The position numbers and the translations under genes are program-made. The notes under the pieces are model-generated. The model worked only from the letters and a program-made list of their open reading frames with translations. It had not been told where the DNA came from and made no database searches. From assembly GCA_049287485.1 (NCBI GenBank), contig JBAQFX010000243.1:1-58845 (forward strand): DNA of 58,845 bases. The letters are read 5' to 3'. Positions 1 to 58,845 of this stretch are shown here, piece by piece. Source of the DNA: Anaerolineales bacterium. Lineage in GTDB: Bacteria; Chloroflexota; Anaerolineae; Anaerolineales; UBA4823. Position 1 is the stretch's first letter; each line of letters starts with the position of its first letter.

Positions 1-219
1 ATCGAGGGTATTGCGAAGCGATCCATGGCTACGCTCAGGGCTGGCTTCCGGCCACAGCAGAGCAGCCAGAGCATCGCGCGGTTGTGGGCCTGACTCTATT
101 GCCAGGTAGATCAGTAACGCCAGCGTCTTGCGCGTGGGAAATGTTACCAGGTTATCCCCCAGACGTACTTCCGGGGGTCCCAATGCAGAGAGATGTAATG
201 GTAGTACCTGGTCAGCCAT
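1..219 (-). CDS. SARP/BTAD-type transcriptional regulator, N-terminal winged-helix part only (gene runs off the left edge)
   Basis: Absent from the ORF track because no stop lies in the window. Minus-strand ATG at 219. My translation MADQVLPLHLSALGPPEVRLGDNLVTFPTRKTLALLIYLAIESGPQPRDALAALLWPEASPERSHGSLRNTLD fits the LG..EV..G......TRK..ALLAYLA.....R..LA.LLWP pattern of AfsR/DnrI-like DNA-binding domains. Confidence 0.5.
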   Translation of the reverse strand, partial: MADQVLPLHLSALGPPEVRLGDNLVTFPTRKTLALLIYLAIESGPQPRDALAALLWPEASPERSHGSLRNTLD

Positions 220-334
220 TGCATGGCTCCTTGTGACGCTTTTGAGACTCTTTATCATTATACTCAGACTAAAGATTGATGGAAAGATATGGATTGAGCT
301 TAAGAAAGTGATTTTATCTGGAAGAAGGCCCACG

Positions 335-724
335 ATGTCTGGTATTGTTCTAACATTCCCCATCCTGGATGGTAAGGTGGAAGCCTGGCGACGGTTTTGC
401 CAGGAGTTATGTGGCTTTCGGCGAAAGCCGTACGAAGCCTCGCGCCAGCGATTGGGTATCACGCGCGAACGGTTGGCCTTGGTGGAAACCGCCTTTGGGG
501 CGACGGCTGTGACCACGTTGGAAGCACCTGATGTGGCTCAGGCTTTGGGGCAAATCATCATCTCAGTTCTCCCGTTTGACGTCTGGTATCGGGAGAAGCT
601 GCAGGAGCTGCACGGCGTCAACCTGGCCGGATTCGAGCAATTCGCCCAACCAACGCCCCTACCGCCCAACCAGGAGCTGCTCTTTGAGTGGACATTGAAT
701 TCCAGCGATACCAGGAAGAGCTAA
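335..724 (+). CDS. Small cytosolic protein of unknown function
   Basis: Track ORF 128..724. I prefer the ATG at 335 (MSGIVLTFPILDGKVEAWRRF...) because the upstream 69 codons overlap the divergent regulator start and look non-protein-like. No family recognised. Confidence 0.5.
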   Translation: MSGIVLTFPILDGKVEAWRRFCQELCGFRRKPYEASRQRLGITRERLALVETAFGATAVTTLEAPDVAQALGQIIISVLPFDVWYREKLQELHGVNLAGFEQFAQPTPLPPNQELLFEWTLNSSDTRKS

Positions 725-813
725 GCTTTCTTGGTGAAACGTTCTTGCGAAGGGTGTAGGACCTCCGCATGACCTTAATTAATAAACCTGATAAAAAAGG
801 AAGGGAGATTAGA

Positions 814-1071
814 ATGGGAGTACTTTCATGGATTGTGGTTGGTTTGATCGCCGGTTGGTTAGCCGGGATGGTTATGAAAGGGGGAGGCTTTGGGTTGATT
901 GGCGATATCATCGTCGGTGTGGTAGGCGGATTGTTGGGAGGTTGGATTGCTACCTCATTCCTACATATCGGCGGGATGTCGGGGATCAATCTGGGGTCAA
1001 TCCTGATTGCGTTCGCCGGGGCGGTAGTGTTGCTCCTCGTACTACGCCTGGTGCGTGGTGGAAGAAGATGA
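814..1071 (+). CDS. GlsB/YeaQ/YmgE-family (transglycosylase-associated) stress membrane protein
   Basis: MGVLSWIVVGLIAGWLAGMVMKGGGFGLIGDIIVGVVGGLLGGW is the typical Gly-rich TM signature. ATG at 814 is preceded by the AAGGAAGGGAG RBS. Track ORF 769..1071 starts earlier. Confidence 0.75.
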   Translation: MGVLSWIVVGLIAGWLAGMVMKGGGFGLIGDIIVGVVGGLLGGWIATSFLHIGGMSGINLGSILIAFAGAVVLLLVLRLVRGGRR

Positions 1072-1267
1072 ATTTGACGTAAATAGAAGCAATTTCTTCT
1101 ACAGGTTCGCTTACAAATCCACTAGACCAAAACCTGGGATTATGTAAACCTTTCACCTCGTCGAACCGCGACCTCCGCTTATGATGCTAACGGTGAGCAA
1201 TGCCTGAATTGAGTCGTACTTGAGAGACCCCTGTACCGTTAGAAGTTACTAGACAAGGAGAATTCCT

Positions 1268-1837
1268 ATGGACGAAAAAGAAACCATCCAATCCGAAGCT
1301 AAACCCGAAACCCGCCTGCATAAATCCATGCGCAGTGCCCTGCGTTGGGGTCTGGTGGCGCTATTGGCGTTTGGGCTGGGTGCGCTGGTAATCGCCTTCG
1401 CGCTCTACATCCCCACACGGCAGCAACTCGACAAAGCCAATGCCAACCTGGAGCAAGCCAACACGACGGTCACCAGCCAAACCGATCAGATCACCATATT
1501 ACAGACGGGTAACGAGACCCTGCAAAAGGATCTGGATTCCGCTGCGCTTCACGTGCAAGTGCTCATGGCGTTGTCAGGTGTGCGTGGAGCCAGCCAGGCG
1601 GTGGCGACCGGCGATTATGCGGGAGCCCGCCTGTCGTTGATCCAGGCTTCCAATGCGCTGGATATCCTGTCCGGTCTGCTGGGTACGGATCAAAAAGACG
1701 TGCTCACCGCCATGCAGCAGAGTGCTACTCAAGCTCTGACCAAGGTGAAGATAAACCTCTCATCAGCGCAACCGGAGCTGGATCAGTTAGCGAATAACTT
1801 GGTGCAACTTGAGGCTAACTTATTTCCCAACCCGTAA
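1268..1837 (+). CDS. Membrane-anchored coiled-coil protein, unknown function
   Basis: One N-terminal TM segment (LRWGLVALLAFGLGALVIAFALYI) is followed by a Q/L/A-rich helical region. RBS AAGGAG lies upstream of the ATG at 1268. Confidence 0.55.
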   Translation: MDEKETIQSEAKPETRLHKSMRSALRWGLVALLAFGLGALVIAFALYIPTRQQLDKANANLEQANTTVTSQTDQITILQTGNETLQKDLDSAALHVQVLMALSGVRGASQAVATGDYAGARLSLIQASNALDILSGLLGTDQKDVLTAMQQSATQALTKVKINLSSAQPELDQLANNLVQLEANLFPNP

Positions 1838-2098
1838 GATGAGCGGATGATGTAAATTCTGCCTTTATTAGAAAAAACCAGAGTTTGAAAGGCTGTCCGA
1901 TTAACAAGTGCCGTGTGCTGCCGCTCATGCTAAACTGGCTTCTAAACAGAATAAAATTATGGATCTTCCTTATTAAGCCAATGTGGCCAGTATGACGAGT
2001 GAAAAAAGCGCCAAATATGCCTTATGAAGGATCTTTTCTAAAACATACTCCCCTTTGTGAATGAAACGATCTCTTTTTATATAGATTAGGAGCAAACT

Positions 2099-2320
2099 AT
2101 GGAAAACCAAATCACATGCCCTCACTGTAAAAGAACGATATCGAATAACCCAGTGATCGAATCTGCGGTAAAGGGAGAGGATCTTGGATCGACCTTCCTC
2201 ATATGCGAGTGTGGCGAAAAGATCACATTTTGGGCTATTACTGCCCAGTTAAGAGACCAGAAAAAGCCTGTTGCAAGAATCAAAAGTTGGTTTCATAAAC
2301 TAAGCCAGGCTCAAGGCTAG
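2099..2320 (+). CDS. Small Cys-rich (zinc-ribbon-like) protein
   Basis: 73 aa with CPHC...CEC, a RBS (TTAGGAGCAAACTATG), and a stop 13 nt before the radical SAM gene start. Confidence 0.5.
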   Translation: MENQITCPHCKRTISNNPVIESAVKGEDLGSTFLICECGEKITFWAITAQLRDQKKPVARIKSWFHKLSQAQG

Positions 2321-2332
2321 AATGAGGTAACT

Positions 2333-3811
2333 ATGAGAATCTTACTGGTTTACCCCGAGTTCCCCGACACCTTTTGGAGTTTCAAGCACGCCTTGCGCTT
2401 TATCCATAAAAAGGCGGCTTCCCCCCCGTTAGGTCTGTTAACTGTGGCGGCTATGCTGCCTGCTGAATGGGAAAAACGCCTGGTCGACCTCAACGTGACC
2501 GACCTGACAACCAATGACCTGGCCTGGGCAGATTATGTCTTCATCAGCGCCATGATTGTTCAGCGCGAGGCTGCACGCGCATTGATCGCCCGGTGTAAAG
2601 ATTTTGGCGCAAAAGTGGTAGCAGGGGGACCGCTCTTCACTATGGAACACGAGCAGTTCCCGGAAGTCGATCACTTCGTGCTCAATGAAGCCGAATTGAC
2701 CCTTCCGTTATTCCTTGAAGACCTGGCCCATGGACGCGCCCAGCACTTATATGCCACAAACGAGTATCCAGATATCCACCAAACCCCGGCGCCATTATGG
2801 CGGCTGGTAAATCTCAAGCAGTATGACACATTCAGCATTCAGTTTTCACGCGGCTGCCCCTTCAGTTGCGACTTTTGCAACGTAACTGCCCTATTGGGGC
2901 ATCGTCCGCGTACCAAAACCGCAGCCCAGATCATTGCCGAGCTGGACAGTCTGTACTTGTTGGGCTGGCGTAAAAGTATCTTTTTTGTGGATGACAACTT
3001 CATTGGTAACAAGAAACAGATCAAGTCTGAAATCCTGCCAGCCTTGATCGAATGGCGTAAAGGCAAGACCGGTATGCCGTTCAGCACCGAAGTCTCGATC
3101 AATCTGGTCGACGATCCAGAGCTGCTGAACCTCATGACGCAAGCCGGATTCGACACGGTGTTCGTCGGTATCGAGACACCCAACGAAGGTAGCCTGACCG
3201 AGTGCAGCAAGAACCAAAACAAAGGCCGTGACCTGGTGGAAAGTGTCAAGCAGCTGCAGCGCGCCGGCCTTCAGGTACAAGGCGGTTTCATTGTCGGTTT
3301 TGACAACGATCCACCCTCTATCTTCCAACAGCAGATCGATTTCATCCAAAAAAGCGGGATCGTGACCGCCATGGTGGGGTTGCTGCAAGCCCCTCCTGGG
3401 ACGCGCCTGTATGAGCGTATGCGCAAAGAAGGCCGTCTGGTGAAGGAAATGTCTGGCGATAACGTGGATGGCTCGACCAACATCCTCCCCAAAATGGGCT
3501 TGGAACCCTTACAGGAGGGATATCGCAAGCTCCTGGCTCAAATTTATGCCCCCAAAGCCTATTACGAGCGGGTTTTAACCTTCCTGCGCGAGTACCATCC
3601 GCCAGAGATACGGATTCACCTGGATCCCCAATATATCCTGGCATTTGGTCGTTCGATTTACCGGCTGGGCATCCGCGGTGTTGAACGGGTCCAATACTGG
3701 CGGCTCTTTTTCTGGACCCTGTTCCGACGCCCGCGCCTGTTCCCATTAGCCATCACGCTGGCCATTATGGGTTTCCATTTCCGCCAGGTGGTCGAGCTGC
3801 ATGTCGGTTGA
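2333..3811 (+). CDS. B12-binding-domain radical SAM protein (DUF4070-type C-terminus)
   Basis: N-terminal Rossmann-like B12-binding region (MRILLVYPEF...PPLGLLTVAAML) and a CxxxCxxC cluster (SRGCPFSCDFC). Length 492 aa. Confidence 0.85.
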   Translation: MRILLVYPEFPDTFWSFKHALRFIHKKAASPPLGLLTVAAMLPAEWEKRLVDLNVTDLTTNDLAWADYVFISAMIVQREAARALIARCKDFGAKVVAGGPLFTMEHEQFPEVDHFVLNEAELTLPLFLEDLAHGRAQHLYATNEYPDIHQTPAPLWRLVNLKQYDTFSIQFSRGCPFSCDFCNVTALLGHRPRTKTAAQIIAELDSLYLLGWRKSIFFVDDNFIGNKKQIKSEILPALIEWRKGKTGMPFSTEVSINLVDDPELLNLMTQAGFDTVFVGIETPNEGSLTECSKNQNKGRDLVESVKQLQRAGLQVQGGFIVGFDNDPPSIFQQQIDFIQKSGIVTAMVGLLQAPPGTRLYERMRKEGRLVKEMSGDNVDGSTNILPKMGLEPLQEGYRKLLAQIYAPKAYYERVLTFLREYHPPEIRIHLDPQYILAFGRSIYRLGIRGVERVQYWRLFFWTLFRRPRLFPLAITLAIMGFHFRQVVELHVG

Positions 3812-3858
3812 GCAGTGACTGGGTTTGAGCCATAATCCGCTAAAAAGGAGTTACACAA

Positions 3859-3972
3859 ATGCCAGATAAAAAGAACAAAACAAAGAAGAAAAAACGGCTA
3901 TCCAAAGGGAAACGCACGCATGTGCGGCGGCTTAAGCAAGAAGCAGGCAAGACTGTTCCCGTTCACAAGTAG
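3859..3972 (+). CDS. Candidate 37-aa highly basic micro-protein
   Basis: Not in the ORF track (too short). AAAAAGGAG lies 8 nt before the ATG at 3859. Translation MPDKKNKTKKKKRLSKGKRTHVRRLKQEAGKTVPVHK, stop TAG at 3970..3972. Confidence 0.35.
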   Translation: MPDKKNKTKKKKRLSKGKRTHVRRLKQEAGKTVPVHK

Positions 3973-4098
3973 CCAACCTGAACCTCACTCAACCATTCAA
4001 GGTCGTCGCTGCGCTGACTGGATCGCCAAACCAGGCGACCGAGTCAACTTTCGATGCCACGTAGCACTGGTCATTAGTTCCTAATCTAAGGATTTCCT

Positions 4099-5613
4099 AT
4101 GCTTCAAACGGCTTACAATGAAAAACAGCACCGCGCGATTTTGCAGAGCATCGCTCACCGGGCAATGCTCGAGCGAGGATTGCTCCCTGATTTTTCTGCC
4201 GCAGCGCTGGCAGAATTGGGCAGGCTCCAGTCGCCTGCGATGAAAAATGGTGCGCCAGCTGGTACGGAGAGCCAGATTCGTGACTTGCGCGACCTTTTAT
4301 GGGCTTCCATTGACAATGATGACTCGCGTGACCTGGATCAGTTAACTGTGGCCGAGGCCATGCCTGCGGACGAAGTAAAGGTTCTGGTTGCCATCGCGGA
4401 TGTGGATGCGGTAATTAAAAATGATTCAGCTATTGACCAACACGCGCGCCATAACACTACCTCGGTTTATACAGCAGCCGAAACCTTCCCGATGTTGCCT
4501 GAAGCAATTTCGACCGATATCACCTCATTGAATTTCAACGAGGAGCGCCTTGCCCTCGTCATTGAAATGGTGATTGGTGCGGATGGATCCCTTCAGGATT
4601 CGGATATCTGCCATGCCTGGGTACGCAATCATGCCAAGCTTGCCTATAATAGTCTGGCCGCCTGGCTGGAAGGGAATGGAGATATTCCTGAGACAGTCAG
4701 GATTGTAAAGGGGCTGGAAGAGAATCTACGGCTGCAAGATAAGGCAACCCAAAGGATGAAGCATTTACGGCACATTCATGGGGCGCTTACCCTGGAAACC
4801 ATCGAGGCTAAACCGGTATTCGATGGCGACCAAATCTGTGCACTTGAAATCGAGGAAAAAAACCGCGCGAAGGAGATTATCGAGGATTTGATGATCGCCG
4901 CGAACGGAGTGACCGCTCGATATCTCTCCGCCAGAAAATTCCCCTCCGTCCGCCGCGTCGTGCGCACGCCAAAACGGTGGGAGCGGATTGTTAAGATTGC
5001 TAACGAACATGGGAGCAAGCTTCCTGGTAATCCAGATTCAAAAGCTTTGGAGGAGTTTCTCATCAAGGAGAAGGCTACTGATCCTTTGCGTTTCCCCGAC
5101 TTATCCCTGGCAGTGATCAAACTTATCGGAAACGGTGAATATATTGCCGAACTCCCTGAAGGAAATGCCCCGGGTCACTTTGGCCTCGCCGTCAAAGACT
5201 ATGCACATTCAACCGCGCCCAATCGTCGCTATCCCGATTTGCTCACCCAACGTTTGTTGAAAGCAGCCTTAGCAGATCAAGCAGTGCCATATAAAATAGA
5301 TGAGCTGGATGTTCTGGCAGCTCATTGCACGGCAGCAGAAGATGCCGCCACTAAAGTCGAACGTCAGGTCGAAAAATCTGCGGCTGCGCTTCTGCTCGAA
5401 TCGAGAATCGGAGAGCAGTTCGATTCGATTGTCACCGGCGCTTCTGAGAAAGGCACCTGGGTCCGGCTTCTCAGCCTGCCGGTTGAAGGTAAACTGGTGC
5501 GTGGGTTTGATGGTGTGGATGTTGGTGACCGAATGCGCGTGCAATTAATCGATACCAATGTTGAGCGGGGGTTTATCGATTTCAAGAAAGCTGGTGTTTC
5601 CAGACATAGGTAA
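4099..5613 (+). CDS. RNB-domain 3'-5' exoribonuclease (RNase II/R family) with C-terminal S1 domain, lacking N-terminal cold-shock domains
   Basis: RNB motif I-like IDNDDSRDLDQLT, the central RNB region, and an S1-like C-terminus (GASEKGTWVRLLSLPVEGKLVRG...VQLIDTNVERGFIDF). At 504 aa it is shorter than E. coli RNase II. Confidence 0.8.
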   Translation: MLQTAYNEKQHRAILQSIAHRAMLERGLLPDFSAAALAELGRLQSPAMKNGAPAGTESQIRDLRDLLWASIDNDDSRDLDQLTVAEAMPADEVKVLVAIADVDAVIKNDSAIDQHARHNTTSVYTAAETFPMLPEAISTDITSLNFNEERLALVIEMVIGADGSLQDSDICHAWVRNHAKLAYNSLAAWLEGNGDIPETVRIVKGLEENLRLQDKATQRMKHLRHIHGALTLETIEAKPVFDGDQICALEIEEKNRAKEIIEDLMIAANGVTARYLSARKFPSVRRVVRTPKRWERIVKIANEHGSKLPGNPDSKALEEFLIKEKATDPLRFPDLSLAVIKLIGNGEYIAELPEGNAPGHFGLAVKDYAHSTAPNRRYPDLLTQRLLKAALADQAVPYKIDELDVLAAHCTAAEDAATKVERQVEKSAAALLLESRIGEQFDSIVTGASEKGTWVRLLSLPVEGKLVRGFDGVDVGDRMRVQLIDTNVERGFIDFKKAGVSRHR

Positions 5614-5648
5614 GGAGACATTTATGAAAATTGAAATCGGTTTATTTA

Positions 5649-5676
5649 TAGACCATTGAGAAGCTGTGGGTATAAT
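5649..5676 (+). promoter_or_regulatory. Candidate sigma70-type promoter for the leader and baeRF transcript
   Basis: Perfect TATAAT at 5671..5676 with a TAGACC -35-like hexamer 16 nt upstream. Confidence 0.35.
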
Positions 5677-6055
5677 AGTTAGCAATGAAGGTGAAGAAGT
5701 CAGGGAAGTCACCTCCCACATGGAAAAGCATGTGAGATATTCCAATGACACGTCTAAGGGTGGCTCTTCGGAGGATGCGCGTGAACCCCAGTTTGGGAAT
5801 CGCCTGAACAGCTCCAACGATACCGTCATCGCCGTTATTCGTGACGGAGACTCGGTCTGAATATTCGGCTCAGGGGAGGCTGAAAGTGAGCTTTAAAAAC
5901 GCCTGGAAAGAATCACGCTCAAAGAGACGATGCTGGGGGAGCATGCCGGACCGCTGTGGGCATTAGGGTGGCAATGATCACACCGAGCTGCGTGGTGAGG
6001 ACGTGGTCGAGGCGAGTATCACAATATATAGAGTATTTTCACAAGGAGAAAGAAA

Positions 6056-7222
6056 ATGGATATTTTGACTAGAGCCGAGCTAGAACAGTTAATGCGTAAA
6101 GACCAGCAATGGTGTGTTTCAATCTATATACCGACCCATCGTACCGGGACGGATGCTCAGCAGGATCCGCTTCAGCTGAGAAACCAGCTCAGGGAGGCTG
6201 AGAAGCGCCTATCTGCCCGGGGTGTAAGCAGGCGCGATGTGCAAAAAATGCTCAAACCAGCCAGCAAGCTCTTGCAGGAACCTTATTTCTGGCAGCATCA
6301 AAGTGATGGCCTGGCGATTTTTCTCTCTTCCAACGGAGTTCGTCGCTATCGTCTCCCGTTAAATTTTGAAGAATTAGTAGTTGTCGACGACCATTTCCAC
6401 ATTACACCGCTACTGCCCCTCTTCACTGGCGATGGTCAATTCTACATCCTTGCGTTGAGCCAGAACAAAGTCAGGTTGCTGAATGGTACTCGCGATAGCG
6501 TCAGTGAAGTTGATATCGGTCAGGTAGGTGGCAGCCTGGCTGAAGCAATACCTTCCGCCGATCATCAAATGAGCCTTCAACTCCACACGTCTGGGAGCAC
6601 TGGTGGGATGTCTGGGAGTGGTTCTGTAACATTCCATGGGCAAGCCAGTGGCAGCGACGAAAGCTCCAAGAATGAGCTTCTACGCTACTTTCGCCTTGTT
6701 TCGGATGGCTTGACGGAATTTCTACAGGAAGACCGGAGGCCGCTCGTGTTAGCGGGAGTTGAATTCTTGCTTCCAATCTATAAAGAAGCCAACACGTATC
6801 CAAACTTGATAGACACAGTCATCAAGGGGAATCCCGATTTGCTGAGTGCGGACGAGTTACATAAAAGCGCCTGGGATATTCTTGAGCCTCTCTTCCAGGC
6901 AGCACAAGAAGAGGCTATCGCCCATTACCAACAACTTGCCGGGCAGGTAAGCGCACGAGTCGCAGACACAGTGGAAAAGATCCTTCCAGCAGCTTATCAC
7001 GGCCAGGTTGAAACTTTGTTCATCGCGACCGGAATGCAGCAATGGGGTATCTTTGATCCAGTTACAAATGAGATTGAATTACATGATCATATGGAGTCCG
7101 GCGACGAGTCCCTGATTGATTTGGCAGCCGTCCAGAGCTACTTGAAAGGTGGAATAGTCTACGTCGTGGATTCAGATAAGGTGCCAGGGGGAACAATTGC
7201 TTCCGCTGTGCTCCGCTATTAA
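6056..7222 (+). CDS. baeRF-family protein (bacterial homolog of archaeo-eukaryotic release factor eRF1/Pelota)
   Basis: N-terminus LTRAELEQLMRKDQQWCVSIYIPTHRTGTDAQQDPLQLRNQLREAEKRL is typical of baeRF families. The C-terminus ends ...GGTIASAVLRY, resembling the GGI.AILRY end of eRF1 domain 3. RBS AAGGAGAAAG. Confidence 0.6.
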   Translation: MDILTRAELEQLMRKDQQWCVSIYIPTHRTGTDAQQDPLQLRNQLREAEKRLSARGVSRRDVQKMLKPASKLLQEPYFWQHQSDGLAIFLSSNGVRRYRLPLNFEELVVVDDHFHITPLLPLFTGDGQFYILALSQNKVRLLNGTRDSVSEVDIGQVGGSLAEAIPSADHQMSLQLHTSGSTGGMSGSGSVTFHGQASGSDESSKNELLRYFRLVSDGLTEFLQEDRRPLVLAGVEFLLPIYKEANTYPNLIDTVIKGNPDLLSADELHKSAWDILEPLFQAAQEEAIAHYQQLAGQVSARVADTVEKILPAAYHGQVETLFIATGMQQWGIFDPVTNEIELHDHMESGDESLIDLAAVQSYLKGGIVYVVDSDKVPGGTIASAVLRY

Positions 7223-7370
7223 TCAAGCGTCTTTGCTCAGCCTGGCACCTGCAAGTTTTGTGGCGGTGAAGCACAAGCGCTACTGTAATTAACTGTTATG
7301 GGACGAGAAACCCAAACACATAGCGATACGATAAGTTTTCGTTATTCTCGATAGCCAAAGGAATAAAAAA

Positions 7371-7700
7371 ATGGATAAAGCCGGTTTTCCTATTGAGTTT
7401 AATAATGAAATTGATGACGTGAAGGAAAGCGAGAACGAATTCCACACCCTAGCCGTAGACCGTCTTAGTAAATTGGCAGAAGGTCACAATGACATTTCAG
7501 GTGGGGTTGTTAACCTGAAGCAACCTGCCAAAGGATATCAGACATCGTATATATACGAAGTGACGATTGTCGTCTATACGGGATCAGATCATATCGCAGC
7601 TACCGAAAAAGGTGAGCAGTTTCAATCCACGCTGGATGGCGCTTTAGATGCTGTTGAACGGCAAGTTCATGAACGACGCAAACAACAACGAAACTACTAA
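7371..7700 (+). CDS. HPF/RaiA-family ribosome-associated (hibernation) protein, short form
   Basis: 109 aa. The layout matches sigma54-modulation/S30EA family proteins (...VVNLKQ....YEVTIVVY...HIAATEKGEQFQSTLDGALDAVERQVHERRKQ). Confidence 0.6.
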   Translation: MDKAGFPIEFNNEIDDVKESENEFHTLAVDRLSKLAEGHNDISGGVVNLKQPAKGYQTSYIYEVTIVVYTGSDHIAATEKGEQFQSTLDGALDAVERQVHERRKQQRNY

Positions 7701-7959
7701 ACCATCCAAATTGCTACCTTTAACATGGTCAAATATGCTGGGTTAGACGAGGCCTAAATCGATGTTTCAAAAGAAGGTGAACGCTTGAGCATTGTGATCT
7801 CAGACCGTTTCCATGGAACCAGGGCGACTATTGTAGTGCTAGTGTTGGGCGGAGTCATCGACCGCAACTCGGGCCAACGCGACCGTTTGGGGCTTTTAAC
7901 CTTCTGGATAACAAGATTCGCATTTACAAAAGAGCAACATTATAAAGGTGGAGGAACAT

Positions 7960-9609
7960 ATGGAAATCAGCCCTCTAGCGGGAAAGCCAGCCGATCCAAC
8001 CTCGCTGGTGGATGTACCCAAACTCATCACGGCTTATTACACAGAAACCCCTGATCCTTCGGTGATAGAGCAGCGGGTTTCATTTGGTACTTCCGGGCAT
8101 CGCGGTTCGGCCTTCGAAAAGGCTTTTAACGAATGGCACATCCTTGCTATCAGTCAGGCCATTTGCCTCTATCGAGCACAGAAACAAATCGATGGCCCGC
8201 TCTTTCTCGGCATGGACACGCATGCGCTCTCAATACCGGCTCTTGCCAGCGCACTGGAAGTGCTGGCTGCTAACGGCGTGGAAGTCATGCTCGCAGAAGG
8301 GGACGAATATACCCCGACCCCGGCCATTTCTCTCGCTATTCTTGCATACAACCGCGGACGCAAGACCAGTCTTGCAGATGGAATCGTGATCACACCTTCC
8401 CATAATCCGCCTCACGACGGCGGGTTTAAGTACAACCCGCCAAACGGTGGTCCTGCGGATGAAATCATCACCGGCTGGATCGGAGCGAAGGCAAACGGGT
8501 TTCTGGAGAGCGGGTTGAAGGGTGTGAAGAGGATCCCTTTACAGAAAGCCTTGCGTGCATCCACAACACATCGCTACGATTACCTTAATACCTACATCGA
8601 TGAGCTGGCTAATGTAGTGGATATGGATGCCATTCGCCAGGCGAAGATCAGCCTGGGGGTCGATCCACTCGGCGGTGCTGGTGTTCACTATTGGGGACCG
8701 ATTGCTGAGCGCTATGGGTTGAACCTTACGGTCGTCAACCAGGCCGTTGATCCCACCTTCCGTTTCATGACGGTGGATTGGGACGGTCAGATCCGCATGG
8801 ACCCCTCCTCCCCCTATGCGATGCAGAGATTGATCGACATCAAGGATCGCTTTGAGATCGCCTGGGCGTGCGACACAGACCATGACCGGCACGGGATTGT
8901 CACCCGGAGTGCCGGGTTGCTTCCACCCAATCACTATCTTTCGGTAGCTATTTATTACCTCTTGCAGCACCGACCAAAATGGCGCAAGTCAGCCGCGATT
9001 GGCAAGACGGTGGTCAGCAGCCAGATGATAGATCGTGTCGCTGCAAAGCTCGACCATAAGTTGTATGAGGTACCAGTCGGTTTCAAGTGGTTTGTGGATG
9101 GCCTGCTCGACGGCTCACTTGGATTCGGGGGTGAAGAGAGCGCTGGTGCGTCATTCGCCCGCCTGGATGGCAATGTATGGACTACTGACAAGGACGGAAT
9201 GATCCCCGCCTTGTTGGCAGCCGAGATCACTGCCCGGATGGGGCGCGATCCTGGAGAGATCTATTCCGATCTGACGCGCGAGTTTGGCGAACCGGTTTAC
9301 GAGCGCGTTGAGGCACCAGCCACTCCGGAACAGAAAGCGATACTGGAGAAGCTCTCACCGGAGCAGGTTAAAATTAAAGATCTGGCTGGCGAAAAAATCC
9401 AGGCGATCCTCACCAACGCACCTGGCAACGGCGCCCCTATCGGTGGGTTGAAGGTGGTGGCAGAGAGTGGATGGTTTGCGGCGCGTCCGTCAGGAACCGA
9501 GGATATCTACAAGATTTATGCTGAAAGCTTCAATGGAGCGGATCATTTGCAACGCATCCTGGAGGAAGCACAGATGATTGTCAGCGACACTTTGGCGGTG
9601 TCCACTTAG
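7960..9609 (+). CDS. pgm: Phosphoglucomutase, alpha-D-glucose phosphate-specific
   Basis: Catalytic loop TPSHNPPHDGGFKYN, GVDPLGGAG and GGEESAGASF. The ATG at 7960 follows GGTGGAGGAACAT; the track start at 7948 is a GTG. Confidence 0.95.
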   Translation: MEISPLAGKPADPTSLVDVPKLITAYYTETPDPSVIEQRVSFGTSGHRGSAFEKAFNEWHILAISQAICLYRAQKQIDGPLFLGMDTHALSIPALASALEVLAANGVEVMLAEGDEYTPTPAISLAILAYNRGRKTSLADGIVITPSHNPPHDGGFKYNPPNGGPADEIITGWIGAKANGFLESGLKGVKRIPLQKALRASTTHRYDYLNTYIDELANVVDMDAIRQAKISLGVDPLGGAGVHYWGPIAERYGLNLTVVNQAVDPTFRFMTVDWDGQIRMDPSSPYAMQRLIDIKDRFEIAWACDTDHDRHGIVTRSAGLLPPNHYLSVAIYYLLQHRPKWRKSAAIGKTVVSSQMIDRVAAKLDHKLYEVPVGFKWFVDGLLDGSLGFGGEESAGASFARLDGNVWTTDKDGMIPALLAAEITARMGRDPGEIYSDLTREFGEPVYERVEAPATPEQKAILEKLSPEQVKIKDLAGEKIQAILTNAPGNGAPIGGLKVVAESGWFAARPSGTEDIYKIYAESFNGADHLQRILEEAQMIVSDTLAVST

Positions 9610-9650
9610 TATCGGGGAATTCTTTCCCAGATGGAATATAAGGAGATCCG

Positions 9651-12194
9651 ATGAGCAAACAAACCCGTGCCATCCACCCAATCTACAACCTTCTACCGAT
9701 GGAAGTCGAGGGATTCGATTCCCTTGCCGAGCTGGCCTTGGATTTGCGCTGGTCGTGGAACCATGCTGCCGACGATATTTGGCGGCAGCTTGATCCTGCG
9801 CTGTGGGAGCTCACCCACAACCCCTGGGTGGTCTTGCAGACGGTCTCGCGAGATCAGATCGAGCGTGTATCTGCTGATCCCATTTTCTGCCAGCGCGTCG
9901 ATGAGCTGGTCCAAGCCAAACGACAAGCAGTAGAGGCATCCGCCTGGTTTCAGCAAACCTACCCAAAATCGCCCTTGACCTGTGTCGCTTATTTCAGTAT
10001 GGAATTTATGCTGAGCGAAGCTCTCCCCATTTATTCAGGCGGGCTTGGTAATGTAGCCGGCGATCAGCTCAAATCTGCCAGCGACCTGGGTGTGCCAGTG
10101 ATCGGCGTGGGGCTTCTCTACCAGCAAGGCTATTTTCGGCAGGTAATCGATAAGGACGGCGGGCAACAAGCCCTCTTTCCGTATAACGATCCCGGCCAAC
10201 TGCCGATCACACCTTTGCGCCAACCGAATGGAGAGTGGTTGCGGTTGGAAATCGACTTACCCGGTTACTCGGTATGGCTGCGCGCATGGCAGGTCCAGGT
10301 CGGCAGAGTAAAACTCTACCTGCTGGACAGCAATGACGCAGCGAATTATCCTGCTCACCGAGGGATTACCAGCGAGCTCTATGGAGGAGGGCCGGAATTG
10401 CGCCTCATGCAGGAATTGCTCCTCGGGGTCGGCGGATGGCGACTGCTTCACACCTTGGGGATCCAGCCGGAAGTCTGTCATCTGAATGAGGGGCATGCTG
10501 CTTTCGCCGTGTTAGAACGCTCCCTGAGCTTCATGGAGGAGACAGGGCAGCCCTTCAAGGTAGCACTGGCGGTCACGCGGGCGGGAAATCTCTTCACCAC
10601 CCACACGGCAGTAGCCGCGGGCTTTGACCGCTTCGAACCTGCCCTCATCGAACAATACCTCGGGGGCTATGCCGAGCAAAAGCTCGGCATCACCCTTCAC
10701 GATTTGCTGGCCCTGGGTCGGCAGAACCCCGACGACCCGTCGGAAAGTTTTAATATGGCTTATCTGGCCATCCATGGCAGTGGATCGGTCAATGGCGTGA
10801 GTCGCTTGCATGGAAAGGTGAGCCGGCAGCTGTTTGCGTCTCTCTTCCCGCGTTGGCCACAAGACGAAACCCCGGTTGGATACGTAACCAATGGTGTTCA
10901 CACGCCGAGCTGGGACTCAGCGGCAGCCGATGATTTATGGACGGAAGCTTGTGGGAAAGAACGCTGGCTGGGGACAACGGAAACACTGGATCGGGAAATT
11001 CGACGTATCTCTGACGCCAGGCTTTGGCAATTTCGCACTGCTGCCAGCACATCTTTCATCGAATACGTTCGTGAGAAATTGTCCCTGCAGCTGAGCGCCT
11101 CAGGCGGGTCGCCCGAGGCGGTTAATGAGGCGAAGAATCTGTTTGACCCCAATGCACTGACGCTTGGCTTCGCCCGTCGCTTCGCGTCCTACAAACGACC
11201 GAATCTGCTACTACACGACCCGGAGAGGCTGCTGCGCCTGTTGACCAATCCCGAGCGTCCTGTGCAACTCATCCTTGCCGGGAAGGCCCATCCAGCAGAC
11301 CAGGTGGGGCAGGACTTGATTCGAGAATGGATTCATTTTATTCGACGCCCCGAAGTGCGTCCCCATGTGATCTTCCTGAGTGATTATGACATGCTTTTAA
11401 CGGAGCATTTGGTGCAGGGAGTGGATATCTGGATCAACACGCCACGTCGGCCTTGGGAGGCCTGCGGAACGAGCGGTATGAAAGTGCTCGTCAATGGCGG
11501 CATCAATCTCTCGGAGTTGGATGGCTGGTGGGCGGAAGCCTACACGCCTGAAGTGGGGTGGGCGTTGGGGGATGGCCAGGAACATGGCGACGATCCATCC
11601 TGGGATGCAGCCGAAGCCGTGGCGCTCTATGATTTGCTCGAATACGAGGTAATCCCCGAGTTTTATACCCGCAACAAACAGGGTATTCCCGCTACCTGGG
11701 TGAGGCGGATGCGTGAAAGCATGGCACGATTAACAATACAGTTTTCTGCCAACCGCGCCGTACGTGAATATACAGAACAACATTACATCCCAGCTGCTGC
11801 AGCATACCGCAAGCGCGCGGTTGATAAAGGTGCTGTGGGCGCACAGGTGGTCAATTGGCAGCACGATCTCGAACAGAAATGGGGTATGATACGCTTTGGT
11901 GAAGTGAAGGTTGTGAGTGATGAAGTGAGGCACTTATTCGAAGTTGAGGTCTATCTCGGCAGCCTTGACCCCAATAGCGTGCGGGTAGAGATTTTCGCCG
12001 AAGGAGTGAACGGCGGCAAGCTGGTACTCCAAGAGATGAGGCGCGGTCAGCCATTGACCGAGGCAAACGGTTACACCTACAAAGCGCAGATACCCGCAAC
12101 ACGCCTAGCCACGGACTATACAGCGCGAGTCATACCACAGCACGACGGCGTTACAGTCCCCTTGGAAACCACTCGAATCTTATGGCAGCGTTGA
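9651..12194 (+). CDS. glgP: Alpha-glucan (glycogen/maltodextrin) phosphorylase, DUF3417-type
   Basis: 847 aa. Contains SMEFMLSEALPIYSGGLGNVAGD, HLNEGHAAF and the PLP-lysine region EACGTSGMKVLVNGG. Confidence 0.9.
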   Translation: MSKQTRAIHPIYNLLPMEVEGFDSLAELALDLRWSWNHAADDIWRQLDPALWELTHNPWVVLQTVSRDQIERVSADPIFCQRVDELVQAKRQAVEASAWFQQTYPKSPLTCVAYFSMEFMLSEALPIYSGGLGNVAGDQLKSASDLGVPVIGVGLLYQQGYFRQVIDKDGGQQALFPYNDPGQLPITPLRQPNGEWLRLEIDLPGYSVWLRAWQVQVGRVKLYLLDSNDAANYPAHRGITSELYGGGPELRLMQELLLGVGGWRLLHTLGIQPEVCHLNEGHAAFAVLERSLSFMEETGQPFKVALAVTRAGNLFTTHTAVAAGFDRFEPALIEQYLGGYAEQKLGITLHDLLALGRQNPDDPSESFNMAYLAIHGSGSVNGVSRLHGKVSRQLFASLFPRWPQDETPVGYVTNGVHTPSWDSAAADDLWTEACGKERWLGTTETLDREIRRISDARLWQFRTAASTSFIEYVREKLSLQLSASGGSPEAVNEAKNLFDPNALTLGFARRFASYKRPNLLLHDPERLLRLLTNPERPVQLILAGKAHPADQVGQDLIREWIHFIRRPEVRPHVIFLSDYDMLLTEHLVQGVDIWINTPRRPWEACGTSGMKVLVNGGINLSELDGWWAEAYTPEVGWALGDGQEHGDDPSWDAAEAVALYDLLEYEVIPEFYTRNKQGIPATWVRRMRESMARLTIQFSANRAVREYTEQHYIPAAAAYRKRAVDKGAVGAQVVNWQHDLEQKWGMIRFGEVKVVSDEVRHLFEVEVYLGSLDPNSVRVEIFAEGVNGGKLVLQEMRRGQPLTEANGYTYKAQIPATRLATDYTARVIPQHDGVTVPLETTRILWQR

Positions 12195-12244
12195 TTACCC
12201 TTCAAATTTGGTGCTACGTGCGCCCTTTCCGGAGGGCGTAGGTC

Positions 12245-12850
12245 ATGGTTAATTTCCAATCAGGTCTGCTCGGCATTTCTGAAACCAGTTCCGATATGCA
12301 AGATTTGCTTGAGTGTGAAGCTAAAGATATACGGGCAGCCGAGGCGCTTGCTCTGTTTTGTTATCAAGTGAAAAAAAGGATCAGGGCCTTCGCGGCAGCG
12401 CTAGGTGGAGTGGATACGCTGGTGTTTTGGGGGGGTATCGGCGAGAATGCGCCCCAGGTTCGCGCCCGGATCTGTGATGGGCTTGGTTTTCTTGGGATCG
12501 AGTTCGAAGAAAAAAGAAACATGGCTAATGTTGCTGTGGTTTCTACGGAGGCCAGCCGGCTCACTTATCGCCGCGCCAATCATGATAATATACATGTTCG
12601 CGGCTTCAAAGAAGAGGGTATAACGACGATACCGTTTGATAGGGTAGTGTTGAATGAATTGGACCGTTTCCACTTGGTTGGCGACGTAATTGATCGGATG
12701 CCAATCTTGGGATCACGCACTGCCTACGCCAAGCAATATCTTCGCGACAAGCTACTGGACCATAAGGCCTACATTGATAAATATGGCCAGGACATGCCGG
12801 AAATTCGCAACTGGAAGTGGAGTCTGGACAAAGCAGGCAAACATGTGTAA
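12245..12850 (+). pseudogene. Chimeric relic: acetate kinase C-terminal fragment fused in frame to phosphoketolase C-terminal fragment
   Basis: Residues 1..104 ([17 protein letters not shown]...[30 protein letters not shown]...) are AckA-like. From about nt 12557, (R)[39 protein letters not shown]...[10 protein letters not shown] is the Xfp C-terminus. Both parents are missing most of their length. Confidence 0.75.
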
Positions 12851-12905
12851 ATCCTGTAGGAAGCCAAGACAAGGATGAATAAATAGAAATAGGAGGATAA
12901 TCATT

Positions 12906-15395
12906 ATGGGACCGAATGCAAACAAGCCCGATGATAAAACCGAGGCGAAGGAAGATCTAAAATCCCTTCCCATGCCGGAACTACTGGTACAGTTGGGATC
13001 GTCGCCCGACGGCCTCAGCCAAGCTGAGGCGCAGAAACGACTGACCCAATATGGGCCTAACGAGATTGAAGAAAAGAAAACCAATCCGTTCCTGAAATTC
13101 CTCACCTATTTTTGGGGTCCCATCCCATGGATGATCGAAGCGGCCGTGATCCTATCGGCGATAGCCCGGCATTGGCCGGACTTTGGCATCATCCTCCTTC
13201 TGCTTATCGCCAACGCTGTGGTCGGATTCTGGGAAGAACACCAGGCAGGCAACGCCATCGCTGCCCTGAAGGCCAAACTGGCAATCAAAGCCAGGTTGAA
13301 ACGTGATGGGAAATGGGCCACAGCCGAGGCGCGTGAGTTGGTGCCGGGTGATGTCATTCGCGTACGCCTGGGTGACATTGTACCGGCGGATGCGCGCTTG
13401 CTGGCGGGCGATCCGGTGGAGGTGGATCAATCTGCCTTGACAGGCGAATCTTTACCTGCCATGCGCAAACCTGGCGAGGCGGTGTTTTCGGGGTCGATCA
13501 TTCGCCAGGGCGAAATCGACGCCATGGTGTACGCCACTGGTGCGAAAACCTACTTCGGCAAAACCGCACAGCTGGTGCAGGAGGCACATACCGTCAGCCA
13601 TTTCCAACGTGCCGTGCTTAAGATTGGTGATTACCTGATCATTCTCGCGGTGGCTCTGGTAGTGGTGATTATTACCGTCTCTCTATTCCGCGGCGACCCC
13701 ATCCTGACCACGTTGCAGTTCGCCCTGGTGCTAACCGTGGCCGCGATTCCCGTGGCGATGCCTACGGTTTTGTCCGTGACCATGGCGGTCGGCGCGCGCC
13801 TGCTGGCCAAAAAAGAGGCTATTGTGACCCGGTTGGCGGCTATCGAGGAATTGGCAGGTGTGGATGTGCTGTGCTCGGATAAGACTGGCACCCTGACCCA
13901 GAACAAGCTGACGCTGGGCGATCCGTTCTGCGTGAACGGTTTCTCTGCCGACCACGTCATCCTTTTAGCCGCACTGGCTTCTCGAGAGGAAGATAAAGAC
14001 ACCATCGATATGGCCGTGATCGGCGGTCTGGAAAATGATCAGGCTTTGAAGGGCTACCAGGTGGTCCATTTCCAGCCGTTCGACCCGGTGCATAAGCGCA
14101 CTGAGGCCACCGTTAAGGGTACAGACGGGAAGGAGTTCAAGGTAACCAAAGGCGCACCGCAGGTGATCTTGGAGTTGTTGGCCAATGCAGGCCAGGTCAA
14201 GCCCGCCGTCGAGAAGGCGGTCGACGAATTTGCAGCACGCGGCTTCCGTTCATTGGGTGTGGCTCGGGCAGACCAGGAAGGCAAATGGCAGTTTGTTGGC
14301 GTGTTGCCACTGTTCGACCCGCCCCGGGAAGAAGCCAAAGCGACCATCGCGACCGCCCGACAGATGGGGGTGAATGTCAAGATGGTGACGGGTGATCAGC
14401 TGGCTATCGCTAGAGAAACCGCCGTAAAATTAGGGCTGGGCACAAATATTCTCGATGCCAGTGGTTTCGGCGACACGAAGGTTTACGAGATGGCCCAGTT
14501 GGCGGAGTCCATCGAGAAAGCGGACGGCTTTGCCCAGGTTTTCCCCGAACACAAGTTTCACATTGTGGATATCCTGCAGCAGCGTGGCCACATCGTCGGT
14601 ATGACTGGCGACGGGGTGAACGACGCTCCCGCGCTGAAGAAAGCAGACTGTGGCATTGCCGTTTCCGGTGCGACTGACGCAGCGCGCGCCGCGGCCTCCA
14701 TTGTGCTGCTGGCGTCCGGGCTATCGGTGATCATCGATGCGATCAAGGAGAGCCGCAAAATTTTCCAGCGGATGAACAGCTACGCTATCTACCGCATCGC
14801 CGAAACCCTGCGCGTGCTGTTGTTCATGACGCTGGCGATCCTGGTGTTTAACTTCTATCCGGTGACCGCAGTGATGATCGTGATGCTGGCGTTGCTCAAC
14901 GACGGAGCAATCCTGTCCATCGCATATGATAATGTTCATTACAAAGATAAGCCAGAGGCCTGGAACATGCGCCTGGTGCTGGGGATCTCTACGGTGCTGG
15001 GTGTCATCGGAGTTGTGGCTGCGTTTGGCTTGTTTTATCTCGGTGAGCGCGTCTTTAATCTCGACAGCGGTCACATACAGACACTGATGTATTTGAAACT
15101 GTCCGTGGCTGGACATTTGACGATTTTCTTGACCCGCACGCGCGGCCCGTTCTGGTCTATTCGCCCAGCGCGGATTTTATGGGTAGCCGTGCTCGGTACA
15201 CAAATCGTGGCGACTTTGATAGCAGTTTATGGGCTGTTTATGACACCCCTCGGTTGGGGTTGGGCACTGTTCGTTTGGGGCTATGCGCTGGTGTGGTTCC
15301 TCATGAATGACCGAGTGAAATTACTTGCGTATCGGATTTTAGACCCGACTAAAGCCCCATTGTTGGCCAAGAAACCGCTCGATCTTGCACAATAG
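12906..15395 (+). CDS. P-type ATPase, P3A (plasma-membrane H+-ATPase-like) subfamily
   Basis: CSDKTGTLTQNKLT, MVTGDQLAIARETA and GMTGDGVNDAPALKKADCGIAV. The N-terminus GLSQAEAQKRLTQYGPNEIEEKKTNPFLKFL resembles plant/fungal PMA/AHA pumps. Confidence 0.85.
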   Translation: MGPNANKPDDKTEAKEDLKSLPMPELLVQLGSSPDGLSQAEAQKRLTQYGPNEIEEKKTNPFLKFLTYFWGPIPWMIEAAVILSAIARHWPDFGIILLLLIANAVVGFWEEHQAGNAIAALKAKLAIKARLKRDGKWATAEARELVPGDVIRVRLGDIVPADARLLAGDPVEVDQSALTGESLPAMRKPGEAVFSGSIIRQGEIDAMVYATGAKTYFGKTAQLVQEAHTVSHFQRAVLKIGDYLIILAVALVVVIITVSLFRGDPILTTLQFALVLTVAAIPVAMPTVLSVTMAVGARLLAKKEAIVTRLAAIEELAGVDVLCSDKTGTLTQNKLTLGDPFCVNGFSADHVILLAALASREEDKDTIDMAVIGGLENDQALKGYQVVHFQPFDPVHKRTEATVKGTDGKEFKVTKGAPQVILELLANAGQVKPAVEKAVDEFAARGFRSLGVARADQEGKWQFVGVLPLFDPPREEAKATIATARQMGVNVKMVTGDQLAIARETAVKLGLGTNILDASGFGDTKVYEMAQLAESIEKADGFAQVFPEHKFHIVDILQQRGHIVGMTGDGVNDAPALKKADCGIAVSGATDAARAAASIVLLASGLSVIIDAIKESRKIFQRMNSYAIYRIAETLRVLLFMTLAILVFNFYPVTAVMIVMLALLNDGAILSIAYDNVHYKDKPEAWNMRLVLGISTVLGVIGVVAAFGLFYLGERVFNLDSGHIQTLMYLKLSVAGHLTIFLTRTRGPFWSIRPARILWVAVLGTQIVATLIAVYGLFMTPLGWGWALFVWGYALVWFLMNDRVKLLAYRILDPTKAPLLAKKPLDLAQ

Positions 15396-15704
15396 ATCGC
15401 CAACCGGGCTTACGAACTCTGTGAGCAGTAAGGCCACCGCGTGAGCCACATGGGTTGAGACTGGCTTGAGGCAGTGTGTAAGATTCGGACATACAAGGCG
15501 GGACGACCGAAGGCTGCGTCAACGCCCTCCTGAGTCCCATGTAATTATCTACCAACGATGAAGGCTGTACCTTTTTAGATTTTTTTAGGTGGTGTTATGG
15601 ACCTAGATAGCTCCTTTTTTATAGGTGGTATTGAAGTAAAAGACCATTATAATGACAGGATGGGTAAATGTTGAAGTCCGGATGATTTGTTATGGAGATT
15701 TAAA

Positions 15705-16340
15705 ATGGAAATTCCTTTAAACGTTCAAGTTGAGTGCACGGATGGTATCTGTGGGCGCTCCGTTTATGTGCTGATCAACCCGGTTGTTGAGCAAGTAACC
15801 CATCTGGTGGTTAGAGAGGATACATCTTTAACCGAGTATATTGTGCCGGTTGATGTTGTGTCCGAAACGATAGCGGATACGATACAACTGAGCTGCAGCA
15901 AGGCGGATCTGGAGAAAATGGACCCGTTTATAAAAATGGAGTTCGTTGAAGAGAAGGTACCCGAGAGCTATGTAAACTATGGCGGTGGAATGTACACAGC
16001 GGGATCGTACTACTATATGCCCTATGTTACTCCTGGAATGACAGTGCAAGTGCCGGTGGAACATCGACAGATCCCACCTGGGGAGCTGGCCGTACGCAGG
16101 GGTACCCGCGTAGAGGCAACGGATGGCTATGTTGGCCACGTCGATGAATTTGTGGTTAACCCGGAGAACGGGCACATTACCCATCTGGTGATGCGTGAAG
16201 GACATCTGTGGGGACAGAAGGATGTGATCATCCCTCTTTCAGCGATGGGTGAACCCCGCGAGGATACCGTCTACCTGAAGCTCGATAAGCACCAGGTCGA
16301 GTCTCTGCCGACCTTCCCGTTACACAGGCGCTGGTCCTGA
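15705..16340 (+). CDS. PRC-barrel domain protein (two PRC-like modules)
   Basis: Two repeats of the pattern V...DG..G.V..........V.HLVVRE / GTRVEATDGYVGHVDEFVVNPENGHITHLVMREG. ATG at 15705 follows GGAGA. Confidence 0.6.
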   Translation: MEIPLNVQVECTDGICGRSVYVLINPVVEQVTHLVVREDTSLTEYIVPVDVVSETIADTIQLSCSKADLEKMDPFIKMEFVEEKVPESYVNYGGGMYTAGSYYYMPYVTPGMTVQVPVEHRQIPPGELAVRRGTRVEATDGYVGHVDEFVVNPENGHITHLVMREGHLWGQKDVIIPLSAMGEPREDTVYLKLDKHQVESLPTFPLHRRWS

Positions 16341-16426
16341 AATTTATAGTTTGTTGGCTCGCCTGGGGTTGGACATCATACGATTACCTGGACTTTTTCA
16401 TTACATTAGGTCGGGCAATCGTGTAA

Positions 16427-16696
16427 GGTGATGTGGAACGCGGCATAGTGATTTATGGAAGTGGCGTTGGCGCCAGTTTTACCCCTCACAAAATAGCTGG
16501 TATTCGCTCTGCCCTCTTCCATGAGAGTTATTCTGCCCATTAGGGGGTTGAGGATGATGATATGAACCTGCTTTGCTTGGGTGGGTGCGTGGGCGATTAC
16601 ACCATGGCCTGGGAAAGTATCCGGACTTATTTAGCAGCTCTTCCCGACTGAGCTGAGCTATTTGAAAAGGCTCAGGCAAAGGTGGCTGCAATAAAA
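16427..16696 (+). pseudogene. rpiB: Ribose-5-phosphate isomerase B relic
   Basis: My translation GDVERGIVIYGSGVGASFTPHKIAGIRSALFHESYSAH*GVEDDDMNLLCLGGCVGDYTMAWESIRTYLAALPD*AELFEKAQAKV is collinear with E. coli RpiB [57 protein letters not shown]...RHQQRV. It has two in-frame stops, the catalytic Cys is replaced (IYGSG), and the N-terminus is missing. Confidence 0.7.
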
Positions 16697-16713
16697 TGTA
16701 AGGAGATGAACCC

Positions 16714-17340
16714 ATGATCCCCTCTTCATCTATCACGACTTTATTCCTGGATATAGGCGGTATCTTGCTTACCAATGGCCGGGATAACCGTATTCAAAAA
16801 CGCGCCGCTGATAAATTTGGCCTGGATTATGACGAGATGAATGAGCGCCATCACCTGACCTTTGATACCTATGAAGAAGGCAAGCTAAGCCTGGATGAAT
16901 ATTTGAATCGGGTTGTTTTTTATCAAAAGCGGCCGTTCTCACGGGAAGAGTTCAAGGCGTTCATGTATGCCCAGTCCCAACCTTTTCCAGATATGATCGA
17001 GCTGATGCGCGCACTCAAGACTCAACACAACCTTCAGGTCGCAGCCGTTAGCAATGAAGGGCGCGAACTTACTGTCTATCGCGTCAAACAATTTAAACTG
17101 GGCACGTTTATAGACTTTTTTGTCTCATCCTGCTTTGTCCACTATCGCAAGCCGGATGCGGATATATACCGAATTGCTTTGGGTATCTCTCAAGTAAGTC
17201 CTCAACAAGTCGTCTACATTGATGATCGGCCCATGTTTGTCGAAGTAGCCCAAAGCCTGCAGATCCGGGGCATTCTCCATAAGAATTACAAAACCACACA
17301 GAAAGCCCTTGAGGCAATGGGTCTTGCGTTAAGGATTTGA
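16714..17340 (+). CDS. HAD-superfamily hydrolase
   Basis: Motif I-like LFLDIGGILLTNG, a cap region, and motif IV-like VVYIDDRPMFVEVAQSLQIRGI. Confidence 0.7.
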   Translation: MIPSSSITTLFLDIGGILLTNGRDNRIQKRAADKFGLDYDEMNERHHLTFDTYEEGKLSLDEYLNRVVFYQKRPFSREEFKAFMYAQSQPFPDMIELMRALKTQHNLQVAAVSNEGRELTVYRVKQFKLGTFIDFFVSSCFVHYRKPDADIYRIALGISQVSPQQVVYIDDRPMFVEVAQSLQIRGILHKNYKTTQKALEAMGLALRI

Positions 17341-17781
17341 GTACATCGCAAAAGATTCATCTATAGCTAACCCGGCTAAAATATGAATGGGAAGGGATGG
17401 TAGAAAAAATTCGAAATTTGGATTGTGGGAGCGGTTTAAATGATCCTTCCATTAGTACCAACTATTCTTATGATCTTTGGCTGTATGGGTGATCTAGCAT
17501 ATTCGATCTTCACTATCGTGATACAGAGTCAAGACCGGATATATTATTCATCACAGCAACCTAAGTATTGAAAGACGATCTGCATACCTATCCAGTCGGT
17601 GCAGGTAAAATCGTCCAACCGGTCAAAGACAACCGACATCACATCGTTCATGTCTATTGTTACCGCGCTGCCACTGCCGTCGGCCTTTTAGATATAATCT
17701 TACAGAGTTTGTCGAAGAATTTATTCTCGAACGCGGCTTGCGCACTTTGCTATACGGGGGATTTTTGAGAAACCAGGGAAT

Positions 17782-19059
17782 CTACTTGGTTTTTTCGCAG
17801 TCTGGACTGTACCCACTTTGGTGGGATGCTGCCAGCATATCTTCCAACGCTTTAGCCTTCTTGATACGACCAGTTTTTCGATAGAGAATAGCCAAGTTTT
17901 TAAAGCTCGCTATCACTTTTGGGTGATCCGGGTGCAGGGCATCCTCGTAGATTGCTAGTGAGCGTTTGAAAAGGGGCTCTGCCTGCGCTAATTGACCATG
18001 ATTGTAATAAAGAATAGCCAGGTTATTCAGGCTATTTGCAACATCGATATGGTCCGGTCCGAGGCTATTCTCCCAGATTGTAAGCGCGCGCTTGTAGAGT
18101 GACTCAGCCTGCGTATATTGACCCTGGTGGGAATAAAGATTGGCAAGATTGTACAGACTGTTTGCCACATCGGAATGATTCGGGCTTAAGGCATTCTCCT
18201 GGATCGCGAGTGCGCCCTTGAAGAGTGGTTCGGCTTGAGCAAATTGACCTTGGTCGAAATAAAGATTAGCCAGGTTATTCAGCCACTCCGCCACACTGGG
18301 ATGGTCCGGTCCAAGGGCATTCTCCTCAATTGCCAGTGCGCGCTTGAAGAGCGGCTCAGCCCGCGCATATTGACCCTGGTTGTAATAAAGATTGGCCAGG
18401 TTGTATAGGGTCTCTGCCACATCGGGATGTTCCGGGCCGAGGGCACTCTCATAGATAGCCAGTGCGTGCTTGTAGAGTGGTTCAGCCTGCTCATATTGAC
18501 CCTGGTTGTAATAAAGATTGGCCAGGTTGAATAGACTCATAGCTACATGGGGATGGTCCGATCCGAGGGCATTCACCCGGATCGTCAGTGTGCGCTTAAA
18601 GAGAGACTCAGCCCGCATGTATTGACCTTGGTAGAAATAAAGAAGGGCCAGGTTGTGCAGACTCGATGCCACATCGGGATGGTCCGGTCCGAGGGCTTTC
18701 TCATAGATAGCTATTGCGCGGTTGAAGATCGGCTCAGCTAGCGCGTATTTACCCTGCTGGGAATAAAGGGTGGCCAGGTTGTACAGGCACATAGCTACAT
18801 CGGGATGATCCGGGCGAAGGGCGTTCTCATATATCGTCAGTGCGCGCTCGTAAAGAGGCTCAGCCCGCGCATATTGACCCTGGTTGTAATAAAGATAGGC
18901 AAGATTGTATAGACTGTTTGCCACGTCGGGATGGTTCGGACCCAGGTTCCTCTCCGCAACATTGAGTGCTTTCTTCGCAACACTGATTGCTCGATCATAT
19001 TCGCCGGCGTTGTAGAGATTCTCAACTTCCTGAGTCAGTTTTTCCCATTCGGTGCTCAT
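17782..19059 (-). CDS. Tetratricopeptide repeat protein (kinesin-light-chain-like TPR_12 repeats)
   Basis: Nine consecutive 42-aa units of HPDVA.SL.NLA.LY..QGQY..AEPL.KRAL.I.E.ALGPD. Confidence 0.9.
   Translation of the reverse strand: MSTEWEKLTQEVENLYNAGEYDRAISVAKKALNVAERNLGPNHPDVANSLYNLAYLYYNQGQYARAEPLYERALTIYENALRPDHPDVAMCLYNLATLYSQQGKYALAEPIFNRAIAIYEKALGPDHPDVASSLHNLALLYFYQGQYMRAESLFKRTLTIRVNALGSDHPHVAMSLFNLANLYYNQGQYEQAEPLYKHALAIYESALGPEHPDVAETLYNLANLYYNQGQYARAEPLFKRALAIEENALGPDHPSVAEWLNNLANLYFDQGQFAQAEPLFKGALAIQENALSPNHSDVANSLYNLANLYSHQGQYTQAESLYKRALTIWENSLGPDHIDVANSLNNLAILYYNHGQLAQAEPLFKRSLAIYEDALHPDHPKVIASFKNLAILYRKTGRIKKAKALEDMLAASHQSGYSPDCEKTK
17880..18940 (-). repeat. Tandem 126-bp coding repeats (9 units) inside the TPR gene
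   Basis: Repeated DNA strings such as attgaccctggttgtaataaagattggccaggttgta recur at about 126-bp spacing. Confidence 0.8.
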
Positions 19060-19495
19060 CTTTTTTACATTTCCGTATTTTTAGCTTAGGAAACACAAAA
19101 TACACGGCAGCCTTTAAATGCACACAATTATATAAAACCGTACGTTCACATCATACACCCTCTTTTCCTGCCCTGCAATCATCATTTCCTCTGGGTTTTT
19201 CCTTAATAGCCGTCTATTACGTCTAATATGTGCCAAAATGACCATACAACTCGCTGCTCTCCTTGCATGCTGTATCAGCATAGCTGTACCCGAATTGTTC
19301 CCCGATATACATCGGTATGAAGCAAGGAAAGGCGACCCGTAGCCCGGCTCTAGGGGGAAACAAGAATTATCTGCTTAATTCTCAAATTCACGAGAATCTA
19401 CTTTGTCTAGAATCTTTATACTTCCTTGACCCTTTTTAGTCATTCCTTGCCACTAAATTGACATTGATAGCGATATATTAACCTGCGGGCTGCGT

Positions 19496-19588
19496 ATGGT
19501 TGATATCGTTTATCTTTTAATAGCTTTCGTCTTATTCCTAGCATGCTGGGGTTTGCTGGTTTTATGTGAACACCTGATGGAAAAGTAA
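19496..19588 (+). CDS. Candidate 30-aa hydrophobic micropeptide immediately upstream of kdpF
   Basis: Not in the ORF track. ATG at 19496, translation MVDIVYLLIAFVLFLACWGLLVLCEHLMEK. Its stop TAA at 19586..19588 sits 1 nt before the kdpF ATG. Confidence 0.4.
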   Translation: MVDIVYLLIAFVLFLACWGLLVLCEHLMEK

Positions 19589-19589
19589 T

Positions 19590-19682
19590 ATGAATCTCTT
19601 ATACGTTATTGCAGGAATCATATCAATAGGTTTGTTAGTCTACCTCCTGATAGCATTGCTAAAACCCGAGCGGTTTGGATAG
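19590..19682 (+). CDS. kdpF: K+-transporting ATPase subunit F
   Basis: Not in the ORF track. MNLLYVIAGIISIGLLVYLLIALLKPERFG is a typical KdpF (single TM, ...LL.PE.F end). It lies directly upstream of kdpA. Confidence 0.8.
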   Translation: MNLLYVIAGIISIGLLVYLLIALLKPERFG

Positions 19683-19701
19683 TAATAGGTAGAGTTACCC
19701 T

Positions 19702-21501
19702 ATGGCTATATTTAGTTATGTCCAAATCGGGATCTACTTAGTCGTCCTGATATTACTGGTCAAACCGCTTGGTTTGTACATGGCAAAGGTCTATCAGGGT
19801 GAATCCACTTTCCTTGACCGACCTATCCGTCCATTGGAGCGTTTGATATATCGTTTGCTGGGAGTTAAACCTGAGGATAAAATGGATTGGAAGAACTATG
19901 CCATCTCATTATTAATTTTTAGCGTCATCAGCTTCCTGATCGTATACCTGATTCAACGCTTGCAAGGGCTCTTCCCACTAAACCCACAAAAATATGGAGC
20001 GATAACACCTGACCTGTCATTTAATACAGCGATCAGCTTTGTGACCAACAGCAACTGGCAGAATTACGGAGGCGAGACCACACTGAGTTACTTTACCCAG
20101 ATGGTTGGCCTGACTGTGCAGAACTTTGCCTCCGCGGCTGCAGGGATGGCGGTCCTCGTTGCTTTCATTCGCTCACTTGCGCGCAAACAAACCACCCAAT
20201 TGGGTAACTTCTGGATCGATCTCACGCGAGGAATACTATATATCTTACTTCCATTGTCGGTTATCCTTGCCCTGCTCCTGGTCAGCCAGGGTGTGGTGCA
20301 GACCTTTTCTCCTTATAAGCAGGTAACTCTGCTTGAGGCTATTAATTATCAGCTGCCCTTATTGGACGCCAAAGGAAATCCTATTACCGATGCCAATGGA
20401 AACTCTGTACCGGAAACAGTCACTCAGTCTACCCAAGTACTGGCATTAGGGCCAGCTGCTTCCCAGATTGCCATCAAGGAGTTAGGTACTAATGGCGGGG
20501 GCTTCTTCAACGCCAATTCAGCCCATCCATTTGAGAATCCCACCCCCTTTTCCGATTTCCTGGAAATGTTGTCCATCCTGCTTATCCCTGCTGCCCTGAC
20601 TTACACCTTTGGAAAAATGGTTGATTCCACCCGCCAGGGTTGGGCCATCCTCACAGCCATGTTGGTCCTTCTATTGATTCCACTGGGATTATCTTATGCC
20701 TCTGAAATGGCTGGCAATCCCACCTTGACCACTCTTGGTGTTGACCAGACATCCAGTGCGATTAACCCGGGCGGGAACATGGAAGGCAAAGAGGTGCGTC
20801 TCGGCATCGCTAACTCAAGCTTATGGGAAACGATAACCACGGCAGCCTCCAATGGCTCGGTCAATAGCATGCATGACTCGTATACCCCTCTAGGAGGGCT
20901 AGCTGCACTGTGGATGATGATGTTGGGAGAGGTCTCCTTCGGTGGGGTCGGCTCAGGCTTATATGGTATGTTCGCCTTTGTCATTGTGGCGGTCTTTGTG
21001 GCTGGTTTGATGGTAGGTCGGACACCCGAGTACCTGGGTAAGAAGATCGAAAAATATGAAATGAAGATGGCTGCATTGTTAATTCTGATCATGCCGATCA
21101 CTGTGTTGGTACTCACCGCAATCGCGGTGATGACAAATCCAGGTAAAGCAGGCATATTCAATCCGGGTCCGCATGGTTTCAGCGAAGTGCTCTACATGTT
21201 CACCTCCCAGGGAAACAACAATGGCAGTGCCTTTGCAGGGATCAATGGAAACAATCCCTTCTTTAACATCATGGGCGGCATCGCCATGATGATCGGCCGT
21301 TTTTTCCTTGCTGTTCCTACCCTGGCTCTGGCTGGATCCCTGGCCCAAAAGAAGAAGATTCCTGAGGGTGCTGGCACATTACCCACGCACACACCTTTGT
21401 TCGTTGCCTGGTTGATCGCTGTTGTGATCCTGGTGGGGGCATTAAACTTCTTACCTGCATTGGCATTAGGTCCGATCGTGGAACATTTGATGTTATGGTG
21501 A
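19702..21501 (+). CDS. kdpA: K+-transporting ATPase subunit A
   Basis: 599 aa polytopic protein with NSNWQNYGGE and GTNGGGFFNANSAHPFENP selectivity-filter-like motifs. Confidence 0.95.
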   Translation: MAIFSYVQIGIYLVVLILLVKPLGLYMAKVYQGESTFLDRPIRPLERLIYRLLGVKPEDKMDWKNYAISLLIFSVISFLIVYLIQRLQGLFPLNPQKYGAITPDLSFNTAISFVTNSNWQNYGGETTLSYFTQMVGLTVQNFASAAAGMAVLVAFIRSLARKQTTQLGNFWIDLTRGILYILLPLSVILALLLVSQGVVQTFSPYKQVTLLEAINYQLPLLDAKGNPITDANGNSVPETVTQSTQVLALGPAASQIAIKELGTNGGGFFNANSAHPFENPTPFSDFLEMLSILLIPAALTYTFGKMVDSTRQGWAILTAMLVLLLIPLGLSYASEMAGNPTLTTLGVDQTSSAINPGGNMEGKEVRLGIANSSLWETITTAASNGSVNSMHDSYTPLGGLAALWMMMLGEVSFGGVGSGLYGMFAFVIVAVFVAGLMVGRTPEYLGKKIEKYEMKMAALLILIMPITVLVLTAIAVMTNPGKAGIFNPGPHGFSEVLYMFTSQGNNNGSAFAGINGNNPFFNIMGGIAMMIGRFFLAVPTLALAGSLAQKKKIPEGAGTLPTHTPLFVAWLIAVVILVGALNFLPALALGPIVEHLMLW

Positions 21502-21520
21502 GGAATGACGGATTATTCGT

Positions 21521-23608
21521 ATGGCTACCAAATTAAAAAGATCTAGATCATTTACCCGCCAGTTATATGAAGATGCAGTTCTGGAGGCTTTCAGAAAACT
21601 CAATCCGCAGCATATGATCCGTAATCCGGTTATGTTTGTGGTGGAAATAGGCAGCCTGCTGACCAGCTTTTTATGGGTTCAATCACTCACCGGTCATGGT
21701 GAAGCTTCAGCCTCTTTCATCGGCCCAATATGTATATGGTTGTGGTTTACCGTCTTGTTTGCCAACTATGCTGAAGCGGTAGCAGAAGGACGTGGAAAAG
21801 CACAGGCAGAAGCCCTGCGTAAGACCCGGCGAGAAACTATGGCTAAAAAATTGCGCCAACCAAGCCGTTTTGCAGAAAGTGAAACGGTCCCATCCACTTC
21901 GCTTCACAAGGATGACATTTTCTTAGTGGAAGCAGGCGATATCATTCCCATCGATGGGGAAATCATAGAAGGAATTGCTTCCGTCGATGAAAGCGCGGTT
22001 ACCGGGGAGAGTGCCCCGGTCATTCGTGAATCGGGTGGTGATCGTAGTGCAGTTACTGGAGGGACGCGTTTATTATCTGATTGGCTGGTGATACGCGTTA
22101 CTTCCAGCCCGGGTGAAGGCTTCCTGGACCGTATGATCGGGCTGATCGAAGGAGCCAGGCGTCAGAAAACTCCCAATGAGATTGCTTTGAACATTCTTTT
22201 AGCTGCCTTCACGATCATCTTTCTGGTGGTCTGTATGACTCTATTGCCATTTTCCCTGTATAGCGTGCAGACAGCTGGTAAAGGCACCCCGATCACCATC
22301 ACCGTATTGGTGGCGCTGCTGGTGTGCCTGATCCCGACTACGATTGGTGGATTGCTTTCAGCCATCGGCATCGCCGGGATGGATCGTATGATCCAGCGCA
22401 ATGTAATCGCACTCTCCGGACGTGCAGTCGAAGCAGCAGGAGATGTGGATGTGCTCCTGTTAGACAAAACAGGCACTATCACACTTGGTAATCGGCAGGC
22501 CGTCGAATTTATCCCTGTCGGGAATATCAGTCCATATGAGCTGGCTGAAATTGCCCAACTCTCTTCATTAGCTGACGAAACACCCGAGGGTCGCAGTATT
22601 GTGGTGCTGGCAAAAGAGAAATTCGGCCTGCGCGGTCGAACAGTAGGAGCAGGTCCGTATTCTCCTGCAGGCGCGCATTTCATCCCCTTTACCGCACAAA
22701 GCCGCATGAGTGGAGTGGATATCGATGGAGCAAGCATTCGCAAAGGCGCACCCGACACCATGGTTGCTTATATCAAGCAGCAAGGTAAGATGATCCCCAC
22801 GGAACTTGATCATCTGGTGGAAACGATCGCCCATAATGGTGGTACACCATTGATCGTCTCATACAATGGAGAAGCCTGGGGTGTGATCCATCTCAAGGAT
22901 ATCATTAAAGGGGGCATTCACGAACGCTTTGCCCAACTGCGTAAGATGGGTATCAAAACCGTAATGATTACTGGCGATAACCCGCTTACCGCAGCGGCTA
23001 TTGTCGCAGAAGCTGGGGTTGACGATTTCCTCGCTCAGGCCACCCCTGAGACAAAGCTGGAGTTGATCCGGAATTATCAGGCTGGAGGGCGATTGGTGGC
23101 TATGACTGGTGATGGAACCAACGATGCCCCAGCCCTGGCGCAGGCTGATGTGGCTGTGGCAATGAACACTGGAACACAACCAGCACGTGAAGCAGCCAAC
23201 ATGGTCGACCTGGACAGCAATCCAACCAAGCTGATCGAGATCGTGGAAATTGGCAAACAGCTGCTGATGACTCGCGGCTCGCTTACTACCTTCAGCATTG
23301 CCAATGACGTGTCAAAATATTTTGCCATTATCCCGGCAGCATTTGCCAGTATCTACCCACAATTGGAGGCATTAAATATTATGCGTTTAACCACGCCAGA
23401 GAGTGCCATACTTTCAGCAGTGATCTTCAATGCTTTAATCATTGTTGCTTTGATTCCATTGGCGCTTAAAGGAGTGCCTTATCGAGCCAAAGGTGCGGCC
23501 CAACTTCTCCGTGATAATTTGCTCATTTATGGACTGGGTGGACTGGTTGCGCCTTTTATTGGAATAAAGTTGATCGATATGTTATTGGTATTTTTACATC
23601 TGATATAG
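21521..23608 (+). CDS. kdpB: K+-transporting ATPase subunit B (P-type ATPase)
   Basis: [28 protein letters not shown] and [17 protein letters not shown]. Confidence 0.95.
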
Positions 23609-23667
23609 CAAGGGGCAGTTACTTGGATTGAACCATTAATCAACATCACCATCCAGAGAGGTGAATT

Positions 23668-24426
23668 ATGAAGAGAAACTTCTTATCAACTTTGTCGTCG
23701 GTCTTCGTCAACTGTTTTTTTGCCTTTTTAAGTGTGGCTGTTCTTACCATCATTTTGAAGTTGATTGGTCGAAATGTTTTAGGCGAAGCCGTTATCGCTC
23801 TCTTATATCTCGTGCCAGTGGGTTGGAGCGCTACTCAATGGGGGCAAGGAGCAGGTGTGTGTGCAGCAGTGGCTGCAGCATTAGCCTTCGACTACTTTTT
23901 TATCCCACCATTTTATACTTTTGCTGTAGGTCGGCTTGAGGGTTGGCTGGTACTGGCAATCTTCCTGGTAGTATCGATTGTGGTGATCGGGCGGATCCAG
24001 ACTGGCTTGACCAGAGCACTCAACAGCGAGAGGGAAGCAATATTGATGTATGAAATGAGCTCCGCTTTAGCAGGTTTACGCACACAGGAAGCAGTCGTCC
24101 ATGCCTTAGCAACGAATTTACAGCTTATGTTCCAGGCGGAGCTGGTCGAAGTGAGCGCACAACCAATAAGAGAAGGAGAATCAATATTGGTAGCCGTTCC
24201 ACCTGGCGTCAAAGAAAAAGGAATACCAGATCGGCTCCTGCCTATACTGGCCTCGCCGGGATTGGTGGGAGAAATTCGTATCTGGCGTGGAAATGGCTGG
24301 TTACCTGCTGAAGGAAGCCGCTTACTGAACAACTTTACTTCCCAAGCCTCTCAAGCTCTTGAAAGAGCAAGATTGTCAGAAGCAGAGGTAATGCTAAACA
24401 AGGCTACGAATGGAAATAATCTATAA
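23668..24426 (+). CDS. Stand-alone KdpD-core-like protein (DUF4118 membrane domain plus GAF-like domain, no kinase)
   Basis: It aligns by eye with the middle of the full-length KdpD in this window: [35 protein letters not shown] versus VATFDYFFVPPSLTLAVSDTEYILTFLGLLSVSLVI, followed by a GAF-like stretch. It ends before any H-box. Confidence 0.7.
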
Positions 24427-24434
24427 GGGCTGAT

Positions 24435-25040
24435 ATGCACTTGCTACACTCACAATCACGCTCGCAATTACGCTCGCAAACAAGACCAGCAATTGTTTCT
24501 GTCGTTATATTCACCCTCTTGACAGGCGTCTTATATCCTTTGCTAGTTACCGGGATTACCCAGGCGATTTTCCCACGTCAGGCTAATGGCAGCCTGATCG
24601 TTCGGAACAGTCAGGTCGTTGGATCAATGCTGATTGGACAGCAATTTGACGATCCCCGATATTTCTGGGGTCGACTTTCTGCTACCTTGCCGTACCCGTA
24701 TAATGCCGCTTCCTCAAAGGGATCAAACTTGGGCCCCTCCAACCCGGCTCTGGTCGAGGAAGTTAAGGCCCGCATCGCTGCATTAAAAGCAGCTGATCCA
24801 GGCAATAACGCACCCATCCCGGTGGATTTGGTTACATCTTCGGGTAGTGGGCTTGACCCGGACATTAGCGTTGCCGCTGCCTTGTACCAGGTCCCGCGAA
24901 TTGCCAAAGAACGGGGATTCTCCGAAGACGTTATTATCGCTTTGGTCGGCCAATATATACAAGGGCGCTTATTTGGAGTGTTGGGAGAACCTCGGGTGAA
25001 TGTTCTGGAGCTCAACCTGGCATTAGATGAGATAAAATAG
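24435..25040 (+). CDS. kdpC: K+-transporting ATPase subunit C
   Basis: N-terminal [27 protein letters not shown], and C-terminal [12 protein letters not shown]. Confidence 0.95.
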
Positions 25041-25058
25041 AAAAAGGAGAGCAATCTG

Positions 25059-27737
25059 ATGAACACTTCGCCTCCAGTAAATCGCCCGGAGCCAGACAAA
25101 CTATTAGCCCATATTCAGGCTGAAGAAAGACTGCGGGAGCAAGGTCAGCTAAAGATTTTCTTTGGATATGCCGCTGGAGTGGGTAAAACCTATGCCATGC
25201 TCGAAGCCGCTCACCAGCGAATGACCGAAGGAGTAGACGTTGTTGTTGGCTATGTGGAAACACACCAGAGGGTGGAAACAGAGAATATGCTCAAGGATTT
25301 GGAGGTCATTCCACCTAAAGCTATTCAATACCGAGGTATCCAGCTTACAGAAATGGATATTGACAGAGTACTGGAGCGAAAACCTCAGTTAGTCTTGGTA
25401 GATGAGCTGGCCCATACCAATGCACCCGGCTCGCGGCATACCAAGCGCTATCAGGATGTGGAAGATCTGCTAGTAGCTGGTATCAATGTTTATACGACAT
25501 TGAACATCCAGCATTTGGAGAGCCTGAATGATGTAGTTGCTCAAATCACTGGCACCAAGGTGCGCGAGACCATCCCGGATCGTGTGATCGATGAAGTCAC
25601 CGATATTGAGCTGATCGATTTGCCAACTGACGAGTTGCTGAACCGGTTGAAAGAAGGTAAGATTTATATTCCTGAACAAGCTGAACGGGCGATAGAGAAG
25701 TTCTTCCGCCAGGGTAACCTGACAGCCTTGCGTGAGCTGACCATGCGCCGGGCAGCGGAAAGGGTTAATGATCTAATGCTGGATTACATGGACAAGCGCT
25801 TCATCCAAGGTCCCTGGCCAGCTGGAGAACGCTTGCTGGTATGTGTCAGCCCGGGTGAAGTCAGCGAACGATTAATCCGCACCGCCCGCCGCCTGGCAGA
25901 CCAGCTGAAATCAGAATGGTATGCGATTTTTGTTGAAACCCCTGGCCAGGCCAGGATGTCCGCCAAACAACGCGACCGTGTTGATAGTATGCTGCGTTTG
26001 GCAGAAGAATTGGGTGCGAAATCCATTACCATTCCCGGTCCCTCTGTAGCAGAGACGGTGACAAACTATGCCCGAACTCAAAATATTACTAAAATTATCA
26101 TCGGAAAATCACGGCGTTCAAAATGGAGAGAGTTACTTCACAACTCTGTGGCGGATCAATTGATCCGTCAGAGCGGTCCAATCGATGTTTATTTCGTCAA
26201 TAGCGAATCCCAGCCATCATTGAAACCACTCGAGGGGTATTGGCAACCCCATGGACCTTGGCGTCGATATCTATTCGGGATTGCATTGGTTGCTGCGGCT
26301 ACTGGTCTATGTGCCCTGGTTGCCCCCTTTATTTCTCCCACCAACCTGGTGGTAATCTACCTGCTTTCTACAGTGTTGGCAGCTCTATTCCTTGGACGTG
26401 GTCCAGCCATTCTAACCTCAATATTAAGTGTGGCTACTTTTGATTATTTCTTCGTACCACCAAGCCTCACCCTGGCAGTATCGGATACCGAGTATATACT
26501 GACCTTTTTAGGTTTGTTATCTGTAAGCCTGGTGATCAGTTATCTGACTGCCCAAGTGCGCGAACAGGCAGATGCAGCCCAACGACGTGAAGCACAAACT
26601 GCTGCGCTGTACGAGCTGGGGCGTGATCTTACCGCTGCAGTTGGATTGGAAGCAGCAGCAAAAACAATCATAGAACATATCGGGCAAATATATAGTCGTG
26701 AAGTTGCCATTTTTATGGTTGTTAGTGGGGAGTTGAAGCTCTATATGGCCAGCCAGGGTCTAATAGTGACTGATAGTGAGCTTGCGGTAGCCCATTGGGC
26801 TTTTGAGAATGGAAAACAAGCTGGTCGTGGCACTGATACCTTGCCAGATGCCACGATGTATTACCAGCCGCTCAAAACCACACGTGGAGTGATCGGTGTA
26901 TTGGGGATAAAGCCGATTAAAGCAAGCACTTACCTCAGTCCAGATCAGCGGCGGATCCTGGATGCCTTTACCAATCAGGTTGCTCTCGCCATCGAGGGCG
27001 CTCAACTGGTCGAGCAAGCGCGACAAACAGAATTATTGGAAGCAACTGAAAAATTGCAAACCGCTTTACTCAACTCCATCTCACATGATTTACGCACACC
27101 TCTGGTTTCTATCACAGGTGCTTTAAGTAGCCTGGAAGAAGCTAGCCCTGCTATGGACGAGGAGGTCAAACGCAGTTTGATTGAAACTGCACGCGAAGAA
27201 GCGGAGCGGTTGAACCGGCTGGTGGGTAATTTGTTGGATATCACTCGATTGGAAGCTGGCGCCATGCAGCTGCACCGCGAAACATGCGACGTGCAGGAAT
27301 TGATAGGGTCTGCTCTTGAGCAAATTGGAACTCCGCTCAAGAACCGTCAGGTCAAAGTAGAGATCCCAGCAAAATTGCCGCTCGTCAACCTGGATTTTGT
27401 GCTATTTAGCAGGGTGCTGGTCAATATTATTGATAATGCCTTAAAGTATTCCCCTCCAGAAAAGCCTATCGATATCAGGACACACATAACGAACCAGAAT
27501 CTAGAAATCAGCATAGCTGACAGAGGAGATGGTATCCCACCAGAAGACTTTGAGCGAATATTCGATAAATTCTATCGGGTGCAGAGGCCTGATAACGTAA
27601 GTGGGACTGGGTTAGGGTTATCCATCTGCAAGGGCATCATCGAGGCACATGGAGGTAGCATCAGGGTGGTAAATCGCCGTGGAGGGGGAGCTATCTTCAC
27701 AGTGAGCGTGCCATTAGAAGGGATCGGGAATCAATGA
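25059..27737 (+). CDS. kdpD: Osmosensitive K+-channel sensor histidine kinase KdpD (full length)
   Basis: N-terminal KdpD domain with P-loop-like GYAAGVGKT, a Usp region, DUF4118 TMs, GAF, H-box SHDLRTPL, and the HATPase motif GTGLGLSICKGIIEAHGG. Confidence 0.95.
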   Translation: MNTSPPVNRPEPDKLLAHIQAEERLREQGQLKIFFGYAAGVGKTYAMLEAAHQRMTEGVDVVVGYVETHQRVETENMLKDLEVIPPKAIQYRGIQLTEMDIDRVLERKPQLVLVDELAHTNAPGSRHTKRYQDVEDLLVAGINVYTTLNIQHLESLNDVVAQITGTKVRETIPDRVIDEVTDIELIDLPTDELLNRLKEGKIYIPEQAERAIEKFFRQGNLTALRELTMRRAAERVNDLMLDYMDKRFIQGPWPAGERLLVCVSPGEVSERLIRTARRLADQLKSEWYAIFVETPGQARMSAKQRDRVDSMLRLAEELGAKSITIPGPSVAETVTNYARTQNITKIIIGKSRRSKWRELLHNSVADQLIRQSGPIDVYFVNSESQPSLKPLEGYWQPHGPWRRYLFGIALVAAATGLCALVAPFISPTNLVVIYLLSTVLAALFLGRGPAILTSILSVATFDYFFVPPSLTLAVSDTEYILTFLGLLSVSLVISYLTAQVREQADAAQRREAQTAALYELGRDLTAAVGLEAAAKTIIEHIGQIYSREVAIFMVVSGELKLYMASQGLIVTDSELAVAHWAFENGKQAGRGTDTLPDATMYYQPLKTTRGVIGVLGIKPIKASTYLSPDQRRILDAFTNQVALAIEGAQLVEQARQTELLEATEKLQTALLNSISHDLRTPLVSITGALSSLEEASPAMDEEVKRSLIETAREEAERLNRLVGNLLDITRLEAGAMQLHRETCDVQELIGSALEQIGTPLKNRQVKVEIPAKLPLVNLDFVLFSRVLVNIIDNALKYSPPEKPIDIRTHITNQNLEISIADRGDGIPPEDFERIFDKFYRVQRPDNVSGTGLGLSICKGIIEAHGGSIRVVNRRGGGAIFTVSVPLEGIGNQ

Positions 27738-28426
27738 ACGAGATTGGATTACGAGTGTTAGTGGTAGACGATGAACGGGCGATCAGGCGTTACCTGCATG
27801 CGGCACTGAATGCTCAAGGCTATACCGTTTACGAGGCAAGTTGTGGAAAAGAAGCTCTGAATATGATGGTAGCTGATCGACCTGATTTGATCATCCTGGA
27901 TTTGGGCTTACCCGATCTGGATGGCGTCGAAGTCACCCGCCAATTGCGCGAATGGACCCAAATCCCTATCATTATTCTTTCCGTACGCGAGCAGGAAATT
28001 GATAAAATCGAGGCTTTAGACGCGGGAGCGGATGATTATCTAACCAAGCCATTCGGCAGTGCAGAACTGATGGCTCGCATGCGGGCTGCGCTGAGGCATA
28101 CCATGCAGAATGCCTCTGAGCCGATTTTTGAAACTAATAATTTAGAAGTAGACTTGACTCGCCGCCTAGTGAGAGTGGGTGGTGAAGAAATCTCCTTGAC
28201 ACCCACCGAATATGACCTGCTACGTATCCTGGTTCAAAATGCCGGGAAAGTAATAACTCATCGGCTGCTCATCCGCCAGGTATGGGGAACCGCTTATGAA
28301 AATGAGGCTCATTTACTCCGCGTGAATATGAGTAACCTGCGCCGGAAGATAGAACCTGATCCTACCCGCCCCCGATATATCATCACCGAACCTGGGGTTG
28401 GTTATCGACTCAGGACTGAATCATAA
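27734..28426 (+). CDS. kdpE: OmpR-family response regulator KdpE
   Basis: Receiver domain (VLVVDDE...LIILDLGLPDLDG...KPF) plus a winged-helix output (LTPTEYDLLRIL...GVGYRL). ATGA overlap with kdpD. Confidence 0.9.
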   Translation: MNEIGLRVLVVDDERAIRRYLHAALNAQGYTVYEASCGKEALNMMVADRPDLIILDLGLPDLDGVEVTRQLREWTQIPIIILSVREQEIDKIEALDAGADDYLTKPFGSAELMARMRAALRHTMQNASEPIFETNNLEVDLTRRLVRVGGEEISLTPTEYDLLRILVQNAGKVITHRLLIRQVWGTAYENEAHLLRVNMSNLRRKIEPDPTRPRYIITEPGVGYRLRTES

Positions 28427-28595
28427 TCTGAAGATTTTATGGTTATTATTAGTTAAAAATCTGGCAGGAATAACAAATCCTCCACATGTAGGGGAAATCA
28501 GGTGGACCTGGCGATTCTTTAAAGGTCAGTAAACGAATCGATTATCGATAAAGTTAATACCCTTTTTGATATATACTCTTTCTTCCTCTTGTGCG

Positions 28596-28633
28596 AAATT
28601 GTACAATTTGATATACTCATCCAATGAGTATAT
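28596..28633. promoter_or_regulatory. Two palindromes at the PadR gene start (candidate autoregulatory operators)
   Basis: A perfect 14-bp palindrome AAATTGTACAATTT at 28596..28609. A perfect 9-bp inverted repeat ATATACTCA(28611..28619)-N5-TGAGTATAT(28625..28633) ends at the ATG (28634). Confidence 0.45.
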
Positions 28634-29188
28634 ATGGACAATTATAAACCCCACCACATCGGTACGCTATCCCCTGAAATGGCTCTGCTCGGATTACTCT
28701 ATGGCGCGCCAGGGCATGGCTATGATCTCCACCGCAAGGTAATCACTGATCTGGGACAGGTCTGGCATCTCAGTCAGAGTCAAGCCTACGCTATTTTAAA
28801 GCGCCTAGAGACGCGGGGAGATATTTCAATGGAAGAAATACCGCAAGAAAAACTACCTCCCCGCCAAATGTTGCATATGACCCCGCAGGGTCGCAAACGT
28901 TTTTTGGATTGGTTGGATATCCCAAGTGGGGGTAGTGTCCGTACCATTCGCATGGTGTTTGTCACCCGCCTATATTTTATAAGCCAGTTTATACCCGAAA
29001 AGCTCGCTCAAGCCTTCGACCAACAAAGGGTGGAGGCTACAAGCCAGCTTCGACGTCTGGAAAAAACATGCGCCGAACTGCCCCGCGAACAAATCTTTAA
29101 CCGCATGAGCCTGGAAATGCGCCTGAAACAATTGAATACCGTGCTGGAATGGCTGGACGAGTGCCAGAAAAACTTTCAGCAGGAGTAA
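28634..29188 (+). CDS. PadR-family transcriptional regulator
   Basis: LLGLLYGAPGHGYDLHRKVITDLGQVWHLSQSQAYAILKRLETRGDI is a typical PadR winged helix. A C-terminal helical extension follows. Confidence 0.85.
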   Translation: MDNYKPHHIGTLSPEMALLGLLYGAPGHGYDLHRKVITDLGQVWHLSQSQAYAILKRLETRGDISMEEIPQEKLPPRQMLHMTPQGRKRFLDWLDIPSGGSVRTIRMVFVTRLYFISQFIPEKLAQAFDQQRVEATSQLRRLEKTCAELPREQIFNRMSLEMRLKQLNTVLEWLDECQKNFQQE

Positions 29189-29220
29189 AGCTGCTTTAAC
29201 TTATCTACCTGGCAGAGAAT

Positions 29221-30423
29221 ATGATTTCGTTTAATGATGCTTACCAGCTCACGCTGGAACATATTCAACCTCTCGCTGTGGAAACTGTGGAACTGCTGAC
29301 CGCTTCAGAGCGAATTGCTGGACAAGATTTCCTATCGAGGGTAGATACTCCCTCCCTGGATGTCTCTTTGAAGGACGGTTATGCCATCCTGGCGGCGGAT
29401 GTTTACAATGCCAGCCCAGAATCCCCGGTGAAATTAAACCTGGTTGGAAGCATCGCAGCCGGAGGAAATTGGCAAGGAATCCTTTGCTCAGGTGATGCGG
29501 TGCGCATCTTGAGCGGAGCGCCGCTTCCGCAAGGTGCGGACGCAGTAGTGGCAGAGGAATTTACCCATGCGTTGCCAGAGGCTATCCAGGTTATGAAACA
29601 CGCTGAACCTGGGCGCAATATTCTGCGCCAGGGCGCTGATATCCAAGCCGGGCAGTTGATCGTTCCATCTGGTCAGAGGCTTTATCCAACTGCTATTGGT
29701 CTGCTGGCGGCGGGTGGATATCATGAAGTGCAGGTGATTAGGCGGCCACATGTGGCGATCCTGGCTACGGGGGATGAGGTGCTGGCGCCCGGCCAACCCC
29801 TGGTCCAGGGCAAGCTGTATGCAAGCAATTTATTCACCTTGGCAGCTTGGTGCCTGCATTTCGGGTTTGAGGTCGAGACCTTCGTGCTTCGTGATGATGC
29901 AAACACCATCCGCTCGGTGCTCATAACCTGCCTGGAGCAGTTTGACGCAGTGCTCACTAGTGGAGGCGCCTGGAAAGGCGAGCACGACCTGGTGGTGCAG
30001 ATCCTGGATGCGCTTGGCTGGCAAAAAATCTATCATCGGGTGCGGATGGGGCCTGGCAAGGCAGTCGGGTTTGGGTTATTCCAGAACAAACCGGTGTTCT
30101 GCTTGCCCGGCGGTCCGTCATCCAATCATATGGCTTTTGTCCAACTCGGGCTGCCTGGGCTTCAAAAGCTGGCCGGAGAGCCAAAACCAGGGTTACATCA
30201 AGTACCTGCAGTTATGGCTGAAACAATTTCTGGCCAGGTGGATTGGACGCAATTTATCCATGGACGCCTGGTACAAGAAAACCAGCGCCTGCTTTTTCAA
30301 CCCCTGAAATGTCAGAGCCGGTTAAAGGAAATAGCCCATACAGAGGCGATTGCCAAAATTCCGGAAGGCGTAGATGAGATATCCGCCAACAAATCGGTCA
30401 TGGTGCAGATACTTACAAACTAG
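29221..30423 (+). CDS. moeA: Molybdopterin molybdotransferase MoeA
   Basis: 400 aa with SFNDAYQLTLEHIQP, LKDGYAI, ILATGDEVLAPGQPL...GKLYASN and LTSGGAWKGEHD. Confidence 0.9.
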   Translation: MISFNDAYQLTLEHIQPLAVETVELLTASERIAGQDFLSRVDTPSLDVSLKDGYAILAADVYNASPESPVKLNLVGSIAAGGNWQGILCSGDAVRILSGAPLPQGADAVVAEEFTHALPEAIQVMKHAEPGRNILRQGADIQAGQLIVPSGQRLYPTAIGLLAAGGYHEVQVIRRPHVAILATGDEVLAPGQPLVQGKLYASNLFTLAAWCLHFGFEVETFVLRDDANTIRSVLITCLEQFDAVLTSGGAWKGEHDLVVQILDALGWQKIYHRVRMGPGKAVGFGLFQNKPVFCLPGGPSSNHMAFVQLGLPGLQKLAGEPKPGLHQVPAVMAETISGQVDWTQFIHGRLVQENQRLLFQPLKCQSRLKEIAHTEAIAKIPEGVDEISANKSVMVQILTN

Positions 30424-30480
30424 CGCTGCGTGCCTCATTCTAAAAGAACGAAGATCGAAAGGGTAACGTCAAGCTTAGTA

Positions 30481-30486
30481 TATAAT
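30481..30486 (+). promoter_or_regulatory. Candidate -10 box for the riboswitch transcript
   Basis: TATAAT lies 5 nt upstream of the first riboswitch helix. I found no convincing -35. Confidence 0.3.
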
Positions 30487-30488
30487 AC

Positions 30489-30666
30489 GGTATCTCCGAG
30501 CCCCCAGACCTAAGGCAAATTGCCATGGTCTGACGGGCCGGTCCCTGGGAAATCTCAGGGGATACACTGATCAACATCCGATTAGCGTATCTAGGGCAAA
30601 GGCGGAAACATCTTTGCCTCCCGTCTTTCCGGCTTTTGTCGAGAAGACCTTGGAAAGGAGATGCGG
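30489..30666 (+). promoter_or_regulatory. Moco (molybdenum cofactor) riboswitch-like element
   Basis: 5' AUCUCCGAGCC (30492..30502), then an internal GCCUCCCGUCUUUCC, then 3' GGAAAGGAGAU (30652..30662). AUCUCC pairs with GGAGAU as a closing helix. These are the conserved blocks I remember from the Moco RNA motif. The context (moeA upstream, modB relic downstream) fits. Confidence 0.65.
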
Positions 30667-30690
30667 CTTTACCTGGTCATCTGGCAGGTA

Positions 30691-30727
30691 AAAGGCTGTC
30701 TCTATTCCAAGAGGCAGCTTTTTTGTT
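30691..30727 (+). terminator. Intrinsic terminator (riboswitch expression platform)
   Basis: AAAGGCUGUCUC-UAUUCCAA-GAGGCAGCUUUU hairpin (two G-U wobbles) followed by UUUUUUGUU. It ends 16 nt before the GTG start of the first operon gene. Confidence 0.7.
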
Positions 30728-30742
30728 GAAAAGAGGAAACGT

Positions 30743-31330
30743 GTGCAAGAAACTCAAATCTCGCCAGTTGATCTGGTGACGTGGCTCACAACCACAGCCG
30801 AAAAGGAGTATGCGCTAATCCTCGTGACAGGTGAGAGGGGAAGCGGGAAGACCGCTTGGTGCCTTGAGCTGATCCGCCAGGCACGGTCAGCTGGCGTTGA
30901 GCCAGTTGGACTGGTTTCACCAGCAGTGTTCGAGGACGGGGTCAAGATAGCGATTGATCTGATCTATATCACCACTGGTGAGCGCCGGCGGTTAGCAGCG
31001 AAACGCGACTATGCCTCAGCTTGTTCACTTGTGCAGTCAACAGGCCTGGCCAATCTTCATTGGCTGTTCGATACGACCGTGCTTGCCTGGGGCAACCAGA
31101 TCCTGGAAGGGCTGCAACATGGCGAGCTTTTAATCCTGGATGAGTTAGGGCCTCTAGAATTACTGGAGAACATAGGGCTGACGGCTGGAATAGAACAAAT
31201 CAACCAAAGAAGGTTCAACCTAAGTTGTGTGGTGGTGCGTCCAGCGCTGCTAGAGAATGCACTGGAACGCTGGCCCTGGGCCAGGGAAATATACATGACA
31301 AACCAACCTGTTGGGGGTGATCAGCAATGA
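30743..31330 (+). CDS. P-loop NTPase (THEP1/DUF2478-like)
   Basis: GTG start after AAGAGGAAAC. Walker A VTGERGSGKT and Walker B LLILDELGPLE. 195 aa. Confidence 0.65.
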   Translation: MQETQISPVDLVTWLTTTAEKEYALILVTGERGSGKTAWCLELIRQARSAGVEPVGLVSPAVFEDGVKIAIDLIYITTGERRRLAAKRDYASACSLVQSTGLANLHWLFDTTVLAWGNQILEGLQHGELLILDELGPLELLENIGLTAGIEQINQRRFNLSCVVVRPALLENALERWPWAREIYMTNQPVGGDQQ

Positions 31331-32808
31331 TCCAGGTTCGTGGGCTTTCGGTTCACTATGGGAGTGTCCCAGCTCTTGAGGATATTTCGCTAGATATCGC
31401 TGATGGCGAGTGTGTACTGATCACCGGTCCTTCGGGTTGCGGGAAAAGCACATTGGCTCGCATCCTGTGTGGCCTGATTCCACATGCCATCCCTGCCCAG
31501 GTTGAAGGTCAGATACTCGTGGAGGGGCTGGACACACTCGCGCAAACTATCCCCGAGATCGCTCAAAAGGTCGGAATTGTCTTCCAAAGGCCCGCCTCGC
31601 AGCTTTTCCACCTGCGTGTAGAGGACGAAGTAGCTTTCGGACCGCGCAACCTGGGGCTGGATGAAAGTGAAGTCAAACAACGCACAGAATGGGCTCTGCG
31701 AGCAACGGGTATGTACGATCTGCGCAATGATAAACCATCCGCCTTATCCGGTGGTCAGAAACAGTGCCTGGCAATCACAGCAGCTTTGGCTATGCGCTCG
31801 CAAGTGCTGGTGTTGGACGAGCCAACTTCCTCGCTGGATGTGCCCAATACACACCGAGTGATCGAAACGTTAGCCCGACTGCGTACCGATTACGGCATTA
31901 CTATTATCTTGATCGAGCACCGCCTGGCAGAAATGGCCCAACTGGCAGAGCGAGTGCTCTTGATGGAAGACGGACACATCATCGCGGATAGCACTCCGCA
32001 TGAAGTTTTTGCGGACCGCGCCCTTCTTCTTCACTTGGGACTGCGCCGCCTGGCGGAGGAGCCTTCGATCTCTTGGGACACATTGATCCAGTCTACTGGA
32101 AACCATTCCCCTACAACCGAACCACTGCTCGCGCTGGAGAATGTTTCAGCCGGATTCAATGGGCATACCGTGATCCGGAATATCCAGCTTTCTTTCTATC
32201 CAGGTGAATTCTTAGCGCTCGTGGGGGATAACGGCGCCGGCAAATCCACCCTGGCGATGGTGGCAGCCGGGCTGATCAAACCGCAGTCTGGTGTGGTGCA
32301 TTTTGGCAAAGGTGACCGACCGCGCCCTGGGTTGGATGTGGCTTTGCTCTTCCAGGATCCTCAGGAGCAGCTTTTTACTGATATGGTGGATGAAGAAGTG
32401 GCTTTTGCGCCCAGCAATTATGACTGTTTTGACCCCAGCCTGCATGCTCAAATCCTGCAAGAAGCTGACCTATGGGAGCTTCGCTCTCGCCGCCCAATGG
32501 CACTCTCGGTAGGGCAGCAGCAGCGCACGGCGCTGGCTTCCTGTCTGGGCTTGCGCCCGCGCCTGCTCATCCTGGATGAACCCACCCTGGGCCAGGATTG
32601 GGGTCACTTGCAGCGACTGATGAACTACATCCAGGTGCTAAACCAGCAGGGTACTACCATCCTGCTCATTTCGCATGATTACAAGCTGGTCCACCACTAC
32701 GCCCACCGGTTGATCTTAATACAGGATGGGTGCATCGAACGGATCGGGAAAATCCAAGCCTCACCGGTACCACATTTGGAGGAAAAAAATGAAATTATCC
32801 ACACGTGA
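31327..32808 (+). CDS. ECF/ABC-type transporter ATPase with duplicated ATP-binding cassettes (EcfA1-A2-like fusion)
   Basis: Cassette 1: GPSGCGKST, LSGGQKQ, VLVLDEPTS. Cassette 2: GDNGAGKST, LSVGQQQ, LLILDEPTL. ATGA overlap with the NTPase gene. Confidence 0.85.
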   Translation: MIQVRGLSVHYGSVPALEDISLDIADGECVLITGPSGCGKSTLARILCGLIPHAIPAQVEGQILVEGLDTLAQTIPEIAQKVGIVFQRPASQLFHLRVEDEVAFGPRNLGLDESEVKQRTEWALRATGMYDLRNDKPSALSGGQKQCLAITAALAMRSQVLVLDEPTSSLDVPNTHRVIETLARLRTDYGITIILIEHRLAEMAQLAERVLLMEDGHIIADSTPHEVFADRALLLHLGLRRLAEEPSISWDTLIQSTGNHSPTTEPLLALENVSAGFNGHTVIRNIQLSFYPGEFLALVGDNGAGKSTLAMVAAGLIKPQSGVVHFGKGDRPRPGLDVALLFQDPQEQLFTDMVDEEVAFAPSNYDCFDPSLHAQILQEADLWELRSRRPMALSVGQQQRTALASCLGLRPRLLILDEPTLGQDWGHLQRLMNYIQVLNQQGTTILLISHDYKLVHHYAHRLILIQDGCIERIGKIQASPVPHLEEKNEIIHT

Positions 32809-33397
32809 GCTGGCTACTCTGGCGGTATTTGGCGCCTTATGGGGTCTGGTCGAAATCAGCCTGGGCTCAGTACTCAAAACGCTCAATATCCCCCTGAGTG
32901 GGGTGGTACTCTCAGCCATTGGCCTGGCCATTGCTTTGACGGGGAGGATGTTTGTGCCCAAACGGGGTTCAACCTTGTTCATCGGGGTAATCGCTATGCT
33001 GCTCAAGCTGTTCAGCCTGGGAGGGGTGATCATAGGTCCGATGGTAGGTATTTTCACCGAAGCACTGGTGGCGGAGATCGTGCTCTCCCTGGCTGGCAAG
33101 CCATCGCGAACCGCCTTTAGCCTGGCTGGAGCGCTGGGAGTGACGTGGGTGCTGGTGCAGCCATTTGTCACCGGTCCGTTGTTGTTTGGGCGGACGTTGT
33201 TCACCGTCTGGTTAGATCTGCTCGATCAGGGCAATCGGTTGCTGGGATTAGCTCCATCTGCTGCCGTCTGGATAGTTTTGGGATTGCTCGCCATCCATAT
33301 GGCCATCGGTGGGCTGGTCGGCTGGGTGAGTTGGGATATTGCTCTCTTGCTGAAAAAACGCCTGGGACAGCCTACTCCAGGTGTTAATCAATCATAA
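32789..33397 (+). CDS. Polytopic membrane protein, ECF S-component-like
   Basis: ATG at 32789 follows GGAGGAAAAAA and overlaps the ATPase gene by 20 nt. 202 aa, roughly 5 to 6 hydrophobic helices, beginning MKLSTRELATLAVFGALWGLVEISLG as many S components do. The track ORF starts earlier, at 32726. Confidence 0.55.
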   Translation: MKLSTRELATLAVFGALWGLVEISLGSVLKTLNIPLSGVVLSAIGLAIALTGRMFVPKRGSTLFIGVIAMLLKLFSLGGVIIGPMVGIFTEALVAEIVLSLAGKPSRTAFSLAGALGVTWVLVQPFVTGPLLFGRTLFTVWLDLLDQGNRLLGLAPSAAVWIVLGLLAIHMAIGGLVGWVSWDIALLLKKRLGQPTPGVNQS

Positions 33398-33421
33398 ATT
33401 ACTTGAATAGGAGTAAGAGAA

Positions 33422-33877
33422 ATGAAGCGCTTTACGATCGTCTTGTTGATTCTGTTCCTCGCACTGCTAACCGCTTGTGCATCCTCTGCACCCCAAGATA
33501 CCTCCTCTGAGACTGTACCAAGCCTGCTAATCACTGGCGGTGACACGAGTAAAACCTATACCCGCGCCGACTTGGAAGCCCTGGCTGCCAGCCAGGCAGC
33601 CTTCAAGGATGTGACCTATGTGGGTGTTAGGGTGTCCGCGCTGCTGGAGGATGCCGGTTTCACTCTGGACGAGGTGAAGGCGGTCAAAGCCATAGCGTCG
33701 GATGGATACACTGTCAATTACGATCCTGCGCAAGTTTTGGCAGCGGATGTCATCGTCGCTTATGCCCGCACCGATGGTGACCTTGCTGAGGAGGATGGAT
33801 CGTTCCGCATGGTGCTGCCAGGCGCAGAGGGCAAGCTGAATGTACGCATGCTTTCTGAACTGCAAGTTATAAAATGA
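33422..33877 (+). CDS. Lipoprotein with a molybdopterin-binding (SUOX/YedY Oxidored_molyb-like) fold signature
   Basis: Signal peptide plus lipobox (LLILFLALLTAC). The mature part LLITGGDTSKTYTRADLEAL...YVGVRVSALLEDAGF...ASDGYTVNYD...DVIVAYARTDGDL..EDGSFRMVLPGAEGKLNVRMLSELQVI is collinear with the pattern L.v.G.v......t..dL.alp.....GV.l..lL..aG......a.DGY...l.......d.lLAy..nGepL....G.P.RLvvPg..g...vK.l..I.v. Confidence 0.55.
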   Translation: MKRFTIVLLILFLALLTACASSAPQDTSSETVPSLLITGGDTSKTYTRADLEALAASQAAFKDVTYVGVRVSALLEDAGFTLDEVKAVKAIASDGYTVNYDPAQVLAADVIVAYARTDGDLAEEDGSFRMVLPGAEGKLNVRMLSELQVIK

Positions 33878-34608
33878 TCAGCCACGGCAGCATAAATCAG
33901 GTGCTCTCAGGATCCTTCAAAGAGAAGCATCTGGGCACCATCGGGTACTTGGCAATCTTTTCCTGCTCGCTGGCTGCAGTGATGATCTCCCCTCCCCAAT
34001 ACCTGCCCTGGGTCTCTGGAGGTTGCCTGCTGATAGCCTGGCTGGTCTATCCGCAGGCATTCCACCGCCTGATACGCTTGCGATGGCTGGTGATGGTTGG
34101 TCTATTATCCTTACCACCTATCTTCCTGGTGGGAGAGGTCGATCGCAGCATAATTGGAATCTCCTATTCATCAGAAGGATTGCTGAATGGGGTCCAAATT
34201 GCCATGCGGATATTGGTGGTATTGGTCTCAGTGCAAGGTCTTACCAGCATGGTGGATATCTCTTCGATCGCCGGGCTGTTGGAACGGGCCGGCTTGCATG
34301 GACTGGGCTTTTCGTTAGGCGTGGCTCTCAATCTGCTGCCCACTTTACAGCAATCGGCTCAGAATGCCTGGCGTAGCTTGTGGATGCGGGGTGGCTTGCG
34401 CAAGCAACGCTGGCGTGCGTTGCGCTTGCTGGCGGTGACCATCATTGCCAACGCGCTGAGTCGGGCAGAAGAGATTGCCCTGGCTGCAGAAGTGCGCGCA
34501 TTTTCACCTGAGCGTGCTCGCAGTATGCCGATTAAGGTTGGAAAATGGGATTGGGGGATACTCATCCTGGGAGTCTTAGTCATCATGGGACTCGTGCTTA
34601 TATCCTGA
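33874..34608 (+). CDS. ecfT: ECF transporter transmembrane (T) component, EcfT/CbiQ family
   Basis: Polytopic protein with the paired Arg-containing coupling helices NAWRSLWMRGG...ALSRAEEIALAAEVRAF. ATGA overlap with the lipoprotein gene. Confidence 0.75.
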   Translation: MISHGSINQVLSGSFKEKHLGTIGYLAIFSCSLAAVMISPPQYLPWVSGGCLLIAWLVYPQAFHRLIRLRWLVMVGLLSLPPIFLVGEVDRSIIGISYSSEGLLNGVQIAMRILVVLVSVQGLTSMVDISSIAGLLERAGLHGLGFSLGVALNLLPTLQQSAQNAWRSLWMRGGLRKQRWRALRLLAVTIIANALSRAEEIALAAEVRAFSPERARSMPIKVGKWDWGILILGVLVIMGLVLIS

Positions 34609-34610
34609 AA

Positions 34611-34792
34611 GCAGGCGTCCATCTCGAAAAATGTTTGAGACAACAGGAAGCATGATTTAACGCATGGTTCCAAAAAATATTCATGCGGTAACTGCTGACT
34701 AGAACTAGTCTTACCTGGACACGCACCCTGGGCGAATTTGGTGCAACAATCATATTTGGTTGAAATCTGGTAGGGAAAATCCAAACCATGCC
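34611..34792 (+). pseudogene. modB: Molybdate ABC permease relic (3' third only, three in-frame stops, truncated by the IS)
   Basis: The frame starting right after the ecfT stop reads ...[43 protein letters not shown]. Compare E. coli ModB ...[30 protein letters not shown]. The reading frame is cut at the IS left inverted repeat. Confidence 0.7.
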
Positions 34793-34816
34793 TGTCATGG
34801 CTACTTATCACATCCG
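34792..34816. repeat. IS left terminal inverted repeat
   Basis: CTGTCATGGCTACTTATCACATCCG versus the reverse complement of 36210..36234, CTGTCGTGGCTACTTTAGTCATCCG. Confidence 0.65.
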
Positions 34817-34949
34817 CTATGTTTTCATTAGCTTCAAAGCTGTGCCCTTTGAATCGAGGATGTTCCCGAATATTTTTGGTAAATTTGAAGTCCGGTTCGT
34901 TACTGTATCCAAGCTCTCCATATGAAGTTACTCAATTTCCTAGAACCTC

Positions 34950-34985
34950 AAGTACGCCATCATTTATTAACCAGATGGCGTACTT
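34950..34985. other. Perfect 12-bp stem hairpin inside the IS, just past the transposase stop
   Basis: AAGTACGCCATC-N12-GATGGCGTACTT. No U-tract on either strand, so it is not a classical terminator. Confidence 0.5.
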
Positions 34986-35008
34986 GTGATTTATATAATA
35001 GAGGAGCC

Positions 35009-36118
35009 TCAATTCAGATAAGCAGTCCGCGTATAATCGTGATGAAGTCCGCCCAGGATTGGTCTTGATACGATCTTGCCAATTGGGATAGGGAATACTT
35101 TTTTCTCGTATCGTTCTGGAATACGTTGCTGAATGCCCTGATGCGGTCGGAAGGTGTTGTAGTAGATCACATAATCCTTGACCAAGCGTTCCAGTTGCCG
35201 TTGGTTCAGCATAAATGTATGATCCAGGCACTCACGTTTCAGGCTTCCCATGAACCTTTCACAGACCGCATTCGCCTTCGGAGCTTGAAAGGGTGTCTTC
35301 ATTTCTTGGATCCCTGAACTAGCTGCTAAGGATGAAAACAAGAAACCATACTTGCGATCATGGTCTCGAATGAGGTATTTTGGGTGAGAACTCCATGGTG
35401 TAGCTTCGCGCAGTTGTTGAGCTGTCCATTCATCGGAAGGAGACGTGGTTACCGCTGAGTGGATGATAAGCCGTGTTTTCAGTTCCAGGATCACAAAGAT
35501 AACGATTGGTCGGAAGAGCAGGTCGTGCACAACGGTGAAATCGCAAGCCCAAATTTCACTCGCATGATTCTTGAGGAAAGTTGTCCAGGCTTGCGTCGAT
35601 GTTTTTCGTTCTTTGGGAAGATATCGTTGGATGGTCCGCTTGCTTACTTGTATACCCAGCTTCAAAAGCTCTCCTCGAATCCGTTCTGCTCCCCAAAGTC
35701 GGTTTTCGTTGGCCATTTGCTTGATCAAGTGAATGGTTTCAGGTGATATTATAGGTTCCTTCTTTTTAGGCTTTGACTTGCGTTTCCAGTAGAAACGGAA
35801 GATATCTCGATGCCAGCGTAAGAGCGTATCTGGTTCCACTATATGGAGGGCTTGTTTCCAGAACTTGGTGAATCGTGCCAGGAGTACCAATCCCAAACGA
35901 TCTCCATGGGTAAGTTGCGGTCGCTTGATCTGGCGAGTGAGAACGATCAACTGCTGGCGTAGTATAGCATTTTCAATGATCAGGTCGGTTCGATTTCGGC
36001 TAAGGTCCGAGAGAGCGCCCACAATAACCGGTTTCGCTATTGGTTTTGTCCATCTTTTCAGGATTTGATGCATCCATGCAGAGAAGAAGTGCCAGAAAAC
36101 GATAATTTCGAGAACCAT
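35009..36118 (-). CDS. DDE transposase (HTH plus integrase-core/rve domain)
   Basis: PDTLLRWHRDIFRFYW, WGAERIRGELLKLGIQVSKRTIQRYL, WACDFT, LIRDHDRKYG and ANAVCERFMGSLKRECLDH are typical of rve-type transposases. Confidence 0.85.
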   Translation of the reverse strand: MVLEIIVFWHFFSAWMHQILKRWTKPIAKPVIVGALSDLSRNRTDLIIENAILRQQLIVLTRQIKRPQLTHGDRLGLVLLARFTKFWKQALHIVEPDTLLRWHRDIFRFYWKRKSKPKKKEPIISPETIHLIKQMANENRLWGAERIRGELLKLGIQVSKRTIQRYLPKERKTSTQAWTTFLKNHASEIWACDFTVVHDLLFRPIVIFVILELKTRLIIHSAVTTSPSDEWTAQQLREATPWSSHPKYLIRDHDRKYGFLFSSLAASSGIQEMKTPFQAPKANAVCERFMGSLKRECLDHTFMLNQRQLERLVKDYVIYYNTFRPHQGIQQRIPERYEKKVFPIPIGKIVSRPILGGLHHDYTRTAYLN

Positions 36119-36209
36119 ATTCTACCTGTTGAAAAGGATTTCTTATTCAAGCAGGATGATAACTCATTCATTGGAGAAGATAACGGATTTGTTTTTGGAA
36201 AATACTGTA

Positions 36210-36234
36210 CGGATGACTAAAGTAGCCACGACAG
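36210..36234. repeat. IS right terminal inverted repeat
   Basis: CGGATGACTAAAGTAGCCACGACAG, the partner of 34792..34816. Confidence 0.65.
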
Positions 36235-36448
36235 CTAGAAGATTTTATTGATATCCCAGGACTACGATTATAAAAATTTCTAATCTTTCTATTAACTCCA
36301 AATATGACCAATATGGTATAGTTAGTCTAGTTACCGTTGGATAAATTAGGTATTAATGTTCAACGGGCTCCCGGGGAAGCAACACCTGGTTTGAACACCG
36401 GGGGGTCATTAAAAAATAATAAACCATCAGCTAGATTGGAACAATATT

Positions 36449-37270
36449 ATGAGGAATATATTAACCGTTGTTTCGGAATGGGGATATTGGGGCGAAGAGC
36501 TGGTTGGCCCCCTTGAAGTGCTTGATCAACAGGGGTACAAAGTTGATTTTATGACTAATAAAGGAAAGCGGCCGCATGCACTACCCCCAAGTATGCAGGT
36601 AGGTTATTTTGATCCGCCATTGCATAAAGTAGTAACTGATGAATATTACGCCAACCTCACTCGCAAGGTAGATGAATCCAAACGGCTTGATGATCCAATT
36701 AATTTATCAAAATGGTTCCCTGAGCGCCCTTATTTCAATTCTCCTAATTATGGGAGGGATCTTGAAGCATATTATTCTGCTCGTGATCAATCTTGGAAGG
36801 ACCTGGAAAGGTACGACGCTTTACTCCTCGTAGGAGGAAGCGGACCTATCCTGGATATGGTCAATAATCAACGCGTGCATGATGTTATTTTAGGTTTCTA
36901 TAAAATGGGAAAGTTAATCGCCGCTGAATGTTATGGTGTGGCATGTCTGGCATTTGCTCGAGATTGGGTAGATCGGAAGAGCATTATTTGGGGGAAGCGT
37001 GTTACCGGACATGCATTGGAATATGACTACAAAGATGGAACTGGCTTCTTAAATACGGATATTAACATCGGCCCTCCACCATATCCGCTGGAGCTAATTT
37101 TGCGAGATGCAGTTGGTCCAGAAGGCCAGTACCATGGCGGTGTTGGCCGGACCTTATCGACGATTCTCGATTACCCCTTCCTGACCGGTAGGTCAACCCA
37201 GGATTCGCACCTGGTTGGTGAGTTGATCGTTCAAACGCTGGAAAACGGGCTGAAACGCTATGGCTGGTAA
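36449..37270 (+). CDS. Class I glutamine amidotransferase-like / DJ-1-PfpI superfamily protein
   Basis: YDALLLVGGSGP...GKLIAAECYGVACL shows the nucleophile-elbow Cys context. 273 aa. Confidence 0.6.
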   Translation: MRNILTVVSEWGYWGEELVGPLEVLDQQGYKVDFMTNKGKRPHALPPSMQVGYFDPPLHKVVTDEYYANLTRKVDESKRLDDPINLSKWFPERPYFNSPNYGRDLEAYYSARDQSWKDLERYDALLLVGGSGPILDMVNNQRVHDVILGFYKMGKLIAAECYGVACLAFARDWVDRKSIIWGKRVTGHALEYDYKDGTGFLNTDINIGPPPYPLELILRDAVGPEGQYHGGVGRTLSTILDYPFLTGRSTQDSHLVGELIVQTLENGLKRYGW

Positions 37271-39014
37271 TTTACAGAAAGAAGCAATTCTCACTACTAC
37301 TCCCAAGATGACAGAAAAAACTGGAAGATTTGCCATGCTTGAGCAATTCCTGGCTGACGGGATGGACGTCATGTTCGGCAATCCTGGCACCGTTGAACAA
37401 GGCTTTCTCGATGCCCTGACGTTATACCCTCAGATGAAGTACATCCTGACGCTTCAGGAGTCAGTGGCGGTTTTAGCTGCGGATGGATATGCGCGCGCCA
37501 CCCAAAAACCAACCCTGGTACAGCTACACAGCACACCCGGCGTTGGCAATGCGATCGGAGCCCTTTACCAGGCCAAGCGCGGCCATTCGCCCCTGGTTGT
37601 GATCGGGGGAGATGCCGGAACCCAATATCTGGCAATGGATTCTCAGATGGCAGGAGATTTGGTGGCGTTTGCTGAACCGGTCACCAAGTGGTCTACGATG
37701 GTGGTTGACCCTTCATCGCTTCTCAGGGTCTTACGCAAAGCAGTAAAAATCGCTTCCACGCCTCCCATGGGGCCGGTTTATGTCTGCCTCCCAATGAACG
37801 TGCTCGATGCAACCAATGTCGAGGAAGTTTTCCAAACGACAGTCCCATCGACCCGGGTGGCACCTGACGATCAAACGATCCGGGAGATCGCTCTGATGTT
37901 GGCGGCAGCTGAAAGGCCGATGATTTTTGTCGGAGATGGTGTGGCTTATTCGAGCGCTCAAGATGAGCTTGCTCAGGTAGCCGAATTGCTTGGAGCAGAA
38001 GTGTGGGAGGCTGATGCTGGTGAAGTCAACATCAGCTATATGCATCCCAGTTACAAAGGGATGACGGGACACATGTTCGGTTCAGCTAGCTTGCCCATTA
38101 CATTAAAGGGGGATGTTAATTTAATTTGCGGAACTTATGTCCTTCCGGAAGTTTTTCCAACTCTTGAAAATATTTTCGCACCTCAGGCAAAAGTCATCCA
38201 TATTGATCTAAATAGTTATGAAATCGCCAAAAATCACCCTGTGACTTTGGGTGTTGTGGCGGATCCGAAATTAACCCTCAATAAAGTAGCCCAAGCACTT
38301 AAAGAATTAATGACCCCTCAACAAAAAGAGGCCGCTGCATCCCGGTTCACTGCACTGTGTGAAACAAAAGATGCACAGAGGGAGAAAGCTGTAAATCAAG
38401 ACTATGCAATTAGGGATTCTATCCCAATAAAAATGTCCCGTTTCATGGAAGAATTGATGAAACAGCTTCCTAAAAATGCGATTATCTTTGATGAAGCACT
38501 TACCAGTTCACCTGCGGTATCCCGTTATTTCGCACCTACTCGAACTGGCCAATATTACCTAACGCGTGGCGGATCATTGGGAGTTGGTATACCTGGGGCG
38601 ATAGGAGTTAAGTTAGCCAATCCGGATAAGACCGTGATTGGTTTCACCGGTGATGGTGGTGCCATGTACACGATCCAGGCGCTCTGGACAGCCGCTCGGC
38701 ACAATATCAACGCCAAATTCGTAGTGTGCAATAATCTATCTTACCGTTTATTACAGTTGAATATTGATGCGTATTGGAAAGAACGGGCTATTCCAAAGCA
38801 TGACTATCCCCTAAACTTTGACCTCTCAAGCCCACCACTCCAATTTCATGAGATGGCACGCTCTATGAACGTTCAAAGCTTGCGGGTTGAAAAACCCTCT
38901 GGAGTTGCTCCGGCAATCAAGCAGGCATTAGCTCATCCAGGTCCGTTCCTCATAGACCTTTTACTTGAAAGCGATACCCACCCAGACAGAGTTGGTACTA
39001 CTTGCGGACAATAA
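37260..39014 (+). CDS. Thiamine-diphosphate-dependent enzyme (benzoylformate decarboxylase/acetolactate synthase-like)
   Basis: GNPGTVEQGFLDAL and the ThDP motif GDGGAMYTIQALWTAARHNINAKFVVCNNLSY. An alternative start at 37308 (MTEKTG...) is possible. Confidence 0.85.
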   Translation: MAGNLQKEAILTTTPKMTEKTGRFAMLEQFLADGMDVMFGNPGTVEQGFLDALTLYPQMKYILTLQESVAVLAADGYARATQKPTLVQLHSTPGVGNAIGALYQAKRGHSPLVVIGGDAGTQYLAMDSQMAGDLVAFAEPVTKWSTMVVDPSSLLRVLRKAVKIASTPPMGPVYVCLPMNVLDATNVEEVFQTTVPSTRVAPDDQTIREIALMLAAAERPMIFVGDGVAYSSAQDELAQVAELLGAEVWEADAGEVNISYMHPSYKGMTGHMFGSASLPITLKGDVNLICGTYVLPEVFPTLENIFAPQAKVIHIDLNSYEIAKNHPVTLGVVADPKLTLNKVAQALKELMTPQQKEAAASRFTALCETKDAQREKAVNQDYAIRDSIPIKMSRFMEELMKQLPKNAIIFDEALTSSPAVSRYFAPTRTGQYYLTRGGSLGVGIPGAIGVKLANPDKTVIGFTGDGGAMYTIQALWTAARHNINAKFVVCNNLSYRLLQLNIDAYWKERAIPKHDYPLNFDLSSPPLQFHEMARSMNVQSLRVEKPSGVAPAIKQALAHPGPFLIDLLLESDTHPDRVGTTCGQ

Positions 39015-39070
39015 TAGGCGAATTAAAAGTTTAGATATTCTATGAATAGTACAAGGAAGGAATAAGAAAT

Positions 39071-39544
39071 ATGTCTTTATCAATGGATGAGATCAGAAAT
39101 TTTGTGACTGCCTGGTATAAGGCACTTGACCAGCATGTCGCTCCAAGCGAATGTGCAAAGCTGGTAGCAGAAGATCGTCTGGAGATGATCTTCCCAGAGA
39201 AGACTCTGCATGGGGTGAGTGATTTCCTGGCCTGGTACGCTGGCGGTACATATTCCGATGGCTCCACGGCGCCAGGAGTGATCAACATTTTCTTCGACGA
39301 GAACCACAACGTAGTGAGTGTGGAAGGAGAAATTAAAGGCAATCAAGCAACCTTGGAAGTGGTGGTAGCCTGGCAAGCAAGTTGGTTTGATGCGCCTGCA
39401 GCCAAAAGCAAGCGCACCTCGCTCGATGCCACGCAGCGATGGATTGTACGTGGCTCTACAAGGAATGAATACGGGTTGGAAGTGATCAGTTATAACGCCA
39501 TGGCCCAGCCATTCAAGTATTCCCCTGGATTTGCCCGTTTATAG
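39071..39544 (+). CDS. NTF2-superfamily (SnoaL-like) protein
   Basis: 157 aa. The start MDEIRNFVTAWYKALDQH... and overall alpha+beta cone-like pattern fit the family. RBS AAGGAAGGAA. Confidence 0.55.
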   Translation: MSLSMDEIRNFVTAWYKALDQHVAPSECAKLVAEDRLEMIFPEKTLHGVSDFLAWYAGGTYSDGSTAPGVINIFFDENHNVVSVEGEIKGNQATLEVVVAWQASWFDAPAAKSKRTSLDATQRWIVRGSTRNEYGLEVISYNAMAQPFKYSPGFARL

Positions 39545-39572
39545 CCAACACCGGTTTACAGAGGAAGATATC

Positions 39573-39992
39573 ATGAGCTCAAGCATCGATAACCAAAATA
39601 TCATAAGCAAGCTCCAGACGACAGATGAGAATTTTCCTGGCCTGGCGCCAATGGTTATTGATTCCCTGGGCAAGCAATTCTATGTGCGGCAGGTGCAATA
39701 CCTGATTGCCAAGGATGTCGATCGGCTGGTTGATGAGAATTACCAGGATGATGCAGTTCTGATATCGGCAGATTCCACGGTGCGCGGTAAACCGGCACTA
39801 AAAGAACATTTCCACAACTACTTTAATCGGGTGACTATCAAAGAGGTAAAGTCCACTGATCTATTCGTAGAAACTGACGATACGATCCTCTTTGAAGCCA
39901 CCGTTGAAACCAATTTTGGCATTGCGAAAGTATATGATGCGATGGTCTTGCGTGACAGTAAAGTGGCTTACCACTTTACTGGCGCGAAATAG
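39573..39992 (+). CDS. NTF2-superfamily protein
   Basis: ATG at 39573 after GAGGAAG (the track ORF starts at a TTG at 39531). About 139 aa, ...ILFEATVETNFGIAKVYDAMVLRDSKVAYHF. Confidence 0.5.
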   Translation: MSSSIDNQNIISKLQTTDENFPGLAPMVIDSLGKQFYVRQVQYLIAKDVDRLVDENYQDDAVLISADSTVRGKPALKEHFHNYFNRVTIKEVKSTDLFVETDDTILFEATVETNFGIAKVYDAMVLRDSKVAYHFTGAK

Positions 39993-40117
39993 CCGCGAGT
40001 TCGAATCGTATCTGTCAGTTAAGGTGGAATGGAGCTTTGATGATGAGCACGAATAGTTTGGATGCACCGGTTAAACAAAATGAGGATCTAGATAATATTC
40101 GCTTTCAGGAGGCTTAC

Positions 40118-40543
40118 ATGTCCACCGATCAAAATACGGAGAAAGGCCAACGGTTTTTCGAAGATATGCTTGGTAGAGCTAATTGGGACCTGGCAGACAC
40201 AATCCTGGCAACTGATATCGTCATGCACCATCCCAGCAGCCCCCAACCCGTCGCAGGAGTTAGCAATGTAGTCGGTTTTTTAGGTGCGTTCAGGGCAGGG
40301 TTCCCGGATATGACCATGAAAGTCGAATTAGCCTTTGGCGATGGTGAAATGGTCGCCATCAGGTGGCGCATGAGCGGTACACATACGGCGGAACTATTTG
40401 GTATCCCACCCAGTGGCAAATCAGTTAATGTTGCAGGGATCAGCTTGCTTCGTTTTTACAATGGCAAAGTGGCAGAAGATTGGGTAGCGGAAGATTCGTT
40501 GGGGCTCATGCAGCAGATTGGGGTAATTCCGAGCGGAAGCTGA
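40118..40543 (+). CDS. Ester cyclase (SnoaL-like polyketide cyclase family)
   Basis: ATG at 40118 after AGGAGG (track start 40037). Has the family C-terminal signature ...GKVAEDWVAEDSLGLMQQIGVIP. Confidence 0.7.
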   Translation: MSTDQNTEKGQRFFEDMLGRANWDLADTILATDIVMHHPSSPQPVAGVSNVVGFLGAFRAGFPDMTMKVELAFGDGEMVAIRWRMSGTHTAELFGIPPSGKSVNVAGISLLRFYNGKVAEDWVAEDSLGLMQQIGVIPSGS

Positions 40544-40649
40544 GATTTATTTACCCAAAATTATTCTATGACCTATAAAAACATATTGTTAGATGATGGG
40601 ATCAAAAATCGAAATCAAATTTAACTTATCTATATAAGGAGATAAAAAA

Positions 40650-41072
40650 ATGGACAACACACATCTGGTTCTTCGAATGTACGAATTGTTTAATAAAGGC
40701 GATATGGCTACGATCAAATCGGATCTCTTCGATCCAAACATAAGCTGGACCATGCCCGGACATCATCCACTCTCCGGTCGTATGGAAGGCGTGGACGCCG
40801 TGATTTCTTTCTTCGGTGCCCTGTTCAAAGCGGGAATCCAGGTTGACAACGTGCATTTTGGCACCTTGGATGATGGCACGGTAATCGAGAAACATGTCGG
40901 TCATGGCAAGGTTGGTGAAGAAGAATTTGTCTTCCCAACCTGCACCTCTTATGGCATCAAAAATAACAAGATCTATGAGGTACGTGTTCATACGGGTGAC
41001 CAGCATAGTGTCGACCGTTACTTTTGGAATGTAATCAAACTTAAAGGTATTCCTGCTCGCCTGGCTGAATAA
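40650..41072 (+). CDS. NTF2-superfamily (SnoaL_2/ketosteroid-isomerase-like) protein
   Basis: LVLRMYELFNKGDMATIKSDLFDPNISWTMPGHHPLSG. 140 aa. Confidence 0.6.
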   Translation: MDNTHLVLRMYELFNKGDMATIKSDLFDPNISWTMPGHHPLSGRMEGVDAVISFFGALFKAGIQVDNVHFGTLDDGTVIEKHVGHGKVGEEEFVFPTCTSYGIKNNKIYEVRVHTGDQHSVDRYFWNVIKLKGIPARLAE

Positions 41073-41094
41073 ACCAGCAAGCTGAGGTGATCTT

Positions 41095-41547
41095 ATGGCT
41101 ACTGTAAAGTCAATTATTACCCCCCAACATGTAAAAGATGCCTATGCTGCTCTATCTTCAGGCGATATGGAGCGAATCAAGCAGTATTGGGCGGATGAGA
41201 TGGTCTGGCAAGTACCAGGGCATAACCGATTATCTGGTTGGTATTATGGTCGGGAAGAATTCCTGGCTTTTATGGGTCAGGTCGGCCAGCTCTCCGGTAA
41301 CAGTTTCCACATGGATAACATTGCCGGTCAGGTGATTGTAACGGGTGAATACTCTGCGGATTTAACCCGCAACCGCGGCAACCGTGTCAACCAGGCTGAT
41401 AAAACCATGGATATTGAAGTGGTGCATGTGCTGCGCTGGCGCGATGGTAAGGTGATCGCGGGCAAGGGGGCTATCTTTGGCGATGGTACCACCGAGTATG
41501 ACCAGTTCTGGTCAAATTCACCAGTCGTCACACCACCAAGCCGTTAA
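41095..41547 (+). CDS. NTF2-superfamily protein (paralog of the C-terminal module of 42025..43272)
   Basis: VKDAYAALSSGDMERIKQYWADEMVWQVPGHNRLSGWYYGREEFLAFMG... closely matches residues of the downstream fusion protein. Confidence 0.65.
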   Translation: MATVKSIITPQHVKDAYAALSSGDMERIKQYWADEMVWQVPGHNRLSGWYYGREEFLAFMGQVGQLSGNSFHMDNIAGQVIVTGEYSADLTRNRGNRVNQADKTMDIEVVHVLRWRDGKVIAGKGAIFGDGTTEYDQFWSNSPVVTPPSR

Positions 41548-41884
41548 TACTATACGGGAATCATTCTCTGTTGAGATAATCTGGTGCTATTTTGCGCCGA
41601 AGGAGACAATTATGCCCATTATAACCATTCAGGCCATCGAAGGGGTCGTACTGACCAGCCCGGAACAGAAACGCGAGCTGCTCAAGAAAATGACCGATAC
41701 ATTCATCAGCGTGGTGGGTGATGTTGCTCGACCATACACGTACTGTATTATTCAGGAAACACCGCCGATGGAATGGTCGATTGCCGGGAGGCCGTTGCCT
41801 GATTTGCCTTTCTTGTATGGACCTGAATATGCTGTCATGCACAAGAATGCGAATGAGATCATGCGTAAATTTGTCGAATCTCAA
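41116..41884 (+). repeat. Segmental duplication, copy A (NTF2-like gene, spacer and tautomerase 5' part)
   Basis: Collinear with 42841..43610. In the first 60 nt of the two tautomerase ORFs I count 50 of 60 identical bases. The protein pairs are clearly paralogous. Confidence 0.7.
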
Positions 41885-41977
41885 TCCATTACGCAACCAC
41901 CCCAAAAATCCAATGGCGATTCTTCAGCAAATGTCGAACCTCGAAAACGTGCCCATGATGCGTGGGGCGGTGATTAA
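41612..41977 (+). CDS. Tautomerase-superfamily (4-oxalocrotonate tautomerase-like) protein with C-terminal tail
   Basis: ATG at 41612 after AGGAGA gives MPIITIQAIEGVVLTSPEQKRELLKKMTDTF, that is, the catalytic Pro1 and beta-alpha-beta unit. The track ORF start at 41477 would bury Pro1. Confidence 0.7.
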   Translation: MPIITIQAIEGVVLTSPEQKRELLKKMTDTFISVVGDVARPYTYCIIQETPPMEWSIAGRPLPDLPFLYGPEYAVMHKNANEIMRKFVESQSITQPPQKSNGDSSANVEPRKRAHDAWGGD

Positions 41978-42024
41978 TCGCCGATAGTTGCTAACAAGAT
42001 AATTCTTACTCATATAAAGGATGG

Positions 42025-43272
42025 ATGAATATGTCAGATCAGTTTCGTATCATAATTAAAAAAGGACCCAATCCAGGACAGATTTGGGACCTGACTAAGG
42101 CAGCCATAACGTTAGGTCGTGATAAATCCAATGACCTGTACATCAATGATGCCAGCTTACATCCAGTCCATGCTCTATTGATAAAGACAGCTACTGGTTA
42201 TTCTCTGGAAAACATCGGTCCGGCCAATGCTACTATGGTGAATGGCAACAGCCTGACCGCAACTATGCCTTTACTGGACGGTGACCAAATAACGATTGGT
42301 AAGGAAATCCTTATGGAATTCGATAAAGTTGAATCCATGGCAGACACCAGTTCCAACAAAACATCAACGGATAAAAGTATCGAAGCACATGCCCAGGAAC
42401 ATCGGGCGCTGTTCACCCGCTGGTTTGAGGAGCTGTGGAACAAAAAGAATTATGCAATTACCCAGGAATTGGTAGCCGACGACTTTACCGCGCATGGTGC
42501 GGGTGGTCAAGACATCAAACAAGGCCCGGATGGTGTGGCGGGGATGGTCAAGATCTGGCATCAGGCATTTCCGGATGGACATATGACCATGGATGACATT
42601 ATTACTGAAGGTGAAATGTCTGTGATCCGCATGACCTTTCGTGGCACCCAAACCGGTGAATTCTACGGGGTTCCGGCCAGCAATAAAAAGGTGGAAGTAA
42701 CCTCAATCGGCATTGACCGGGTCGTGGACGGCAAAATCCGCGAAGGTTGGGGAGAACTCAACATGCTGGGGATGATGCAGCAGATGGGCGCCATCCCTTC
42801 TCCAGATCAAGGACCGCAGACTTATGAAATTGAAACTGAGATCACGCCCGAGCATGTCGGTGAAGCCTATGCGGCATTGTCTTCCGGCGATATGGAGCGC
42901 ATCAAACAGTATTGGGCTACGGATATGGTCTGGCAGGTGCCGGGTCATAACGAGCTTTCTGGCTGGTATTACAGTCGGGATGAGTTCCTGGCTTTCATGG
43001 GCAAAGTTGGCGAGCTATCCGATCATAGCTTCCGCATGGATCCGGTGGCCGGGCGCGTTCTGGTTACCGGTGACTATTCGGTTGACCTGACACGAAATCG
43101 TGGCTACAGAAAAGGGGCTACCGAAAAGACCATGGATATCGAAGTCGCCCATGTACTGCGTTGGCGCAATGGTAAGGTGATCGCGGGCAAGGGAGCCATC
43201 TTTGGCGATGGCGCCACAGAGTACGACCAGTTCTGGTCACGCTCGCCAGTGGTTACCCCCCCCAGCCACTAA
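42025..43272 (+). CDS. Three-module fusion: FHA-like domain, ester cyclase and NTF2-like domain
   Basis: FHA-like: ITLGRDKSNDLYINDASLHPVHALL...NGNSL...LLDGDQITIG. Ester cyclase: FEELWNKKNY...ELNMLGMMQQMGAIP. NTF2-like: AYAALSSGDMERIKQYWATDMVWQVPGHNELSGWYY. Confidence 0.7.
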   Translation: MNMSDQFRIIIKKGPNPGQIWDLTKAAITLGRDKSNDLYINDASLHPVHALLIKTATGYSLENIGPANATMVNGNSLTATMPLLDGDQITIGKEILMEFDKVESMADTSSNKTSTDKSIEAHAQEHRALFTRWFEELWNKKNYAITQELVADDFTAHGAGGQDIKQGPDGVAGMVKIWHQAFPDGHMTMDDIITEGEMSVIRMTFRGTQTGEFYGVPASNKKVEVTSIGIDRVVDGKIREGWGELNMLGMMQQMGAIPSPDQGPQTYEIETEITPEHVGEAYAALSSGDMERIKQYWATDMVWQVPGHNELSGWYYSRDEFLAFMGKVGELSDHSFRMDPVAGRVLVTGDYSVDLTRNRGYRKGATEKTMDIEVAHVLRWRNGKVIAGKGAIFGDGATEYDQFWSRSPVVTPPSH

Positions 43273-43610
43273 AGTTTCAGGGGGGCTGTTAATATAAATA
43301 TATATACCGGCGCAATTCAACGCCGGAGGAGAAAGCTATGCCTATTATTACAATCCAGGCAATTGAAGGGGTTGTCTTAACCAGCCCGGAACAGAAACGT
43401 GAGCTGCTCCAAAAGATGACCGATACTTTTATCAATGTGGTCGGCGATGTTGCTCGACCCTACACGTACTGCATTATTCAGGAAACTCCAATTATGGAAT
43501 GGTCCATTGCTGGGAGACCATTACCAGATTTACCTTTTTTGTACGGACCTGAATATGCTGCCATGCACAAGAACGCGAATAAGATTATGCGGAAATTTGT
43601 CGAATCTCAA
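42841..43610 (+). repeat. Segmental duplication, copy B (fused into larger ORFs)
   Basis: The partner of 41116..41884. Here the NTF2 unit is the C-terminal module of the FHA fusion, and the tautomerase unit is the N-terminal module of the tautomerase-cyclase fusion. Confidence 0.7.
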
Positions 43611-44060
43611 GCCAACAATCCAACTGCCATATCCTCTAATGGAAACTTAATCGAACTGAATAAAGAGGTGATGCGCCGGATGATCGAGGAAGTTTGGAAT
43701 CAGGGCAACCTGGCTACTGCGGATGAGCTATTTGCACCCGATCATACCAGCCCTAGTGCGCCTCAACTTCCTCCAGGTTCTGAGGGAGTAAAGATGCTGG
43801 TCAAGATGTTTCGCGAAGCTATGCCTGATTACCACATGGATATTGACCTGATGGTTGCCGATGAATCTCAGGTAACTGGCCGATTTACTCAGAGCGGGAC
43901 CCACACCGGCGGTGACTTAATGGGAATGAAGGCTTCTGGTCGTAAAGCTACATGGACCGAGATTGGTGTTCTGAAGATTAAAGACGGCAAAATTGTTCAA
44001 AGCTGGTACGAAGTCGACATGTTGAGCATGATCCAACAGTTAAATGGGGCAAAGCAATGA
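43338..44060 (+). CDS. Two-module fusion: tautomerase (Pro1) and ester cyclase
   Basis: MPIITIQAIEGVVLTSPEQKRELLQKMTDTF..., then IEEVWNQGNLATADELFAPDH...EVDMLSMIQQLNG. Confidence 0.7.
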   Translation: MPIITIQAIEGVVLTSPEQKRELLQKMTDTFINVVGDVARPYTYCIIQETPIMEWSIAGRPLPDLPFLYGPEYAAMHKNANKIMRKFVESQANNPTAISSNGNLIELNKEVMRRMIEEVWNQGNLATADELFAPDHTSPSAPQLPPGSEGVKMLVKMFREAMPDYHMDIDLMVADESQVTGRFTQSGTHTGGDLMGMKASGRKATWTEIGVLKIKDGKIVQSWYEVDMLSMIQQLNGAKQ

Positions 44061-44095
44061 GTTGGATTAAGAAGTAAAGATAATGGATAAAAATT

Positions 44096-44578
44096 ATGGA
44101 AAATCTAATTGGCCGATCCGTACAGGCGGAGAAGATCTGGGCAGGAGAAATTACTCCTACCTCAGATCTCGCTGACAATAATGTTGCACTTGTGAAGCGA
44201 TTGTTCGAAGAGGTGTGGAACAAGGGTAACTATAGCCTGGTGAATGATTTGCTGGCACCAGACTTTGTGGATCATAACCACCTTCCTGGCGCACCAGATG
44301 GTCGTGAAGGCTTTTGGGGTGGTGTAAATATGATCCGTACTGCTTTTCCTGATATTAAATTTTCAATCGATCAGATTGTAGTCGAAGATGACCGCCTTGC
44401 GATTCGCCTGACGGGATTGGGCACACATAAAGGTGACTTTATGGGCATATCACCAACCGGGAAACAGGTTTCGCTAGAAAGCATGACTTTCTTTCATATC
44501 GAAAATGGCAAAATTGCAGAACGCTGGGGCATATCAGATATCCCAAGAGTTATGCAACAACTCGAAGCTAAAGGATAA
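44096..44578 (+). CDS. Ester cyclase (SnoaL-like)
   Basis: FEEVWNKGNYSLVNDLLAPDFVDHN...ISDIPRVMQQLEA. Confidence 0.75.
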   Translation: MENLIGRSVQAEKIWAGEITPTSDLADNNVALVKRLFEEVWNKGNYSLVNDLLAPDFVDHNHLPGAPDGREGFWGGVNMIRTAFPDIKFSIDQIVVEDDRLAIRLTGLGTHKGDFMGISPTGKQVSLESMTFFHIENGKIAERWGISDIPRVMQQLEAKG

Positions 44579-44584
44579 ATCAAT

Positions 44585-45430
44585 ATGTCCGATATCGCTA
44601 AAACTCTTTATCAAAACTTTGTAGAAGAAGTGATCAACAAGGGTAATTATGCGCTAATCCCTGAGATTTTTGCTGAGGATTATCTGGATCACAATGCACC
44701 TCCAGGAGCGCCAGTAGGAGGATATGATGCCATACGGGCAGTACCAATCATGTTTCGAGGTGCGTTCCCGGATGTGCATTTTACTATCGAAGATATGATC
44801 AATCAGGATGGTTGGGTTGCCACGCGGGTTACTGGCAAAGCCAGCCATCTGGGTAAGCCATTCATGGGTATCGAGCCGACCGGTCTGCGGGTAAGCTGGT
44901 CATCCATGGGATTCTTTCGGGTCGCGAATGGACGAATTGTTGAGCACCATGGTCAACCTGATTTAGGTGCCTTACGTAACCAACTCATGCAAGAAATCAA
45001 GCCAGGTACCATCGATCATAATCGTTTTATCGTTTCACGATATGTCTATGCCACCAACATTGGTGAGCTGGACCGCTTCGACGAATACGTAGATCCTGGT
45101 TTTGTAGATCACAATGCCCTGCCCGGGCAGCGACCTGGGGTCGATGGATTGAAAGACGCCTACCGTATGTTCTCATCCGCCTTTTCTGACCTATGGTACA
45201 CATTCGAAGCCTTAGTGGCAGAGGACGACCTAGTTGTTGGACGAGGCGTCATCGAAGGGAAGCACACCGGAGCTTTTATGGGTATCCCACCTACGGATAA
45301 AGTAATTCGTTGGACGGGAACGAGAATGTTCCGGATTGCTAATCAAAAAGTGACTGATGGATGGATCGACCTGGATATGTTCGGCATGATGATGCAGCTG
45401 GGGGCTATCCCGGCAGGTGGCCAGTCTTAA
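44585..45430 (+). CDS. Tandem double ester cyclase
   Basis: Two modules: VEEVINKGNYALIPEIFAEDYLDHN... and ...FDEYVDPGFVDHN...DLDMFGMMMQLGAIP. Confidence 0.7.
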   Translation: MSDIAKTLYQNFVEEVINKGNYALIPEIFAEDYLDHNAPPGAPVGGYDAIRAVPIMFRGAFPDVHFTIEDMINQDGWVATRVTGKASHLGKPFMGIEPTGLRVSWSSMGFFRVANGRIVEHHGQPDLGALRNQLMQEIKPGTIDHNRFIVSRYVYATNIGELDRFDEYVDPGFVDHNALPGQRPGVDGLKDAYRMFSSAFSDLWYTFEALVAEDDLVVGRGVIEGKHTGAFMGIPPTDKVIRWTGTRMFRIANQKVTDGWIDLDMFGMMMQLGAIPAGGQS

Positions 45431-45455
45431 ATGCTGGTGACATAGGAGGATTAAT

Positions 45456-46463
45456 ATGAATACTATTACAGAGAAAAAAGCCAGCCTTGCAGAGCAGATT
45501 TGGAATGGTGAAGTGATCCCTGGGGCCAGCTACACCGCACCGGGTCGTCCATTAACCACTAACGAGATGAAAGATATCATGGTGCGTTTGTATGATGAAT
45601 CAAACAAACAAAACTTCTCGGTATTTGATGAGATGTTTGCACCAAGTTTTGTCAGCTATGGTGGAGCTGGTTTTCGAGATTTGGTTGGTGCGGAGGCTTT
45701 TCGCCAGCTATATGTGCAATTTATTTCCAGCCTGCCTGATTTAAACTTTCATGTAGACCAGGTGGTTGCAGAAGGAAATCTCTGCGGTGTACGGGGCACA
45801 TTGAGCGGCACACATAAAGGCAACTTTATGGGTTTTGCACCACCCACTGGAAAGTTTATCTCGTGGACCGGTACAGCGATTTTTCGTTTTGACCAGAATG
45901 GATTGATGGATGCCCGCTGGCAGGAATGGGATGGATTGAGCGTGATGCAACAGATGGGAGTTATACCCGTTCCGGCTGCGGATGGCAGACCCTTGCCTAC
46001 CCCAGTCCCGCCGTATGTGGCTGGCGGGGTTTATACCTCCCCCATACAAAATAAGGCAGCGATCCAGCGCCTGGTGGAGGAGGTTTGGAATCAGGGGAAC
46101 CTGGCTTTTACTGACCAGATTTACCATGCTCAAGCCACATATCCCAGCAACCCGAGCTTACCAACCGGCGGCCAGGGGATTAAGACCAGCGTGGGGATGT
46201 ATCGCGAGGCAATGCCAGATTTCCATGCCGAATTCAAGAACCTATTAGCGGATGGTGATATGGTGTTGGCATGGCTTTCGCAGAGCGGCACTCATAGCGG
46301 TACTTTGATGGGTGTTCCGGCTACTGGTAAAAAGGTTACCTGGGGCCAGATCATCATTGCCCGTTTTGCAGGTGGTCAAATTGTGGAGAGTTGGAGTAAC
46401 GAAGATGTGCTCGGCCTGCTGCAGCAGCTTGGCGTAGGCGGTGGGGCTTCTTCAGGAGCGTGA
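45456..46463 (+). CDS. Tandem double ester cyclase
   Basis: Module 1 ends EWDGLSVMQQMGVIP. Module 2 runs VEEVWNQGNLAFTDQIYH...NEDVLGLLQQLGVG. Confidence 0.7.
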   Translation: MNTITEKKASLAEQIWNGEVIPGASYTAPGRPLTTNEMKDIMVRLYDESNKQNFSVFDEMFAPSFVSYGGAGFRDLVGAEAFRQLYVQFISSLPDLNFHVDQVVAEGNLCGVRGTLSGTHKGNFMGFAPPTGKFISWTGTAIFRFDQNGLMDARWQEWDGLSVMQQMGVIPVPAADGRPLPTPVPPYVAGGVYTSPIQNKAAIQRLVEEVWNQGNLAFTDQIYHAQATYPSNPSLPTGGQGIKTSVGMYREAMPDFHAEFKNLLADGDMVLAWLSQSGTHSGTLMGVPATGKKVTWGQIIIARFAGGQIVESWSNEDVLGLLQQLGVGGGASSGA

Positions 46464-46599
46464 TCTTTCCACCAGGTTGCTGCTGAGACCAGGAGCGGAA
46501 AAAATCAGCCGGCAACAGTTTGGGAAAACACAGATGCGTAACAGGATGGAGCTAAAGGTGTCAATTCGATGTGTAGCCAGATAATTAAGGAGTAAGGAT

Positions 46600-46995
46600 A
46601 TGGATAATCATGAAATTATTCGAAGATATTATGAAACTGCAAATGCTGGTAAATGGGATGCTTGGTGTGACCTTTTTACCGATGACATGGTGATGGATGA
46701 GCAATTAGCCGGGCACATCGTCGGCCTGGTTACCTTACGACCGATGATGGCGGGGATGGGTCAGGTTTATGCCAAGTTCCAAAATGTGCTCAAGGAGATG
46801 CTGGTCGAAAAGGATCAAGGTGCAGTCGTCTCACATATTTCCGCCCTGGCTGCCAAGTATCCCGATCAGCCGATTGAAGCGGAGGTGATGAATTACTTCC
46901 GCTTCCGGGATGGGAAGATTTCTTACATGCGTAATGTACATGACACAAAACCTTTTGAGCCATTCTTACGCCAAATTTCAGGGGGCAAATCATGA
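46600..46995 (+). CDS. NTF2-superfamily (SnoaL_2-like) protein
   Basis: IIRRYYETANAGKWDAWCDLFTDDMVMDEQ...YFRFRDGKISYMRNVHD. ATGA overlap with the GMC gene. Confidence 0.6.
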   Translation: MDNHEIIRRYYETANAGKWDAWCDLFTDDMVMDEQLAGHIVGLVTLRPMMAGMGQVYAKFQNVLKEMLVEKDQGAVVSHISALAAKYPDQPIEAEVMNYFRFRDGKISYMRNVHDTKPFEPFLRQISGGKS

Positions 46996-48527
46996 ATGAA
47001 TATGATTTTATTGTTGTTGGTGCTGGCTCTGCGGGATCTGCGATAGCCAATCGCCTCAGTGAACAGCCAGATTCGAAGGTTATTGTGCTAGAAGCAGGGG
47101 GAGCGGAGATTGGGACAAATGTAGAGAATCCCTCTGTCTGGTTTACTTTGTTAGGCTCACAGATTGATTGGGGCTATTCTACTGTACCCCAACCTGGCTT
47201 GAATAACCGCCAAATATATGAGCCACGCGGCAAAATCATAGGTGGCACCAGCCAATTATATCTAATGATGCATATTCGCGGACATCCTGAGGATTATAAC
47301 AACTGGGCTTACAACGGAAATGCCGGATGGTCTTATAAGGATGTTCTACCTTATTTTAAAAAATTGGAAGACCAAGAGGATAAAACCAGTGACCTGACAG
47401 GTGTAGGCGGTCCACTGCACCTGATCAACCCGAAAAACCATCAGCACCACCCATTAACTCCACTTTTTATTCAAGCTTGTCGCGAGCTGGGCTTTCCTGA
47501 TACAGAGGATTTTAATGGCCCTCAGATGGTAGGGGTTGGATGGCATCACGTTAATATAGGCGAGGATGGTAAAAGGAACAGTGATGCAGTAGCTTATTTA
47601 TTACCAGCTCTAAAACGATCTAATCTGACTTTATGTACCAACTCCCAAGCGACTCGTCTCCTCTTTCAGGGAACGCGTTGCATTGGTGTGGAGTACGTGC
47701 AAAATGGCGAGCTTAAAACTGTGCGTGCCTCACAAGAGGTCATTGTATGCTTAGGAGCCCTGGAATCGCCTCATCTGCTTTTAAATTCTGGCATTGGGAA
47801 AGCAAAACAGTTAAAGGAATTTGATAAGCCTATCGTGGTTGATCTGCCTGGTGTGGGAGAAAATTTCCATAATCATGTTTTGACTGGTGCAATTATGGAA
47901 ACCAAGGAACCTGTTGCACCAGGCCATTTAAATACTTCTGAAGCGGGTCTATTTTGTTTTTCAGAGCCTGGTCTTACCGTGCCAGATTTGCAATTTAACT
48001 TCGTTCATCTACCATTTGACGTTATTGTTGGTCAAAATAATCCCAATTCAGTTTCTTTAATACCCGGTCTACAGCGTCCGCTTTCACGGGGTTGGGTACG
48101 CCTTGGAAGCCGAGACCCCCTGGATAAACCCCTGATAAACCCCAATTATTTATCAGAAGAGGCCGATGTACAGCGGATGGTCCAGATGACCAAGATGAGC
48201 CGTGAAATATTTGGCACGAAATCATTTTCTAAAGCACTTTCAGGGCGTGAATTACTACCGGGGCCTGAGTATCAGACGGATAGAGATTTATTAAAATTCG
48301 TAAGGAACCGCTGTGATTCGTATCACCACCAAGTAGGATCTTGCAAGATGGGTAAAGATGCCATGGCTGTCGTGGATTCCCGATTAAAGGTTTACGGTGT
48401 TGAAGGATTGCGAGTGGCGGATGCCAGTATTATGCCCACCATAACCACTGGAAACATACATGCCCCAATTGTGATGATCGCCGAAAAAGCCAGTGACATG
48501 ATAAAGCAAGATCATGGTCTAGTCTAG
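46992..48527 (+). CDS. GMC-family FAD oxidoreductase (choline dehydrogenase-like)
   Basis: YDFIVVGAGSAGSAIANRLSE, GGTSQLYLMMHIRG, and C-terminal HQVGSCKMG...VDSRLKVYGVEGLRVADASIMP. Confidence 0.9.
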   Translation: MNEYDFIVVGAGSAGSAIANRLSEQPDSKVIVLEAGGAEIGTNVENPSVWFTLLGSQIDWGYSTVPQPGLNNRQIYEPRGKIIGGTSQLYLMMHIRGHPEDYNNWAYNGNAGWSYKDVLPYFKKLEDQEDKTSDLTGVGGPLHLINPKNHQHHPLTPLFIQACRELGFPDTEDFNGPQMVGVGWHHVNIGEDGKRNSDAVAYLLPALKRSNLTLCTNSQATRLLFQGTRCIGVEYVQNGELKTVRASQEVIVCLGALESPHLLLNSGIGKAKQLKEFDKPIVVDLPGVGENFHNHVLTGAIMETKEPVAPGHLNTSEAGLFCFSEPGLTVPDLQFNFVHLPFDVIVGQNNPNSVSLIPGLQRPLSRGWVRLGSRDPLDKPLINPNYLSEEADVQRMVQMTKMSREIFGTKSFSKALSGRELLPGPEYQTDRDLLKFVRNRCDSYHHQVGSCKMGKDAMAVVDSRLKVYGVEGLRVADASIMPTITTGNIHAPIVMIAEKASDMIKQDHGLV

Positions 48528-48573
48528 CTTGATAAGCTTATTCCTAAAAAATAACAACTACCAGGGCTAAAAA

Positions 48574-49161
48574 ATGAAATTGCAAGGGAAAAAGATCGGC
48601 ATATTAATAGAAGGGGATTATTACGAACCCGAAATTTGGTATTACCGTCACCGCTTCGCCGAAGAAGGTATGGATATCCACTTTTTAACCAGAATGTGGG
48701 GACAAACCTCAGAAGTGATAACAGCTGGTTTCAAAGGACATGAATACAAGGTTCCATTTGATGGTCATGTTGAGAGTTTTGAAGATATGGACGATGAAAC
48801 CCTCAGGAGTTTTTCTGCCATCATAGTCCCTTCTGGGATGGTATCTGATCGGCTGCGGTACACCGACGATGTAAATAAAATATCTCCAGCCACAGCTTTC
48901 ATTCGACGTGCTTTTAATGAAAAAAGTATTATCAAAGGGATCATATGTCATGGAATGTGGTTAGTTTCTGCTGTGCCTGGATTGGTTCGTGGCAGAAAGA
49001 TTGTAGTGCATAACAACCTGATTGGTGATGCCAGGAATATGGGCGCAATTTATACGGATCAAGATGTAGTAGTGGATGCTGATCTGGTAACGGGCAGGAC
49101 GGGGGGACACTGCCATCTTTTTGCCCGAAAGATTATCGATCTACTCTATGAAAAAGCTTAG
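48574..49161 (+). CDS. DJ-1/PfpI-family protein
   Basis: SAIIVPSGM...IKGIICHGMWLVSA shows the nucleophile elbow. Confidence 0.75.
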   Translation: MKLQGKKIGILIEGDYYEPEIWYYRHRFAEEGMDIHFLTRMWGQTSEVITAGFKGHEYKVPFDGHVESFEDMDDETLRSFSAIIVPSGMVSDRLRYTDDVNKISPATAFIRRAFNEKSIIKGIICHGMWLVSAVPGLVRGRKIVVHNNLIGDARNMGAIYTDQDVVVDADLVTGRTGGHCHLFARKIIDLLYEKA

Positions 49162-49191
49162 CTCGAATCGATCATTCAAAAGGATTTACAA

Positions 49192-49617
49192 ATGTTAATT
49201 TCTTCCCATGTTGCTCTTTCCTGTAAGGATCCATCGGCCAGTGAGAATTTTTATACCCGTTATTTTGGTTTTCAACGGGCGCGCGTAATCCCATTGGGTG
49301 ATGAAAAGATAATCTTTATTAAATCTGGTGATACCTACCTTGAACTGTTTCAGTCCAAAGGAGAATCACCTCTACCTCCATTCCAAAGTGATGGTCCTAC
49401 GTATCCAGGCCTTCGCCATATCGCCTTTCAGGTGGAGGATGTAGACAAAAAATTAGCTCAGATGGGTGGCGAGGCACACATCACACTTGGTCCGCTGGAT
49501 TTTGATGATTTTATTCCTGGATGGCGTTCCGTTTGGTTAACCGATCCAGACGGTAATATCGTCGAAATTTCGCAAGGTTACACTGATCAGGCAAATCCAC
49601 CCAAATTTACTGGCTAG
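49192..49617 (+). CDS. VOC-family (glyoxalase/bleomycin-resistance/dioxygenase) protein
   Basis: HVALSCKDPSASENFY...LRHIAFQVEDVD...WLTDPDGNIVEI. Confidence 0.8.
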   Translation: MLISSHVALSCKDPSASENFYTRYFGFQRARVIPLGDEKIIFIKSGDTYLELFQSKGESPLPPFQSDGPTYPGLRHIAFQVEDVDKKLAQMGGEAHITLGPLDFDDFIPGWRSVWLTDPDGNIVEISQGYTDQANPPKFTG

Positions 49618-49646
49618 CTTGGCGAAGGTTTTTCTTGCGATGATAT

Positions 49647-50333
49647 ATGAACGATAAAAAAGATAATCGATCAATGAATACTGATAAAAAATCGATCATC
49701 CTCAGCGGTGCGTCTGGCAATGAACGGATTACTGCTTTTAGTGATGGTGTTTTTGCCATAGCCATCACCCTTTTGGTTTTTAGGTTATCCGTTCCAGCTA
49801 CCCTGCCTGAAAATGGCTTATGGGATTATGTACCCAAGCTTCTTCCGCTAATAGCTAGTAATGTTCTAGGTTTTATTGTACTGGGAATTTATTGGGTTGG
49901 CCATCACAATATGTTTAAACATATCAAACGCCATGATCGGTCTTTAATGTGGTTGAATATCTTGTTCTTGATGTGCGTGGCTATGATGCCTTTCTTTGCT
50001 GGATTAATAAGTGAGCACGGAGAAGACACCATAGCGCTTGCGTTCTATGCCTTTTGGCTGATGCTAACCGGATTGGTGTTGGATTCCATCTGGTGGTACG
50101 CGTCAAAGGATCATCGTCTGGTTGATTCGAATATTGACCCGGACCTAATTCTTTTTGTCCATCGGAGAGTATTGACTGCACCATTACTTTATCTTATTTC
50201 GATAGGAGTTGTATTCATCAGCCACACTCTCACCTGGTTGATTTTTGTAACGGTCATCTTGATCTATATTTTACCCACTCCATTGGATCAAATACATCAT
50301 AAACAGTTGAACATTCAAGAAGATATCGATTGA
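49647..50333 (+). CDS. TMEM175/DUF1211-family membrane protein (putative K+ channel)
   Basis: Signature RITAFSDGVFAIAITLLV plus six hydrophobic helices. Confidence 0.8.
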   Translation: MNDKKDNRSMNTDKKSIILSGASGNERITAFSDGVFAIAITLLVFRLSVPATLPENGLWDYVPKLLPLIASNVLGFIVLGIYWVGHHNMFKHIKRHDRSLMWLNILFLMCVAMMPFFAGLISEHGEDTIALAFYAFWLMLTGLVLDSIWWYASKDHRLVDSNIDPDLILFVHRRVLTAPLLYLISIGVVFISHTLTWLIFVTVILIYILPTPLDQIHHKQLNIQEDID

Positions 50334-50373
50334 AGATAGTATCTTTTATTTCAGAGAGGATAGAGGTCTTAAT

Positions 50374-52248
50374 ATGAACAATTTCGATTTTCCCTTGTCA
50401 GACACTATTGCTGGACAAGTCAAACTGTTTGACCGTAAGACGGATACCTATACAATACAAACCAGTGCAGGTAAGGAATGCACCATCAAGCTCAAGAGTA
50501 ATACTTATGCTCAGCTTGTGCGTAATCTGGGAGAACCCTATCTTGATTCGACTGGATCGATGAGGGATATGCTGGTCCCTGGTCGATATCTCTTTACCTA
50601 TGGAACTTATTATCCGGATGGAAGTGATTTTAATTTTGAGGCTCAGTTTCTTCTTTTTGTTGGGAAAAAACCAGAAGAATATGTGTTTGAAAAACCAGAC
50701 TGGTGGATAAAGCAAATACGGAAATTAGGTGATTTTTATCTTAAAGCTCAATTCCCGGATGGCAATGTTGACTTTGATAATTACCGTACGACCATAACAT
50801 TGACCGGTGAAAAAGCCAGTGATAATTACCGCCAGGAAACAGATACTATTTCACGGTTGGTATATGGCTTTGCCACCGCCTATTTACTAACCGGTGATGA
50901 CCGCTATTTGGAAGGAGCTCAAAGAGGAACCGAATATTTGCGCAATCATATGCGTTTTTACGATACCGATGAGAATATCGTTTACTGGTATCACGGTATT
51001 GATGTAAAAGGACATCGTGAGACGAAAGTATTTGCCTCGGAATTTGGTGACGATTTTGATGCTATCCCGGCATACGAACAAATTTATGCTCTGGCCGGAC
51101 CAATTCAGACTTATCGTGTTACTGGCGATCCACTCATCCTACGCGATGCAGAATTGACCATTGATCTGTTCGACCGGTTCTACCTCGATCGTAACCGGGG
51201 AGGATATTTTTCACATCTTGATCCGATTACTCTGGACCCGCGGAGCGATTCTTTAGGAGCAAATAAAGCTAAGAAAAACTGGAATTCGGTCGGCGATCAT
51301 GCTCCAGCATATCTGATCAACCTATATCTGGCTACCGGGGAGGATCGCTATGCCAGGATGCTGGAATATACATTCGATACCATTGCCAAGTATTTTCCAA
51401 ATTATGAAGAATCTCCCTTTGTGCAGGAGAAGTTCTACGAGGATTGGTCGGCAGATCGGACTCACATGTGGCAGCAAAATCGTGGTGTCGTCGGACACAA
51501 TCTGAAAATTGCATGGAATTTAATGCGCATGAATAGCTTAAAAGAAAGGCCAGAATACGTAGCGTTAGCTCGTAAGATCGCTTCTGTTATGCCTTCAATT
51601 GGAGGAGATCGACAGCGCGGTGGTTGGTATGATGTTATGGAGAGAGAGTTGAAACCCGGTCAGGTATTGCATCGTTTTGCTTTTCACGACCGTAAAGCCT
51701 GGTGGCAGCAAGAGCAAGGGATTTTAGCTTTTCTTATTATGTACGGTGTGCTTAAAGAAGATGAGTATTTGCGAATAGCTCGTGAATCTTCGTCATTCTA
51801 TAATGCATTTTTCCTTGATCATGATGATGGAGCGGTCTACTTTAATGTATTGGCGACCGGTGTCCCTTATTTGATGGGGACAGAACGTTTTAAAGGAAGC
51901 CACTCAATGAGCGGTTACCATTCCTTTGAACTTGCTTATCTGGCTCAGACTTATACGAACTTGTTGATCACTAAACAGCCGTTAGACCTTTATTTTAAAC
52001 CGATACCAGGTGGGTTTAAACGAAATATTTTAAGAGTTCAACCAGACATTCTACCGGCAGGCAGTATTCGCATTGGTGAAGTTTGGATTAATGACGAACC
52101 TTATAAAAATTTTGATACCAATGCTTTGACGGTTAAATTACCAATGACGAAGGATCAAATCAGGGTGAAGGTGCGAGTTGAGCCTATTCAAACAGTAAAG
52201 TCCAGCGAAGCAAAATTGCCTTCTTATGCTGAAATTATTGAGCACTAG
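50374..52248 (+). CDS. AGE-superfamily (N-acylglucosamine 2-epimerase/cellobiose 2-epimerase-like, alpha/alpha-6 barrel) protein with N-terminal extension
   Basis: Repeating barrel-helix patterns: SRLVYGFATAYLLTGDDRYLEGA, AYEQIYALAG, GDHAPAYLINLY, GHNLKIAWNL, AWWQQEQGILAF, SGYHSFELAYL. Confidence 0.6.
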   Translation: MNNFDFPLSDTIAGQVKLFDRKTDTYTIQTSAGKECTIKLKSNTYAQLVRNLGEPYLDSTGSMRDMLVPGRYLFTYGTYYPDGSDFNFEAQFLLFVGKKPEEYVFEKPDWWIKQIRKLGDFYLKAQFPDGNVDFDNYRTTITLTGEKASDNYRQETDTISRLVYGFATAYLLTGDDRYLEGAQRGTEYLRNHMRFYDTDENIVYWYHGIDVKGHRETKVFASEFGDDFDAIPAYEQIYALAGPIQTYRVTGDPLILRDAELTIDLFDRFYLDRNRGGYFSHLDPITLDPRSDSLGANKAKKNWNSVGDHAPAYLINLYLATGEDRYARMLEYTFDTIAKYFPNYEESPFVQEKFYEDWSADRTHMWQQNRGVVGHNLKIAWNLMRMNSLKERPEYVALARKIASVMPSIGGDRQRGGWYDVMERELKPGQVLHRFAFHDRKAWWQQEQGILAFLIMYGVLKEDEYLRIARESSSFYNAFFLDHDDGAVYFNVLATGVPYLMGTERFKGSHSMSGYHSFELAYLAQTYTNLLITKQPLDLYFKPIPGGFKRNILRVQPDILPAGSIRIGEVWINDEPYKNFDTNALTVKLPMTKDQIRVKVRVEPIQTVKSSEAKLPSYAEIIEH

Positions 52249-52290
52249 ATTGCTGACTGTACAACTATCAGTGAGCTTGGTCTCAGAGGA

Positions 52291-52638
52291 GTGTTACAGG
52301 TGGATGTAAATGAATCGGTTGTCAAGGATGTAAATGTTGTGAAATTAGCTGGTGATCTGGATGGAAATACCGCACCTAATGTTCAGGCAGAAATAATGAA
52401 ACTGGCAATCCCTAACGTAAAGATGATTCTGGATATGACCGGAGTGTCTTTCATGTCCAGTGCAGGCTTACGCATGTTGTTAGTCATGTACCGGACGATC
52501 ATGAGTCAGAGCGGTAAGGTCATATTAGTCGGTTTGTCTGAAGACATCCGCGATACCATGTCCATGACTGGCTTTCTTGACTTTTTTACTTACCTTGAAA
52601 CCCTGGATGATGGGCTAAAGACTTTATCAATCTTATAG
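52291..52638 (+). CDS. STAS-domain anti-sigma-factor antagonist (SpoIIAA/RsbV-like)
   Basis: VVKLAGDLDGNTAP...LDMTGVSFMSSAGLRMLL carries the phosphorylatable Ser context. Start is a GTG at 52291, or an in-frame GTG at 52300. Confidence 0.8.
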   Translation: MLQVDVNESVVKDVNVVKLAGDLDGNTAPNVQAEIMKLAIPNVKMILDMTGVSFMSSAGLRMLLVMYRTIMSQSGKVILVGLSEDIRDTMSMTGFLDFFTYLETLDDGLKTLSIL

Positions 52639-52647
52639 GATAGATCC

Positions 52648-54759
52648 ATGGAACGTGTAGATGCATATCCAACCCATGAGTTTCAGGGATTCAAATTACG
52701 TCCTGGAAAACCATTCCCGTTCGGTGCCACGTTCGTTCCCGGAGGGGTTAATTTTTCAATCTATTCAAGCCATGCGACATCCTGTTCGCTGGTCCTTTTT
52801 AATAGAGGTGATTTGCAACCTAAGGCTGAGATTCCTTTTCCAAATGAATTTCGCATCGGTGATGTGTTTGCGATGATTGTTTTTGGTCTGGATTATGAAA
52901 ACATAGAATACGGCTACCGCATGGATGGCCCTTTTGATCCACCACAAGGTCATCGTTTTGACTTCTCCAAAATACTCATGGATCCATATGCGAAAGCCAT
53001 TAGCGGTCGCGCTGTGTGGGGCAGTAAACCCAATTGGAGTAATATTTATCCCCATCGATCCATGTTAGTCTTCGATGACTTTGATTGGGGTAGTGATCGA
53101 CCCCTGGAAATTCCAATGGAGGACCTGGTAGTTTACGAGATGCATGTAAGGAGTTTCACCCGCCACCCATCATCTGGGGTTAAGTTTCCAGGTACATTTG
53201 CTGGAATCCGGCAAAAGATACCATATCTAAAGGATCTTGGGGTGAATTGCATCGAGTTAATGCCAATCTATGAATTTGATGAATTCGAAAATAGTCGCCT
53301 ATCCCCCGAAACGGGTGAAACCCTGATGAATTATTGGGGATATAGCACCATAGGTTTTTTTGCACCAAAATCCGGACTGGCCGCAACTGGAAAACTTAGT
53401 ATGCAAGTGGATGAATTTAAAGCCTTGATAAAAGAACTGCACCGGAATGGGATTGAGATCTTATTGGATGTTGTATTTAACCATACGGCTGAAGGTAATG
53501 AGAATGGACCATATATATCATTTAAAGGCATCGATAACAAAACGTATTACATGTTAACACCTGAAGGTTATTATTTTAATTTCAGTGGAACTGGAAACAC
53601 ACTCAATTGTAATAATCCAGTTGTAAGAAATATTGTTTTGGATTGTCTGCGTTATTGGGCCTCGGAATATCACATCGATGGTTTTCGTTTTGATCTTGCT
53701 TCTATACTGGGTAGAGATTCATCAGGAAGCCCCCTCTCGAATCCTCCACTACTTGAATCACTTGCCTATGACCCAATCTTAGCAAAATGCAAGCTCATTG
53801 CTGAAGCTTGGGACGCTGGCGGTTTATATCAAGTGGGCTCATTTCCTGCCTATGGTCGATGGGCTGAGTGGAATGGAAAATTTCGCGATGGGTTACGTAA
53901 GTTTTTAAAAGGAGAACCTGGCATGGTAAGTGATATCGCACAACGTCTGCAAGGTTCTCCAGATTTATATGCAAGCCGTGGACCGACCGCCTCAATCAAT
54001 TTTATTACCTGTCACGATGGTTTTACCCTGTATGACCTGGTTTCTTATAATGACAAGCATAATGAGGCGAATGGAGAAGGTAACCAAGATGGTGCTAATG
54101 ACAACAACTCCTGGAATTGTGGTTGGGAAGGCTCAACGGATGACCTAAATATCAACGCATTACGCTCGCGTCAGATGAAAAATGCAGCCGCCATGTTGCT
54201 AGTTAGTCAGGGTGTACCGATGATACTCATGGGAGATGAGATTGCCCGAACACAAAATGGGAATAACAATACCTATTGCCAGGACAATGATTTAAATTGG
54301 CTGGATTGGAACTTGTTGAACTCACAGAGTGAACTGTTCCGCTTCTTTAAGTATTGCATTAATTTCAGGTTGGCTCACCCTGTTTTTCGCAATCGGTGGC
54401 ATTTGAGCAATCAAGATCGAATGGGCTGCGGTTATCCAGATATATCTTGGCATGGTACCCAGGCATGGGAACCTGATTGGTCGAGTGAAAGCCATGTTCT
54501 GGCATTCATGCTTAGTGGTAAACATGCCCGTGGTGGAATGATAAAAGACAATGATATTTATGTGGCGATGAATATGCATTGGGACAGCCATTGGTTCGAA
54601 TTACCGAGGTTACCTGACGGTGAAAGCTGGCATGTATTCGCTAATACTGGGGTTTCTTTTCCTGAAGATATATGGGAGATTGGTCATGAACCTGTACTAG
54701 AAAATCAGAGAGGTATTTTACTAGGAGAGCGGTCAGTGGTTATCCTGGTGAGTAAGTAA
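52648..54759 (+). CDS. glgX: Glycogen debranching enzyme GlgX (isoamylase-type GH13)
   Basis: GH13 regions DVVFNHTAEG, GFRFDLASILG, IAEAWDAGG and FITCHDGFTLYD. N-terminal CBM48-like GVNFSIYS. Confidence 0.95.
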   Translation: MERVDAYPTHEFQGFKLRPGKPFPFGATFVPGGVNFSIYSSHATSCSLVLFNRGDLQPKAEIPFPNEFRIGDVFAMIVFGLDYENIEYGYRMDGPFDPPQGHRFDFSKILMDPYAKAISGRAVWGSKPNWSNIYPHRSMLVFDDFDWGSDRPLEIPMEDLVVYEMHVRSFTRHPSSGVKFPGTFAGIRQKIPYLKDLGVNCIELMPIYEFDEFENSRLSPETGETLMNYWGYSTIGFFAPKSGLAATGKLSMQVDEFKALIKELHRNGIEILLDVVFNHTAEGNENGPYISFKGIDNKTYYMLTPEGYYFNFSGTGNTLNCNNPVVRNIVLDCLRYWASEYHIDGFRFDLASILGRDSSGSPLSNPPLLESLAYDPILAKCKLIAEAWDAGGLYQVGSFPAYGRWAEWNGKFRDGLRKFLKGEPGMVSDIAQRLQGSPDLYASRGPTASINFITCHDGFTLYDLVSYNDKHNEANGEGNQDGANDNNSWNCGWEGSTDDLNINALRSRQMKNAAAMLLVSQGVPMILMGDEIARTQNGNNNTYCQDNDLNWLDWNLLNSQSELFRFFKYCINFRLAHPVFRNRWHLSNQDRMGCGYPDISWHGTQAWEPDWSSESHVLAFMLSGKHARGGMIKDNDIYVAMNMHWDSHWFELPRLPDGESWHVFANTGVSFPEDIWEIGHEPVLENQRGILLGERSVVILVSK

Positions 54760-54803
54760 TCTAAATCAATTTATCGACGATCATGGTGACGAAAGGGAAA
54801 AAA

Positions 54804-55130
54804 ATGGCGTTCAATGTAACAACTAAAATGTCAAAGAATGGAACGGCAGAGATTACGTTAATTGGAGAACTTGATGCCAGCGTAGCGAATGAGTTCAAAA
54901 TGGCTGTTGAGAAAGCTGCGACCGAGAAGGTCAAGAGATTGGTTTTGAACATGAGGGAGCTTGAATTTATGTCCAGTGCGGGATTACGAGTATTGGTCTT
55001 TGCCAAACAAAAAATGGGAACCGATGTCGATATTTATATCATCGCGGCGCAGGATGCCGTTCGCGATACCATAGAGATGACCGGTTTCCAACAGAGTGTC
55101 ATTATGCAGGATGAATATCGTGCGCTTTGA
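54804..55130 (+). CDS. STAS-domain anti-sigma-factor antagonist (second copy)
   Basis: ITLIGELDASVANEF...LNMRELEFMSSAGLRVLV. ATG at 54804 after GAAAGGGAAAAAA (track start 54783). Confidence 0.8.
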   Translation: MAFNVTTKMSKNGTAEITLIGELDASVANEFKMAVEKAATEKVKRLVLNMRELEFMSSAGLRVLVFAKQKMGTDVDIYIIAAQDAVRDTIEMTGFQQSVIMQDEYRAL

Positions 55131-55205
55131 TCCTTCTCTGGTTGTAACTGGAGATAACAATTTTTCGGGTTTGCTGTGTTTGGCGGAAAGGGGGGTGGAG
55201 GATTA

Positions 55206-57038
55206 ATGGTGGTCTCAACCATAGAAGAAAGGGTTGATTTCCTCAAGAAATCACTCATATTTTCTGAAACATCTCCTGAGATTCTGGTCGAAATTGCTTC
55301 GAAACTGGAAGAGGTAGAGTTTCAGGCAGACGAAGCTATTTTCCATTCTGGGGATCCAGGTGACTGCTTATATTTCATCAAAAAAGGTCAAGTTCGGGTG
55401 CATGATGAAGACCGCAATATTGCTCACCTGGTTGCGCACGATATTATTGGGGAGATGGCACTTCTTGATTCTAAACCTCAGACATTTAATGTAACCTCAG
55501 TTGAACGGACCAACTTATTAAGGCTAGATAAGGCTACATTTGATAAGTTAATTCATGAGCGGATCGAAATCGCCCAAGGTATTATCCATGTATTATCACA
55601 TCGGTTGCGTATGCAGGATCTGGAATTGGATGAAACGCGGGATAGTTTAGAGAAAGTAATCCTCCCGCTTGGCATCGCTCTATCTACTGAAAGAGATTTG
55701 GATCACCTGGTGGAGCGCATCCTCCTGGAAGCAAAAAAGCTGTGCAATGCCGATGCCGGGACGATATATCTGTCTACTGGGGATAAACAGCTTAAATTTA
55801 GCATCATGATAACTGATTCTTTAAATATTGCTCTTGGTGGGACAACGGGAAAGAAAATACCTTTTACTCCAATTTCTTTGGTGGATAAAAAAACCGGGGA
55901 ACCCAATTATCATAACGTTTCCACTTATGTTGCAATTACTGGCAATTCCATCAATATTCCAGACATCTACCAAGCTAATGATTTTGATTTTTCAGGCACC
56001 ATGGCGTTTGACAAGCAAACGGGTTACCGTTCAACATCCAGTTTAACCGTACCTTTAAAAAACCATCTGGGTGAAGTAATTGGGGTCTTGCAATTGTTTA
56101 ATGCACAAGAACCCAGTACAAAAGAAATCATTCCATTCAATGCATATCAGCAATTAATCGTCGAATCATTGGCATCACAAGCTGCCGTAGCGCTAAATAC
56201 TCAAGAGCTACTAAGACGTCAGGAGGTGCTGATCAAGATTGAGCATGATGTCCAAGTTGCACGCCAAATCCAGGCTGATTTTCTACCAGACGTATTACCT
56301 CAACCCAATGGGTGGGAGATTGAGTCCTTTTTTCGACCGGCGCGTGAGGTTGCAGGAGATTTTTATGATGCTTTTATGATTGACGATAATCAGGTTGGTT
56401 TTGTTATCGCAGATGTATGTGATAAGGGTGTGGGAGCGGCTCTTTTTATGGCCTTAACTCGTAGTTTAATTCGTGCTTTTGGATTGATTAACAGCCGGAA
56501 CTTGCCTTATCTTCAGGGTAGTTCTTCCGATGGCCAATTGCTCGATTGCATTGAAATTGGCTTAGATCCCATCGGCCTTACTAATAATTACATTGCTAAA
56601 ATTCACACCAAAATGAATATGTTTGTCACTCTTTTTTTCGGAATTCTTGATTCTGAAAAAGGTGAGCTTACATATATAAATGCCGGACATAACCCTCCGG
56701 TTCTACTCGATTCAACGGGTGAAGTCAAAGCTCGTTTAACACTCACGGGACCTGCAGTGGGCTTGATGCCAGCGATAACTTACACCTCTCGCCAACTGAC
56801 GATTGAAAGAGGTGATACATTATTTTTGTTTACAGATGGTGTGCCTGAGGCGCATAATCCAGCACATCAGTTATTTTCTGAAAAACGAATGCTGGAATTA
56901 CTATCAGTTCCTTTCCATTCGACTGAAATACTGCTCAATCGAATTGTTCAAGAGCTAGATGAATTTACAGCGGACGCCAATCAATTTGATGATATCACGA
57001 TGCTAGCTATCAGAAGAAAACTCGCATTAAAGGTATAA
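55206..57038 (+). CDS. cNMP-binding, GAF and PP2C (SpoIIE/RsbU-type) protein phosphatase, IcfG-like
   Basis: cNMP domain (FHSGDPGDCLYFIKKGQVRV...GEMALL), a GAF-like middle, and PP2C motifs (AGDFYDAF, FVIADVCDKGVGAALFMA, YINAGHNPP, FTDGVPEA, DDITMLAIRR). ATG at 55206 after GGTGGAGGATTA. Confidence 0.85.
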   Translation: MVVSTIEERVDFLKKSLIFSETSPEILVEIASKLEEVEFQADEAIFHSGDPGDCLYFIKKGQVRVHDEDRNIAHLVAHDIIGEMALLDSKPQTFNVTSVERTNLLRLDKATFDKLIHERIEIAQGIIHVLSHRLRMQDLELDETRDSLEKVILPLGIALSTERDLDHLVERILLEAKKLCNADAGTIYLSTGDKQLKFSIMITDSLNIALGGTTGKKIPFTPISLVDKKTGEPNYHNVSTYVAITGNSINIPDIYQANDFDFSGTMAFDKQTGYRSTSSLTVPLKNHLGEVIGVLQLFNAQEPSTKEIIPFNAYQQLIVESLASQAAVALNTQELLRRQEVLIKIEHDVQVARQIQADFLPDVLPQPNGWEIESFFRPAREVAGDFYDAFMIDDNQVGFVIADVCDKGVGAALFMALTRSLIRAFGLINSRNLPYLQGSSSDGQLLDCIEIGLDPIGLTNNYIAKIHTKMNMFVTLFFGILDSEKGELTYINAGHNPPVLLDSTGEVKARLTLTGPAVGLMPAITYTSRQLTIERGDTLFLFTDGVPEAHNPAHQLFSEKRMLELLSVPFHSTEILLNRIVQELDEFTADANQFDDITMLAIRRKLALKV

Positions 57039-57132
57039 GAATGTCTGCCAGAAGATAGTAGTATTGCAAAGATTATGTATTTACTAGTGGTTGAATCTAT
57101 TTATCGGTAACTAATTGTGAGGTGAAATTTCA

Positions 57133-58083
57133 ATGAAACGCCATAATGGAATAAAGATAGGAATAATTGTGCTGTTGTCCCTCGTTGCGATTGCAATAAT
57201 TGGTGTGCTAATTTTCGTAGCATTACCAACTCGAGCTAATATCATTGATTTCAGCGCAAAGTTATCAGAAATACTTGGAGTGGTCGAAGTAAGAAATAGT
57301 GAACAAGATCAATATAACCCGGTTAATAACGGTTTCATCCTAAAAAAAGTCATGCAATTGCAGACTAAAGAAGAAAGTCGGGTGCGTCTCGACTTGTCTT
57401 CCGGTTCAATCATCAGATTGGGGCAAATGACTGTATTTTCGCTCGACCCACCTAATCCCCTTTCTAATGGAGTGCTATCCAATATCGAGCTTCAGGTGGG
57501 TAGAGTTTGGATTGTCTTGAAGGGCGGCTCGTTGGAAGTGAATACACCACGCGGCATTGCTTCAGTTAGAGGATCTTATATGAGCGTTTGGGTGAAAAGT
57601 AGCTCAGATGATATTATCGTTTGCTGCCTTGAAGGCAGCTGTACATATCAGAACGATGGGGGAATCGTGTACTTGACTACAGGACAAAAAATCATTTCAT
57701 CTGATACGAATGTAAAGCCTACTGCACAACCCATGGATCAGGCTGATATGCAGGATTGGCGAGACAATTCCCCAGAATCCTCTGCGATCGTTTCTCAGGT
57801 TGCCCCTCTTGTTGTGACCTCCACGCCGACCTCAATACTTTCGATCGAATCCACACCCACCTTTCCCTCTTCAATCTCATCCACCTCTACGATAATGTCT
57901 GAGGCAGCACCTGTCTTTTCCAGCACAGATGAATTTTTAGCAACCCAGTATGCCTCTTTATATCCTGGTTTTGATTATTCTCAGATACAGAAGTGCTTGT
58001 CATATGGATATACATCTGAAAAGATGTTGACCTGCCTTATTAATTTAGTAGAGACAATAACCCCATGGATAGTAGTGCCATGA
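57133..58083 (+). CDS. Membrane-anchored FecR-domain protein
   Basis: N-terminal TM (IKIGIIVLLSLVAIAIIGVLIFVAL), then VEVRNSEQDQYNPV...VRLDLSSGSIIRLGQMTVFSL...VNTPRGIASVRGSYMSVWV, then a Ser/Thr/Pro-rich tail. Confidence 0.65.
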   Translation: MKRHNGIKIGIIVLLSLVAIAIIGVLIFVALPTRANIIDFSAKLSEILGVVEVRNSEQDQYNPVNNGFILKKVMQLQTKEESRVRLDLSSGSIIRLGQMTVFSLDPPNPLSNGVLSNIELQVGRVWIVLKGGSLEVNTPRGIASVRGSYMSVWVKSSSDDIIVCCLEGSCTYQNDGGIVYLTTGQKIISSDTNVKPTAQPMDQADMQDWRDNSPESSAIVSQVAPLVVTSTPTSILSIESTPTFPSSISSTSTIMSEAAPVFSSTDEFLATQYASLYPGFDYSQIQKCLSYGYTSEKMLTCLINLVETITPWIVVP

Positions 58084-58205
58084 AGACGTTATCACGGCAG
58101 TGGATAATCATGGTTAACAAAATGAATTTAACACTAGATTTACACGTTAAACGATTCTGAGATAGTGTGGATTATCTAGCGATTCACCTGTTTATGGAGT
58201 TGAAT

Positions 58206-58845
58206 ATGAGCAAACGAATGAGAAATCGAATAATCATAGGGTCTGCAATAGGAGTCATCTGCGTGATTGGCTTAGTTGCGATCATAGCCTTCCCTGGAGG
58301 AGCAAAGAATCTTAACCTGAGTGCCAAGCTCTCCGAAATTGCTGGCATTGTCGAGGTCCGTAATTCTGTCCAGGAGAATTACAACCTAGTGAACGACGGT
58401 TATACCCTGAATATGGTTCAACAACTTCAGACCCAGCAACAAAGCAAGGTCCGACTGGATCTATCCACTGGCTCGATTGTCCGCCTCGGTCAATCGACGA
58501 TTTTTTCATTAGCTCAAACCCAAGACGCCAGCAGCAGCGGTTTGTCATTATTAACCATGCAGCTTGGCAAGATGTGGATTGTTTTAAAGGGAGGCTCGAT
58601 TGATGTGAACACTCCCGGTGGATTGGCCTCCGTGCGTGGATCTTATATAAGCGTTTGGGTGGATCCTGACACCAATTTCATCACTGTGATGTGTCTCGAA
58701 GGCCATTGTAATTTCACCAATAACGCCGGGACAGTGGAATTAACTTCAGCTCAAAAGGTCATTTCGATAGATCCGAACATCCTTCCTGTGGTTCAACCGA
58801 TGGATATGTCGGATATCCAATCCTGGCTGGATAACTGCCCTGAAT
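58206..58845 (+). CDS. Membrane-anchored FecR-domain protein, paralog of the previous gene (3' end off window)
   Basis: Not in the ORF track (no stop). ATG at 58206 after GGAG. MSKRMRNRIIIGSAIGVICVIGLVAIIAF...VEVRNSVQENYNLV...VRLDLSTGSIVRLGQSTIFSL...VNTPGGLASVRGSYISVWV...MCLEGHC. Confidence 0.65.
   Translation, partial: MSKRMRNRIIIGSAIGVICVIGLVAIIAFPGGAKNLNLSAKLSEIAGIVEVRNSVQENYNLVNDGYTLNMVQQLQTQQQSKVRLDLSTGSIVRLGQSTIFSLAQTQDASSSGLSLLTMQLGKMWIVLKGGSIDVNTPGGLASVRGSYISVWVDPDTNFITVMCLEGHCNFTNNAGTVELTSAQKVISIDPNILPVVQPMDMSDIQSWLDNCPE

Follow-up and report, generated by a model that had tools for sequence, protein, structure and literature searches.

The array of 14 NTF2-fold modules and two Pro1 tautomerase modules between positions 39071 and 46995 of the window (the whole 58,845-nucleotide stretch of Anaerolineales DNA analyzed here) is one instance of an uncharacterised, old and vertically conserved gene cluster of Anaerolineae (Chloroflexota) rather than an oddity of this window. 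The same ordered cluster is present in about 26 species-level Anaerolineae-type genomes (loci L002-L032 and L036), and a compact form is found in the glycogen-accumulating Ca. Competibacter and in a few other lineages (L033, L038-L040, L042/L043). A pattern repeated at more than 30 independent loci goes far beyond what chance would give. The first-pass annotation had allowed that such arrays might prove widespread and belong to a pathway already characterised; widespread they are, but our literature and database search found neither a paper describing the cluster nor a characterised pathway. Our preferred reading, which we hold with about even confidence, is that the cluster encodes a cytoplasmic multi-enzyme pathway, possibly organized as a physical assembly, that would act on a carbonyl- or enol-rich small molecule, plausibly one derived from alpha-glucan.

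The gene content described earlier from the sequence alone was for the most part upheld. Every array ORF lies on the forward strand at the coordinates first reported, and all the framing and downstream genes given below are on that strand too; 11 of the 12 ORFs hold the 14 NTF2 modules, and the twelfth, g8, is a tautomerase only. Pfam places the modules in the expected families, apart from g3 (39071..39544), a core, divergent protein of 157 aa that has no Pfam match and was placed by its predicted structure (AlphaFold2 pLDDT 91.3; NTF2-like folds in Foldseek; 682 homologues), and g4 (39573..39992), an accessory SnoaL_2-like protein of 139 aa from its ATG that scores 24.5 bits against PF12680, below the gathering cut-off of 27. 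The orthologue of g4 in L006 does match PF12680, and the gene is present in some loci only. The eight modules proposed to be of the ester-cyclase type correspond to eight copies of PF07366 (SnoaL) above the gathering cut-off, in g5, the middle domain of g9, the C-domain of g10, g11 and, twice each, g12 and g13; SnoaL_2-type modules (PF12680) are found in g6, g7, the C-domain of g9 and g14. The accessory g5 (40037..40543; 116 bits) may start at TTG 40037 or ATG 40040 and has a close orthologue (77%) only in L003 and L004. The fusions reported in the first-pass annotation were likewise recovered by Pfam: g9 (42025..43272, 415 aa) joins an FHA domain to a SnoaL domain (g9C) and a SnoaL_2 domain (g9N), with matches to PF00498, PF07366, PF12680 and PF14534; g10 (43338..44060, 240 aa; PF01361 and PF07366) joins a tautomerase to a SnoaL domain (g10C); and g12 (44585..45430; g12a and g12b) and g13 (45456..46463; g13a and g13b) are di-SnoaL proteins. 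The g10 fusion is confined to close relatives; in other loci g10C stands alone as a protein of 137 aa with 75-92% identity. g12 is accessory and present in about half of the loci, as g11 (44096..44578; 137.6 bits) is accessory; g11 carries AEKIWAGE in an N-terminal extension, and the N-terminal AEQIWNGE motif of g13 is kept among g13a orthologues. The SnoaL_2 modules g6 (40650..41072; orthologues 66-91% identical), g7 (41095..41547) and g14 (46600..46995; 61 bits) belong to the core.

PF01361 matches both g8 and the N-domain of g10, in agreement with the two tautomerase modules originally proposed. g8 (41612..41977, 121 aa, with the C-terminal tail ...RAHDAWGGD) truly starts at ATG 41612 (MPIIT...) and not at TTG 41477, the Met-Pro start being conserved in all loci. 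All tautomerase modules begin with Met-Pro and, where fused, take the N-terminal position, always with a free Pro1. As in 4-oxalocrotonate tautomerase, these modules exceed the Pfam gathering cut-off, consist of a beta-alpha-beta unit of ~60 residues with Pro1, and have an Arg at the Arg39 position (...ARPY.../...VRPF...). They differ in scoring below every equivalog cut-off, in lacking an Arg11 equivalent, in adding a helical extension of ~35 residues and a Trp-motif tail, and in being often fused N-terminally to SnoaL.

The framing enzymes were also identified correctly, as judged by Pfam. Upstream are a ThiJ-like/GATase1-like protein, g1 (36449..37270, 273 aa; PF17124, 75.8 bits), which has orthologues of 66-90% identity in almost every Anaerolineae-type locus, and a ThDP-dependent, benzoylformate-decarboxylase (BFDC)-like protein with three TPP_enzyme domains, g2 (37260..39014, 584 aa). 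Downstream are a core GMC flavin oxidoreductase (46992..48527, 511 aa; PF00732 and PF05199), a DJ-1/PfpI family protein (48574..49161, 195 aa; PF01965) with its nucleophile-elbow Cys in ...IICHGMW..., and a core VOC/glyoxalase-I-like protein (49192..49617, 141 aa; PF00903) that adjoins or is near the GMC gene in both cluster architectures. Catalytic hallmarks are retained in the Pro1 of the tautomerases, the ThDP motif and the DJ-1 Cys. g2 resembles the benzoylformate decarboxylase/acetolactate synthase family in its three-domain architecture, its GDG...NN motif and its equivalents of Glu47, His70 and Glu28, with Thr in place of Ser26. It differs in that His281 is not kept, in its translational coupling to a ThiJ-like gene, and in a score against NF005485 (301.6) below the cut-off of 493. 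The GMC enzyme scored under the cut-offs of the betA and MftG equivalogs, and none of the glyoxalase equivalog profile tests was passed. Since all equivalog-level tests on the cluster proteins failed, the chemistry is not transferable from named enzymes.

Intergenic gaps are no longer than 136 nt throughout 36449 to 55130, and there are two start/stop overlaps, an 11-nt overlap of g1 with the start of g2 and that of the g14 stop with the GMC start. Two boundaries drawn previously need revision. An rve-type transposase does precede the array (35009-36118, reverse strand), but this IS is specific to the window, its adjacency is incidental, and the array is not an IS-borne island. Nor does the unit end at 49617, as in relatives it continues to about 54759 through TMEM175, AGE-like, STAS and GlgX genes. 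The absence of PKS/NRPS and transporter genes from the array was confirmed, whereas that of a regulator was not, the FHA domain being a regulatory module within it. The translations of the cluster genes show no signal peptides, and neither a promoter/terminator scan nor an Rfam search pointed to an operon or a ligand.

Across genomes, orthologues of the core modules share 73-92% identity, a level of conservation equal to or above that of the ThDP and GMC enzymes, whereas paralogues within the window share only 26-47%; dN/dS is 0.03-0.18. The modules therefore appear to be old, specialised paralogues. Even g7 and g9N, the most similar paralogue pair, are an old duplication, each being nearer its own orthologues than its in-genome paralogue. 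A distinct set of polar residues (His, Asp, Glu, Gln) is invariant within each NTF2 orthogroup.

On the reading that we prefer, the GMC flavoenzyme and its translationally coupled NTF2 partner g14 would oxidize a hydroxyl to a carbonyl. Keto-enol tautomerisation, dehydration or hydration, and cyclisation or ring rearrangement would fall to the Pro1 tautomerase(s) and the specialised NTF2 paralogues (g3, g6, g7, g9C/g9N and g10C, with g4, g5, g11, g12 and g13 as accessories). The BFDC-like enzyme could make or break a C-C bond beside a carbonyl, and 2-oxoaldehyde or enediol-type species, whether intermediates or by-products, may be dealt with by the VOC and DJ-1/ThiJ-like proteins. The enzymes could be tethered, or placed under Ser/Thr-phosphorylation control, by FHA domains and perhaps also by a Trp-containing tail peptide that several cluster proteins share. 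Neighbouring genes are recurrently fused (Taut-g9C, Taut-g9C-g13a, g10C-g14 in five loci, g14-GMC in L025, FHA-GMC, FHA-g11, g3-g14, SnoaL-cupin and alpha/beta-hydrolase-SnoaL); since fusions join only neighbouring genes, they offer weak evidence for physical complexes. The packing, order, strong purifying selection, catalytic hallmarks and fusions of the cluster agree with, but do not prove, the first of two options raised in the first-pass annotation, a multi-step route for processing reactive carbonyl or enol compounds.

A sugar from intracellular alpha-glucan (glycogen) is a plausible input, given that each of two independent architectures of the cluster comes with GH13 enzymes. The GlgX glycogen debranching enzyme (52648..54759, 703 aa; TIGR02100 at 695.6 against a cut-off of 640.9) lies downstream in complete Anaerolineae-type loci, and CBM48-GH13, with or without alpha-amylase, is embedded in the compact clusters. 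Every complete Anaerolineae-type locus also has, after the cluster, genes for an AGE-like (alpha/alpha)6 protein (50374..52248, 624 aa; PF07221, 61 bits) and a STAS-domain protein (52291..52638), the latter recognized by synteny and by Pfam labels in the loci. A TMEM175-type membrane protein (49647..50333; PF06736) is found in only a subset of loci, so its membership is doubtful. The same window also encodes alpha-glucan phosphorylase and phosphoglucomutase. Within Anaerolineae the GlgX linkage could reflect inherited synteny rather than function. Two observations count against an alpha-glucan pathway: the nearest solved NTF2 relatives are natural-product cyclases and hydroxylases, none of them sugar-acting, and the GH13 link is missing at the Acidimicrobiia-labelled L034, which has NmrA/SDR reductases and an SRPBCC cyclase instead. 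The anhydrofructose pathway of fungi and red algae, which comprises alpha-1,4-glucan lyase, anhydrofructose dehydratase and ascopyrone tautomerase, converts alpha-glucan to a keto-sugar and then, by dehydration and tautomerisation, to enolone products (PMC6629992; PMC8056936 and its reference 17). The cluster is similar in that alpha-glucan enzymes adjoin an oxidoreductase, tautomerases and dehydratase-capable folds; however, the enzyme families differ and no GH31 glucan lyase is present in any locus with Pfam labels, so the parallel would be one of analogy, not homology.

A less probable explanation is specialised-metabolite biosynthesis, in which a ThDP carboligase would join 2-oxo acids or aldehydes into a scaffold by acyloin-type coupling, NTF2 cyclases, pericyclases or cofactor-free oxygenases would elaborate it with GMC as the oxidant, and the glycogen genes would be mere neighbours. 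The absence of the BFDC His281 equivalent is compatible with a non-decarboxylase function, and L034 has SRPBCC Polyketide_cyc2, NmrA and SDR-SnoaL_2 genes. The closest solved relatives of the NTF2 modules are natural-product enzymes. Eight modules exceed the cut-off of PF07366, the family of the SnoaL/AknH/DnrD polyketide methyl-ester cyclases and the SnoaL2/AclR two-component hydroxylases, and solved relatives of the SnoaL-type modules include SnoaL2 (SnoL), AclR, AknH, SnoaL and TsrD. SnoaL2 and AclR are NTF2 proteins paired with a separate flavin-dependent redox enzyme, a pairing that resembles the coupled g14-GMC. The NTF2-like pericyclases NgnD and StmD ([6+4]/[4+2] cyclases) and 101015D are the best solved sequence relatives of g7/g9N (E 5e-24), NgnD and StmD being nearest to g7, and IdmH (PMC6830212) is the best for the SnoaL-type modules (E 4e-19). 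The similarity to the pericyclases and IdmH is at the family level only; those enzymes are encoded in PKS clusters and have macrolide or polyene intermediates as substrates. Against NF033407, whose cut-off is 200, the modules here score 23-54 bits. Moreover, no locus has a type II PKS or anthracycline genes, or indeed any PKS, NRPS, transporter or resistance gene; there are 8-19 modules per cluster instead of one or two; compact clusters contain GH13 genes; and broad, vertical-looking conservation at 73-92% identity in a fixed, housekeeping-like chromosomal context is atypical of secondary-metabolite clusters.

It is improbable that the NTF2 modules are largely non-catalytic, serving as ligand-binding or scaffold subunits of a regulated, glycogen- or stress-linked hetero-oligomer organized by FHA, STAS/SpoIIE partner switching and the Trp tail motif. 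NTF2 folds are often oligomerisation hubs or peptide binders, Foldseek ranks CaMKII hub domains and the NTF2-like domain of G3BP highest for g3, and STAS and SpoIIE genes lie downstream. The FHA domain changes partners, being found on g9, GMC (L006) and g11 and missing from the L003 g9 orthologue. The tail motif A-x-x-phi-W-x-G/S is common to several different cluster proteins, in tails and linkers only, and is 34-fold enriched, as counted in the data that had also served to derive its regex. Against this explanation, each orthogroup keeps a large number of invariant polar residues, as active sites would be expected to, bona fide enzymes (GMC, ThDP, VOC and Pro1 tautomerase) are always alongside, and both the FHA domain and the motif are absent from the compact clusters.

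We regard as slightly less probable still a battery mainly for detoxification or metabolite repair of reactive dicarbonyls, glyoxalase-like and without a linear pathway. DJ-1/PfpI, ThiJ-like and VOC proteins are present, and enediol or oxoaldehyde species could be substrates of the GMC enzyme and the tautomerases. However, DJ-1 and ThiJ-like proteins are absent from the compact clusters and hence not core, the glyoxalase equivalogs were not matched, and generic detoxification would hardly call for eight to nineteen specialised NTF2 modules. The second option of the first-pass annotation, a rapidly diversifying immunity-like or ligand-binding NTF2 array, to which the variation in module number between genomes (8 to 19) might lend itself, is refuted by the orthologue and paralogue identities and dN/dS given above, with no toxin gene as a partner and with even the g7/g9N pair being an old duplication.

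The ORFs listed for the array (36449-49617) by the first-pass annotation are all present, with their coordinates unchanged and all on the plus strand. Its count of 14 NTF2-superfamily modules and two Pro1 tautomerase modules (g8 and the N-terminal domain of g10) proved correct, on the strength of Pfam calls and, for g3, of fold evidence from AlphaFold2 and Foldseek. The fusion architectures it described were also right, as were the frame genes, namely a ThiJ_like protein (g1), a three-domain ThDP enzyme (g2), a GMC oxidoreductase, a DJ-1/PfpI protein and a VOC protein. Eight modules score above the PF07366 (SnoaL) gathering cut-off of 28.4 bits, at 109-210 bits per protein: g5, the middle domain of g9 (g9C), the C-terminal domain of g10 (g10C), g11 and both halves of g12 and of g13. 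Modules of SnoaL_2 type are g6, g7, the C-terminal domain of g9 (g9N) and g14. With NTF2-clan Pfam models, 12 modules exceed the gathering cut-off; g4 is sub-threshold (24.5 bits vs 27), and its orthologue in a related locus, L006, matches PF12680. The g3 protein had no match in Pfam or NCBIfam. Its AlphaFold2 model (26 homologues; pLDDT 91.3, pTM 0.85) retrieved from the PDB with Foldseek only NTF2-like folds, including the CaMKII hub, NTF2, the G3BP NTF2-like domain and proteins with scytalone dehydratase or ketosteroid isomerase annotations, and by its predicted structure g3 is a member of the NTF2-like superfamily. The start of g8 is the ATG at 41612 (MPIIT...) and not the TTG upstream of it. 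Two earlier statements need to be revised: the array was said to hold no regulator, yet it contains a regulatory module, the FHA domain of g9, and it was said to end at 49617, past which the natural unit extends.

From g1 through the second of two STAS genes downstream, intergenic gaps do not exceed 136 nt, and the g1/g2 and g14/GMC gene pairs overlap. Since no signal peptides were seen in the translated cluster proteins, the system appears to be cytoplasmic. A promoter and terminator scan of 36000-55500 gave counts equal to the shuffled expectation and hence no operon boundaries, and an alignment of the region upstream of g1 from five close relatives revealed nothing conserved beyond the ribosome-binding site, neither operator nor promoter. 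The sole match of an Rfam scan of the whole window was a molybdenum cofactor (Moco) riboswitch unrelated to the cluster, so the scan offers no ligand clue.

A search for syntenic arrays showed that the cluster is conserved in many genomes and is not a local oddity. An exact-protein look-up of g10 returned a single 1.7-kb contig; g10 homologues bear Chloroflexota, Anaerolineae or Promineifilaceae names, and the contigs of four of them have a gene order identical to that of the window. We then surveyed one genome per GTDB species with an alignment of g10C orthologues as the query, which gave 32 loci, and annotated the loci by phmmer with the modules of the window as queries. The carriers are about 26 species representatives of Anaerolineae type, and the number of NTF2 modules per cluster ranges from 8 to 19. 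The Anaerolineae-type order is ThiJ_like, ThDP, g3/g4, g6, g7, tautomerase, (FHA-)SnoaL-NTF2 and SnoaL modules, followed by g14, GMC, DJ-1, VOC, (TMEM175), an AGE-like protein, STAS and GlgX. A compact version has the order ThDP, g3, SnoaL_2, SnoaL_2, tautomerase A, g14-like, GMC and VOC, followed by a CBM48-GH13 protein (770-856 aa), sometimes an alpha-amylase, then tautomerase B, SnoaL, and SnoaL or di-SnoaL; this second block has an alpha/beta hydrolase beside it, on a side that varies by locus. Hosts of the compact cluster are Ca. Competibacter (L033, L042, L043), one of whose tautomerases appears in 349 indexed blocks of the collection searched, a Verrucomicrobiae-labelled MAG (L038) and two high-GC contigs (L039, L040); MAG taxon labels may be wrong, and the Competibacter assignment is backed by several assemblies. 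Partial versions are found in an Acidimicrobiia-labelled locus (L034), which has many of the modules with ThDP, GMC, DJ-1 and VOC and carries, instead of a GH13 protein, NmrA/SDR reductases, a SnoaL-cupin fusion and an SRPBCC cyclase, and in a Dormiibacterota-labelled contig (L035) with 800-aa proteins in which four to five modules are joined and with a fusion of an alpha/beta hydrolase to SnoaL.

The observation that the array begins right after an IS element holds as far as adjacency in the window is concerned, where an rve-type (integrase core) transposase gene lies directly upstream on the minus strand (35009-36118). The upstream neighbours vary among loci (molybdopterin oxidoreductase, Na/H exchanger, CBM48 protein, GH4 enzyme) and the IS is absent from all syntenic loci, so the transposase is an incidental, local insertion; cargo of a mobile element, or an IS-borne island, is rejected because the IS does not travel with the array.

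A second reading, also raised in the first-pass annotation, was that of a rapidly diversifying, immunity-like array of NTF2 proteins. The eight SnoaL modules of the window are only 26-47% identical in pairs, and the only close pairs are g7/g9N (77%) and the two tautomerase modules (93%). Across genomes, in contrast, the core modules g6, g7, tautomerase, g9C, g9N, g10C and g14 are 73-92% identical to their orthologues, a conservation equal to or above that of the ThDP and GMC enzymes; g4, g5, g11, g12 and g13 are accessory. Nei-Gojobori dN/dS was 0.03-0.18 wherever dS could be estimated, the ratios coming from comparisons with L008 and L013 only because synonymous sites are saturated vs L002 and L003; where dS was saturated, dN was 0.04-0.32. 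Every orthogroup keeps invariant polar residues of its own, and the linked toxin gene expected of a polymorphic-toxin immunity array is absent. Taken together, the paralogue and orthologue identities, the dN/dS ratios and the orthogroup-specific residues indicate that the array consists of old, specialised paralogues, and lead us to reject fast diversification. A direct repeat with a period of 1725 nt (41116-41875 and 42841-43601; 73-83% nucleotide identity) could have been taken for a recent tandem duplication. For its g7/g9N part this is ruled out by the closeness of the orthologues, to which the modules are 76-93% identical vs 62-80% to the in-genome paralogue, and we judge g7/g9N from these comparisons to be an old, slowly evolving pair. 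The extra tautomerase copy before g10C is lineage-specific, occurring only in the window, L002, L003 and L004; it includes 36 nt upstream of the ATG and gave rise to the tautomerase-g10C fusion.

All tautomerase modules of 40 loci start with Met-Pro (two have Val-Pro start codons) and in fusions the module always occupies the N-terminus, the position that catalysis by Pro1 demands. The two modules of the window score 30.4 and 24.5 bits against PF01361 (gathering cut-off 22) and reach 29-31 bits with the tautomerase equivalogs DmpI and PRK01964, whose cut-offs are 70-86. The roles of Pro1, Arg39 and Arg11 are established for 4-OT; the cluster tautomerases retain an Arg aligned with Arg39, but a counterpart of Arg11 is absent. 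By these scores they are predicted members of the PF01361 family and not orthologues of 4-OT. The compact clusters L033, L039, L040, L042 and L043 have two distinct types. Type A, MPI(V/I)SVK(I/V)I...ARPY... with the tail ...RRRPRGP, adjoins the g14-like gene and GMC, and type B, MPIIEVRFI...TRPFVYC..., adjoins the SnoaL pair; Anaerolineae retain type B only.

The partner enzymes are likewise placed at the family level. Aligned to benzoylformate decarboxylase (BFDC), the ThDP enzyme retains the equivalents of Glu47, His70 and Glu28 and the GDG...NN motif and is without the His281 equivalent, which leaves the catalytic His70/His281 pair incomplete, and its score with the BFDC model NF005485 is 301.6 bits vs 493. 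Both GMC domains are present in the GMC protein (GMC_oxred_N 174.7 bits, GMC_oxred_C 139.4 bits), which falls below the cut-offs for the choline dehydrogenase BetA (460.6 vs 732 bits) and for mycofactocin MftG (326.9 vs 387). The DJ-1 protein matches PF01965 at 59 bits, has a nucleophile-elbow Cys in IICHGMW, and falls short of the PfpI and glyoxalase III equivalog cut-offs. For the VOC protein only superfamily membership (PF00903) is established, its best score with the glyoxalase I and methylmalonyl-CoA epimerase equivalogs being 52.4 bits vs 140. Sequence searches of the PDB with the ThDP, GMC and AGE-like proteins found family-level neighbours only.

Fusions between neighbouring genes are frequent in the cluster (Taut-g9C, Taut-g9C-g13a, g10C-g14, g14-GMC, g3-g14, g5like-g14 and SnoaL-cupin, Taut being the tautomerase module). 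Extreme cases in other lineages, at 2524-4944 and 6268-8745 of L035 and at 14800-16149 and 16710-18341 (minus strand) of L034, include proteins of 806 and 825 aa with four to five SnoaL modules and alpha/beta-hydrolase-SnoaL, SnoaL_2-cupin and SDR-SnoaL_2 proteins. The FHA domain is mobile, being attached to g9 in most genomes, to GMC in L006 and to g11 in L016. A tail motif, A-[DEQHA]-x-[IVLAK]-W-x-[GSTRD] (short form A-x-x-[IVLA]-W-x-[GS]), is confined to disordered tails and linkers of cluster proteins. In the window it occurs on the plus strand at the C-terminus of g8, the stand-alone tautomerase (RAHDAWGGD, 41950-41974), and in the N-terminal extensions of g11 (AEKIWAGE, about 44126-44149) and g13 (AEQIWNGE, about 45489-45512). 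It is also found in L002-L036, in N-terminal extensions of g13a, g11 and g5-like modules, and the Ser/Ala/Gly-rich linkers of Taut-g9C fusions hold up to four tandem copies; it is absent from the compact Competibacter-type clusters. The motif was counted 69 times in 72,051 residues of array ORFs vs 10 times in 357,444 residues of all other ORFs, a 34-fold enrichment that is soft because the regular expression was built on the same data, and the evidence that counts is the pattern of its positions. The peptide may function in docking.

In complete Anaerolineae-type loci the cluster is followed by an AGE-like (alpha/alpha)6 protein and GlgX, which scores above its equivalog cut-off. The compact clusters have inside them a different CBM48-GH13 protein, just 24-26% identical to GlgX, and those of Competibacter also a cytoplasmic-type alpha-amylase. 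That the two architectures contain GH13 partners which are not orthologous to each other speaks for a functional link of the cluster to alpha-glucan metabolism, one that would not be universal since L034 is without GH13. The window also contains, on the plus strand, genes for phosphoglucomutase (7948-9609) and for an alpha-glucan phosphorylase with DUF3417 (9651-12194), and in other loci a CBM48 protein (L005) or a GH4 enzyme (L006) lies upstream. The debranching gene itself is interleaved with a regulatory set of partner-switching type (52291-57038, plus strand), in the order STAS, GlgX, STAS and then a protein that combines cNMP-binding, GAF and SpoIIE (PP2C phosphatase) domains; the STAS-GlgX-STAS order is kept in relatives.

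The best-supported interpretation is that the cluster encodes a multi-enzyme pathway in the cytoplasm, perhaps organised as a physical assembly, that acts on a carbonyl- or enol-rich small molecule by chemical steps all of which we infer. The GMC enzyme with g14 would generate a carbonyl, the tautomerase and NTF2 enzymes would carry out tautomerisation, dehydration or hydration, and cyclisation, the ThDP enzyme would cleave or form a C-C bond, and the VOC and DJ-1-type proteins would handle oxoaldehyde-like species. A sugar derived from glycogen is a plausible feedstock. A less likely alternative, suggested by the fact that the closest relatives of the NTF2 modules by sequence are natural-product cyclases or hydroxylases (IdmH, SnoaL2/AclR, TsrD and NgnD/StmD), is a biosynthetic pathway in which the ThDP enzyme is a carboligase that builds the scaffold. 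The methyl-ester cyclases of the SnoaL/DnrD subfamily have a catalytic Asp121 together with Gln105, His107 and His119. Their structure 1SJW was matched with an E-value of 1.8e-4, and scores with the subfamily model NF033407 were 23-54 bits vs a curated cut-off of 200. These cyclases also differ in context from the cluster, as no PKS domains, and thus no aromatic (type II) PKS setting, were found in the window or in L002-L006, L039, L040, L042 and L043. If the processing of a glycogen-derived sugar is taken further, a specific if improbable proposal is a new branch of glycogen catabolism in Anaerolineae and Ca. Competibacter, in which a glucan sugar oxidised by GMC would pass to the tautomerase/NTF2 battery and yield an enolone, pyranone or carbocyclic product, the Anaerolineae enzymes self-assembling through the Trp docking peptide and FHA. 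Bacteria would then have, built on unrelated folds, an equivalent of the anhydrofructose pathway of fungi and algae. The likeness lies only in the logic: the folds differ and no GH31 alpha-1,4-glucan lyase (PF01055) was found in any Pfam-labelled locus.

No description of the cluster was found in full-text literature searches. All of its protein superfamilies are already known and we regard it as a metabolic gene cluster built from known folds; undescribed, as far as we found, are its composition, how many specialised NTF2 paralogues it has, its linkage to GH13, the mobility of the FHA domain and the shared tail motif. Among small bacterial enzymes that lack annotation, NTF2-fold "ester cyclase" and SnoaL_2 proteins are some of the most common, and here 8-19 NTF2 modules stand in one conserved unit with redox (GMC), C-C (ThDP) and tautomerase partners, a testable setting in which functions could be assigned to seven or more orthogroups together. 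Soils, lakes and activated sludge harbour many Anaerolineae, and in wastewater treatment Competibacter serves as the model for glycogen-accumulating organisms; should the linkage to GH13 be functional, the cluster would represent an unknown fate of stored glycogen in both. With its tail motif and mobile FHA domains, it would be a further case of enzyme assembly mediated by peptides.

Elsewhere in the window, the Moco riboswitch (30482-30676, plus strand; Rfam, 66.9 bits) lies just downstream of a MoeA gene (29221-30423) and precedes an operon (30743-34608) for an NTPase, an ABC ATPase, a molybdopterin-binding oxidoreductase domain protein and a CbiQ-type transporter component. A kdp potassium-uptake region on the plus strand (19702-28426) includes KdpA (19702-21501) and the KdpD sensor kinase with a response regulator (25059-28426). 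A B12-binding radical SAM/DUF4070 gene (2333-3811) lies upstream of an RNase II (RNB) gene, which is followed by one for a baeRF-family (bacterial archaeo-eukaryotic release-factor-like) protein (4099-7222, plus strand). A 201-aa ORF (12245-12850, plus strand) combines the C-terminal portion of acetate kinase with the C-terminal domain of XFP (phosphoketolase) and looks like a gene fragment or chimera.
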